Assembly (NCBI RefSeq): GCF_018350175.1
Contig: NC_058375.1
Span: 4,278,001 to 4,342,000, forward strand
Source: Felis catus
Lineage: Eukaryota
DNA: 64,000 nt
Reading direction: 5' to 3'
In this document: one piece after another, positions 1 through 64,000 of the stretch
Numbering within the stretch: position 1 is the stretch's first letter
Layout: each line of letters starts with the position of its first letter
Made by a program: the position numbers and the translations under genes
The notes under the pieces: generated by a model
What the model saw: the letters and a program-made list of their open reading frames with translations, nothing else
Database searches by the model: none
What the model was told of the DNA's origin: nothing

Positions 1-35
1 TAGAAAAGCTCCTGCCCCTATGGACCACATCAGTA

Positions 36-185
36 TCAGTTTATTTTTCGATAGAGCTTAGGTTTTGGGTGTACTTTCTCTTCACGGGTCTCCTCGGTTT
101 CTCTTGCTCCAATTTTCTCTGATGCTCCAGGAAGTTTAGAATTATAATCTGTTGTGACGTAAGGTATTGTCCCTTCAAGCCCACG
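36..185 (-). CDS. NOL9: NOL9 exon 12 (last coding; 3'UTR runs off the window)
   Basis: tttcag|[15 protein letters not shown]...KLYRKIN-TGA. Confidence 0.93.
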   Translation of the reverse strand, partial: RGLEGTIPYVTTDYNSKLPGASEKIGARETEETREEKVHPKPKLYRKIN

Positions 186-3100
186 CTGAAACAGAAACAA
201 ACACAAGGAGGATGAGGGAAAGTCCCAAGTCCTGCCAGTCAGAATTTGTAGTGTTTCTTTTCTTTTCAGAAAATACTGTTAAAAGTGAGAGTCTGAGAAA
301 GGCCCTCACACTCCTAAGGCCTCTGGTCCCCCTCCCCCCAGACAGCTCCCTTGATGCAACTGGCCCAGTCACAAAGCTCACTGCCTTCTTTCTGTCCAAT
401 TCAACTCCACAAACACATTGACCGAGAGTAAGTGGGCGTGGGTGTGTTTCTCTCTCACACAAGTTAGGACAAGCAGCTAGGAGGGGTGGGACGTCCGTGG
501 CCTCCCCAGGCCGCCAGGCCTGGCAGTCTGGCTTTCAGGCCACCACACAGATGTCCTTGGCCAACACGACCTTCCCATCAATGTGCCCAAAGACTGTCCT
601 CAGGACGGGGTAACTCTGGAGAGATCACCTCTGCCCTCTTTTCCCACAAGCTACTTCTGGGATGATGGCTCTACCACTGGACCCCTGACCACAAATGGCG
701 GCAATTCATGGTCTTGGACCATGAGGCCACCCTGACACTCTATCTGCCTCATCCAGCTTCTACAACCAAGTGTGAGTTTCCCACACAATAACGTGTGTCC
801 ATGACTCTCTTCGCCATGGACACGACCAGCAACTTTCAGGGCTGCCCCTGGGAGTGTGAGTGCTCACCTGGCTCTTGAAGACACACTGCGGAATGGAAAT
901 GGCTCCGACCAATAGGCAATTCACATTTCTTAGCTCTTCTGGGGGCACAGGAGTGAGGATGTGGTACAGCCGCTTCTCCATGTCGATCCCTCTACAAATT
1001 CCTTGAAGACACACAAAACACTAAGATATCCTTTCTGGAAAATATTAAATCTCCCTACCACTGAGAATCAAAGAATGGCTTTTAAAATAAGAATTTCAGG
1101 GGGGACTGGGTGGCTCAATCGGTTAAGCATCTGACCTCAGGTCACGATCTCACGGTTCGTGGGTTCGAGCCCCACGTCAGGCTCTGTGCTGAAAGCTCAG
1201 AACCTGGATCTTGCTTCAGATTCTGTGTCTCCCTCTCTCTGCCCCTCCCCTGCTCATGTTCTGTCTCTCCCTCAAAAATAAATAAACATTAAAAAAATTT
1301 TTTTTAATAAAAAAAATAAAATTAATTTCCATTTCAACTGTGTTTTGCTTTGAAAATACAAAGTTCCAAGAGACAGGAGTATCTGACGACTCTTAGTCCC
1401 CTTCTCCTTGTTTAGCTGTGAGGAACCAAAGTGGTCCATATGCCAGAGTCCCGGACTGTCTTCAATAAGGCGCACACAGACCAGAGGGAGAAAAGCCACC
1501 ATGAGGAACAGACAGACGACACAATCTTTCCCCATCACCAATTCCTCCTTCAGGGTCGGTACCAGGTGACACAGTTTCTGTGGAAACACTTCTGCGGAGC
1601 AGTAGTATATGAAGCAAAAATTTGTGATTATTTAAGGGTTTTGCTAATTTCGGGTTACGTAAGTCCAGCACCCCTCTAGAATCATACCCTGACATTTATT
1701 GACCTCAGTGAGCCAGGCGGACAATCACATGAGGTAGGCCTGGCGAAGGAGGAAGGGCCCCAAAGCAGTACGAGGCCAATGGTCCTGGGCCCAGGTGATG
1801 GGGACCACCAGGATGTGACATGATCATGTCTGTCCTCAGACCACCCGACCGTGAAGTCCGGCACGGAAACGGTGGCCCAGACTCTTGGCAGAGTAAGAAG
1901 AAATGAGACGGACGGAGGAATCTGACGTCCCTGGGAAACGAGCTACCAAAACCTGCTAGCGGGTTGAATGTGGTGAGCAGAGGTGGACCCAGGGCAGGCA
2001 GACCCAGGGCAGGGTGAATCTTCCAAGGATTCTTCACAGGCCTGGGAACAGGAGAGGATGCCGGGTGGGAGGGGTTCTGGGGAGAACATTAGGACCTCAG
2101 TCATGGACCTAGGACTCAGATGCCAGTGAGATACCCAAGTGAAGACACACACTGCTAACGTGGGCTTGGAACTCAGACACACAGTCAGGCTACAGAGATC
2201 CAGTGAGATCAGCCTAAAGGTAGATCTAGGGTCCCAGCATGGGGACAGGTGGCCTAGGGAAAATGTGTCAAGTGAGAAGAAGGTCATGACCGGGCCCTCA
2301 AGAATCCTAGATGTAGAGCTGGCAGGAGAAGCAGAGAAAATGCTGCTTCCTTCCTGCCCACCAGCCCCCAGGCCCACTGTATAGAAGCCAGAGGCACTCT
2401 CTGATCACTCCAGCCGGGAGACTGATACAAGGTCAAGACCAGCCATTTACAGGCGGAGAAGGGGATCAATTTCAGTTGATATACAGACATGGTTTGCTCT
2501 CACTCACCAAATCCCAAGCAATCACAGATTGGAGTCTGGGCGAGCAGGATTGGTCCATTTGCGTACCCTCTAACATCATCTAGGATCTTGCAAAGACCAA
2601 CCCAGCTGGCATTCACAGCATACAATATATGGGTAGGAGCGACGTCAGCGTGAGTAATTCGGAGAGCAACTGCATTGAAAGGGACCTGGAAAACAAATGT
2701 GCATCTCCCTCAATTAATTCAACTGGAAAGATTACTTTTAATTTTTAAAAGTTGACTAACCAGCTATCTAAAGTTACGTTGGCCAGAGGCACCTGGGTGG
2801 CTCAGTCGGTTGAGCATCTGACTTTGGCTCAGGTCATGATCTTGCGGTTCGTGAGTTCAAGTCTCACATCAGGCTCGCTGCTGTCAGCACAGAGCCCGCT
2901 TTGGATCCTCTGTCCGCCCTCTCTCTGTCTCTCCCTTCTCTTACTTTCTCAAAAATAAATATTAAAAAGAAAGAAAAGAAAAGAAAAGAAAAGAAAAGAA
3001 AAGAAAAGAAAAGAAAAGAAAAGAAAAGAAAAGGAAGGAGGGAGGGAGATTAGTAAGTTAGTTATGTTGGCCAAAGTGCTTACCAAAAAGTATCTAAACA

Positions 3101-3493
3101 GAATGGAAACACTAACAAACATTGGCTAAATATTTAACACAGAGAAATTCAAAAGAAGTTCTTTGCCAGCCAACACTTGCTAGACACCTAAACTGATGTC
3201 TAGAACTTTCTTGTCTGAACAGACACACAAGACTCAAGCAAGTCTCAAGATAACCTGAATGGGGTGAAGTCTAGGGGGATTCCAAGACGCAAATGCAAGC
3301 GGGGTGAGCCTCCCCTTCTGACCACTGTGAAGACTCACTGCTTCCACATGACCGTCTTGGGAGGTTCGGCCCAGCCTCTGTTTTCCGCCTAAGATACCAA
3401 AACACGCAGCTCAAAAGTAGAAATGCTAGAGCTGGGCTCCCCAGCACCACCTCCAGGATGAGGCAGAACGTTTTTTTTTTTTTTATGTTTATT

Positions 3494-3531
<38 letters not shown>

Positions 3532-6500
3532 CGAGCACAAGTGTGTGCAGGGGAGAGGCAAAGAGAGAGAGAGAGAGAATATCCCAAGCAGGCTCTGTAC
3601 TGTCAGTGCAGAGCCTGATGAAGGGCTCGAACTCATGAACCTTGAGATCATGACCTGAGTCGAAATCCAGAGTCACTTAAATGACTGAGCCACCCAGGCA
3701 CCCCCAGGAAGAACGTTCTTAACCAGCACGAAGCACAGTCATGCCCAACACAGGGCAGCAGCTAAGAGCGTGGACTCTCAAGCTAGAGCTTTCAACCTCC
3801 CATCTGTAAACTGAGGCAGTTACAGAAGCCACAGAACAGGGCTGTTCTGGGGTAAGAGGCCAGAAGAACGCCCACCTCACAGGAAGCCATACAAGTGTTG
3901 GCTAAGTAAGCAAAGACAATTCCTCGTACAAGTTCAGGTTACCTGATAGGGTGTCAGACCATGTAAAGGATAAAGTGGTTTTGGCACCGGGGGCTGCAGC
4001 TGGCCGAGGTAACCCAGTACCGCCAGATCACGAAGAACTTTGTTATGCGACTCTCTGAAAAGTAAATCAGAACGAAGTAGAGATTTAACCTTACACATCC
4101 ACCTCCCACTCAGCAACACAGTACATCGGTCATTACACAGATTATACATACACGAGCACACACTCCCACCTTGACATTGGCACACCCTGCCTTTCTGTAA
4201 ACCCACTGGAAAAACATGACGCCTAAAGACTCGCCTTTAAATAAAGGCTCTTGGCAACCAGAGCTGGAGGCCGCTTCTGGCTATGGGTCTTCCTCAACCT
4301 ATGATGTGGTTTCATCCTCATACACCCACCGGAAGCTGAAAATATGGAAGGATGAAAACGCCTTTAAGACACCTCGCACACTGGGGCGACTGAGGGGCTC
4401 AGTCAGTTGAGCATCTGACTTGGCTCAGGTCATGATCTCAGGATTCATGGGTCCAAGCTCTGCATCGGGCTCTGTACTGACAGGTCAGACCCCAGAGCCT
4501 GCTTCGGATTGTGTGTCTCCCTACCTTTCTGCCCCTCCCCTGCTTGTACTCTGTCTCTCTCAAAAATAAGTAAATAAACTTAAAAAAAAAAAATTAAAAA
4601 AACTTTTTTAAAATTTTTAAATGTTTATTTTTGAGAGAAGGAGAGACAGAGCACGAGTAGGGGAGGGTCAGAGAGAGAGGGAGACACAGAATCCGAAGCA
4701 GGTTCCAGGCTCCCAGCTGTCAGCACAGAGCCCGATGCGGGGCTTGAACCCACGAACCGTGAGATCATGACCTGAGCCGAAGTTGGACACTTAACCGACT
4801 GAGCCGCCCAGGCACCCCTAAAATTTTTTTTTGGAAATCAAACCATCTTAAATCAGGGACTGTCTGTATTTCCATTGGGAAAATAATGGCTCAGAAAATA
4901 GCCGATTCTCCTTCATAAACACGTAGCTGTGGCAGAGATTTGAACATTCGTAGAGAACTTCTTCCCTTTAAGGAAATGCGAGCAGAGAGGCTTGTTACAC
5001 CGGACAGAACTCCATCCTCCACCCACGGTGGCTGACTCACCTGTTTCTTGGCGTTTTTCTAAATGCAAAGTCTGACTGGACGCAAATCAGCTTATGTCCG
5101 GTGAACACGACGGGACTCTCCTTTTCTTCATCGGCAAATTCCAAACTCTCTGTGAACTCCGCCAGCTGGAAACCTCTGTTCCGGATTCTGGACTTGCTCT
5201 TTGTGTACAGGCCGTCCGTGTCGTCCACATAGTCAGGAGTGAGGTTTGGCATGTACTTACTCCGCCCGGAACTGAACTGGACCACGTGGCTGGGAGACAG
5301 CAGCCGGATGAGATCGATGAGAAGCAGAAGCCCCTTGTCTGTGAGGAAGGGGACACGAGCAGTTGGCACACTAAAACGCAAGGACACGTTTCTACGAGAA
5401 AACGGTACATCTGTCTGCGACACAGAAAGATCAGTAAGAACGATTTCCTGAGAACGGGGCTTCAGCGTTACTGCCCGAAGCCAAAAGCTTACTCGTACCG
5501 CCCACCCTCTGCCGCGAGATGCGCCTCCGCAGGCTTACCTGACACCCAGCCCATCGTGTTGACGATGAGAGGGGCCTCTCTCTTGTAGGAGCTGAACACG
5601 TACTGTATTATCTCAATATAATTCTCATAGTTGTTTTTACAAGAAGGTTTCCCATAATATACCATTTTCTGCGGTGTCCTCTGGTGAGTAAAAGGTGGTC
5701 CTAGGAAGATAAAGGTGAGAGTTTGCAGGACTATTTAAAAAGAGGCGAGGGCTCCGTGTCGGCCATTGCCAGTGACAAAGATTCGCAAGAAGTTCAAGAT
5801 TATCTATCCTACTACTGGGAATAGCTGTATCTCGTTTTCAGAATTCTAAGCTTTCAGGGCGTCTGGGGGGCTCAGTCATTAAGGTCATGATCTCAGGGTT
5901 AGTGAGTTCAAGTCCCACATCAGGTGAACGCGAGCCCCACTTCTCTTTCTCTCCCTCTCTGCCCCTCGCTCACTTGTGCCTTCTTTCTCTCAAAAAAAAA
6001 AAAAAAAAATCTTAGCTTTAAATTTAATAAAGACATCTTCATGTTCTTTTAATGTTTATTTTTGAGAGAGACAGAGACAGAGTGGAAGTGGGGGAGGGGC
6101 AGAGCGAGAGGGAGACACAGAATCCGAAGCAGGCTCCAGGCTCCCAGCTGTCAGCACAGAGCCCGACAGGGGCTTGAACTCACGAACTGTGAGATCATGA
6201 CCTGAGCTGAAGTTGGATACTTACCCAAAGGAGCCACCCAGGCACGCCCCCTCATTGTCACATATAATTAATCCCAATTCTTATTATGTGCTAATATGGC
6301 CATTCATTTACTGAGCACCGACAAGACACTGATGCTCAGTGAGCCAAGTCAGTATCTTTCTAGATACTCAGGATACACGTGTGAACAAAACCATGTCCCC
6401 ATCCTCGGACAAGTAAGCAGCAATCACTCACTAGCATGTAGCACTTCCTATGCCCCATGTATTTCACAAGTAGTCTCTAATTGTCATAAAAATCCTGAGG

Positions 6501-9500
6501 TAGGTAGTATTACTACACCCATTTTTATAGAGGAGGACACAGATTAACTGACCAAGATCATACAGCTAGTAGATACCAACTGCACTTGAACTCAGATGAT
6601 TCANNNNNNNNNNNNNNNNNNNNNNNNNNNNNNNNNNNNNNNNNNNNNNNNNNNNNNNNNNNNNNNNNNNNNNNNNNNNNNNNNNNNNNNNNNNNNNNNN
6701 NNNNNNNNNNNNNNNNNNNNNNNNNNNNNNNNNNNNNNNNNNNNNNNNNNNNNNNNNNNNNNNNNGGCAGAGATAGAAGACAGAGAAACCCAACAAGTCT
6801 CCGTGCTGTCAACACAGCCCCACACAGGGCTCGAACCTATGAACTGCGAGATCATGACCTGAGCTGAAATCAAGAGTTGGACGCTTGCTTAACCAACTGA
6901 GCCACCCAGGTGCCCCCAGAGCAAACATTCCTAACTGTAGCACCAGTCTGTCAAAACTGACCTACTTCCCTTATCTGGCTGGTGACCAGGACCACATGGC
7001 ACCACAGTCAGCAGGGTGAGGGCCTTGGTTAATGTGGTTGGTGCCAGGCCACCTGGGACAGGGCTGGCAAGGCTCCCCTCAAAGGTGGAGTAAGGGGACT
7101 TGGGGCAGCCCACAGCTGAGGAAGTGGCCTGCATAGCAGAGGGATTGAACAAATACAAAGAGACTGAGTAAATATGTAAATACACTGACAACAATCACAG
7201 CCAGAGTTCTTATCATCAGATATGGAACTTATAAATACGAGAGGAGGAAGGCTAACTAGAATAAACCCAGGGTGTCAGACCAGAATCAGAATGACTGCAG
7301 TAAACTTGTGGCTCTTAATAAATAGAAAATATGTACACAGAAGTGTAAACGTAGTGTATATGTATGTACGAATACGTACGCACGTAATATACACGTATGG
7401 GTTAAAACGTGCATGTATTTCCTAGCTGTGTCCACCGAGGGGATCTACAAGCAGTGACACCCCAGAAGAAGTAACAAATAATACACCTAGTTACAGACAG
7501 AGTGGAATACCCTGGCAAACACTTATCTTAACCACATGATCAGAGGCAACCTCTCTGGTGACAGGGCCAACTGACAGCTTGCTGACATGATGCACTGAGA
7601 ACACAGCACCACACCTCAATCAAGCCATGAGGGGCACTCGACAGGTACTCTTCCAAATTGCCAAGGTCATGAACGATAAGGAAAGCTGGAGGAACTGCTC
7701 CAGACCGAGGACTAAAGATCTGCAAATATACGCTGGGCTGGGGCAGGCAGCTGGATGATGGACGAGGGACAGCACTCCAGCAGTTCAGCTGCTCTGATTT
7801 GGTGGCTGCATTAGGATTATATAGCGGAGTGTCCTTGTTTGGGGAAACACCTACTGAAATATTAAGGGGTAAAAAAGAAAAGTAAATGCACTGGGGAAAA
7901 CATAAAAGAAACAAAGGAACAATGAAACCAGCTAAAGAGCAAAGTCCAAACAATTAGTTTTGATAAAACTGTAAAAGCAACGTGAATGCTCTACTTATTC
8001 TCATTGTCAAAAAGTCTGTTAAATCTAGAACATATCCAGCAACGTGATATATCATCTGCTTCTCTTAAAAGTCAACTAAACAGGGATGCCTGGCTGGCTC
8101 AGTCAATAGAGAGTGAAACTCTTGATCTCAGGATTACCAGTTCAAACCCCACATGGGGTACAGAGATTACTTTAAAACTCAAATCTTAAACCTGTTAAAA
8201 GTCAACTAAACAGGGGTGCCTGGGTGTCTCAGTCAGTTAAGCGTCTGACTTTTGATTTCAGCTCAGGTCATGATGTCAAAGTTCATGGGATCAAGCTCCA
8301 TGTTGGGCTCCATGCTTGGAGACTGCTTGGGATTCTCTCTCTCTCTGCCTCCTCCCTTGCTCATGTGCATGCTCTCTCTCTCTCTCTCAAAATAAATAAA
8401 CTTAAAAAAACATTTTTTAAATAAATAAATAAAATTTAAAAGTCAACCAAACAAAAATCACACAACTATCTTGACAGACACAGAAAAAGCACTTGACGAA
8501 AACCTAACGCCCTTTCACGACAACAAACATTCCACACGCTAGGAAAAGAAGGCAGCTTCTTCACCCTGAAGAAGGAACGCAACTGACAGTGAAAACCCAC
8601 AGCTGACAGCATGGACAGCATGGTGAAGCGCATTCCCTCTAAGATGAGGAATAAGAAATGTTTCCTCCTATTCAACACTGTACTGGAGGTCCTAGCCTTT
8701 TCTTAGACAGGAAAAAGGAATTGAAGGCATCCAAGCTGGAAGGAAGACGTAAAACTATTTCTATCCGCAGATGACGATCTTCTATCTAGAAAATCCAAAG
8801 AAATCCGTAGGAAACCTACTGGAGGTAATATGGGAATTCAGCAAAGTTGCAGGGTACGTGGTCAACACACAAAAATCACGTGTGTTTCAATATACCAGTA
8901 GTGAAGAATCTGGAAAGGAAATTAGGAAAGCAATTCCACTTACAGTATTTGCTAGAAGAATCCAATCCTTAGGAACAAATCTAACCAAGGAAGTGAAAGA
9001 CTTCTACACTGAAAATCACAAAATTTTGCTGAAAGAAATTAAAGAGCTAAAAATTGGAAAGGCACCCTGTGTTCATAAGAAGACTGATCATTGGGGCCTC
9101 TGGGTGGCTCAGTCAGTTAAGCGTCCGACTTCGGCTCAGGTCATAATCTCACAGTTTGTAGTTCTGAGCCCCGTGTTGGGCTTTGCACCGACAGCTCAGA
9201 GCCTGGAGCCTGCTTCGGATTCTGTGTCTCCCTTTCTCTCTGCCCCTTCCCCACTTATATTCTCTCCACCCCCTCCCCCCCCCCCAAATAAATGAATAAA
9301 TCTTTTAAAATCAGCAAAAAGAAAAAAAAATTATGCTTAGTGAAAAAAAACAGTCACCCAAGGACAGATATTGTTAAGGTCTTGCCTACAGGAGGGGCTT
9401 GGAGTAGGTGAACTCACAGGGACAGAAAGCAAAACAGAGGTCACCAGGAGCAGGAAGGAGGACAGGTGCTATTTAACAGGGACAGCATTTCAGTTTGGGA

Positions 9501-12500
9501 TGACGAAAAAATTCTGGATGTAGGTGGTGATGGCTACGGAACACTGTGAAAGTACTTAACGTCACTGAACTGTAAGCCTATCAGTGGTTAAAACAGTAAA
9601 TAGTATCACATTTTGTATGTTTTACCATTAAAAAAAAGCAACATGGGATTCTGGGTTGGATTCTGAACCATAAAAAGGATGTTAGTAGGACAACTGATGG
9701 ATTTTGATTAAAATCTGTAGTTAACAGTACTGTGTCAATGTAATTTCTAGGTTTAAATCATTATATATGGTTACATAAAGTGTAAATACTATAGGAAGGT
9801 ATGTTTCTGATTTACACACAACAAAGTGGGTATTAGTTCCATTTACCAAAATGGAACTCTAGAAAATTACCATAGTTTTGTTTTTTGGAAGCTAGGAGAA
9901 CTGTTATAAGAAGACCAGGAGTTTGGGTGGAAGGGGGAATATTCACTTTTACCCTTTTTTTTTTTCATATTTATACTTTTTATTTTTTTAGTTTTTTCTA
10001 TCATTATGTTTGAGTTTTATAAAACCAAGACATTTAAGAAATATACAACACACTTTCTCGCTAATATAAACAAACATTAAAAAAAGGGGGGGGAGGCTGG
10101 GTGGCTCAGTCGGTGAAGCATCCTACGTTAGCTCAGGTCATTATCTCATAGCTCGTGAGTTCAAGCCCTTTGTTGGGTTCGTGCCGACAGCTCAAAGCCT
10201 GGAGCCTATTTCAGATTCTGTGTCTCCCTCTCTCTCTGCCCCTCCCCTGTTTGTGTTCAGTCTCTCTCTCAAATACAAATAAACATTAAAAAAAAAAAAA
10301 AGAAAGAAACGTGTAATACATACCTAGAATTGGTTCTGTAATATTAAGTAAGGAAATGCAACCTGGAGGCGTAAATTCTGTCTGTCCCAGGTCACATTCC
10401 AAATAGTCAACACAGGAAATACTGAAAATTTGAAAGGAATAAAGAAAACCTTAGCTAGCTTTACTATGTCAAATGAATACATAAGATCTCATAGATTTTA
10501 TGCAACACACAGGCATAATCCACCCTTTTAGAGTCTTTTAGGTTGGATGCTCCAAACATGACAATCAACGAAAAGAAAATGTGCAGGCACAGTCACAGTA
10601 TCCACTCACAATATGGATACAACTTGGTACTACCTAAAATTTTACTTTCAAAATACAACAGAATTTCCCCCTACTCTGAACCTCTGGGTATGGACAAATA
10701 CAGAATCTAAGACAGGCAGCCCCTCTTGCCCCCTCGCTGATAAGCAAGGTCAGTCACTGTCTCGCTCCCAAACACAGCAGAACAGCGACGGTCATCGCTC
10801 AGCTGAGCGGCTTTGCACAGACTTGTAGACAATCTCTACTTAGACGTCAAGATGCGTTCCTGTCTAGTTTCTTAAGTCAAAAATCCTATTTCATGCCCCA
10901 AATCTAATAACGTGTCTAAACAAAAAAAAATTAAGAAAGAAACAAAAAATAAAAACAAAAAAAAAACCCCACTCTTACCTATTTAGCAACTGGTTAATCA
11001 GGTATCTATTAAATGTTGACTTTCCAACGTCCTGAGAGCCACAAACCAGAATGACAGGGCAGCCGTCTACTTCTTCTGGAGGCAAAAGAAACATTGACGC
11101 CTAGGATTAGCCACCTTCTTTAGGGCTCTAATCGCAAATCATAACCCTCTGAGGCTCTGGTGGACGAACACTCCGTTTATCCCTATGCGCCACTCACCAC
11201 AGGACACAGCGACTAGCTCTTCCATGGCAGACAGGGCACTCTCAGTTAAACGAAGGCCGTTCTTCTTCTTCTCTCTTTTGATGCCAACAGACCTCAGGGC
11301 TAAATGTTCAGAGTTAATCTGGAAGGTTGGGCTCTGAAATTAACAATGCAAGCTTTAAGAAAAGATGAACACAGTGCACATTTCTTCGTCTAGTTCTAGG
11401 CTAGTAAACCTCAAACAGTTGTGAGCTACAGAAGATAAACCTGGCCCCTCCTTTCTCTCACGCCCAAAGCCAACTCTTCCGTAATGCTCGTCAGCTGTCC
11501 CTGCAGTCACCCCTACCTGTCCTCCTAGCTCACACATACTTCCAGGCTGCCGTCACCTCTGCAGGAGGCCCTCCCAGGAAAGGAAAACCTGTGCAAATAT
11601 AAAAGTGATTGCCCCAAGAACAATTCAACAGAAGACCACAGCTGTCCAACAGGTTGGTGATTTAGAGTAACATCAAGGCGGTCTCCAAAAACATAAAGTA
11701 AAAAGACAAAGAACACGCACAGAGCTGAGAGCACGCGGAAGACAGGCCCGCTAACCCACTGGCGCTCCAGCGGAAGTAACAGGAAACCACGGAAGCAACC
11801 CACAGCATCAAGAGCAGACCCTTGCAGACGCAGGTGGGGTTCAGAGGGAATAAGGCCTCTGGGGTGAAGGTGAAGAAGATCAAGGAAGAGCTCCCCATGC
11901 ATGATCATATCCTCGTGCAATTCATCACCCCCAAGATAAAGACATCGTAGAAGGCACGAGAATCAGTCTGGTGTGTGACTTCCTATCAGCAACTCTGAAT
12001 TCTAGAGAACAATGGAGCAAGGCCTCCAAGGTTTTGAGGAAAAGACTCTATACTCTGCTCAACTATCAGTCACGGAGAGCAAAATAAGAGTAACTCCGGG
12101 GGAGAAAAAAAAAAGAACATCTTATGAGATCATATAAAGTTCACCATCTGCCGGATATGAAGAAATAAGGCTAGAATGTAGTAACACACACTGGGGGAGG
12201 AAAGTTACCCAAGAAAGAGCATGAGGAATATAAACGGTGGTGGTGAAGTCCCAGAAAAAAATAAATAAATAAAGTTAAAAATAAATGGAAAAAAAAAAAA
12301 TCAAGGCGTTTAGAATCTTCGCTTACAAGAAGCAAAGCTCGGTAACACGGGGCCTCCACCTCCTTCTCCACGGTCCTCACCAAGCTACTGGGTTCTGCAC
12401 TAGATTAAACTGATGCAACCACAACAGTGCATTCGCTGTCCTGCCCCCATTTCATACCTTCTGTCACTCAAACCTCCAACACCTACTTACTAGCTCTGCT

Positions 12501-15500
12501 CCCACTCAGTGATTGATCCTGATCTGCTTCCTGGAGCAAAACGAACCACTCAGAAGAGAACTTCTACTTGGCGCCCCCCCCCACACACCCCTGCAGCCCA
12601 TCCCGCCGTTTCCTCCTGCTACTCCTACTCTAGGTCAGCTGCCCGTGCTCCCAAGGCCACTGCCCCAGGCCTGCAGACACCAGAACCAGAAGCCTTCCTT
12701 CGGGACGCCTCACTTCGAGTGTCCTCACCTCTCTCTGCCGCATCCTCGGCACCCTCCCCGCTCTAGATCATTCCCACCTGCTGTGTCCAAACCTGTTGGG
12801 GCTTTTTCATCCATCTTAACAAAAAACAAAACTCTGACCACACTCCTCCAAATACTGTGTCATTTCTCTCCTTCCCCGTACCACTTAACTCTACAAAGGC
12901 AAAATCTCTTACTATTAAACCTGAGAGTTGCTCTCTGCCCGGGCTCCCGACCTTATTCCAATCAGTCTGCCCCACCTGCCCCAGCGGTCTACTGCGGGCA
13001 CGCTAGTCCAGACCACACGCCTGCACGCAAGCTCCCTTCTCAGGCCTCACCTACCATCAGCATCTGCCACAACTGCCCACGTCCAGCTCCTCTGAACACC
13101 TCCTGACCACACTCTGGTTTTTCTCTACCATCAGTGACCACTCTGTCTCAGCCTCTGCTGTTCCCTCATCCACACCTCTTCTGGTCTCAGGGCCTAAGGG
13201 CTCAGACTTCGAACCTCTCTGCCTCTCTGTATCCACTCCCTTGGTGTTATTATCCCATCTCACGGCCCAGAGACCATTCTGCTGAAAGCTCCCAACTCCA
13301 GAATCACACATGCAACTGGCCACTTGACATCTCCAATGGTCTAATAGGCACCTCAAAGCTAACATCTCAATCTGCAACCCCTACGCCAACCCCCCCACCC
13401 CCACCCCTACCCCCGGGTCAGTAACTCCACGCACCCGGGCGGTTAGGCTAACAAGCTTGAGCTTGATGTCATCCCTGATTCTTCCCCATGCCTCACATCC
13501 AGTCAGCCTGATAAAAATCCTGTAGGTTAGGCTCAATTTATGGCTCATGGGAAAGAATTATAGAAACAGAGCGTGACTGTTAAGAAATTAAGAACGTGAC
13601 CGGCAAAACTTTGGAGACGACAGAGAGATGACAGAAAGTATAAGTGCATCAACGTACATTCACAGAGAAAAATTTATTCACTGTCTCAAGTGAATGAATT
13701 AAGATAAAAAGATAACCATCCTGAGGTGCCTGGGGGGCTCAGTCGGTTAAGCTTCCAACTTCAGCTCAGGTCACGATCTCACGGTTCGTGAGTCTGAGCC
13801 CTACGTCGGGCTCTGTGCTGACAGCTCGGAGCCTGGACCCTGTTTCGGATTCTGTCTCTCTCTCTGTCTCTGCCACCCCTCCCCGCATGTGCTTTGTCTC
13901 CCTCTCTTTCTCTCTCTCTCTCCACCCCCTCAAAAATAATCATTTAAAAAGAAAAAAAAAAAGAAAACCATTTAAAAAATTCCAAAAGTCGGGGCACCTG
14001 GCTGGCTCAGTTGGTAAAGCATGCAACTCCTGACCCTCAGGTTCTGTGTTTGAGCCCCACGTTGAGAGGGAGGTTAAAACAAAACTTCGAAAAAATAAAT
14101 AACTCCAAAAGGCATTTAACCACTTACAATATGAAAAAAACGGCTTTCGCTAGGGAACAACACGGGGAAGGGGAGACATTTTTCATGACAGACCGTTCTA
14201 CACAAACCTTTTCACCATACACACGTATGACATTTTGTACAACCCGCAGCACAGCACAACAGCCACGCTGCTCTCTAAGCGAGCATCCTACAGTCATCTG
14301 ATAGGACTGTTCTGGTGAAACTAACGAGCACAACTCTGAATGAAAACTGGTCGTACCTCTTGTACAAAGACGTAAGATAAACCCGGGTGGCTGACTAAGA
14401 AGTTTACAGTGGAGGTTCTCAGCTGTTCCAACATCACAATGGAACACAGAGGAGAAAAATTCTTCATCAACCAGCATCTGTCATCTGCAAAAAGAAAAAT
14501 TAAGTACCTTAGAAATAGTAACTCCAGGGGTGCCTGGGGGGCTCAGCTGGTTAAGCGACTGGCTCTCGATTTCAGCTCAGGTCACGATCTCATGGTTCAG
14601 TTCATGGGATCGAGCCCTGAGTTGGACTCTGCGCTGACAGCACAGACCCTGCTTGGGATTCTGGCTCCTTCTCTCTGTGCCTTTCCCCTGTGCAAGCAGG
14701 CATGCACTCTCTCTCTCTCCCAAAAATAAACAAACATTAGGGAAAAAAAAAAAAAAAAAAGATGGGAATGCAAACTGGTGTAGCCACTCTGGAAAACAGT
14801 ATGGAGGTTCCTCAAAAAACTAAAAACAGGACTACTCAAGGGCCCAGCAACCGCACTACTAGGTATCTATCCAAGGGATACAGGTATGCTGTTTCGAAGG
14901 GGCACGTGCACCCCAATGTTTATAGCAGCACTATCAACAATAGCCAAAGAATGGAAAGAGCCCAAATGTCCATCGATGGATGAATGGATAAAGAAGACGT
15001 GGTATATTGGGGTGCCTGGTGGCTTTGTGGGTTAAGCGTTCGACTTTGACTCAGGCCATGGTCTCGCGGTTGGTGAGTTCAAACCCCGTATCATCAGGCT
15101 TTGTGCTGACAGCTCAGAGCCTGGAGCATGCTTCAGATTCTGTGTCTCCTCTTTCTGCCCCTCTACCACTCATGCTTGCACGTGCTCTCTCTCTCTCTCT
15201 CTCTCAAAAATAAATTTTAAAAAATTAAAAAAAAAAAGGAAGATGTGGTATATATATATACAATGGGATATTACTCGGCAGTCAAAAAGAATGAAATCTT
15301 GCCATTTGCAACTACGTGGATGGAACTGGAGGGTATTATGCTAAGCGAAATTAGTCGGTCAGAGAAAGACAAACATCATATGACTTTACTCATATGAAGG
15401 CTTTAAAATACAAAACAGATGAACGTAAGGGAAGGGAAGCAAAAAGGTATAAAAACAGGAAGGGATCAAAACATAAGAGACTCTTAAATATGGAGAACAA

Positions 15501-18500
15501 ACAGAGGGTTACTGGAGGGGTTGTGGGAGGGGGGATGGGCTAAATGGGTAAGGGGCATTAAGGAATCTACTCCTGAAATCACTGTTGCACTATATGCTAA
15601 CTAACTTGGATGAAAATTTTAAAAATAAATTAAAATAAATAAATAAAAATAATAAAATGAAAAGAAAAGAAAGAAAAGAAAAGGAGAGAAAGAAAGAAAA
15701 AGAAAAAGAAAAAATAGTAACTTTGTTAAATTCTACACTGTTTAGGACCACCTTCTCCTCAGCTGAATTGTCAACTTTTTGAGAGCAGTAATTATGTTAA
15801 GGGCCTTCTTCAAGAAACCATACTGCATAATAAGAACACACCTGGATGGAGAGAGAAGTCAATCCAGGATTGCTTTGGCCACACTCTAGCTGTGTGGCCT
15901 TGGGTAACTTTTCTCATCTGAAAAATGGTGAAAATAAGTTTCACTCACAGGACCCATGTGAAGGTTTAAATAGACACAGAAAAGTGTACAATATCTAGCA
16001 ATAGGAAGCATCTAAAAATATTAGCCTTGGGGGCACCTGGGTGTCGCAGTTGGTTAAGCGTTTAGGTCCAGGTCATGATCTCACAGTTTTGTGAGTTTGA
16101 GCCCCGTGCTGGGCTCTGGGCCAGCAATGTGGAGCCTGCTTGGGATTCTCTCTCTTTCCCTCTCTCTCTGCCCCCCCCCCCGACTTGTGCTGTCTCTCAA
16201 AATAAACAAAAGTAAAAACAAAAATACAAATATTACTGGGGGCGCATGGATGGCTCAGTCGGTTGGGAGTCTGATTTCAGCTCAGGTCATGATCTCACGC
16301 TTCATGGGTTTGAGCCCCGCGTCGGGCTCTGTGCTGACGACTCAGAGCCTGGAGCCTGCTTCCGATTCTGTGTCTCCCTCTCTCTCTCTGCCCCTCCCCC
16401 GCCTGCGCTCTGTCTCTCTCTCAAAAATAAACATTACAAAAAGATAAAAATAATAACACTAGCCTTATTATAGTATACCCTCAGTAAATTACCCATTTAT
16501 TTTCCTTACCCCGGTTAAGATGAGATCTGAGCAAAGCTCGGGCTTCCCTCTTCACCTCCTTCTTGCTTTTCTCAGGCACAGAATAATGAACTGCGTTGAT
16601 AGTGAGGCGAGAATGAGTGTAGGTAGAGAAGACATCTTGGGCAGGGTGGCCTTGGCTGATGGTATAACCCAACACCTGCACCTGGCCATAGAGGCACGTC
16701 ACACGGCAGATCCCGCTAAAAGTAAAACCCTACAAGGAAAGGGGGGTGGGCAAAAAAGAAGAAATAACATGACAAATCCTGTTACTAATGACTGCAAAAA
16801 ATTTTTTTAATTAATTAATTTTGAGAGAGAGCATACTCATAAGAGTATGAGCAGGGGAAGGGTACAGAGAGAGGGAGAGAGAATCCCAAGCAGGCTCTAC
16901 CCTGTCAGTGCTGAGCCCCACGCAGGGCTTGATCCCATGAACCGTGAGGTTATGACCTGAGCCTAAATCAAGAGTTGGACGCTGAACCGACTGAGCCATC
17001 CAGGTGTCCCCATGACTGAAATTTTCAAAACTTTTTTTTTATTTTTAACTAAACTCTATGCTGAACATGGGCCTCAAACTGATGACCCTGAGACCAAGAG
17101 TAGCATGCACCACCCACTGAGGAAGGCAACCCCTTCCTCTTAAAAAAAAAAAAAAAATGTGTTGGGGCACCTGGGTGGCTCAGTTGGTTAAGCATCAGAC
17201 TTCAGCTCAGGTCATGATCTCACGGTTTGTAAATGCAAGCCCCGCGTCGGGCTCTGTGCTGACAGCTCAGAGCCTGGAGCCTGTTTCGGATTTTGGGTCT
17301 CCCTCTCTCTGCCCCTTCCCTGCGCACGGGCTCTCTCTCTCAAAAATAAACATTAAAAAAAAAATTTGAAAAACATAAAAAATAAAAAATATGTCTAGAG
17401 GTGCCTGGGTGTCTCAGTTGGTTTCAGCCTCTGACTCTTGATTTTGGGTCAGGTCATGATCTCACAATTCGGGAGATCGAGCCCGGCATCAGGCTCTGTA
17501 CTTCGTGTAGAGTCTGCTTGGGTTGGGAGTCTCTCTCTTTCTACCTCTGCCCCTCTCCCCTGCTCATGCTCACTCACTCTCTCCAAAATACAATGAAATT
17601 CTAAACTCTTAGTTGCTATTCACATAACAAGTAACTTCTAAGTAACAACACGTTGTACTAGGTGGCCATCGGGTACTGATTATCCTTAACCTAATTTCAT
17701 ATCCCACCACAGCTACAGAGATGGCTGGTGTATACAGACACATGAAAAACAAGCGGGTCCCATGAACTGGGCTCTGCAGCTGTCACAGACCTATCTCTAC
17801 CAAGGCCCACTGCCTGCCAAGTTTCTCCGGTTCCTGGGTTTTCACATCCCCCGGCACTGCAGGAAGACCTCCCACACCAGCATCCAAGTGAAGAGCCCAG
17901 GTCCTGAAATTAAGCTGCCTCGGTTTGAGTCTTAGCTCTGCCCCTATTCTACGCCTTTCAGCAAGTTACCCAAACTATACCTCAGTTTCTTCGTCCGTAA
18001 ACATTTACGGAAATGAAGGTAATGACTCCATAGAGCTGAGAGTATTAAAAGGGTTCATAAACCTAAAACACTTAGAACGTAGAGCCCGGCATCTCTAAGC
18101 ACCCCGTAAACGTGAGCTGGTCCTGTTATTTCCTGCTATTAGATTCCCTTCGGCTCTCAAAGCCTAGAGCTCCACAACAGGTCCCTAGTCACCCCCTGCT
18201 CAGCACCGCCGCCAGGAGGAACGCTCTCGACCCGGGGCCGCAGAGCCCGCACGGTCTTCTCCCAGCCCGCGAGTCCCGGAGCTGCTCCCCATTCCCCCCC
18301 CCCCGCCCCCCCTCCCCCGATCTCGGCCGGCCAGCCTCCCCCCACCGGCGCGACCCACCTGGTCCCGCGGCAGCAGCAGCAAGGCGCGGCCCGGGCCGGC
18401 CGGCCGCACCGGCGGGATGGGGAGGGTCGTGGGGCAACTCGGGGCGGGGGTCGCGGCCGGGGCCGGGCTGGGGGCCGCGGTCTTGGGCCTCCGGGCGGCC

Positions 18501-18715
18501 GAGCGCGACACCAGGCAGCCGCTCTCCCGCCAGTCCGCGCCGGCCGCCTGGGCTTGTAGCAGCCGCCGCCGCAGGCGCCTCCGGCCGCACCAGCGCAGGG
18601 TCCCGAGCCGGCGGCGGGGCCGGCGGCTGAGGACGAGCTGGGGCCGAGCCTTGCGGGCCCGCAGCCACGTGGAGCGGGAAGGACCCCGCTTGAGAAGCAA
18701 CTGGGCATCCGCCAT
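36..18715 (-). CDS. NOL9: Polynucleotide 5'-hydroxyl-kinase NOL9 (Clp1/Grc3 family, pre-rRNA ITS2 processing); 12 coding exons, 689 aa
   Basis: complement(join(36..185,868..1001,2508..2685,3943..4054,5041..5338,5539..5700,10324..10421,10979..11075,11198..11333,14357..14484,16510..16729,18359..18715)) = 2070 nt. All junctions GT-AG with matching phases; Arg-rich N-terminus, Walker [16 protein letters not shown] and NTMGW motifs. Confidence 0.96.
868..1001 (-). CDS. NOL9: NOL9 exon 11
   Basis: ttcaag|[20 protein letters not shown]...VFKSQ|gtgagc. Confidence 0.95.
1099..1322 (+). mobile_element. Can-SINE (SINEC_Fc-like)
   Basis: tRNA-derived head GGGTGGCTCAATCGGTTAAG, CT-rich body, A tail. Confidence 0.9.
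2080..2340 (-). mobile_element. Ancient LINE2 fragment
   Basis: Resembles L2 consensus in antisense (agatgccagtgagatacccaagtgaaga); degenerate. Confidence 0.45.
2508..2685 (-). CDS. NOL9: NOL9 exon 10
   Basis: ttccag|[32 protein letters not shown]...CLGF|gtgagt. Confidence 0.95.
2786..3050 (+). mobile_element. Can-SINE with (GAAAA)n-expanded tail
   Basis: TSD agttaYgttggcca on both sides; (GAAAA)n about 2969-3032. Confidence 0.9.
3471..3704 (-). mobile_element. Can-SINE with (GA)n
   Basis: Reverse-strand head ...gagccacccaggcacccc. Confidence 0.9.
3943..4054 (-). CDS. NOL9: NOL9 exon 9
   Basis: tttcag|[16 protein letters not shown]...LTPYQ|gtaacc. Confidence 0.94.
4383..4602 (+). mobile_element. 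Can-SINE
   Basis: Head, body, A tail; abuts an antisense SINE. Confidence 0.9.
4604..4818 (-). mobile_element. Can-SINE (tail-to-tail with previous)
   Basis: Reverse-strand full-length copy. Confidence 0.9.
5041..5338 (-). CDS. NOL9: NOL9 exon 8
   Basis: tcacag|[21 protein letters not shown]...RKTPRN|gtgagt. Confidence 0.94.
5539..5700 (-). CDS. NOL9: NOL9 exon 7
   Basis: tcctag|[20 protein letters not shown]...[11 protein letters not shown]|gtaagc. Confidence 0.95.
5857..6008 (+). mobile_element. Can-SINE (internally shortened)
   Basis: Head, CT-rich body, A tail; imperfect TSD ending agcttt. Confidence 0.8.
6047..6251 (-). mobile_element. Can-SINE
   Basis: Reverse-strand full-length copy. 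Confidence 0.9.
6604..6765. other. Assembly gap (162 N)
   Basis: Run of N. Confidence 1.
6766..6916 (-). mobile_element. Can-SINE, tail hidden in gap
   Basis: Reverse-strand head and body. Confidence 0.85.
7140..7880 (+). mobile_element. Old L1 3' region (L1MD-like)
   Basis: tatttcctagctgtgtccaccgagggg...agcagtgacacccca and catgatgcactgagaa resemble L1MD 3'UTR. Confidence 0.55.
8083..8435 (+). mobile_element. Two tandem Can-SINEs (short 8083-8194; full 8213-8435)
   Basis: Bounded and separated by three copies of ttaaaagtcaacYaaaca. Confidence 0.88.
8460..9630 (+). mobile_element. Degenerate old L1 (ORF2 reverse-transcriptase remnant plus 3' end), interrupted by Can-SINE 9093-9330
   Basis: YLENPK...[12 protein letters not shown]...[23 protein letters not shown] is L1 ORF2-like; frameshifted. 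Confidence 0.8.
10086..10310 (+). mobile_element. Can-SINE
   Basis: Head, body, A tail ending about 13 nt from the NOL9 exon 6 donor. Confidence 0.9.
10324..10421 (-). CDS. NOL9: NOL9 exon 6
   Basis: tttcag|[32 protein letters not shown]|gtatgt. Confidence 0.95.
10979..11075 (-). CDS. NOL9: NOL9 exon 5 (P-loop)
   Basis: ctccag|[31 protein letters not shown]|gtaaga. Confidence 0.95.
11198..11333 (-). CDS. NOL9: NOL9 exon 4
   Basis: tttcag|[18 protein letters not shown]...ELVAVSC|gtgagt. Confidence 0.92.
11700..12200 (+). mobile_element. Ancient L1/HAL1 ORF1 relic
   Basis: gacttcctatcagcaactctgaattctagagaacaatggagcaaggcctccaaggttttgaggaaaa resembles the L1-type ORF1 C-terminal region; many disablements. 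Confidence 0.5.
12440..13540 (+). mobile_element. LINE2 fragment
   Basis: C-rich; cacttgacatctcca...taataggcacctcaaagctaacatctc is typical of the L2 3' half. Confidence 0.65.
13723..14102 (+). mobile_element. Can-SINE (13723-13965) plus short SINE (13991-14102)
   Basis: Two tRNA-derived heads with A tails. Confidence 0.85.
14357..14484 (-). CDS. NOL9: NOL9 exon 3
   Basis: ttgcag|[21 protein letters not shown]...VFVQE|gtacga. Confidence 0.92.
14527..14760 (+). mobile_element. Can-SINE joined directly to downstream L1
   Basis: Head at 14527; A tail runs into L1 sequence. Confidence 0.88.
14761..15713 (+). mobile_element. 5'-truncated carnivore-type L1 3' end with A/(GAAAA) tail; contains nested Can-SINE 15008-15237
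   Basis: gggaatgcaaactggtgtagccactctggaaaacagtatggaggttcctcaaaaaac (ORF2 end) and L1 3'UTR; nested SINE TSD gaagaYgtggtatat. Confidence 0.9.
16029..16452 (+). mobile_element. Two tandem Can-SINEs (16029-16230; 16238-16452)
   Basis: Two heads and tails; outer tagcctt duplication. Confidence 0.88.
16510..16729 (-). CDS. NOL9: NOL9 exon 2
   Basis: ttgtag|[19 protein letters not shown]...SHLNR|gtaagg. Confidence 0.94.
16801..17600. mobile_element. Cluster of four SINEs: 16801-17011 (-), 17032-17134 (-, short), 17164-17390 (+), 17397-17600 (+)
   Basis: Recognisable heads and tails in both orientations. Confidence 0.85.
17880..18130 (+). mobile_element. MIR
   Basis: gcaagttacccaaactatacctcagtttcttcgtccgtaaa resembles the MIR core. 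Confidence 0.6.
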
Positions 18716-18950
18716 GTTGGCCACGGGCGCCTGCCGCGCGAGAATCTCCCGAGATCCGGTCGCTCCGCCCCTCGGCCCGTCGTGCGGCGGAAAGTAGAGG
18801 CCGGGGGCGGGGGGTGGGGGGCGCCCTCTGCCGGCCGCCCGCGGCAGCGCACGTTGGCTCCCGCAGGCCCCCCGGAGGCTCCTGCCGGCCTGGAGCGGCA
18901 GGGGCGGCAGCCTAGGTCACACCCCGTGGGGCCGTCCCACCGAGGGCCCT
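18150..18950. promoter_or_regulatory. CpG island / NOL9 promoter, head-to-head with TAS1R1
   Basis: Very GC- and CpG-rich; covers NOL9 exon 1; YY1-type CCGCCATGTT over the start codon (18709-18718); CTCF core at 18821-18834. Confidence 0.85.
18359..18715 (-). CDS. NOL9: NOL9 coding exon 1
   Basis: ccaacATGg start; [11 protein letters not shown]...LLLLPRDQ; donor CAG|GTGGGT. Confidence 0.93.
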
Positions 18951-19334
18951 ATTTACATTATGCAAAAGCCCCACCCCGGCCAGATACCCCACTCGGAGTC
19001 CAAGGCCACATCTCCGGAAATCCACTTGGAATTGTTTTTTTTTTCTGGCAGAAAAAGAGCCAGGATTGGCAGTTTAAACAAAACCAGTCTATTTGCATAC
19101 CGTGTTTGCATGCAGTTGTCTTTGGGCTGAAGGGGGACACCCTGGAAAAGAAGGCGAACCCAGGATGATTCACCCAAAATTTCAGTGTCAGAAAACTGAG
19201 GACTGGGAGGAGGTCAACTTAAAGTCAGTCTCATTTGGTAAACTGAGGCCCAGGTAAAAAGTTCTAAAACCCACAGCTCCCTCCATATTCTGTCCCCCAG
19301 AGAAGCAGTGTCCCTGCCTTCCTCTGACCCCTGC

Positions 19335-19513
19335 CCCTCAAGACGCCTGGGCTCCCTTTCTGAGCCGGGTGAAGCCGCAGGCACCAGAGCGAGAACAGAA
19401 CCCACAACCATCCAGAGGGAGGGGCAGCGGCCACCACCTGGCTTGCACCTGTGCCTTCACCCTGCCCAGTTCCTGAGTAGGACCGCAGGCCCGGAAGGCC
19501 AAGGCAAACAGCC
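19335..19513 (+). repeat. 179-bp direct repeat, copy 1 (TAS1R1 proximal promoter)
   Basis: Matches 20422-20600 at 175/179 positions. Confidence 0.95.
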
Positions 19514-19593
19514 TGGTTCCTACGACTGGGTTCCAGCCCCACCCCTGGCACAGGCGTGAAGTTGGGAAGCATCTGGGCAGCCGCTGTCTATTC

Positions 19594-19601
19594 TATTTAA
19601 A
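19594..19601 (+). promoter_or_regulatory. TAS1R1 TATA-like box
   Basis: TATTTAAA beginning 68 nt upstream of the TAS1R1 ATG. Confidence 0.6.
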
Positions 19602-19661
19602 CAGCCGAGCTGGTCAGAGGGTGCTGGCTGGCCATGCCAGGCACAGGACGGACTGGCCAGC

Positions 19662-19852
19662 ATGTCACTCCCGGCGGCTCACCTGGTCGGCCTGCAGCTC
19701 TCCCTCTCCTGCTGCTGGGCTCTCAGCTGCCACAGCACAGAGACGTCTGCCGACTTCAGCCTCCCTGGGGATTACCTCCTCGCAGGTCTGTTCCCTCTGC
19801 ACTCTGACTGTCCGGGCGTGAGGCACCGGCCCACGGTGACCCTCTGTGACAG
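19662..19852 (+). CDS. TAS1R1: TAS1R1 exon 1
   Basis: [23 protein letters not shown]...[12 protein letters not shown]...TLCDR; donor AG|gtgagt. Confidence 0.96.
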
Positions 19853-22800
19853 GTGAGTGAGGGGTCCCGTGCCTCTAGGACCTCTGCCCATCCTCTGTCC
19901 TCCTCAGTGAGGATCTTGCCCTTTCTGCCTCCCGAGCCACCTCCCATCCCTCCCCATCCTATGGTCACCACCTTCAAGCCTTGGCTGGACCTTCCCTGGC
20001 ACTTCTGCCCAGGTTCTGCTTTGTAATACGTGATTTTGTCCTGGCTGTTCGAGTGCTTTGTATTATAATCCCATTCCGGTCATTTCCGGGCTTTGGGACG
20101 TAAATAGGCAGTTAGGTTTTCCCCTGCTTTCGTGTCCTCCCCACTCCTCTCCAGGTTCAAACTCCTGTGTCTCCCCGATGGCAAGTGAGGAGGAGAGGGA
20201 AGGCACTGGGAGCATATGCTTTGGGAACCTAGCAAAGATACCTGAGATTGGTGCCTTGCCTTTGGGAAGTTGACAGCCTAATAGAGAAAAATATGTTTCC
20301 CTCCTAAAAGAAGATAGTTATTTGCCATCTGTGCAAGTCACAGGCTTGGGAGGCTCGAGGACGCATTGGGACTCGGTGGCAGGATGCCTTAAACATGGCG
20401 CACATCTGACAGTCACCTCTACCCTCAAGACGCCTGGGCTCCCTTTCTGAGCCAGGTGAAGCCGCAGGCACCAGAGCGAGAGCAGAAGCCACAACCATCC
20501 AGAGGGAGGGGCAGCGGCCGCCACCTGGCTTGCACCTGTGCCTTCACCCTGCCCAGTTCCTGAGTAGGACCGCAGGCCCGGAAGGCCAAGGCAAACAGCC
20601 AGGGTTCGAGGAAGAAGGTTCTGGAGAGTCTGGCGCATGAGGACTGGCCCAAAGAGCCACAGATAGGAGCCCAGGTAGAGGAGACTTGGGGAAGAGGAGA
20701 CACATGGATGTCCGCTTCTGAAGGTGTCACCGTGGGAGGCAATGAGCACCCTCTGAGGGACTCATGGACACAAGTGATAGAAATGATAGAAGACCCTTCT
20801 AACAAGCAGAAGGGCTGGAAAGTGAAACGTGCTAGCACACTCTTCAAGCAGAGCTGAACCGTGTTCCTGTTGGGATCCAGTCAGCAGCTCCCGAGAGGCA
20901 CTGAGGAACACAGGCCCTCACCACGTTCACAAGTGTCCTGATGAGAGGGATACTAGGTAAACGAGGTTCGACAGGTGTGTGGTTAATTTTATACATCAAC
21001 CTGGCTAGGGTACGGTGCCCAGTTGTTTGGCCAAACACCAGTCTAGATGGGGCTGTGAAGGTTAACATTTAAACCAACAGGGTGAGTAAAGCAGATCGCT
21101 TTCCATTGTGTGGGTGGGCCTCATCCAATCAGTTGAAGACCTTAAAAGAAAAGATTGAGGTCCCCCCAAAAAGGAAGAAATTCTGCCTTCGAACTCAACA
21201 CTGCAGCTTTGACCACTGAGAGCATTTCCAGCCTGCCCTGCAAACGCCAGACTCACCAGCCCCACAATCATGTGAACCAATTCCTTAAAATAAACTTCTC
21301 TTTCTCTCTCTCTATCCAACTGGTTCTGTTTCTCTGCAGAACCCTGACTCACGCAGCAGGTTTCCCTGCTACAGGACTTCATCAGCCTTTCAACCCTAAT
21401 ATGCTCATCCAGGGAGGAATGGTTTGTGGTTTCTCCAAGTTGTAACCGCCCCTCCCCCCCCGCCCCCGCCCCCCCAAAGGCCTGTTAACACAGCTGAGTG
21501 TATGGTACAGGGCCCACAGTGAGGTCATGGTGGTAGGGGACGGGACAGATGCCCTCAGAGTTTCCTTTCTACCCTTCCCCCCACCCCCGACGCCAAGAGG
21601 GTCTCGGCAAGGCCTTGCTCCTCTGAGCTCTCAGCTGGGCTTTCTCTACAGGCCCGACAGCTTCAACGGTCACGGCTACCACCTCTTCCAGGCCATGCGG
21701 TTTGGCATCGAGGAGATAAACAACTCCACGGCCCTCCTGCCGAACGTCACCCTGGGATACCAGCTGTACGACGTGTGCTCGGAGTCTGCCAACGTGTATG
21801 CCACACTAAACGTGCTCTCCCTGCTGGGGACACATCACGTAGAGATCCGAGCAGACCCTTCCCACTATTCGCCTGCCGCCCTGGCTGTCATTGGGCCTGA
21901 CACCACCAACCACGCAGCCACCACTGCAGCCCTGCTGAGCCCCTTCCTGGTGCCCCTGGTGAGCTGGAGCCCGGGGGCCTGTCCATCTCCCCTGCCGGCA
22001 GGTCCAGTGTGGGCTGAGGGGGTGGGGGGGTGGGCAAGAGCTGCCATGCCCACTCTGAGTCTCCTGGGTGGTCACATTGCAGGGGGCCCTGCCCCCTTCA
22101 CAGTCCCCGCCCCAGCATCCCTTCCTCCCCAAGTGCTGCATCCAGACCTCCCTGCCTCAATGTCCTGAGAAAAACCGTCTCCTTTGAAACTGCTGCCCTT
22201 TGCTCTGCCCCCTCCATTCCATCTCCTCTGTGAAGAACGGAACACCCTTTGTTTCCCACCTCACACACTGGTCCACTTCTCCCCGCCCTCCTCCTTCCGG
22301 TCTTCCTTCCCTCCCTCCCAGCTCAGGCTCAGAGGTGTGGTCCCCCTCCCCCTCCAATGCTGTCCTCCTGGGCCTCACCCTCTCCTCTGCTCGTAGGCCT
22401 GTCCTAGGCTTCCTCCTCCGCCTATAAGCTGGCTTTACCCCTCTCTGTCTTCCAGGCACCTGTGGTCTTAGCGCTGCCCTCTCTCTGAACCTCGTTCCGT
22501 GGAAACTCTCTTCTTGTTTGCTTCTCCCTCTCATCACTTGCTTCCCGGGCCCCTGCCCTGACTGCTGCACCACCACTCCTGCTCTTGTGATCTCCAGGGC
22601 TTTCTAGATCTCCAGGTCCAGCAAATGCTTTTCAGCCCTTCTTTGCTTGACATGACGACTTTGTGACAAATTTGACCAGTCCTTCAGTGACGCTCTTGCC
22701 TCGGCATTTATGACCTGCCACCTCCCTCTCACTTGTGGTACCTCCTTCTCCTCCTCCTCCTTCTCAGTCTTCTTTGGAGAATCTCCTCCCCCCCTCTTCT

Positions 22801-25800
22801 GAAAAAGTGGATGATTCCCCGAGTGCAGGACCGCTCCCTTTCCCAGGCAGGTGCTGGGAGCAAACAACTTTCCCTACTCTTCAAGATTCTTCTGGCTGGT
22901 CTAAAGATTAAGTTGATGTGACACAGATGAACAGGAGAAAGTCAAAATCACGTATGTACAGGGAATCTACATAAACACGAGAGGTTCAAAGACAGGCAAA
23001 GTGAGGTTTATCTGCTATCCTGAACTATGGAGAAGTGGGTAGGGGTCAGACTTCAAAGGAAAGGAAGACAATTCATAGGAGAAGAGAGAGTGAATGTGTA
23101 TTACACAATGTTTGCTGGGCCATCCAGAAACATTGGGACATGGAGAGGAATTTTAACAAATCGGACTTTGCTAGGTTTCCCCCCACCCCCACCCCTGCTT
23201 ACCTCGCCTAGTTCCTATTGTAATGTAATTCTCTATGGTGAAGCTCCTGAACCTGGGGCAGCTTAGCTCTCTAAATTCTTTTGGGCAGTTAGGGGAAAGG
23301 ACAAAGTTTCCCCCTGGGTCTTTTGCGCCTTAATGATTTTCAACTGGAAATTAACCCACACGCCAAGGTGGCAGAACCTCTCCACAGGCCGTGGCCCCAC
23401 GGCTCCATCGCCCGTTCCCTAGCTTCTGTCCTGAGTTCTAAGCACTGAGCCTCATTTCTGGCTGCTCTTCCGGGGTCTCCACTTCATGCATCCAGCGGAC
23501 CCCCCAGCTGAACCTACCTCCCTATACAACTCAAGCCTCTCTGCTTCCTGCCCACTTGCCTTAAGAGTGACCACCTCCACTCAAGCCAGGAACCCGGTGG
23601 GCCACCTACATCCCTCCTTCCCCCACCCCCACAGTTAGCCCACCACCACGGTCTCTGCTTTTACCTTCTATGAGCTGCCGGGCCCATCCCTCTTCCCCGT
23701 CACCGCTGCCACGGCTCAAACTCAGGCTGCCAAGCTGTCTCTTCGGGATGACTCCAGCAGTCTCCTAGGGAGTTCTTCCTGACTCTGGTCTTGAGCCTTT
23801 TCTAACACATTCTTCACTGAAATCAGATACACCCCTGAAACACAAGTCTGGGCAGATTACCTCTCTGCCTAGACATTTAAGGGGCTCCCCAGGGCCTGCA
23901 GATAAAGACCAAGTATCTTAGCTATCTTGGTGCCAGGAGTAAGGCCTCCTGCCCTGACCAGACACGCCTACTTTTGTGCTCCTTCTTCCGGCTTCCAACC
24001 TCCTGGGTCAGTTCTCTCACTGGGTGTAGCTTTTGTTCTCTTCCCCTTCTTCTCCCACAAACCTCCCCCTGGGTTTCTGCCTCTTCTTTAGATGTAGCTG
24101 GTCGGCCTCCTAGTCCACCAGAGCTGTCCTTGAGAGCCAGGGCTGGGACCATGTCTCCCTCCTCCTCGGGTCCCCGCGCCCAGCACAGGGCCAGCACTTG
24201 GAGGCTCTGAGTTGAGGCCAAGGCCACTGAAGTCGCTGAACTGAACCCCCCCCCCGGCCCCCCTCCGCAGATCAGCTACGAGGCCAGCAGCGTGACGCTC
24301 GGAGTGAAGCGGCATTACCCCTCGTTTCTGCGCACCATCCCCAGCGACAAGCACCAGGTGGAGGCCATGGTGCTGCTGCTGCAGAGCTTCGGGTGGGTCT
24401 GGATCTCGGTGGTCGGCAGCGACGGCGACTACGGGCAGCTGGGGGTGCAGGCGCTGGAGGAGCAGGCCACCCAGCAGGGCATCTGCGTTGCCTTCAAGGA
24501 CATCATCCCCTTCTCTGCCCGGCCGGGCGACGAGAGGATGCAGGGCATCATGCACCACCTGGCCCGAGCGAGGACCACCGTTGTGGTCGTTTTCTCCAGC
24601 AGGCAGCTGGCCAGGGTGTTCTTTGAGTCGGTGGTGCTGGCCAACCTGACTGCCAAGGTGTGGATCGCCTCAGAAGACTGGGCCATCTCTAGACACATCA
24701 GCAATGTGCCCGGGATCCAGGGCATTGGCACAGTGCTGGGTGTGGCCATCCAGCAGAGGCTTGTCCCTGGCCTGAAGGAGTTTGAAGAGGCCTATGTCCA
24801 GGCAGATAAGGGGGCCCCTGGGCCTTGCTCCAGGACCTCCGAGTGCAGCAGCAACCAGCTCTGTAGAGAGTGTCGGGCTTTCACGGCAGAGCAGATGCCC
24901 ACGCTCGGGGCATTCTCCATGAGCTCTGCTTATAACGCCTACCGGGCAGTCTACGCAGTGGCCCATGGCCTCCACCAGCTCCTGGGCTGTGCCTCTGGAG
25001 CCTGTTCCAGGGACCGAGTCTACCCCTGGCAGGTAAGGTAGCCCAGACCCCGGCACCCTGAAACGGGGTGCTTTCCTAAGGCAAACAGAGTGATCCCTCT
25101 CTGGCCAACTGAGTGCCGGGGGTGGGGGACAAAGGCCACCCATCAGAAGGCTAATTCCTTCTCTTGGGCTTCACTTCTCTGACCTCGGCCCCTCCCACCA
25201 CCATGCTCCAGACCCAGGGCTAAAAATCTCTGGGAAACGGGCCTTTTTAGAAGCTTCCTCTCACTCAGGAGGCCAGTTGGGAGGGTCGAGGGGCTTCCTT
25301 GGAAGGGAGGGGGCTCTGAATTTCCAGACAGACTGAAACCACCCAAATAGAAGCATTTGCTTCCTAAGCCTTCCGGGTCTGGGAGAGTTGAGGAGGAGCA
25401 GCCTGCGTCATCTGTGGCTGCTCCATGATCCCCGTTTATCTCAGCTTCTGGAGCAGATCCGCAAGGTGAATTTCCTCCTACACAAGGACACCGTGAGGTT
25501 TAATGACAACGGGGACCCTCTCAGTGGCTACGACATAATTGCCTGGGACTGGAGTGGCCCCAAGTGGAACTTCAGGGTCATTGGCTCCTCCATGTGGCCT
25601 CCAGTTCAGCTGGACATAAATAAAACCAAAATCCGGTGGCACGGGAAGGACAACCAGGTAATGGAGCCATGGTCACTCACCAAGTCACCGCCTTACGGGC
25701 AGCCTGGAGCCTGAAGTCACTGTCGACACAGCTCACACGGAGCAGGAGGGGGCCCCGGGTGCCAGGCCAACGTGGCTCTATCCAGCCCTGCCAGGGAAGC

Positions 25801-28017
25801 CCCACAGACCGCACCCAGATGGCCGGCTGCAGCTGGTATACACAACCAGGGGCTGTGCCCTGGGAGTGAGCTGTGAGGGCAGATGCACGGAGACTCCCAT
25901 TCGCCATGTGAGCATCCCTTGACTTGGGCCACTCCATGTGGTTCCAGAACACCTGTGGCTTCTTGCAGGTGCCAAAGTCTGTGTGCTCCAGCGACTGCCT
26001 CGAAGGGCACCAGCGAGTGATTTCGGGTTTCTACCACTGTTGCTTTGAGTGTGTGCCCTGTGAGGCCGGGAGCTTCCTCAACAAGAGCGGTGAGTGTCCA
26101 AATGAGTGGGAGAATGACTGGGCACTCCCAGGGTCTGTATGGCAGATGAGGGGATCTCCCTTGGGCCACGCACGTGCAGAACCAGAGCCTTGCTCCCTCT
26201 GTTGCCAGTTGAGGTACAGGTTGTAGAATATTTGCCACCAGACTGAGTTCTGATGAAGCAGAAACCAACAACCAGTTGAAATCCTCAGGTCCCCTACGTC
26301 TTTTACTAGAGGGCTCCTGATGCAATCCCTGCAGATGCAATCTTATCCTAAATTCAACCTTTTTATGCGAACAGATGTAGTTATGTTCCCTTGTCCCCTC
26401 CCATGCTGTCTGTGTGAAGTCCCTTCCGTCGCCCCTGCCAAAGACAGCCAGCACCTTGGACAGCTTGGCCTTGATGCAGATACTATTGTATCCGCAGACA
26501 AGAAACATAGCATACTCCACCCAGTGATGATGCAAGGTCAAGATCAGAGAGCAAACTCAGGTAGCTAAGGGCTCAGCCCAGAGCTGGACTCTGTGAGCCA
26601 CGTTCTTTCCTTTTACTATCTCTGTGGGCGTGAGAACACATCTCTTCTGTTCTCAGAGAGTCAGAGAAACCACAGAATGGCAGCACAGATAGGGGGCTTT
26701 GGGTAATGGAAGCGCTGGGGAGATGAAAATGCCCTTCCTTTGGGGCCGGTTGCTCCTATTGGATCATAGCCTCACTGGCACGTGGGCAGAGCTACCAGAG
26801 TAAGGCCCTCTCTAAGGATCTCTCGGTTTGCAAGCCCCTTCTGGGATCATAAGCCATACAGAACCTACCCAAGGGTCTCCAGAATCTGCAATTAACACAG
26901 GCATCTGGAGGAAACACTTGGCCGCGGGGCCCCACTCAGGGCTACCCCCTATCTCGCTGTGTGCAGTAGGAGCCCGGCTTCTGGGGTACAGCGCTCCCAG
27001 CACCTTGCAGGCCTACATGGCTTCCCTTCCTCATTCCTGCTCTGCTCATCCAGCTCTCAGGAGCCCCCTCCACCTTTTCTTCCAGACCTCCACAGCTGCC
27101 AGCCTTGTGGGAAAGAAGAGTGGGCACCCGCGGGAAGTGAAACCTGCTTTCCACGCACCGTGGTGTTTTTGACTTGGCACGAGACCATCTCTTGGGTGCT
27201 GCTGGCAGCTAATACGTTGCTGCTGCTGCTGGTGACTGGGACTGCTGGCCTGTTTGCCTGGCACTTAGACACCCCTGTGGTGAAGTCCGCTGGGGGCCGA
27301 CTGTGCTTCTTCATGCTGGGCTCCCTGGCAGGGGGCAGCTGTGGGCTCTACGGCTTTTTTGGGGAGCCCACGCTGCCCACATGCTTGTTGCGCCAAAGCC
27401 TCCTTGCCCTGGGTTTTGCCATCTTCCTGTCCTGCCTGACCATCCGCTCCTTCCAACTGGTCTTCATCTTCAAGTTTTCTGCCAAGGTACCCACCTTCTA
27501 CCGTGCCTGGGTCCAAAACCACGGTCCTGGCCTATTTGTGGTGATCAGCTCAATGGCCCAGCTGCTCATCTGTCTAACTTGGCTGGCGGTGTGGACCCCA
27601 CTGCCCACCAGGGAGTACCAGCGCTTCCCTCAGCTGGTGGTGCTTGATTGCACAGAGGCCAACTCACCGGGCTTCATGTTGGCTTTCGCCTACAATGGCC
27701 TCCTGTCCGTCAGCGCCTTTGCCTGCAGCTACCTGGGCAAGGACCTGCCAGAGAACTACAACGAGGCCAAATGTGTCACTTTTAGTCTGCTGCTCAACTT
27801 CGTGTCCTGGATTGCCTTCTTCACCACGGCCAGCGTCTACCAGGGCAAGTACTTGCCCGCGGTCAACGTGCTGGCGGCGCTGAGCAGCCTGAGTGGCGGC
27901 TTCAGCGGTTATTTCCTCCCCAAGTGCTACGTGATCCTGTGCCGCCCAGATCTCAACAGCACAGAGCACTTCCAGGCCTCCATCCAGGAGTACACGAGGC
28001 GCTGCGGCTCCACCTGA
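19662..28017 (+). CDS. TAS1R1: Taste receptor type 1 member 1 (umami receptor subunit, class C GPCR); intact, 6 exons, 841 aa
   Basis: join(19662..19852,21652..21958,24271..25032,25445..25657,25969..26089,27086..28017) = 2526 nt. Signal peptide, Venus-flytrap domain, Cys-rich domain, 7TM, C-terminus TRRCGST; no frameshift or premature stop. Confidence 0.97.
20422..20600 (+). repeat. 179-bp direct repeat, copy 2 (TAS1R1 intron 1)
   Basis: Matches 19335-19513 at 175/179 positions; offset 1087 bp; no indels. Confidence 0.95.
20976..21354 (+). mobile_element. MLT2-family (ERVL) solo LTR in TAS1R1 intron 1
   Basis: Starts tgtgtggttaattttat; contains gggtgggcctcatccaatcagttgaag and ccaattccttaaaataaac; ends ctgtttctctgcagaaccctgact. 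Confidence 0.8.
21652..21958 (+). CDS. TAS1R1: TAS1R1 exon 2
   Basis: ctacag|[17 protein letters not shown]...SPFLVPL|gtgagc. Confidence 0.96.
22800..23400 (-). mobile_element. Probable ERV1-class solo LTR within L2-like sequence, TAS1R1 intron 2
   Basis: Abrupt compositional change; taagttgatgtgacacagatgaacaggagaaa resembles antisense LTR; family not determined. Confidence 0.4.
24271..25032 (+). CDS. TAS1R1: TAS1R1 exon 3
   Basis: ccgcag|ISYEASS...RVYPWQ|gtaagg. Confidence 0.96.
25445..25657 (+). CDS. TAS1R1: TAS1R1 exon 4
   Basis: tctcag|[10 protein letters not shown]...WHGKDNQ|gtaatg. Confidence 0.96.
25969..26089 (+). CDS. TAS1R1: TAS1R1 exon 5
   Basis: ttgcag|[16 protein letters not shown]...HCCFECVPC...LNKS|gtgagt. 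Confidence 0.96.
27086..28017 (+). CDS. TAS1R1: TAS1R1 exon 6 (7TM domain)
   Basis: ttccag|[14 protein letters not shown]...[11 protein letters not shown]...TRRCGST-TGA. Confidence 0.96.
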
Positions 28018-28222
28018 CCAGTGGGGCGGGCAGGGCCTAGCCGGGGAGGTGGGGGGTGGGGGGTGAAGGGGTAGAAGGTGGGGTAGGGGCGCCTCCCCTG
28101 CCCTGAGGGTCGAAGGTCGAGCGAGGCGAGCGGGCCCCGCGCCCTCCGGGAGGCCTTTTGGACTCCTGTCTTGGCTCGGGTAGTGTACGCTCACGGGAGT
28201 CCAGTCCAGGCTCCGAGCTGCC

Positions 28223-28228
28223 AATAAA
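28223..28228 (+). terminator. TAS1R1 polyadenylation signal
   Basis: First AATAAA, about 205 nt after the TGA. Confidence 0.7.
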
Positions 28229-28530
28229 GCGGTGAAACATGCGTCCTGGCTGCTCTAGCTGTCTGAAGCGAGGGTGGGGCGCTGCCTTCTCGACTGCGGA
28301 CGCCGCGGGAGCCGACCGCAGCCGGAACCCCGGCACTCGGCCCCAGCCCCGAGGGCGCAGCTTGACGTTGCTAAGCAACTCGGGGACGTCAGCCCTGGCA
28401 GAGCGATCTGGGCCAAGCCCCCTCTCCCCATACCATTGGCCGTTCTCTGCCTGGTCCCGCCCCAGGGGCGGAGCTATAAGCCCTGTACCTCCTGGTTTCC
28501 CAGCGCGTCCGGCGCTCCCTGACGTCACGT

Positions 28531-28531
<1 letters not shown>

Positions 28532-28564
<33 letters not shown>

Positions 28565-28570
28565 CGGCGG
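28532..28570 (+). repeat. (CGG)10 CGA (CGG)2 trinucleotide repeat
   Basis: Read directly from the sequence. Confidence 0.95.
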
Positions 28571-29239
28571 CGTCTCCGTACGGTCGGCCGGGCACGTACC
28601 GCCCGGGCAGTTGGTCAGTGGGGCTCTGGAGGCGACGAGGTCCGGGGTCTGTGGGGCCGTCGCAGGGAGGACAGGCCCGGGTGAGGAGTTCGGAGGCAGC
28701 AGGGTGTGGGAGGGAAGGGCTGCGGGCCGCCGTGGCCGCCAACTGGAGTGTGACTGCGACCGCCTTCCGCCCGGCCGCCCCAGACGTGTGGGCACGGCGT
28801 GGGTTCTGCTCACCTGTCCGCACCCGCAGCTTCCCTACCACGGGTCCCCTCGCTCTGCCAGGCCGATCAGTTCGCTCTGATTCTCCGTCTCTTTCCCCCA
28901 CACTGATTCCTTCCACCCGCACCTCTTCACGACCCTGTCCTGTTCTCCGCCAAGCCATGCTTCCGTCCCCAACCTAGTCCGTCTGTGCCCCCGCCACACA
29001 CTGTCTCTGGCCCACCCAGTATGGCCTGCTCACCTGGCTCCCACTCCCAGGGAGGTGTTCAGTCCATTCCTGTCTGAGCTGACTTCCTCTAACGTTGACC
29101 TAAGCCCTCGTTGAGATAAACATGACCGAGTACCGTCCACCTCCCCTTTTGTTCTCCCCAGTCCGGGGGCTTCCCCTTGCTCCTCCTGGGTTGGGCTTGC
29201 CAGGATGTCACTTCTACCTTCCTCTCCTCCAGACAGACC

Positions 29240-29929
29240 ATGGACGGCTCCTTCATCCAGCACAGTGTGAGGGTTCTGCAGGAGCTCAACAAGCAGCGAG
29301 AGAAGGGCCAGTACTGCGATGCCACCCTGGACGTGGGAGGCCTGGTGTTCAAGGCACACTGGAGTGTCCTTGCCTGCTGCAGCCACTTCTTCCAGAGCCT
29401 CTATGGGGATGGCTCAGGGGGCAGTGTTGTCCTCCCTGCCGGCTTTGCTGAGATCTTTGGTCTCCTGTTGGACTTTTTCTATACTGGTCACCTTGCTCTC
29501 ACCTCCGGAAACCGGGATCAGGTGCTTTTGGCAGCAAGGGAGTTGCGAGTGCCAGAGGCTGTGGAGCTTTGCCAGAGTTTCAAGCCCAAAACCTCAGTGG
29601 GGCAGGCATCAAGTGGCCAGAGTGGGCTGGGGAAACCTACCCCCCGGAATGTAAACAGCCACCTCAAGGAGCCTGCCGGCTTGGAGGAAGAGGAAGTTTC
29701 GAAGACACTGGGTCAAGTCCCCAGAGACCAGGAGATCAGTGGCAGCCACAGCCCCGACAGGCCCCAGCTTGGTCTCCCGGCCCCGAGTGAGGGCCCCTCC
29801 TTCCACCGTGGGAAACTCAAGCAAGCCTTGAAGCTTTGTCCCCCAGAAGACAAGGAGCCTGAGGATTGCAAAGCACCTCCAAGACCCTTTGAGGCTGAAG
29901 GTGTCCAGCTGCAGGGCGGGAATAATGAG
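29240..29929 (+). CDS. ZBTB48: ZBTB48 first coding exon (BTB)
   Basis: accATGg; [27 protein letters not shown]...GGNNE|gtactg. Confidence 0.95.
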
Positions 29930-32900
29930 GTACTGTGCCCAGGGTGCTGGGAATGGGGAGGTAGGAGTTGGGGGTGGTGGTGGAGACACTGACACTTTTC
30001 TGGGATAGTCTGGACCCCAAGATAGAATCTTTGTTAGGTGGGGCTGGAATAGGTCTCCTCCAAACGTAGGAATCCGGCTCCATCCTGCAGCCTCCGGCTA
30101 ACCTTTCTGTGAGTCACAGCTGTCCAGGGTTGGCAGCTTCTTGGGGTTGGGTAGCTGGCTTCAGGGTTACAGGTGTTTCCCCAGGGTAGTGAAGTCCAGC
30201 CAAACTTCCAGTTCACCACAGAGTCACTGCCCTCCAAATCCAAGATTCCGAGGAGGCCTGCCCTAGGACCTTGATGGGAACAGTCACCGATAAAGGGAGT
30301 CATCTTGGGATGGAACTGGAATGAGCCGACTGCCCTGTAGATCTGCCCCCAGAACTCCTAATGGTTCATTTGGTGACCTCGCCTCCTGCTGCCTTTTCTG
30401 CTCTAGTGGGAAGTGGTGGTTCAAGTTGAGGACGACGGGGATGGTGATTATGTTTCTGAGAGTGAGGCCTTGCCAACCAGGAGGAAATCAAACATGATCA
30501 GAAAGCCCTGTGCTGCAGAGCCAGCCCTGAGCACAGGTTCCCTGGCAGCCGAGCCGGCTGAGAGCAGAAAAGGTACAGCGGTGCCGGTTGAATGCCCCAC
30601 ATGTCATAAAAAGTTCCTCAGCAAATATTATCTAAAAGTCCACAACAGGTAAACGTTCTGTTTTTCTATTTTTTTTTTTTCTGTCTGCTATTCCCTTGTT
30701 GGGGGAGGGGGCCTGCACTCCCTGCTTCTGGGCCACGTGGGGGCTGAGGGCTTTGTCTCACACTCGTAGTGCCCGATGTTGACATGCCTCTCATCATCAG
30801 GGAGTGAGAATCTAGTGGTGGAACAGATTCTTTCTTCGTCTCTCTCTTACTCTGAACTTCTGGAGTGGGTCTGTAGACACCTTGTCAATAAGTTCCACCC
30901 ACTGTGGACCTTGACCGCTAGCTGCCTTTTGCCAAGGGGATGAGAGAAACCCATGGCTCTGTGCTGTGGCTGAGGCGCCACCTTAGGTATTTCTAAAGCC
31001 CAGCAAGGTGGGCTTTGGGCCAAGGTGTCAGTCTTTAGGGTCGGTGCCTCCTGTGATTCTGGGGGAAACGTTAGCCCCATGGTGTCAGTGGAGCCTAAAG
31101 GACTATTTGTTTAAAACCGCATTGTCCGAAAAGGTAACCAGGTGCCGTATGAAGCTACGTTAACTTAAAATAAAAGTACAGTTGGCTTTTCAGATTAGTA
31201 GTCACGTTGTAAGTGCTCGGTAGTCACCCGTGGGCCCCGGCAGCTGACTCGGCACAGACAGGACACTTCCCCGGTTACAGAGAGTTCTCTTAACAGTGCC
31301 GCTCCAGGTCTCTGCAAGGCCTCCAGGGGTGGCAGCCAGGTGACATGCCTTCCAGTCCTGCCACTTCATAGTCCAAGATGTCACCAGTCTGATTTCTCGC
31401 CGGGCCAGGTTGGGCCACACACGTGTTCTCAGTGCGACGCTCTGGGAAGCTAGTAGTGATGGGAGCTGGGGGATGCCTGTTTGCTCGCCTTGCTGTGAGG
31501 CACCTGCGGCCAGTGGGGTCCAGGGAAGACCCGTGTGGGAGGCACCCTGGAGTGACCCACGTCAGCCTGGATGCTCCCCCAGCAGAAGACTCCGGTGCAG
31601 GCCGCTGGACTGGCCTTGAGAACTGCGAGGGGATAGTGCCCTCGTGAGGTCATTGGGATGGGGACAAGGACAGTTAATTGAGTGGCGGAGGATGGCCTCT
31701 GCGAAGTCGTAAGAGCTCTTCCGGTCTTCTGCTGGGTGGCTGACAAGACTGTTCTGGGCGCTTGGTGTACCTTAGCGGATAGAGCAGGGGCCTCGTGGGG
31801 CCTTCCTCTCAGCGGGGCAGAGCAGACTGGAACTGACAGCGACTTGACAGGGTGGGAAGGTGGGAAGTGCCACGGAAGAAAGGAGGAGAGTCCCAGCTAG
31901 GGGTGGGGTGGGGTTGCAGTTTTAAAGGAAGGAATTTTGAGCAGACTCCAAGGAGATGAGGACTTCTACCAAGCAGGGCGGAGGGGAGGGGGTTTTGGGT
32001 CCAGGAGAGCCAGAGCAGAGAGCTTGGGGTGAGCCAGGGGCCGGTGAGCGTCAAGGAGACCAGACCTGGGGAGCGAAGCCCCGCGGTCAGGGGCAGGCCG
32101 GCTAGGCCCCCGGCCTTCTCGGTGAAACAGGCACCATCGCGGGGTTGGGAGCAAAGAGGCGATGAGGTCTGACTATATCTGAGGGCGCCTCTGGCCGCTG
32201 AATTTCACGTCTGTCGGGAGGCAGGCTTGGCGGGAACCCAGGGGTGGCATGGCTGCGCTCGGTGACAGCAGTGGAGGTGAGGTGAAGTGCTCAGATTCTG
32301 GCTACGGTTTTGAAGGTAAAGCCCGCAGAACTTCCAGGCAGACCGGGTGCTTTCTCTAGGAAGTCAGGACCCAGGGATCATTTCTGTCTTTGCAGAGATG
32401 CTAGCCAGCTGGGCCTGTGTGGCCCTGCGGTGGCCCCGCTGTAGGGAGCTGTGAGGGCTCCCACAAGAGGAGGGTTTCTGGGTTGCCCCGTGCAGGTGCA
32501 TCGGCCAGGCCTGAACAAGCCTCGTGGTGAGCCGTGGCTGGCCTCAGGACCGCTCTTGCGCTGCACTGTGCAGCACGGCGCTGTCGGTGGGGGAGCCAGA
32601 GGGACACCGGGTGAGGGGGAGGCGGGCAGTTACTCAGTCTCCCGCGCCCGCCGTGGCTTTTCCTGGCAGGAAACACACTGGGGAGAAACCCTTTGAATGT
32701 CCCAAGTGTGGAAAGTGCTACTTTCGGAAGGAGAACCTCCTGGAGCACGAAGCCCGGAACTGCATGAACCGCTCGGAACAGGTACTTGTGGGCACTGGCC
32801 CAGGACTCTGTGGGCAGGGGACGCTGGCCTTCGTCTTCCTGCCATCTGAGAGGGGCCCTCAGGAAGCCGTCTTAGGACTGTAAACTCAAGAGAGCTGGAG

Positions 32901-35900
32901 TGTCCGCTCCAGCGGATGCCATCGAGTCCGCTTCCTGGTATTACAGGTGGGGACACTGGTCCCGAGGGCGGAAGGGACCGGCCCCAGAGGGACTTTTTGG
33001 AAAGCATTTTGAGTTTGCCTGCTTGGGTCCCTCGACTCTGGAGAAGGGGCGCCTTGGTGGGGACGGGCTGCTGCCCCCACCCTGCTGGCCGGCCCACGTG
33101 ACGTGGCCGGCTGAACCCCACCCTCTCCTCCTGGAGGCCTGTCGCCAGTGTGGGGTCTGTGGGTGAGGTCTCCCGGCTCCTGCCCCCAGCCTGTGTGGTG
33201 GGTTTGCAGTGCTCAGCCACGGTCAGGGTCAGGGCAGGCAGGTCACGTGTTGCCCTCTCCCACCCTAGCGATCCCCCCCTCGGGCAGACTCTTCCCAGCA
33301 GCGAGTGGAAGCCCGGGCAGAGGCTGCCGTCGCAGGCAGAGGCCCCCCCCTGATGCCGGCCCTGCTTGCCCCTCACACTGCCAGGTCTTCACGTGCTCCG
33401 TGTGCCAGGAGACCTTCCGCCGGAGGATGGAGCTGCGGGTGCACATGGTGTCCCACACGGGGGAGATGCCCTACAAGGTCAGGCTCGGCCTGCCCCCGGG
33501 GCCGTGGGTGGAGGGGCAGCCCCTAGATCCCTCTTGCCAAGCCCTGTACGTGGGGTGATGTTAGGCACCTCCCTCTCGCCAGCTGTCAAGACGCCCAGCC
33601 TTCTGGACCCATCCAGCGTCCCCTCCCTTCAGGCAGTGCCCCTGGCCCTCTCTGGGTCCTTTTTCTTTCTGTGGAGGGTAGGCTCGGAATCTCTGTGGGC
33701 ACGGCACGGGGGGTGGGGGGTCCTCTCTGGAGCGTCCTTCACACCAAGGAGCCTCCTATCATCTCGGGCTGGGCCCTGCCTGTGGGTTGCTGCCCCGATA
33801 GCCTAGGGGTGGCCAGGATCCCATTGGTGTGGGTGGCCTCCGAGGTGACCTCGGGCCTGTTTTCCAGTGCTCCTCCTGCTCCCAGCAGTTCATGCAGAAG
33901 AAGGACTTGCAGAGCCACCTGATCAAACTCCACGGAGCCCCCAAGCCCCACGCCGTAAGTGCCAGGCTGTGCTGAGAACTGGGAGCTGGCCGTAGAGAGG
34001 TGGCCACAGCCGCGTCAGACCCGGCAGGCTGTGTGGTTCCTGTCGTGCGGGGGGCCAGGGAACCCCTCCCCGTTCTCAGCCTGGTCTCACTCCCTCTGCC
34101 CCACAGTGTCCCACCTGTGCCAAGTGCTTCCTGTCCCGAACAGAACTGCAGCTGCACGAGGCCTTCAAGCACCGAGGGGAGAAACTGTTCGTGTGTGAGG
34201 AGTGTGGGCACAGGGCCTCAAGCCGAAACGGCCTGCAGATGCACATCAAGGCCAAGCACAGGTGCGTGCTGGCCGGGCTTCACCGGGGCCTGGTCCTACT
34301 GCCAGCCTGGAGGGTCCGGAAGGCAGCTAGGTGATGCTCGCGTGGGACAGAGCGTTCTCCATCCCAAGTCCGGTGCCTGTAGCCTCTTTGGTGGGGGCGC
34401 CTGAGGGGGGAGTAGGCTTGCCGGGCAGAAAGGCTGAGGGAGAGGATCTCAGGGTAACATGATGGCAGATTCTTAGTTTTGTGGTTCCCGGGATGGCGCC
34501 GGTGCCCCTCCTGTCACTGCCCGAGCCCTTGTGCCGCACGGCTGGTCTCGGCCTGCGCCCGGTCCCACGGCTCAGGCGGGTTTGCCTCGGCCTGGCCGGT
34601 TTCCCTGGCTCCGGGGCCAGCCGTGCTCCCAGCTGTCGCGGGGTGAAGGGGGCTGCTTTCTGTGGTGATGTTCCTGCCCCGCTCCCTGCCCCGGACAGGA
34701 ATGAGAGGCCATACGTGTGTGAGTTCTGCAGCCACGCCTTCACCCAGAAAGCTAATCTCAACATGCACCTGCGTACGCACACAGGCGAGAAGCCCTTCCA
34801 GTGCCACCTCTGCGGCAAGACCTTCCGCACCCAAGGTGAGGCAGGCCTGTCCTCTCCCCGTCCCAGGCCGCGGCGCAGCGGCTGAGCCCCCGCCTTGTCC
34901 CCACAGCCAGCCTGGACAAGCACAACCGTACTCACACTGGCGAGAGGCCCTTCGGCTGTGAGTTCTGCGAGCAGCGCTTCACCGAGAAGGGGCCCCTGCT
35001 GAGGCACGTGGCCAGCCGCCACCAGGAAGGCCGGCCCCACTTCTGCCAGATCTGTGGGAAGACCTTCAAAGGTACCTGGGCCTGCGGGAGGCCCCTGGCG
35101 CTCACCCTTCCCCAGGCACGCCCTGCGTGGGGTGGAGAGTGGGCCATATCCCGCTGACCGGGGCCAGAGAGCGTCCGTGGGGAGAGGTCAGGCGTGGCGG
35201 TGGCTGTCGCACGCTCCTTCTTGGTGCCAGTCTTCCTACCAGAGAATCTCTTCTCCCTGTGCGTTAAAGACTGGAGCTTGGAGCTGCAGTGACAGGGCAG
35301 GGCGGGAGCCCTGGAGGGTCTCGTGCAGTGGCACCCTCAGGGTGGCATTGGAGCCTGGCAGGGCCCTCGGAGCAGCTGCAGACCCCGGACCGCCCTCATC
35401 TGGGCACCGTGGTGCCCACTTCCTGCCTCCCCTCAACACCGGGGTCCCCTCCCTCCCACAGCCGTGGAGCAGCTGCGCGTGCACGTCCGAAGGCACAAGG
35501 GCGTCAGGAAGTTCGAATGCACCGAGTGCGGCTACAAGTTCACCCGGCAGGTAGGCCTGGGGCCGGCCGGGGTCCCTCCTCCTGCCCCCCACCCCGGACC
35601 CCTCCCTGCCCAGCCCTGAGTCCCCTCGCCCCCCAGGCCCACCTCCGGAGGCACATGGAGATCCACGACCGGGTGGAGAACTATAACCCGCGGCAGCGCA
35701 AACTCCGGAACCTGGTCATTGAGGACGAGAAGATGGTGGTGGTGGCACTTCAGCCACCCACCGAGCTGGAGGTGGGCTCGGCCGAGGTCATCGTGGCATC
35801 CCTAGCGCAGGGCGGCCTGACCTCCCAGCTGCCCAGCCAGAGACTCTGTGCGGAGGAGAGCCTGGTGAGCTCAGGGGTCATGGAGCCCTCGCTCATCATC

Positions 35901-35933
35901 ACGGCAGCCATCCCTGAGGACTGTGACACGTAG
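29240..35933 (+). CDS. ZBTB48: Zinc finger and BTB domain-containing protein 48 (TZAP/HKR3, telomeric zinc-finger protein); 10 coding exons, 688 aa
   Basis: join(29240..29929,30407..30648,32670..32781,33385..33477,33868..33954,34107..34261,34699..34835,34907..35071,35462..35550,35637..35933) = 2067 nt. N-terminal BTB, C2H2 array, last finger [21 protein letters not shown] plus [16 protein letters not shown] arm. Confidence 0.96.
30407..30648 (+). CDS. ZBTB48: ZBTB48 coding exon 2
   Basis: ctctag|[10 protein letters not shown]...[19 protein letters not shown]|gtaaac. Confidence 0.94.
31110..31300. mobile_element. MER3-like hAT-Charlie DNA transposon relic
   Basis: tagtcacgttgtaagtgctcggtagtcacccgtg...cagagagttctcttaacagtgc. 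Confidence 0.5.
31640..32400 (-). mobile_element. LINE2 fragment
   Basis: gcagtggaggtgaggtgaagtgctcagattctggctacggttttgaaggtaaagcc is typical antisense L2. Confidence 0.6.
32670..32781 (+). CDS. ZBTB48: ZBTB48 coding exon 3
   Basis: tggcag|[16 protein letters not shown]...NRSEQ|gtactt. Confidence 0.94.
33385..33477 (+). CDS. ZBTB48: ZBTB48 coding exon 4
   Basis: tgccag|[11 protein letters not shown]...HTGEMPYK|gtcagg. Confidence 0.93.
33868..33954 (+). CDS. ZBTB48: ZBTB48 coding exon 5
   Basis: ttccag|[29 protein letters not shown]|gtaagt. Confidence 0.93.
34107..34261 (+). CDS. ZBTB48: ZBTB48 coding exon 6
   Basis: ccacag|[22 protein letters not shown]...HIKAKH|gtgcgt. Confidence 0.93.
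34699..34835 (+). CDS. ZBTB48: ZBTB48 coding exon 7
   Basis: ggacag|[14 protein letters not shown]...GKTFRTQ|gtgagg. Confidence 0.93.
34907..35071 (+). CDS. ZBTB48: ZBTB48 coding exon 8
   Basis: ccacag|[15 protein letters not shown]...CQICGKTFK|gtacct; preceded by a 71-nt intron. Confidence 0.93.
35462..35550 (+). CDS. ZBTB48: ZBTB48 coding exon 9
   Basis: ccacag|[29 protein letters not shown]|gtaggc. Confidence 0.93.
35637..35933 (+). CDS. ZBTB48: ZBTB48 last exon
   Basis: ccccag|[23 protein letters not shown]...PEDCDT-TAG. Confidence 0.94.
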
Positions 35934-35970
35934 CACCCCTGCCACCACAGCCCACTTGGCCCCAGCCCCC

Positions 35971-35976
35971 AATAAA
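35971..35976 (+). terminator. ZBTB48 polyadenylation signal
   Basis: AATAAA 37 nt after the stop, followed by GT/T-rich sequence. Confidence 0.75.
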
Positions 35977-37922
35977 TCACACGGTTTGGGACTCCATCGT
36001 TTCAGCCTATCTGGCGGTCTGTTCCCCAGTAACCTGGTGTCCGGGGTGTGCTGCTTTCCCGTCGAATCTTCTAGGAGAAACGGTGCCTCACCCGGCCATC
36101 TCTGCGCCTCAGGGTGCTGCTCGGCCAGCCGCTTCCCCACCTTGTTGGGAGACCTCAGCAGAGGCAGACTCTGGGCGGGTGTCTTTAGGGGCCAGGCCCT
36201 GGCCCGGGTGCTCTTGTCTCACTGTCAGGGTTCTAGGACTGGGAGCCATGGCGTTGCTGTTTCACAGCTGTGGTGCTGCCAGCTAGTGGGGGTGGGATTC
36301 AGGGCCCCCGACGATGACCTCGCCCCGCCAGCCTGCTGCGGATCCCAGCGGGGAGCCTGAGGTAGGGCTCGTGGTCAGCAGGCTCTGGAGCCTGGCTGGC
36401 AGATGACGGCCGACAGGATCCTTCCCTCGGGAGGGTCCTCGCTTGCTTTGCCGGTGCAGGTGGCCTGGAGTGCCGGCAAGGCCAAGTTTAGAATGACAAG
36501 AGGCCTTGCCGGTCCCCAGGTTCTGCAGGGACGGCAGGGCCGGGTGCGCATCCTGCAGGAAAAGCGTGTGGGTGCCGGCGCCCACGTTCCCCCTCAGCTT
36601 CTTCACTGACAGCCCTGTTGCCCGAGGCAGGCGACTCCTTCATGTCCTCCCCTTCAACGGAATTAGTAATAGCACCCGCTTTGTAGACAAGGATTCAGTG
36701 AGAGGGCCCGCGGTTACCTCCCGCCAGATGGCGAGCCGCCCCAGGATTTCCCTGGAGGCTGGCGAGGGCGCGGTTGGGGGGAGGGAGGGTGTCTGTGCCT
36801 GGGAAGGCGGTGCTGGCTGTGGGCCTGGGTCCCTCTCCACGGGCCGCCCAGGCTTCCTCACAGCACGGTGGCTGTGTGCCAAGGACCCATGTTCCAGCCA
36901 GAGCTGTGAGGCCTTATGACCTAGCCCTCCAGTCACAGTGTCCCCTTTGCCACGTGGTGCTGGTCCAGGCAGACACCGGAACCTCACTGCCCAGGTTCAA
37001 GGGCAGGGATATAGGCCCCACCCGCTGATGGGTGTCCAGCTCTGCACACACATTCTACAACCGCCTGACACACAGCAGAGGGGCTCTGCTTAGTGCCCGG
37101 CACAGAGCGAACTCTGAATTGGGGCAGTGACAGTCACGAGCAAGTGCTCAAGTCGGGCACCACCTAAATCTTATCACTGGAAGACTCCTGAAACACGAGC
37201 TCCACACTGCCCAATTCCTCCTGGAGTCTGAGGAAGGAAACGATCTGTTTTACACCCAGAACCCATCTAACCGTCTTTCCTCGTATTCCTCGACCACTGG
37301 GGTGCTTAGAGGCAAGGCCCATATTCAGGCACAACAGCCGATGCCCAGACTACGAACTGCCTCAGCTCTATTTCAGTGAGGTTATTAAAAAATAAACTAT
37401 GGCCTCAAAATGCTCCCTGCCCCACAAAGAAACCGGCCTATGCCTTGGGTTATACGCGAGGAACCTTTCTGAACTTCATGGCCTCTTCCAGGATCCTCCT
37501 TTAAGGGCCCACTCCCCGCCCCAGGTCCGAGGTTTACCCCCTGCAGATGGGGGTCTCCTCACCACCGGAGAGCCCACCTTCAGGAGGTGGGGAGAGCGAG
37601 GCAGGGGACCAGGTGAAGGGGTGGAGGCAGGGAGGCCAAATTGGCCGTGGGGCAGCACGTGGGGCCAGGACTCCCGTGCTCCTCATGCCCTGGGCTCAGC
37701 CTCCGCTTCCCACTACTTGCCACCTTGTAACGATCGGAGACAAGAAAGGGCCTCGGAAGCTTTGCTCCAAGACCGTTCGCACAAGCCCTGGGCGCCCCGG
37801 TCTGTCCTCTTCCTCTGTGGGCACGGGGGCAGCCCTCCGCTGCCCCGCCTCGCCTCTGCCTGAAGTCTCCAAGACAGCAGCGGCAGGATGAAGACCAGGA
37901 CACCAAGTGTATAGGAAATAGT

Positions 37923-37928
37923 TTTATT
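37923..37928 (-). terminator. KLHL21 polyadenylation signal (3'UTR about 3.1 kb)
   Basis: TTTATT on + strand (AATAAA on -) at the end of an AT-rich 3'UTR terminal block. Confidence 0.7.
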
Positions 37929-40900
37929 TCAAAAAGTATACATCAAAGGCATCCTAAAATCTCTCAACAGGATTCTGGACGCCTAGGCCTATAGGACAAA
38001 TAAATAGGCAAATCTGCCCCACCGTCTGGGGTTGGAACTAGATAGCTGGGACACTGAAAGGGGCGTGTCCTTTAGTACATAAGAGTCTCTGAAGTCATAT
38101 AAATATAGAATACTTTATAGCAAATCAGCATTAAATATGAGTCACTGAATTTTCATAACTTAAACTGTCTCGTAGACTAAAAAGTTCCGTATATCCAAAC
38201 ACAGTCCCACCTCCAGCTGGCCCATCTCTGACCCTGGTCAGTGTATAGACATTCCTAAGGTGGGGGCGGGGGGGGGTGTCCCCAGGCGAGAGCCCCCGCC
38301 GGGGGAAGCGGGGAGGGCTGGGCAGGGCAGCAGGCGCTGCCGAAGGGCCGTCCCTGACCGTGGACCCCCGGCTGCGGTCTGCAGGAACCCGCTGCTGCTG
38401 AGGCTGCTGCTTCCCCTTCCCCGCCCTGGTGCTCCCGACAGAGGATGGGGCCCGGGTGGAGGAGACCCGCGTAGTTCTAGAGAGCGAGCGTGGAGGAGGA
38501 CGTCACGGGTGCACACTGAACCAGCTAACCAACAGCTGCCAGTGGTGTGCCAGCTGGTCACGGTGAAGAACCAAGGGCAGGAACCCAGGACTCAGGGGCC
38601 CCTGCCACAAGGGAGCATCTGCAAGGGAAGGCCAGGTGAAGGCCAGAGCGGTCGCTAGCCCTCAGCACGGACCAGGCCCGCTGTACGGTCCACAGAGGCT
38701 GGTTTTGTCAGAAAAACGTGTTTGCAGCGCCCCGTCCCGACAAAAAAGCGTTACACGATACCTCTCCCTGGAAGTCGCTGACCACGGGAAGTCCTTGACC
38801 CTGACAGAGCCCAGCCCCACTGGAGGGAGGTGGGGAGAGCTCCAGCAGCCTTGGCACCTCCTCACCCCACCTTCTCCGGCTGCCAAAGGGACCCTCCACG
38901 GAGGCGGCCCTCAGGAAGGGCGCCAAAGCCTTCCCCACGAGATCAAGGCCTGCACTCTTGCTCTGGGGAGGGGTGGGGGGGTGGCTGCAGGTGACCTGTC
39001 AGCAGGCATCGTGACACCTATCTGCGTGGCCTGTCCCCGCACCGATCGGGCAGGTCGCAGCTGCTGGCGCAGAGCTCCGTGCCTGGTGCACATCAGGGCT
39101 CCCTTGGTCCTGTGCAGCGCTGCCCTGCCCTCCCCGCTGCCACTGACAGGAGACAAGCCACTGTGGCAGGACACCCTCTACCTACAGGGACCAAAGGGCA
39201 TGGAAAACCCCCGCGGAGTGAGCTTGCTGGGAAGGCACCAGAGCAGGAGGAGGCAGCACCAGCCCCGAGGAGGGGAGGTCAGACCATCGCTGGGGGACAG
39301 GGGCAGCAAGTCCCGATCGAGGGGGAACACGCACGCCAGGAGGGGCGAAGGTGGGACCTGGGGCATGAAGGAGTCCCCTGGGGCCCAAGGGATCCCACGG
39401 CCAGGCCCGCCTGGCGGGGGAGCCCCAGGCAGGACCACCACCCGGCCGGCTGTCTGGCAACGCCTGGCGCAGTGGGTGTGCGGGAGTGACCCAGTGAGTG
39501 ACAGTTGAGGGGATGGGAAGGGCTGGCTGTGGACCGGAGCTGCTCCTGCAACAGGTCTAACCAGACAGTGACGGCATATGACAGAGAAGGTGGGGGCCCC
39601 AGCCAACAGCTCTTTAGGCCTCAAGACTTCCTCCCCCAGAACAGCCCTTGCCATCTGGCCAAAGAAAGTGTTTAAAAAAGTGTTGTTTGTGAAGCGACAG
39701 CTAGAACTTTTCTTCTCCTGCTAAGAACACATCTCCAAGGCGGTTCACTGGGAAAGGCAACTCAACAAACATTTGCTTTCCAGCTTCTTTCTAGTGAGGG
39801 AAATGCAAGCATCCTCCTCTTTGGAAGAAAGACACATCCAGCCAAGGGATCCTTGGGGACCTTGAGGAGACCAGACCACTCACTCCCCAGAGAAAACAGG
39901 GAACCGGGGACCCCTGAGCCCCAGTTTCCTGGGAGCTCCTCCCGCCACCCTCCCGGGGATGCCCCAGGCTTGGGAGGAGCGTGGCTGTCCCCCTGCCCTG
40001 CAGAGACCTTCAGCAATGGCACCGTAAGAGACTCTTTTCTGGCTGCGTCCCTGGCCACCCTACCCTTCTTCTAAGGAAGGGCCAGACTGCATTTACCTTG
40101 CAGCCAATCACGGGGGCCACCCCGTCCAGGGCTTCCTTTGGAAGCAGCAGGATTCTTTGCTCCTAGGGGAGAGAAGGGCATCCGCAACCATCGGCCTGGC
40201 TGGGCTTCAATGAGAAACTCCTAGGGCCTCCCAGGGAGGAGCCACGACCTTGCACCTGCAGGCTTTTGCCCTCTCATGCATCCACCTGGGACGACGGTCC
40301 TGGAGGCCTCCAAGTCAGGTGGCAACACCAGCTGGTGGGGTAGGCGGATGGAGCACCCAGCATTTGCCTCAACCCAGGTTCACTGGAGACAGGATTTACT
40401 CAGCACGTCCCTTGGGGCCCACTTCAAGGCCACACTCCCGTCCAGTCACGCTGCCCTGCGCCTGCGAGGCACGTTTTGGTGGGACATCCCAGCAGGTGTG
40501 AGGAGCCAGGCAGGCAGACCGCCTCCATCCAGGGAGCTGGCCCCTGGGATGTCCAGCACCGGACGTGGAGTTGGGGACCCCACTGCAGCCATCGTCTGCC
40601 AGATTCCCGATGCTCCAGGCCAGCAGAGCCCGCAGGCCTAGGAAAGCAGGCCTGGACCACTCTCAGACTCTCGTGGGAGGACTTGTCCCCGACAAGAGGC
40701 CGTCCTCTCTGACATGGAAGCAAGTAGGCATAGGCAGAGGCAGCATGAGGGATCACCTGCTAGAGCCAGAGCCCGGTGCTGGCAGGGAGGCAGCTCCCAG
40801 CAGCTGTGAGTCCGGCTCTAAATGCACAGAGGCTCTCCTGGGGTCACATCCTGAGGCTCACTCGGCGACCCAAGAGCCTAACTCCACCTGGTGAACCCAA

Positions 40901-40990
40901 CCCGTCCTTGTGCACGAAGGAGGGGCCACTGCCCCGCCCCCAGACATGCTGTGTTACCTGCACCGAGGCCCTCCCCGGGCCAGGCCAGGG

Positions 40991-41284
40991 CTAGTGCAGC
41001 TCGTCAGGGTTCTGTGGCCGCCGGGGTCGGGCCACATCCATGTCACTGCTGCCACTGTCCAGCTCGAAGCCGCGCCCACCAGAGGGCATCTGGGGCATGA
41101 ACTGGCGGAAGATGCTGACGCTGCCGTGCCAGAAGGTGGGCTCCGGGAGCCGTCCCACTATGCTCCATGCCCGAGTCTCTGGGTCATAGGCCTCCACCAC
41201 GTCAGAGAGTTCAAATGTATTGTCGTAACCACCTGAGACGTAGAGCTTCCCTCCAAGGACGGCCAGGCTGCCCCCCACGTGCAC
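40991..41284 (-). CDS. KLHL21: KLHL21 exon 4 (last coding)
   Basis: ccgcag|[21 protein letters not shown]...NPDELH-TAG. Confidence 0.95.
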
Positions 41285-44200
41285 CTGCGGGTCAAGGGAG
41301 ACAGGCAAGTGGAGGCCGGCAGCCAGGCCGGCGCAGAAACCCTACGGCCTCTCTCCATGGAGAAGGTGCCTGGGACCCTCGCCACTTCCTGGAGAAACGA
41401 GAGCAGCCCTCTGCACGCTCCCCAGGCCAGGCCAATGCCCTCCTCCACCCCGGCTCCAGAACCAGGGCCGGGGGTTGGGGGGGGGGGGGGGGACGGGTGC
41501 GCGCCACACGCCGTGCCTGGTTCCTACGGTGGCCGGGAGGCTGCTGAAGCGGCGACTCTCCCCATGAGCAGCACCAGCCCTGCGGTGGGCCCGGCTGTCC
41601 TCCCATCGTACAGGTGGGAAAGCGGTGCCTCATGTGGCTGACGGTGGCCGAGCCAGGACTTGACTCACATCTGGGCTCTGAACCACACCCCTGGACTTTC
41701 TCCTCTTGCCCAAATTTGCTGTAACGTGTAGGTCATCACGGGGAGAAGAGAAGTCCCATCTGCTAAGTGCAAATGTTAAACTGGGACGTTGTAAGTTGTG
41801 ACAATTGCCATGCAGAGGTATCATGGGAGCAGGTTTGGGAACTTTAAGGAAGAAAAAAGATGTTGAGGAGATATACAACTACTAGGACTAAGGAGATTGC
41901 TCACGTGGCCAAATGCCACCGAGCCTTCCCAGCTCCATCACAGGGTCAGACTCAGCACCTCTCTTCTCGACAAGCAGAGGGGAGACACCCTGATCAGACA
42001 GTGGTAGCAGTGTCTTGTTCAGAGCACACAGTAGGCACTCAATAAATAACTGTATTCCCCAGGGTCAATCCCCAAAGACCTTCTGCCTGACTTCATTGCC
42101 TCCGCTGTCCCCTTGTTCACTCTGCTCCAGCCACCCTGGACTGTGAGGTTTGTTCTGCGACCATACCAGGCACACTCTGCCCCAGGGCCTTTGCATTTGC
42201 TGTCCCTCTGGGGAATATTCTTCTCCCTATGCTCTCTGGCTTATAGCAGGTACTCATCGAATGCTGGTCTGAATGGATGAACTCACTAAACTGTCTAACC
42301 CTGGGATTTATTTAAGGTCTCAGTGCCCCTGAAGTACAAACCGAGGGAAAACCCAGCCCTCTATTAAGTGCAGTAACACCAGGAAAGGGCTCAGCATGGG
42401 CCCTGCCCACCAGGACCATCTCCCAAACACGTCATGACTACACTCTGGCCAGAAAACAGGACCAGCCTGTGCTACCAATGCCGACACAGCCGCATATTTA
42501 CCTGATTCATAGATGGGATCTTGTCCCACTCGTTCTTTGTGGGATTATATACGTCCACCTCCGCAGAATCATCCCTGTGAATGGGAGGGGGGAACGTATC
42601 AGAGGCAGGAGGAAGCATCCTTGTGTGTAAAGAGCTGGAGAGAAGGGCCACACAGGCCCCTCTCCTCTGGGAATGTCTCTGATGTCATTTGGAGTCCACA
42701 GGCCAGTGAGCCCTCATCCCTGGTTTGTAGGGGCCACAGGCCCGCACACCTATCCAGCCTGGGCTCTGAGGCCAGAACCAGACTTTACTTCTCAAACCTG
42801 AAGATCAAACACCTTCAGGTTTAACCACCCTACCCCCCCCCCCCCCCACGCTGCTCTACACCAGCACGGCCCCCCTGGCTGGCTCCAGATCTGAACTTCC
42901 CATATCCCTGCCCACCAGTCTCCTCTCCGTCTTCCGACCTGCACTTGTGTGTGTGTCTTCTCCTCACAACAGCCTTCCACGGCTGACCAGTCCAGGCCAG
43001 CCCTCCTGCCCCCCTGCACTCCCTGACGCGCCCTGACTATTCCTGGGCCCTCCCCACCGCTGTCAGCCCCCCAGTCTCTTCCCGCTCACTGCTGTGTCCT
43101 GGGTGCCCAGCAGGATAGGCACAGTCATAGGAAAGAAGGCACCAGCACTGCCCCTCCCTTTGGGGTCAGGGTCTTTCCACCTTGTTTGACACGCTCTGGA
43201 TCCCTGCAAGGAAAGGCTCAAAGGCACAGCCTTGAAAAGCACAGACACTAGCCCCAGATGGCAGTGAGAGTAAGGGGTCCGGGGTCAGCAGAAGGGCCAG
43301 TCAGTGAACATCTCAGGCCCCCAGAGCCTGCTCTGTACCTACTCCCCAACGTGACTGTTGTAGTCCAAAAGCAGCCACCGATGTTCGGAAACGGGCTGGC
43401 TGCATTCCGAAAAGACCTGATTTGTGGACAGAATTTGAATCTCGTGTAACTTTTCATACCACAAAATGCGGCTCCTGCTTTGGCTTTTTTTTTCCCCCCT
43501 CCAACAATTTCAAGGTGTAAAAACCTATCTTAGTTCATGGCCCATATGAGGATGACGGTGCCAGAGGCCGTTGGGCTGCCCTCCCCCAGCACAGACGTAT
43601 AAACTGTCAGGGCTGCGGCGGTTGAGAGGCTGAGGCCTCCACCCAGTGCCGGGTGCCCCTGCAAACAGCAGCTTGTGGACAGGAGCTGCCCTGACAGGTG
43701 GCATTCGAGCAGGGCGCGACGGGGCTTACTAGACACGAGGCTTACTAGGCATGAAATGAGTGACTCTGGGACAAACGTGAAAGTGCATCTGAACCAGACC
43801 CCAGGTCTTGCCCACGCCACCCCCCTGGAGGTCAATCGGGACGCCTTTCCCCACCCTTCACTATCTCCACGTGGTTGGGGGCTGGGATAGGGCAGAGCTG
43901 AGCCCACCCGCCACCCCCAGCCTCCCATGGCTTAGCTGAACCCACACAAAGGCTAACACGGGGCGTGGGGGGCACCCCGATGCTTCCAGCTGCGGGGGCT
44001 TAGCACCTGACAAGAGACCCCGACACGGATGAGGAAAGCACAGGGGGCCTTCTGTGGACAGGCTGGCCTTTTCGCACGTCTTATTCTAGGACCACAGGGC
44101 GGGGAGGACATTCTCAAAGGCGCTCAACTTGGAACGGACTCTGAGGGGCTGAAGCCAAGGTTCTGGCACTCTTGAGAGAAGTATTTATAGCTGTCTCCAC

Positions 44201-44618
44201 CCCCTCTCTGAAGACATCTACCTTGACTTGGGGGAGGGGGAGCTGGGCGAAGGGTCAGATGATGTTTTATAACAGGACCAGGAGCTGGCCGAGATTCCAG
44301 GGCTTTCTCTGAGCACTCCGGAGGTTTCCTGGCATACAATGATGTGCTACCTCTGCCCTGCATGTGCTCACCAAGAAAGCCTGGGAAGGAACCTCTAGTC
44401 TGGGGGAGCAGAGTGGAGGGAGCAGACAAAGGCCAGGGCGGTTGAGGACGCAAGAGAAGGGCTGAGAAGCCAAGTGCATACGTCCTCTGAGGCTCCTAAG
44501 AGGGGACAGAGGAAACCACAGTACAGCTCTTACTCTTCCCTCCTGATCCCCCAGCTTCAGACAGGCTCTAGGCCAGGAAGGGAGGAACTGGGACACACAC
44601 CTACAAGTGCACATGAAT

Positions 44619-44669
<51 letters not shown>

Positions 44670-47600
44670 CTGTGCACAGCAGACAGGAGCTCCTACTTCC
44701 CTGAACGCCTGCTGGCCCATCAGGAGGGGATATGTGGCTGTGGCAAGTCAAGACACACAGATGCATGGTGACTCCCTGGCCACTCCATGTCTGCCCCATG
44801 CTCCCAAGGCCACAGCCTGGCCCAGGGAGACCACAATATAGCAACACTGCACTGGGCCCTGGGCTGGATATCCTGGACTCAAACCCCGTGCCGTCCCATA
44901 AATTCCTTACCCCTCTAAGCCTCTGCTGCCATCTATGAATTAGGGATGACAGTGGTGCCCATCTCGAGAGTCACACAGTCATAGAGATGGACTCCTGCCC
45001 AGGAGGCAGACCACACCCAGCTCGGGGGCCCTGACGCATGCTAACTATTGTCCTCATCATTCCCCCCAGGCTTTAGGGCCGGCTCCCTGGAGGAGTGGTC
45101 CCTGGTCCCGAGTGGCTATGGGATCCTTAGATCCCAGGGCCGTGGGCCCTTCCTGTGCAGCTCAGGCGGGAAAGGCATAGATGGGACCTGCAGAGACATG
45201 TGCTGAATGCCCAAGTATTGCTTTAAACAGAGAGGGTGCGGGGCGCCTGGGTGGCTCAGTTGGTTGGGCGACCGACTTCGGCTCAGGTCACGATCTCGCG
45301 GTCCGTGAGTTCGAGCCCCGCGTCGGGCTCTGTGCTGACAGCTCAGAGCCTGGAGCCTGCTTCCAATTCTGTGTGTCCCTAGCTCTCTGCCCCTCCCCCT
45401 GCTCACACACTCTCTCTCAAAAACAAGTAAACATTAAAAATAATAAATAGGGGGGGTGGAGCTGATCCCCCCACCCCCGGCTCTTGCACCCGGCGGCAGG
45501 GTGAAGACACACTGCTGGGTGAGCAAAGGGTCCCTCTGACAAAGCAACACTTCCCCAAAGTCTCCAAAAAGCCCTCCCCTAGTCTTTTTTTTTTTTTTTT
45601 TAATGTTTATTTATTTTGAGAGTGCAGTCAGGGGATGGGCAGAGAGAGAGGGAGACAGAGAATCCCAAGCAGGCTCCACGCTGTCAGCGCAGAGCCTGAT
45701 GTGGGGCTTGATTGGGACCTGAGCCAAAACCAAGAGTCGGACGCCCAACCGCCTGAGCCACCCACATGCCCCTCTAGTCTTAAGATGCAAAACCCCCCTT
45801 ATGTAGGACAGATTCCTTTCTTAATAAATGCCACATGAGAACCACCAGGGTCTATACAGTGGGATCCTCAGGGTGGAAGACAGGTAAAGCAACACGTGGT
45901 TTAGCTTCTAGAGTCTCAGCTCTCTAAAAGGCCCTAACTCCACTCAATCAACAACCCAAGGATCTAACTCCATCAGTCAGGATCCCTTGATCAAGAAAAC
46001 CTAGAAGCCCACAGAAACTGTTCTAACAGGTGAGAAAGACCTAGCCTCGGATGCCAGCTTGGCCTGCCTCCTCATCTGTGAAATGGGAGCACAGTGATGA
46101 TGCGCTTTAGCACGGGGCCTGGTAAGAAAGGCTGCGGAGGGGCCTCGGCTTCAGGATACTCACCTGATGAAGTATATAAGTCCGTTCAGAGTCACCGTCT
46201 TGGGGGCAAAGGACCAGGGCGGGAGCGGGCCACAGTCCACCAGCGACCACAGGTCCGTGTCCGGGTGGTAGCACTGCATCACCATGGTCTCCTTGCCGGC
46301 CAGCGAGCCGATGGCGTAGAGGCGGCCGCGGCAGGCGGTGGTGGAGCAGTTGTCCATGGGGTAGGTCATGGGCTGCAGGGCCTCCCAGGAGTCGGTGGTA
46401 TGGTCGTAGCGCTCCGTGCTGTCCGCGGCCACCACGTACAGCAGCCCGTCGAGCACGGAGGAGCTGTGGTACTCACGGGCCTTCAGCATGGGCGCCACCT
46501 CCGTCCACTCGTTCACGCTGGAATTGTACCTCCACACGCAGTCATAGAGCCGGGAGCCGTCAGACCCACCTGCCGGGACGTGCATCGCACAGGTCAGCCC
46601 GTGCGGACTCGGGGGTGAGGCACCCACGCGGGCCTCGATGAACTTCCCAGAGGGAGCCTCCCAGGGCAGGAAGTAGCCTCACTGGGTTTCAGCGTCAACA
46701 CATGGGTTCTCTCACCAAAGCCCTGGCTAGAGGGGCTCCATGCCGGGGGGGGGGGGGGGGGGGGGGGGGGCTGAGGCAGTGCAGGTGCCGACCGCCGCCC
46801 AGGGGTGTAAGAGCTTCCTGCCACAAGAACACCGCCAGTCCGTGTGGGTCAAACAAGGGCCCTGGAGCCAGAATTCTAAGTAAACAGCAATCGCGGTCTG
46901 GACCCCCACAAACACTGTCCAACACCCCCAACTGCACCAGGGCCTGGGTCTCAGAGCCAAAACTTCTGGGGGGCCACAAAGCATGTGGCAGGGCACACAC
47001 GGCCTTGTTTGTGGAATTCTGGCCTTTCTGGGCAGCCGCGAACAAGGCAGGGCCAGCACAACCCGATAGGAAATCTACCTCACACTGCAAGCGCAAGCAA
47101 GAGCCCAGCACGAAAAGAAACGCTACGGGGGGAATCCTGGGGATCCAGTTCTTGATTTAGGCACAAGTTACCGACATGTGGCTCGTCCAGGAAAAAAAAA
47201 AAAAAAAAATCAATCAAGTTCTTTCTACATTTCTTTCAAAAAAAGAGCTAACCACTCACTGCCCCCCGGGGTGCTGGCTGTAATCCTAAATTAAACCCAG
47301 AACATTAGAATTCCCACAGCCTGAAGGGATCCCCAGAATCCAGGGGCGGGGTCACATCCCCCCTCCCCAGAGCTGGCGCCACAGGGCAAAGCACGCATGA
47401 CATCCTGTCTCACAGCCTTGAGCTTTTTAAAACACAAAGCTCTTACAAAGTGCACTCTGCCTGCTTTCTTCCTCCTAAAGGATAACTGCATCCAAGGCAG
47501 CTGAAACCAGCTTTCTTGCCCCTGTGAAATTCCCTCCAGGCAGCTGTATGGAATGACCCAGCCACCTGTCTAACCCCGAAGGATTAGCTGCTCAGCTGAG

Positions 47601-49771
47601 ACGTTTATGGAAGGGTGTGCAAAGTTGGGGCGAGTCTAACCAGTTCTGGGAGGGAGTGCACTGGCCAGACTTTCATGTGTTGGGAGGGCACACAGTTCCC
47701 AAACACAGGGCCAACCAACCCCAAACTGGAAAGTGACCAATTCCAGCATATTCCAGCAAACGCTGGAACAGAGCAGCAGGCCAAGAGCTGAGCACGTCCT
47801 TAACCCAAGATTTCTCCACTCGCCAACTGGTGGTGTGTGTGGGGCTGGGGGGTGGGAACACCAGAGCTCAGAGCTGGCTTTCTCCTGAAGGTGCCCCAAG
47901 GGGCACAGCCTCAGTTCACTGACTGATAACAGCCTTCCGCAGGGCCCAGGGCTGCTTGCCGAGTCGGGTTCTTTCCTTATATAGCTGTCACTGAGACCGC
48001 CCCTCCTCACCCCAGGGAAGGAGGTAGCCCCATGTCTGAACTGGGATTTATCTTTAATGAAAAATGTGGGAGATGCCCAGGACCGGGGCAGGATGGGACC
48101 CGCCCAGCATGACTCGGCAGTGTTTTGGGGTTTGAGCCAAGTAACTGGAAGAAAACCTCTTAGCATGTGACCATGTTTACAGTCGCTGACTAGGGAGCAG
48201 CCTAAACACCATGTGACCCCCCAAGCGACCAGCCTAGGTGCAAGCTTCAGGGAACCCTGTCACTGGTGACAAAATGAGCGTGTCAAGGGGCCTGTGGGGC
48301 TCAGCTGTGGGGGGGAAATCCCCAGGACGGGAAATGGGTGTCTCATCGAGCGCCAGTCCCCCGCCTGTCCCTGGATTCCTTAGGGAGAAGAAGAAAGCGC
48401 CCATTGTGCGGGGTGAATGCCCCAGTATCCTCTAACCAAATGGGGGTGGGGGCACCTCCCGGGCAAGGAGTGGGCTCATCTGTCATCTAGGCTGCCTACC
48501 CTTCCCCCCCCCCCAACATCGGGGAACACAGAGACCACAAGGAGCTGCTTGTCGCAGCTCACACAACGGACTTCCAGGTCGAAAGCACCAGCTCTCGAAG
48601 CGTACCCACTGGCCAAGAAGGGGCGGGGGAAGGGAAGGGGCGCTCGCACTGTGGGGCGGTTCTAGGACTCCAGGTTCGGAAAACGCACTCTCCCAAGGCC
48701 GCAGGAAACTAACACCCGGGGCCCTCCCGGCCGGCCCCCGGTCCCCTCACCCGTCACGTAGATGTCGTTGCCCAGCGCCACGATGCTGTAGCCCCCGCCC
48801 AGGTGGTCGGGGAACTCGGCCAGGTAGCGCCACTGGCCCGTCTGTGGGTTGTAGCAGTCGACGGTGACCAGCTCGTCGCAGTCCTGGTCGCAGCCACCCA
48901 CGAGCACGAGGATCTCGGCGAGGCCCGTGGAGGGGCGCGGNNNNNNNNNNNNNNNNNNNNNNNNNNNNNNNNNNNNNNNNNNNNNNNNNNNNNNNNNNNN
49001 NNNNNNNNNNNNNNNNNNNNNNNNNNNNNNNNNNNNNNNNNNNNNNNNNNNNNNNNNNNNNNNNNNNNNNNNNNNNNNNNNNNNNNNNNNNNNNNNNNNN
49101 NNNNNNNNNNNNAGCTGCGGCCAATGCGCGGCGCGGCGCGGCGGGTCCGCGCGCACCCAGCGCAGCGCCAGCTGGTAGGCGGCCTCCTCCTTGGGCACGC
49201 ACAGCCCGTCGTCGCGCAGGTAGCGCAGCAGGCGCGCCAGCGGCAGGCGCTCCAGCTGCTCGGGGCCCAGCTCGCCCACGTGGCGCAGGATGAAGCGCTG
49301 CGCCGCGCTCGCCAGCCCCGCGCAACTGAAGGCCTCGGCGAAGTCCTGCATGTCCAGGCAGTTGGCCAGGTCGAGCTGCTGCTGCAGGAAGGCGCCGCAC
49401 GCCTCCTTCACGGCCGGGAACTGCAGCAGGTCGGCGGCCCGCAGCAGCGGCTCGGCGTTGTCGCCGCTCACCGCCACGCGGCCCGTGTAGCTGAAGTCGA
49501 GCAGCAGCTGCAGCATGTCGGGCGGCACGCCGTGCAGTCGCACCCGCTCGGCGCGGCTCTCGCGCAGCTGCCCGGCGAACATGGCGCGGAAGTAGGGGCT
49601 GGCGGCCGCCAGCACGGCGCGGTGCGCGGGGAAGTCGCGCCCGCCCGCCGCCTCCAGCGTCACGTCCAGGAACTTGCGCTCGGCGCGGAGCTGGCTCAGG
49701 CCGCGCAGCAGGCTCAGCGCGTGCGCGGGGTCCGAGAAGGGCAGCACGGCCAGGGGCGCCGGCCGCTCCAT
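40991..49771 (-). CDS. KLHL21: Kelch-like protein 21 (BTB-BACK-Kelch CUL3 adaptor); 4 exons, 597 aa
   Basis: complement(join(40991..41284,42502..42574,46164..46569,48751..49771)) = 1794 nt including a 172-N gap that keeps frame. Starts [29 protein letters not shown]; BTB, BACK, Kelch repeats. Confidence 0.95.
42502..42574 (-). CDS. KLHL21: KLHL21 exon 3 (73 nt, missing from the ORF track)
   Basis: tcacag|[24 protein letters not shown]|gtaaat; restores phase between exons 2 and 4. Confidence 0.93.
43250..43590. mobile_element. MER58-like hAT-Charlie relic
   Basis: tgtagtccaaaagcagccac...gggctggctgcattcc...gaatttgaatctcgtgtaacttttcat. Confidence 0.55.
44621..44667 (+). repeat. (AC)23 microsatellite
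   Basis: Read directly from the sequence. Confidence 0.97.
45240..45449 (+). mobile_element. Can-SINE (CpG-rich, probably young)
   Basis: ggggcgcctgggtggctcagt head with CpGs intact. Confidence 0.9.
45585..45772 (-). mobile_element. Can-SINE
   Basis: Reverse-strand copy; TSD ctagtctt. Confidence 0.85.
46164..46569 (-). CDS. KLHL21: KLHL21 exon 2
   Basis: cggcag|[21 protein letters not shown]...GLIYFI|gtgagt. Confidence 0.95.
48751..49771 (-). CDS. KLHL21: KLHL21 exon 1 (BTB/BACK/first Kelch; contains N gap)
   Basis: gccATGg start; ...GNDIYVT|gtgagg. Confidence 0.94.
48941..49112. other. Assembly gap (172 N) inside KLHL21 exon 1
   Basis: Run of N. Confidence 1.
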
Positions 49772-52123
49772 GGCGCCGTCGTTGGGGTAACTGGGGCGCG
49801 CCGCGGCCGGGGCCAGCGGGAGGAACGCCGCGCGTCCCGCGCCGCCGCTATAAGTACCGCCGGGCGCCGCGGCCTCGGGGGCGGGCCGGGAGGGGCGGGC
49901 CGTCGCCGGCCCCGCCTACTTAACCCCTCCGAGCCCGGCGCCGCCGCCCGCCCCATGCGCCCGAGGCTGAATCACTACCGCCCGCCCGCGCCCTTACGGG
50001 GCTTCCCGCGGCCCCCCGCCCGAGCCGGGCCCGCCGGGCGACGTGTGTCCTCTCCGTCCGGGGTCGGGGGCCTCCAGGGCCCGCCCACGACGCACCGGGC
50101 CGGGCTGCGGGGCCGAAGCCGGCGGGGGCGAGCTCGGCGCCCGGAACCCGAGCCACCCCTTTCGCGCCAGACTTCCCTACCCAGTCGGCGGCCCCTGAGC
50201 CCCTGGGCGGCTCGCTACAGTACCTTTTTCTTGTTTTGTTTTTATTTTGTTTTGAATTCCACTAGTTCCGAGGGTTGCTAGTTAACCTTTTTGCCGGGCA
50301 GATCTCAAAAGACAGGATTTTTACAATTCAGGACTAAGGCTTGAACAAGTATAAGCTTTTTAGGTGACGTTTTTTCTTGGCGCACTTGTAAGTGACACGG
50401 GGCCAGACGCCAAGAATCTGCTCCACTGTGTTCCTGCAGGAGTTTCAAACTTGACTAACTCGGTCATTAACTTTCGTCAGCGTACAAGGCGCACTTCGGT
50501 TGCCGATTCATAGAGACTCAGGCTCCAGAGCTGCCTTCTGAGGGCGCAGGCCCGCGCGGGCTCGACCCCCAGGCTCCTCGCCCCCTCTCCTGGAAGTGGA
50601 CGTGGGCAAGGCAGAAAACTTGAGGGTAGGAGACCGCCGTGAGAATGCAGAAGAACGTGCTATTAGGTTGAACAAAAGGCTCAAGTACCAGAAAATTATA
50701 ATAATATAATGTAAATAATTCCGGCGAAAGCAGCAGTTTTTCCTATTCCAGGAGAGGGGACGCTAGGGGCCTGGGGACACTGCCTTTAACTCAAGGTCAG
50801 ACAGGGGACTGCCTGAAAAACCAGGGATGTGGGCGTTCAGGAACGTCACAGTCACTTGTGGGGTGACTGTGAAGAAAGGAATCTTCCTTGTTGTGGTTCC
50901 CGTGAGTACAATACCAGGACTCCACTTTCAACGTAACTAGGTGAAAAAAATTCCCTCCCTTGGAAGCCATGTTTTTTCTTTAGCAGACGCTTTGCTGGGT
51001 TTTAGAAAAGACTCCAGTCCTTTTGCTTCTCAGAAGAAACCTGGGTTTTTGTTATTTAGTAGCCCCCACCCATGCCCTGTGGGCCTCGCAGAAACATTCC
51101 TGGTGAACGCCTCACCCACGCGCCCACGTGTGTCCCAGGGCGGGCCAGGCACCCGGGGGTTGCTGTCATTTCTTGGTTCCAGCTGAGTGGGCACAACCTT
51201 TGGAGAAGACATCTTGTTTTTCCTCCATCTCTGAAATGCGAACTGCAGGCTTTCTCTTGTACTTTGAATCTCATCATCTTGCCATGAGAATGTGTCTGGT
51301 CCAAATTTCAGCATGGGAAGCACAGGCCTGAGTGAAAAAAAAAACATTCAGGTACCCAGGCGGCTGCGTGTTGCCCATAGATGGACTGTTCACACAGCTA
51401 TTAACGGCAGCGGCAGCATTCCTGGGCCCAGGAGCCCGGCCAATAGCTTACTTGCACAGGCTTTGTGACAAGAGAGTCTGAGTAGCCAGGAAGTGGGATG
51501 TTTGTAGGGAAAAGTACTACACTCCCTCTGGGTCAGAACTTGTCCACCTTGCAGAAAGCAAAGCTTTCATAAATCAAGTAACGTTGCTCTGGTGAAGGAC
51601 GGAGTCCAGTTTTGTGTACTTAAACAAATCAGCCTTACTGTGAAGTCCTGAAGAAATAATGATGCATATATTTATTGGAATAAGATATTCGTGCTACGGT
51701 GTCGAGCAAAAAATCCGATTACCCGTGGTATGGCCCAGTTTGTTGTCTGTGTTCATATGCCCACAAAGCAATTGTGAAGGTAACATATTCTGAGGTGGCG
51801 AGGTTTCATTGTTTGTGCTTGCCTGTCTTTTTCTCTTTCTGTACTAGATAGACATACTCTGTTTGGTGAGATAATAGTTGAAAATACAATTAAGAATTCA
51901 GTTCTTGAGAAAAAAAGGTATATTATTAATATCCTGGACCTAAAAGGGGAGCATTCGAAGCCATGTGTACATATCTAAGGCAACATAGGAATGTGGTTAG
52001 AAAATAAAGGAACAGATTTAGACCCATCAGCTGTGTTTGGAAATTTGAATCGCCCACTAACCCAGGCATGCTATCTAGTTCCTTTTCTCACTCATCTGAT
52101 CAACCGTAAGAGTTCAAGATGGG

Positions 52124-52754
52124 GGGGGGGGGCACCTGGGTGGTTCAGTTGGTTAATAGACTCTGTTTTGGCTCAGGTCATGATCCCAAGGTTGTGGGAT
52201 GGAGCCCCGTGTTGGGCTCCACGCTGAGTGTGGAAACTGCTTAACAATCTCTTTCTGCCCCTCTCCCCTGCTGGCTGTCTTGAAATTAAATTTTTTTAAT
52301 GTTTATTTATTTATTATTATTTTTAACGTTTATTTATTTTTGAGACAAAGAGAGATAGAGCATGAATGGGGGAGGGTCAGAGAGAGAGGGAGACACAGAA
52401 TCCGAAGCAGGCTCCAGGCTCTGAGCTGTCAGCACAGAGCCCGACGTGGGGCTCGAACCCACAAACTGCGAGATCATGACCTGAGCTGAAGTCGGATACT
52501 TGGCCGACTGAGCCACCCAGGCGCCCAATGTTTATTTATTATCGAGAGACAGAGAGAGACAGAGCATGAGCATGGGAGGTGCAGAGAGAGGAGACACAGA
52601 ATCCGAAGCAGGCTCCAGGCTCTGAGCTGTCAGTACAGAGCCCAACGTGGGGCTCGAATTCAAACTGGGAGACCATGACCTGAGCCAAAGTCAGATGCTT
52701 AACCGACTGAGCCACCCAGGGGCCCCTCTCTCGAAATTAATAATAAAAAAAAAA
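52124..52754. mobile_element. Three nested Can-SINEs
   Basis: Outer (+) TSD agttcaagatggg; middle (-) TSD gaaattaa; inner (-) TSD aatgtttatttatt. Confidence 0.85.
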
Positions 52755-53415
52755 AGTTCAAGATGGGAAAGTGAGAAATTTATTCACTTAACTATGACAA
52801 TATATGATCGAGCCAGCAAATTCTTCCAATGTCATTCCACATCTGGGCCCGGTAGAAACACTAGTGTTCAGTGAGAAAGGTGTTAACTCTAGTCAACAAC
52901 CCATAGTTTGGGGGGAAATGTTTGTATTTAAAGATTAAACTTCTGGGGGGAGGCTGCTGAGGCAGGGGACACAGAAAAAAAAATTAAATTTCAACCATGA
53001 AAGTTTTTAAAATTTACCTCTTCCAATATCATGAAAATGGTCTTTGTCTGAGAAAGTAATGTGATTTAACAAATAATGGTACCATTTCATTTCTAAAAAT
53101 TTAAACTATGCAATTTTGATATTTAAATTCTAATTTTAGGCAGACAGGACAAGAGGTCATGGAGATCATTTTATAAAAGCTGGTTATCCTGGGTTTTTTT
53201 TTCCTTCAAGAACATTTAGAAGCACATACTTACACATTTATACCATTAAAAAGAGAGTATGCCTTTTCTCCTATTGTACACCCAATTCTTTACTGATTCT
53301 GAACCATCTCAAGTGTGATTTGTAATGAACTTACTAAACTTTCCCTTAAGGAACGCTATAATATTCTCTATTAAGTACGTTATTATAAGTAAATGAGATA
53401 CAGTAGATAAAAACG

Positions 53416-53448
53416 TTTATTTTTATTATTAGTTTTTTAATGTTTATT

Positions 53449-53496
<48 letters not shown>

Positions 53497-53679
53497 CGCG
53501 AGCGCGGATGCCTATGAGTTGGGGAGGGGCAAAGAGAGAGGGAGACCCAGAATCTGAAGCAGGCTCCAGGCTCTGAGCTGTCAGCACAGAGCCTGACACG
53601 GAGCTCAAACTCAGGAAACCTGAGATCATGACCTGAGCTGAAGTCAGAGGCTTAGCCAACTGAGCCACCCAGGTGCCCC
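53416..53679 (-). mobile_element. Can-SINE with long (GA)n
   Basis: Reverse-strand full-length copy. Confidence 0.9.
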
Positions 53680-55153
53680 TGTAGGCAAAAACTTACAAAC
53701 AATATCCAGCACAGTGTTAGCTATGAATCCTTGTATGAGAAGTTCATTTGACTTATTTGTGCATAAGTTATTTCCCTCGCTATATAAAGAGGTGACAATA
53801 CATGGTATAAAAATTATTTATTAATGACTTAAGATTATTCACATGTATATATTCATACAGTGGTCAAGGTACTAAAAGTTAAAAACAAGATGATTTTGAG
53901 GAAGTTTTACTTTTTTTTTTGGTCTCTTGGAGATGGAAGTCAGAAAAATCAGAAAACGGGATGGGAAAGATCCACATGAATTCCTAAGAATATTCTATTA
54001 AAGCTGAACCACCAAAAAGTCATTCTGGGAGAAAGAAACCTCTGGTTATGTTCATACCCACACTCAGGTACTGAGTTATAATGGTAGGCAGAAAGCTTTC
54101 CAGAATGTTCCCTAAATGAATGTGGTATAGCTGTGAGATTTAGAAAGGTGAAGCTATACTTGGTAACCCAATTAAAATAACTACATTCTCAAGTTACTTA
54201 CTGGGAAACTATGGTATTCTTAGTATTTTAAAACTTGTCACAACCTGTGCTAACGTTGGCTTTTTTCTTCCTCTTTTCCAAATAACTGTAATAATCAGCA
54301 GGTATAATAATAATTTTTTTTCCCCTAAAGGCAGAAAACAAGGAATCACAGCCCCCAAGTATCTGGCTACTGTGGCTAATGCTCTTGCATTAATCCTTGA
54401 ATTCCAAATTTGCCCCCTGGAGCCCAGGAATAGTACCAGGACACCTGAGAAATAAACTAGACAAAACAACTACATTACTTCAGTGTTTGTGCTTGCCTAG
54501 ATTTTCTGCCTTTCTGTACTAAATACACATAATCTGTGTATTGATGAGATAATACAAGTACATATTATGCTACTGACTTTGGGTCAATTATTGGTATTAT
54601 AGTCCTTCCTTGAGTCTAGGGAAGGGAAGGTAAATATTCATGTCTAAACCTCCAGAGGGCTAAACTTCTAAGAGGAATCAAAGGAAGGAGACCAAGAAGG
54701 TCCTCCAGGAAGTTTTTGGGAGTGGCAGGCGGGGAAACAAGCAGACATCAGGAAGTACTGGTCATATCTGTGTACCAAGAACTACTGTTTGTTAATAAGT
54801 TATTCAAGAAATATCTATCGAACACCTATTCTGAGCAAGAATGATCCCTGTTACAGGACACAATTCAGGTTTGGAATTTTCTTTCCTTAATATGTCTGAG
54901 TGATTCCATTCAATATAGATCCCTGAATTCTAGGCTTTTGTCATCAAGTCCATTAATATTACCAACAAGTTCTTCACTTCCATTTCTTAATAGGAGGAGG
55001 ATTTAATTAACATTTACTCTATGAATTTACTATGGGAATAATTAGCAGTTAAAAAAACTCCCTTTTCATTTACTTGGACTTCACCTCCAATTAATACTCT
55101 TTTTGGCATTTACACTTTTAAACCAACAAAAGAATAATATCCCTTCCCGGCCC

Positions 55154-55347
55154 TTTTTAAAAATTTTTAGGTGTTTATTTATATTTGAGAGAGAGAGAGT
55201 GGGGAGGGGCAGAAAGCAAGGGAGACAGAGAATCCCAGGCAGGCTCCATGCTGTCAGTGCAGAGCCCCATGCAGGGCTCCAACTAAAAATGGTGAGATGG
55301 TGACCCGAGCGGAAATCAAGAGTCAGACTGAGCCCCCCAGGAGCCCC
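55154..55347 (-). mobile_element. Can-SINE
   Basis: Reverse-strand copy; TSD cccggYctttt. Confidence 0.85.
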
Positions 55348-56399
55348 GGTCTTTTCTTATTCAGGCAAAACAGGTTGCTGCTGGTAATCTGACCCCGGGC
55401 AACACTGGCTAACCTCAGGACATTTGCTCTGGCCATAGTGATCAGTTAACATTCTAAATCCTGCTAAATCACCTGAATGTGACAACTGGGTAAGAAGCTG
55501 TTGATGATGTTTCCACAGGCCAAGTTCAACGTCTGTTTTTAATCTAACTTCCTAGATCACCTCATTTTGTCATCGCCGCTGTGGCTCTCTCCAATCCGGG
55601 AAGACATTGCTGAAATTACATTAAAAAAATAACAGCAAAAATCGTAAACTATAATCTTTTGAGAAAGGAACTGTGATAAAAATTTTAGAATTTAGGAAAC
55701 TGTGGTTCAGAAAAGCATTTCTAAGACAAACCCGGGTCCTTTAACTACTAGTTTCCTTCGGAATTATTTTAACAACCTCAATAGTGATAGTCAACCAACA
55801 TAGCATTCACTCCCTCAGAAATAACCTCCAAGAGATTCTTCCAATCATCTTTTTCGATTTAGTGAGTCAAGGAGTCGTTTTTGTGATTCAAATTAAAAAT
55901 TTTATGTCACTCCTCTTTAACACAGTTCCTTTGTCTTCGAAGCTACCAAACATGTTACTGAATCATCTATAGGCTTTTTTTTCTTTTAAATGCTTATCAA
56001 AAATGTTCAAGAACGATCAGGCCTCCTCTGGTAACTTCATCACAGTGGTTAATTTTCAACTAAGTGTTCAGAGTCAATCAACCTTCAACATATAAAGTTG
56101 TAAAATACTCAGCGGTCCAGCGTTTAAACACCGCAAACTTCTCAATTAAATATCAATAAAATCAATGTCAATACCAAACATCTTTACTAGGTTTCTCCCT
56201 CACCTACTGTTGTAATCCTGTGAGAATATACTCAGAAGATAATGCCATTAAAGTAAGAAAGCAGGGGCAGTCCCAAGATGAGGCAGAGAGGAAAAAAGAA
56301 AAAAAAAATCTAATTTAAGGCTAACATCTTCCAAAACATCGATGATGCTAGCACAGTTTCTAAAAACGCAGTAACTCGGCACCCCAAAGTGGATCCTAC

Positions 56400-58800
56400 A
56401 GATACCAGGAGGTCCTCGGTCCCGCCGCCCCAGGACGGGAGGACAGGAGGAGTGGGCCAGAAAACCCCCACCGCGAAAACAAGTTCGCACCGCCGACCCG
56501 AGCCCAGGGGCGGCCGCGACGTCAGCGCCCGTCGCCCCCGCCGCCCCCAGTCCCGCCCGGGCCGCGGGGACCACGGTCCCACAAAGGGGCCCGAACCCCA
56601 AGTCCAAAAGGAGACGCCAGTCGCCGCCCCCGCCCTCCTGGTCCAAAGCCGTCAGCCCCGCCCCCACCCGCCGAGGCGACCCCCGCCCCCGCGGAGACCG
56701 CGGCGCTACCGCTCGCACCGCCCCTCCCCCACCGCCGAGCCGGAGCAAGCCTCCGCACCTCCCCCGCTCCGGCAGCCTCAGGTCCCGGAGACACCGCCCC
56801 CAGAAACCGGGCAGTCGCCGCGGAGCTCTATGGGGCTTGTAGTCCGCGAGGAGGCCTTTGTGCGCCTTAGAGGCGGAGCTGGGACCACTACTCCCACAAC
56901 GCCCCGCGCCCGCCCCCGCGCCTTTGGCTTCCCGTCGCCCACAGACTACATCTCCCGACAGCCCTCGCGGCTCTCCCGCCCTCCCTCCCGAGACACGAGC
57001 CGAACTGGGCGTCAGGTCGGGGAGCGGGTCGGGTTCCCGCTCGCCGCCGCCACCGCCCCCCGCAGCGACTCTCCCGCCTCTCCCGCCGCGCCGGCCGCAG
57101 GAGCTGCATCGCCAACTCTGCTCGGCCGTGGAGCCGCCGGCCCGGGAGCACAGAGCCCGGGACGCAACACGCCGAACCCCTCATCACCTCCAGCCGGGGC
57201 GACCCCTCCCGGGTCCGCCCTCGTTCTGCGCTGCCGCCGGAGCCCCCAGCCCTGAGCGGCTCCGCGGCCCGGCGCCCGCACCCCGGCCCCTGCACTCCCG
57301 TAGCCGCCGCCCCCCACCCTGAACATGGACTCCGACTCTTGCGCCGCCGCCTTCCACCCGGAGGTGAGTGAGGGCTGCGTCCGGATCGCCCCTGACCACC
57401 CCCACTCCAGTCCTGGCGCTCCCCGCAGCCGGACCCCCGCCGGCCCAGCGCCGCCCTCCCCTCCCCCGGCCTTCCCTCGTCGCCCCCTTGGGCGCTCAAC
57501 CCCGCCCCCCACTCGGGCCCGCGCCCGGTCCTCCCAGCCGGCCCTCGCCTCGGCGTCCCTCCCGCGGGCGTCCGCGTCTTCCCGGCGCCCGCTTCCCTCG
57601 GGTCGCCGCGCCCACCCCTCCCCGGCCTCGCGTAGCTCCGGGACCTGTCTGCGCCCCCGGCCCCTCCCCGCCGGCTTGGCTTACTCCTTCCCCGCCCCCG
57701 GGGACTCGGTCCCAGCCGCCGCCTCGCGTTCCCGCTTCTCGGACGAGCCCCCTCCCCCCCCCTCCCGGAGGGGCTCGTGGTCCCCCTCGGACCGGGACTC
57801 CGCTCCGCGCGCCCCCGCCTGCTCCCTTAATCCCCAGGGCCCGGTAGTCCGCGCCCCGCCCCCTGACTCCCGCGCGGCCCCCGCCCCCTCCGGCTCCGGG
57901 GGCCTACTCCTGCCGGGTCCCCACCCCCGCAAACACCCGAATCGAGCCCCCCACCCTCCGCGCGCTCTCCTCCCCCTCCGGGGCCCCCGCCCCCCGGCCG
58001 CGGGCTCTCTCGCCCCGCCCCGGCTCCCCCTCCTTCCGGGGATCGGCCCTCGGTTCTCCCGGGCGGCCCCTCCGGCGCCCCCGCCTCGGTCCCCTCTCGC
58101 TCCCGAGGTCCGCCGGGCTCGGGTGCGGGTCCCGGCTCGAGCGGGTGGGGGAGGCGGCGGCGGGCGCGTTGGCTCGCCGCGCTGCCGCCTTGGGGGTTCG
58201 CGGGGCCCACCAGCCCCGGACCCCGAATCCTGCCCGGCCTCCCGCGCCCCCTCCCCCGCGGGATGGGCCCCGCACCTTCCGGGGCCGAGTGTCGGCGGGG
58301 GGCGGCTTCCGCGGAGGGCGGGGAGGGGGCCGCACCGCCATCTGCTTTTCCTAAAGGCGGCGGGGCGGCGAGGCGGGCGGGCGCGGTGGGGGCGGCGCGG
58401 GTCCCTCCGCCCCGGGCCCGAGGGCGCCGCCGCCTTGCGCTCCGCGTCCAGGCCCCTGACCCACTTTTGCGCGTTCCCCGCCGAAATAAAAGTTCGCCCC
58501 GAGAGTTTGAGGGCCGAGGGCCGCGGCCCTCCCACCGTGGCCGGAGCGCGGGCGGTCAGTGCTTCCCGGGGATGGGGGCAGGGTCTCTGCGCCGCAGGAA
58601 ATGCCGGGTACCTCTCTGAGGCCGGTGCTCCGCCGACCTGCGCGCCCCTCGGGTCCCAGCGGCGGGGGGGGGGGGGGGGGGGCGAGGGGGGGGGAGGAAG
58701 GGGTCTGCTAGAACCAAGTTGAAAAAATAAGCGGAGCCTTCGGAAGGAAACCTGCGGGCGGCGCGCCGGTGCCGCGCCGATTTCTGGGCCCTCCGTCCTG
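56400..58800. promoter_or_regulatory. CpG island / PHF13 promoter with three ZNF143/THAP11-type motifs
   Basis: ACTACAnnTCCC-type motifs at 56820-56845 (-), 56884-56908 (+), 56944-56969 (+). Confidence 0.8.
57325..57363 (+). CDS. PHF13: PHF13 coding exon 1
   Basis: aacATGg [13 protein letters not shown]|gtgagt. Confidence 0.93.
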
Positions 58801-61800
58801 GGGAGGGGCTGGGCTGGGTCCAGGAACCCACCCCCCAGCTTCCTGTCCCGCTTTCACCCTAGCAGGGTAAGGGGGTCCCTGGGTTCTCGAAATGGGAGCT
58901 GAGCACGTAAGGATGGGGTTGGGATGGGTGCTAAAATGCCTGAAGGAAATCTCGGTAAATAAGCTAGCCGAATAAACCAAAATTAAGGAGAGTTGTTTTG
59001 CTTTTTAGCAAATAAAGGTTCTTTCTCCCCGAGCTGCTCTTTTTCGGGAGAAAACCCCTTCTTGTTAAGGACGTTTCTAGATTGAATGGAGACAGGACAC
59101 ACAAGCCAAAATCCTCTAGTATTTCATCCAGTATTTCTTCTCTCTGCAAGTTAAGCCTAGCAACAACGTTCCTGGTTTAATTTCTGAGTCGGGGAGCATT
59201 TGGGTGCTGGCCCCCTGGACGCTGGGTGTTGCAGCAGCGGAGGGCCGAGCGGAAGTGGCCTCTCCTGGAGGAGAGCGCCCAGGAGGAGGAGGAGTTCCTC
59301 CCTGGCTGGGGAGGGGTCAGACCTGAGTTGAGTTCTGAAGGGTAAGAAGTAGTTGACTTTGAAATCACTTAAAAATATTTGGATTACAGCTGCAGCTGGA
59401 GTTTATTTTCAAAATGGAAAATCTGTAGCAAAAACACAGTTATTAGAGCTCCCGATAGGCCTGCAGACAGTGATAATGTTGGAAAATGCCACAGGAGCAC
59501 AAGAAATAGATTCTTGTGCATGTTGTTATCTGCCCACCAGTGCCCCAGTGTTTGCCCTTGGCAAAACACCACAATACCCTTCTTTCAGCCTCCTGAGTAC
59601 AGTGCTATTTCTCGGACCCAAACCTACCTTATCTTGTTTCTGGAGTGTTTGTACATCTAGCCGTGTATTTCCAAGTGGTTGACGAGAACATCTCCCGCTG
59701 GCTTAGTTTTGTTTCTGTGGTTCCATCTCCAAGTGCCTACTTTCAAACACACCCCGTTTTCTCGCCTGCTAACAGGAGTGCTCCCCCAGTTACAAGAGGC
59801 GCAGGACTGTGGAGGATTTCAACAAATTCTGCACCTTTGTCTTGGCCTATGCTGGCTACATTCCTTATCCGAAGGAGGTAATAATCTTCAGGGCCACCCT
59901 TCTTGCTGGCAGTGAAGCCAGTGGCAGGGTGGGGGTCTGGAACGGGTGGGGTGGGGGGACTTCAGACGGCTGTCAGGTAGAAATCTTTCTAGGAAACTTA
60001 GACCTGTCTGGGAGGTGGTTTCTAAAACTCGGATAGAAAACATAGGCTTGTCTAGAAATGCTTTAATAAACTTCAAGCGTTTGCTTGCAAATAACATGTT
60101 TCCTGTCCGCCCGCTCTGAATGTCCGGTGCAGATGCAGTGCCTACAGTGGCCGGGCGGCGTTCTTGGTCTTTATGATCTATGAGACAGGTGCTGTTATTT
60201 ATCCCCATTTTAAAGACGAAGACACTGGGGCACTCCTCGCCCTGGGTTCCAGGCTAATTACAGTGGCAGAGCCTGGGGTTCAGCCGGACGGTTAGGCCCA
60301 GTCTACACTGTTCTTCTGGTGAGCAGCTCTCCACTTGCTTTGCACACCATGTTACAGTGTCTTCGGGGACTTGTGGCCCAAATCCCCTGTGTTTTAAGGG
60401 ATTTCTTTTCTCCTTGCTAAGTAACTAACGGGCAGAACTGAGGACCACCATGGTCATGGTGTTCAAGTTTGTATTAGGTCTCAAAAGAAAGGAAAGTTTA
60501 TTAAGAGGTCAGAGTCCAGCATTGGCTTATCGTTTCTGTTTGCCGTGGACGTGGATAAGTGTGTCTTTTGTACCACGCAGAATGTTGCCACTGTTTGTAA
60601 ATAAAATGCTTGACTGGTCCGAAGGAACCACAGAGATTAGCTCATGGCTTTGGGGCTATGATTACCTACTTTGATTTTGCAGTATTTGGGGGGATGTCTC
60701 CAGTTTTGAAGAAGAGTGTCAGCAAACTCCCAAAACTAATTTAAATTCACTTAATTAAAAGAAAAATACACCCCTTGGGAGGACAAACAGACAGGAGATA
60801 TTACAATCTGGGAAAGATAAGGGGGTTTGAGAGGGTGTCCTTGGCACTTTTCTAGATACTTACTGGGCATCGAATGAGTTCCTGGCTCTGGTCCAGGGGC
60901 TGAGGGTTCGGCAAGAGAAGGTTTTCCTCCTCGGGGGTTAACATTCTATCTGGAAGGTCACGGTAGAGTGCTCATGACACCATTCCTAAAGAGTACTGCC
61001 TGTGAGAGCCGAGAAGGTCACGGTTCTGATAGCCCTGGTCTGTAGGCCTGACCTGGCTGCGACACTCTGCCTGTGGCTAGCTCTTGTTGCCGGGGACCGG
61101 CCGAAACACTCGGACCCCACGCCTGTGCTTCTGTCCTTTCAGGAGCTCCCTTTGAGGAGCAGCCCCAGCCCTGCCAACAGCACCGCTGGTACCATCGACA
61201 GTGACGGCTGGGACGCTGGTTTCACCGACATGGCGTCCGCGGTACCCTTGCCGGTGTCTGACCGCTGCTTTGGCCACCTGCAGCCGAGCCTCCTGCAGCG
61301 AGCCAAGCCCAGTAACTTCTTGCTGGACAGAAAGAAAACGGACAAGCTGAAGAAGAAGAAGAAGAGGAAGCGGAGGGACAGTGATGTGCCTGTGAAAGAG
61401 GGGTACATGGGGAGCTTGCTGAAGCTGGAAGCCGCTGACCCATATGTAGAGACCCCCACAAGTCCCGCCCTGCAGGATATCCCCCAGGCTCCCGGCGACC
61501 CCTGCTCGGGCTGGGACTCTGACACCCCTTCCAGTGGATCTTGTGTCACGGTGTCACCTGATCAGGTCAAAGAAATAAAGACTGAAGGCAAACGGACTAT
61601 TGTCCGGCAGGGAAAGCAGGTGGTGTTCCGGGACGAGGACAGCACCGGCAATGATGAGGACATAATGGTGGATTCGGGTGAGTGGTCCCCGGAGGAGTGC
61701 CACGCGAGTGGCTGGTGGTCCGAAGAGCAGGGGATGTAGGCAGGAGTTTTGGAACGGTCCCTTCCTGGCAGTGTGACAGCAGAGTGCGCCCCGCCGTCTC

Positions 61801-62420
61801 TAGGGAGGAAGGGAGAAGAAGGTGGACACTGAGATGTTTAGGAAGTGGTGGGGGAGGGGGTGATTGCGGCTGGAGACAGCTGAGATTCCAGGACAGGCCT
61901 CCGAATACAAAAATAAGCTAGCTTCTCAGTCCACCTCTCGTGGTTAATTCCTGGTGCCACACATTTCAGTGGCTTCGTTCACGCGTTTGCTCCGCTTTCG
62001 GAGAGGGGAGCACTTCCGAGGGCCCTGCCGGTCTGATAGCCCTGCCCTTAGTGCAAGTTGAAGTCCGTGCATTTGGTGAAGATCGGGCTTTACTGCAGCT
62101 CAGCTGCCTGGACCCACTGGAGGAGCGGGTGGGATGGGGAGGGGTCGCAGGAAGGTTCTTCCCCCTCCCCTTACATGTGTCTCCCCTTTTCAGATGACGA
62201 CTCCTGGGACCTCGTCACCTGCTTCTGCATGAAACCGTTCGCCGGCCGCCCTATGATTGAGTGTAACGAGTGCCACACCTGGATTCACCTGTCCTGTGCG
62301 AAAATCCGGAAATCCAATGTTCCGGAAGTGTTTGTCTGCCAGAAGTGCCGGGACTCCAAGTTCGACATCCGCCGCTCCAACCGTTCTCGGATGGGCTCAC
62401 GGAAACTGTTTCTGGACTGA
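57325..62420 (+). CDS. PHF13: PHD finger protein 13 (SPOC1, H3K4me2/3 reader); 4 exons, 300 aa
   Basis: join(57325..57363,59776..59877,61143..61677,62194..62420) = 903 nt. [22 protein letters not shown] motif, basic KKKKKRKRR stretch, C-terminal PHD finger. Confidence 0.96.
59776..59877 (+). CDS. PHF13: PHF13 exon 2
   Basis: taacag|[34 protein letters not shown]|gtaata. Confidence 0.94.
60170..60310 (-). mobile_element. MIR fragment
   Basis: tatccccattttaaagacgaagacactg...gtggcagagcctggggttc. Confidence 0.55.
61143..61677 (+). CDS. PHF13: PHF13 exon 3
   Basis: tttcag|[16 protein letters not shown]...DEDIMVDS|gtgagt. Confidence 0.95.
62194..62420 (+). CDS. PHF13: PHF13 exon 4 (PHD finger)
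   Basis: tttcag|[34 protein letters not shown]...KLFLD-TGA. Confidence 0.96.
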
Positions 62421-64000
62421 CTGTCGGTGCGCGAGGAGACCATGGGCGAGGGATCGGAAGGGACGATGGGCTTTTTGGCCCGTCTCTTAGTTGAGCACAG
62501 AACTCTCAGCTCTGGTGCGGGCAGACCCCTGCCATTCAGGTGCCTAAGCAAAAGGACAGGCTGTCCAAGGTATACCCTGTATATAGCCAGTGACTGAATA
62601 AAATCCTCGTTGGCCAAAGCTGCTGCCAGAGCCGTGTTCTCTGCAGTGGAGGTGGACTCAACACTCAAGTACAGTGGGTTTGGTTCAGCTGAAAAGGAGG
62701 GTACGTGGTAGTGGTGAACCCTTGCTGTCATTTTGTTAACAAGCTCCCTCCGCTGGGAACGGGTGCGAGCTGTTACCCGCTTCCGCTGTCTCGGGAGAGG
62801 AGATGTTCGGTTTCCCGGGCCTGTTAGTGAACAGCCATACGTGTAAGCTTTCTCTCGAGTGTAAGTCTTTGACCATAAGTGTCTGTACAGCAACCATCAA
62901 GCTGCCCCAACCTTCGTGGTCTGCCCTCTCTCCCTGCTGTGGTTGCTGCTGTCCCCCCCCCCCCCCCCCCCCCCACTGCTGGCTGCCAGCTAGAGTCCTC
63001 TGGGCTTGCTCTGGGAGGAGCCCTGGGGCGGAGGCCAGCTAACGATCCCTAGGTTTCCTTCTGTTTGTTAAAAGGGACAGTATGTGGCCACTTCTCGGTG
63101 GAAAAGGGGTTGGTTGGGGGGGTTGAGGTGGCCCGTGTTCATAACTCAGTTTCCTGTTTTGCACGATGTAAAAAACCTGTCTTTTTGCACGATATAGCCA
63201 AAAGTATTGGCAGTTTTCTGCCTGGGTGCCCTTTTCAGTTGGTGGATGAGGTCCTGGGGTGCCCGGCAAGCTGTTCTCCAGCGAGAGGGCCCTTGGATCC
63301 GGTCCTCCTCTTTCCCTCACCTTACTCCAGTAGCAGCAGGAAGGTTAGGCAGTCACTGGGGAATGGTGTTCCTCTACATAATGAGGTAAGGAAAACTTGG
63401 GGGGAGGCCTCTCCTGTGGTTGATTCTCAGTATGCTCTCACACAGGCTGGCCCGCTGGTTTCACGGGGCAAGGTTAGGATTTGAAGCCTTTTTTTTTTTT
63501 TGGTTTGAATCGGTGTGTGAGTGATAGGGTAACATTGGTCTCCAGGAATATACCATTGGACGGTGCAGACTTCCTTAGATCTGAATCAGGACCCTGGACT
63601 GGGGAGACTCCTGTGCAGGCCAGCTCTGGAGAAGCCAGGGAGTTTGCGCCTGCAGCTCCACGGGGCTCTGCTCAAGGGCAGGGGACGCGGGTGGCTCTGG
63701 GGCCTGGAGGGAGAGGAAGGCTTCCGCTTTCTCCGAAGTCGACAGTGCTCTTGAGCAGTTCAAACACTCTTCTCAAAAATGTTTTTTTTTGTAAATGGAT
63801 GGGTGTGTTTTCATACACATTGTTTCTTGTGAAGCATGAAAAGGGAAGGATGCCCAGCTTGGTGGGTCATACTTACATTTATGGTGGGGGTGGACCCCCC
63901 CAGTCTCTCTGTGGGGGGGGGTTGTCTCCATGTGGCACCCTTGTGTGGGGCCACCACGGACGGGGACTCTTATTTGTATTCTCTCCCTTAGGCACAGTGG

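Follow-up and report, generated by a model that had tools for sequence, protein, structure and literature searches.

A 179-bp segment of the cat TAS1R1 promoter recurs in the first intron of the gene, in the same orientation. By analogy with a described class, we consider this direct repeat to be probably a repair-mediated proximal duplication (RD), with a copy that is likely to be without function, neutrality being assumed from the class. The elements concerned are given below in coordinates of the window, that is, the whole 64-kb stretch of DNA that was analysed.

18400–18715, reverse strand: first part of the neighbouring gene, head-to-head with TAS1R1; its open frame begins at the ATG at 18715 and lies in a CpG island ending at about 18900
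19335–19513, forward strand: copy 1 (presumed donor) of the 179-bp unit, spanning −327 to −149 relative to the TAS1R1 ATG
19662–19852, forward strand: TAS1R1 coding exon 1, flanked by the two copies; 64 of its 64 residues agree with those of Felis catus TAS1R1
19853–21651, forward strand: TAS1R1 intron 1, containing copy 2; GT...AG, 1,799 bp
20422–20600, forward strand: copy 2, at the presumed acceptor site inside TAS1R1 intron 1, spanning +761 to +939 relative to the ATG

Copy 1 thus sits between the starts of TAS1R1 and of its neighbour, which we take to be NOL9 from the gene order NOL9–TAS1R1–ZBTB48–KLHL21. Both alignment and a script confirmed what a sequence-only reading of this DNA had described: two copies of 179 bp each on the same strand, separated by four substitutions (19367/20454, 19395/20482, 19401/20488 and 19433/20520) and no indels. 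Its offsets of −327 and −149 from the ATG at 19662 and its motif positions (E-boxes at 19435 and 19446, CCGGAAG at 19491 and a CAGGTG at 20453 found in copy 2 only) were likewise all correct. The blastn E value of the pair is about 1e-85. The copies start 1,087 bp apart, with a gap of 908 bp between them, and the perfect tracts that they share measure 32, 27, 5, 31 and 80 bp. Of the four substitutions, two are in form CpG transitions, one in each copy; this type of change is the commonest neutral mutation. Comparing the window with itself (pairs of at least 30 bp and at least 88% identity) yielded five pairs, and the two copies form the only one longer than 43 bp. Neither a third significant match to the unit in the 64-kb window nor a tandem array at the unit was found. 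Exact target-site duplications of 4–21 bp within six bases of the junctions were searched for and not found, and inspection revealed no poly(A) at either end of the unit, so that the earlier statement on both points is upheld. We found no description of a duplication around TAS1R1 exon 1 in the literature on TAS1R1/T1R1 in the cat and other felids, a search whose coverage left out most subscription papers and patents.

The sequence-only reading had proposed a recent templated insertion. Templated insertion is the best reading and corresponds to a described class (PMC2671141), whereas its recency is doubtful, given a divergence between the copies of 2.2% against 2.7% between cat and leopard cat. 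In the account of RDs by Pace, Sen, Batzer and Feschotte (2009), these are inserts of at least 50 bp whose donor lies more than 50 bp but no more than 5 kb away; proximal RDs have a mean size of 162 bp, a median of 147 bp and a maximum of 619 bp, their spacing shows an apparent peak near 1,200 bp, which the authors warn may be an artefact of the method, and poly(A/T) tails were present in none of the 39 proximal RDs inspected (PMC2671141). The TAS1R1 unit resembles them in its length, which falls within the range of 50 to about 620 bp, in its 908-bp gap, with the donor within 5 kb and no tandem arrangement, in its sharp ends, in lacking poly(A/T) and the target-site duplication that would be a sign of retrotransposition, and in having copied predicted factor sites. 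It differs in several respects: the RDs of Pace et al. lie inside annotated transposons, whose interruption identifies donor and acceptor, and were checked against empty sites, whereas the TAS1R1 case is known from the cat sequence alone; the cat is absent from the genomes that they used; and the TAS1R1 copies bracket a first coding exon.

Under the RD reading, a DNA break would have occurred in TAS1R1 intron 1 at about 20421, and the broken end would have invaded nearby promoter DNA about 1.1 kb upstream, on the same or the sister chromatid. Through synthesis-dependent strand annealing, or an equivalent switch-and-return during replication, 179 bases would have been copied and the end then rejoined to intron 1. 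We infer that copying ran from promoter to intron, in a single event in the cat lineage, probably several million years ago, with the copies drifting apart since. All the proximal RDs inspected by Pace et al. are reported to have microhomology of 2–9 nt, a deletion of 1–15 nt or filler (PMC2671141). At the two TAS1R1 junctions, the resemblance between flanks is equalled by 49% and 18% of 1,500 random intron positions, and the longest shared words, 6-mers, are equalled at 20% and 4.7% of control positions; the weak microhomology previously noted at both edges is therefore no better than chance. True microhomology would be counted inside the apparent unit, and junction marks can be read only with an empty site. 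Searches for an orthologous TAS1R1 locus found none in metagenome contigs (exon-1 peptide and degenerate exon-1 pattern), viral contigs (exon-1 peptide), prokaryote contigs (exon-2 peptide) or plasmids (blastn).

RDs have been linked to the 'doublets' of Thomas et al. 2004 (PMC2671141). Like doublets, the TAS1R1 repeat is a short local duplication. Doublets reportedly lie on the same strand about 1 kb apart, arise by insertion and consist of exact matches of 25–100 bp, unlike the TAS1R1 unit, which is 179 bp long with an exact core of 80 bp. At 179 bp, the unit is also too short for a segmental duplication, defined as exceeding 1 kb at more than 90% identity (PMC2671141). The published RD counts, made only inside transposons, are 824 in human and 192 in dog, the latter corresponding to 0.22 per Mb of transposon DNA (PMC2671141). 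Extrapolating the dog density gives about one RD per 71 windows of 64 kb, or about 530 per genome, for a genome size of 2.4 Gb. As it stands, the TAS1R1 repeat thus adds one case to a class of which a mammalian genome is expected to hold several hundred, and its only notable point is its position around the first exon of a much-studied gene. There is also a practical warning, as primers and short reads placed in the promoter segment from −327 to −149 will also match TAS1R1 intron 1.

It is very improbable that the repeat is a false duplication created by the assembly, or a piece of some dispersed repeat. Two alleles would not be expected to differ at four of 179 positions (P=0.0005–0.013 at an assumed heterozygosity of 0.2–0.5%), each copy has its own unique flanks, and the nearest N gaps (6604–6765 and 48941–49112) lie about 12 and 28 kb away. 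A dispersed repeat is further opposed by the lack of a third copy within 64 kb. Moreover, a false copy in Felis_catus_9.0 should appear as a common 179-bp deletion, and the variants recorded for 54 cats include none in the introns of TAS1R1: the structural-variant gene table of that study (PMC7581003, supplementary file 15) gives, for both TAS1R1 transcripts, zero exon, intron, start-lost and 5′ UTR variants and four upstream variants. The table consists of filtered short-read calls, with a stated rule of more than two individuals, mapped to Felis_catus_9.0, which may not be the assembly of the window. The four upstream variants could bear on copy 1.

The divergence between the copies (4/179, or 2.2%; 95% CI 0.6–5.7%) corresponds to an age of 5 million years (1.4–13) at the rate of Pace et al. 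and of 11 million years (3–29) at an assumed slower rate of 1e-9 per year. The genomes of cat and leopard cat are given as 97.3% identical, a non-identity of 2.7% (PMC8006817), which predicts 4.8 differences in 179 bp; four were observed. These values suggest millions of years and not a very recent event and, the divergence being near that between cat and leopard cat, the duplication may well predate the genus Felis, so that 'recent' is not established. The duplication is, in addition, a ready marker for dating within Felidae.

The sequence-only reading had offered, as another history, an older duplication whose copies were kept alike by gene conversion, which we consider scarcely probable. 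Close same-strand repeats can convert, and short nearby repeats are described as recombining in the alpha-globin locus (PMC2583991). However, a divergence of 2.2% matches that seen at the felid level and needs no conversion. The flanks show no decayed shoulders either, as residual homology is absent in 60, 150 and 300 bp of flank (10–94% of 657 control positions score equally), and the differences are unclustered, an 80-bp clean tract arising in 46% of random placements of four differences. The idea of conversion thus finds no support in these data.

Other routes to the same layout are a 1,087-bp tandem duplication trimmed by deletion, or reverse copying from intron to promoter, in which case part of the cat TAS1R1 promoter would be new. 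Either would yield the observed arrangement, and GC content favours copy 1 as native only weakly (0.60/0.62 in the 60-bp flanks of copy 1 and 0.55/0.58 in those of copy 2, against 0.65 in the unit). We nevertheless regard these routes as decidedly unlikely. The tandem route requires two events, and the flanks of copy 2 (20200–20421 and 20601–20900) look like the two halves of one old inverted LINE-2 3′ part, split by copy 2, a likeness that would make copy 2 the insert, with little lost. Searches did not confirm this likeness: the empty site reconstructed in silico had no significant match in the rest of the window (nhmmer and blastn; best blastn E 0.27), the copy 2 flanks all scored below the gathering scores of Rfam, and their six reading frames gave nothing beyond one chance match against Pfam. 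The right flank of copy 2 is purine-rich (0.71 over 100 bp). Further along intron 1, the stretch at about 20985–21345 resembles an old MLT2-type solo LTR. Elsewhere in the window, related interspersed repeats with A-rich tails form a dense cluster (1000–17500, 45200–45700 and 52100–53700) and make up most repeat families; we take them to be carnivore SINEs.

The candidate elements in and around the duplicated promoter segment are as follows.

19435–19451, forward strand: two CACCTG E-boxes in the unit, copied to 20522 and 20533
19491–19497, forward strand: CCGGAAG ETS-like core in the unit, also in copy 2
19539–19544, forward strand: GT box CCACCC at −123, outside the unit; a candidate by analogy, the same motif being a Klf5 site in the mouse Tas1r1 promoter
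19594–19601, forward strand: TATA-like box at −68, not part of the unit; nothing similar stands at the corresponding offset after copy 2
20453–20458, forward strand: CAGGTG, a third E-box confined to copy 2; the change that creates it has the CpG-transition form

The unit therefore holds E-boxes at −227 and −216 and the CCGGAAG core at −171. Three elements downstream of it were not copied: the CCACCC box (−123), a further E-box (−92) and the TATA-like box (−68). Dinucleotide shuffles would give 0.27 CACCTG boxes where the unit has two (P=0.025; this was one of four motif tests), and two or more occur in 3.8% of 157 neighbouring 179-bp tiles. For the ETS-like core, the shuffles gave P=0.036, and CCGGAA is present in 9.6% of the same number of tiles. 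The CACCTG pair, modestly above chance, speaks for a regulatory donor and not for use of copy 2. In the mouse Tas1r1 promoter, as summarized in a review, Klf5 binds the CCACCC GT box and MyoD/Tcf12 bind E-box 1 of three (PMC9104119). The region upstream of the cat ATG is similar: its last 230 bp include a CCACCC box together with three E-boxes. The duplicated unit, however, includes only two of the three E-boxes and no GT box.

The sequence-only reading had also suggested that copy 2 might act as an alternative promoter. We consider this unlikely, since the unit contains none of the GT box, the −92 E-box and the TATA-like box. A duplicated promoter would hold core promoter elements or the start site; the core elements identified here are not in the 179-bp unit. 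No TATA-like motif was found behind copy 2 (20600–20986), and copy 2 lies outside the CpG island, with an observed/expected ratio of 0.32–0.38. An alternative first exon was considered and rejected: the 770-aa isoforms of TAS1R1 that were examined keep exon 1 and lack exon 4, and therefore do not point to an intronic promoter.

A different possibility is that the unit has the same origin, but that copy 2 now serves as an intronic shadow enhancer (E-box and ETS), raising or broadening the transcription of TAS1R1 or NOL9 in cats. We consider this unlikely. Copy 2 keeps both CACCTG boxes and the CCGGAAG core intact, all three within the last 80 bp of the unit, which carry no difference, and it has gained a third E-box. 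The mouse gene is described as driven by MyoD/Tcf12 via an E-box and by Klf5 (PMC9104119), and cat Tas1r1 is expressed in fungiform papillae (PMC10468298). We count the intact CACCTG pair, together with the action of MyoD/Tcf12 on the mouse E-box, against the assumed neutrality of the copy. On the other hand, chance placement of four differences can be expected to leave a clean tract of 80 bp (P=0.46 wherever it lies and 0.09 at this end), the Klf5-type GT box was left uncopied, the gained E-box has an ordinary CpG-transition form and the surroundings of copy 2 are not those of a CpG island. As for the class, predicted factor sites were copied from 22 of 824 RD donors, RDs mostly diverge at the neutral rate, and duplicated factor sites, duplicated promoters and ectopic recombination have already been named among RD outcomes (PMC2671141). 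Umami has been proposed as the main appetitive taste of the cat (PMC10468298). In a fuller version, to which we give an equally low probability, a repair-born E-box/ETS shadow enhancer would tune up the umami receptor in a lineage whose sweet receptor was lost, and the repeats would occasionally yield exon-1 null alleles. Activity of copy 2 would mean that a scar of DNA repair had turned into a regulatory element at a gene related to diet, and cases of this kind have rarely been traced.

Null or copy-number alleles produced by recombination between the copies had also been suggested. They are geometrically possible, as a crossover would delete or double 1,087 bp, including the GT box, the TATA-like box and exon 1, but the longest perfect tract is 80 bp and no such allele is listed in 54 cats. 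The TAS1R1 copies resemble the low-copy repeats that undergo non-allelic homologous recombination (NAHR) in being directly oriented and flanking an exon; unlike efficient NAHR substrates, they share an uninterrupted identity of just 80 bp. The lengths of identity needed are given as 134–232 bp in tests on mouse cells and 300–500 bp as estimated for human meiosis, with exceptions below 50 bp noted for close repeats (Gu, Zhang and Lupski 2008, PMC2583991). The longest tract at TAS1R1 thus falls short of the roughly 130–500 bp associated with efficient NAHR. The structural-variant table of the 54 cats lists no deletion or duplication of exon 1 (PMC7581003). Among 562 sequenced cats, Tas1r1 matched the reference with one synonymous variant (PMC10468298). 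For the 15 cats of which that study gives details, exons were amplified by PCR with flanking primers; a heterozygous deletion would escape detection in this way, and the result is therefore weak evidence against a null allele.

The host gene itself is intact. A match to the 770-aa Felis catus protein covers five exons with no substitutions inside exons, exon 4 being absent from that isoform, and each of the ten other felid TAS1R1 proteins compared has several residue differences from the gene in the window, which therefore comes from the domestic cat or a very near relative. The start codons of TAS1R1 and its neighbour are only 947 bp apart (18715–19662), and the CpG island lies on the side of the neighbour, with observed/expected ratios of 0.8–0.97 at 18000–18800 and of about 0.3 from 19000 on. 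A 23-bp match of 87% links the neighbour start (18690–18712) with the proximal TAS1R1 promoter (19562–19584; E 0.068) and is probably due to chance. Annotations of the 770-aa isoform exist for six felids, two canids, warthog and gorilla; in the 'isoform X2' proteins of this length that we examined, three by reading and the felid ones by mapping, exon 1 is kept and the 71 residues of exon 4 (25442–25660) are absent, so that skipping of exon 4 would be conserved and in-frame if the gene models are right. A protein model from jaguarundi begins 24 residues earlier (19590–19661), overlapping the TATA-like box, with a Met where the cat has ATT; this upstream start is probably a gene-model artefact.
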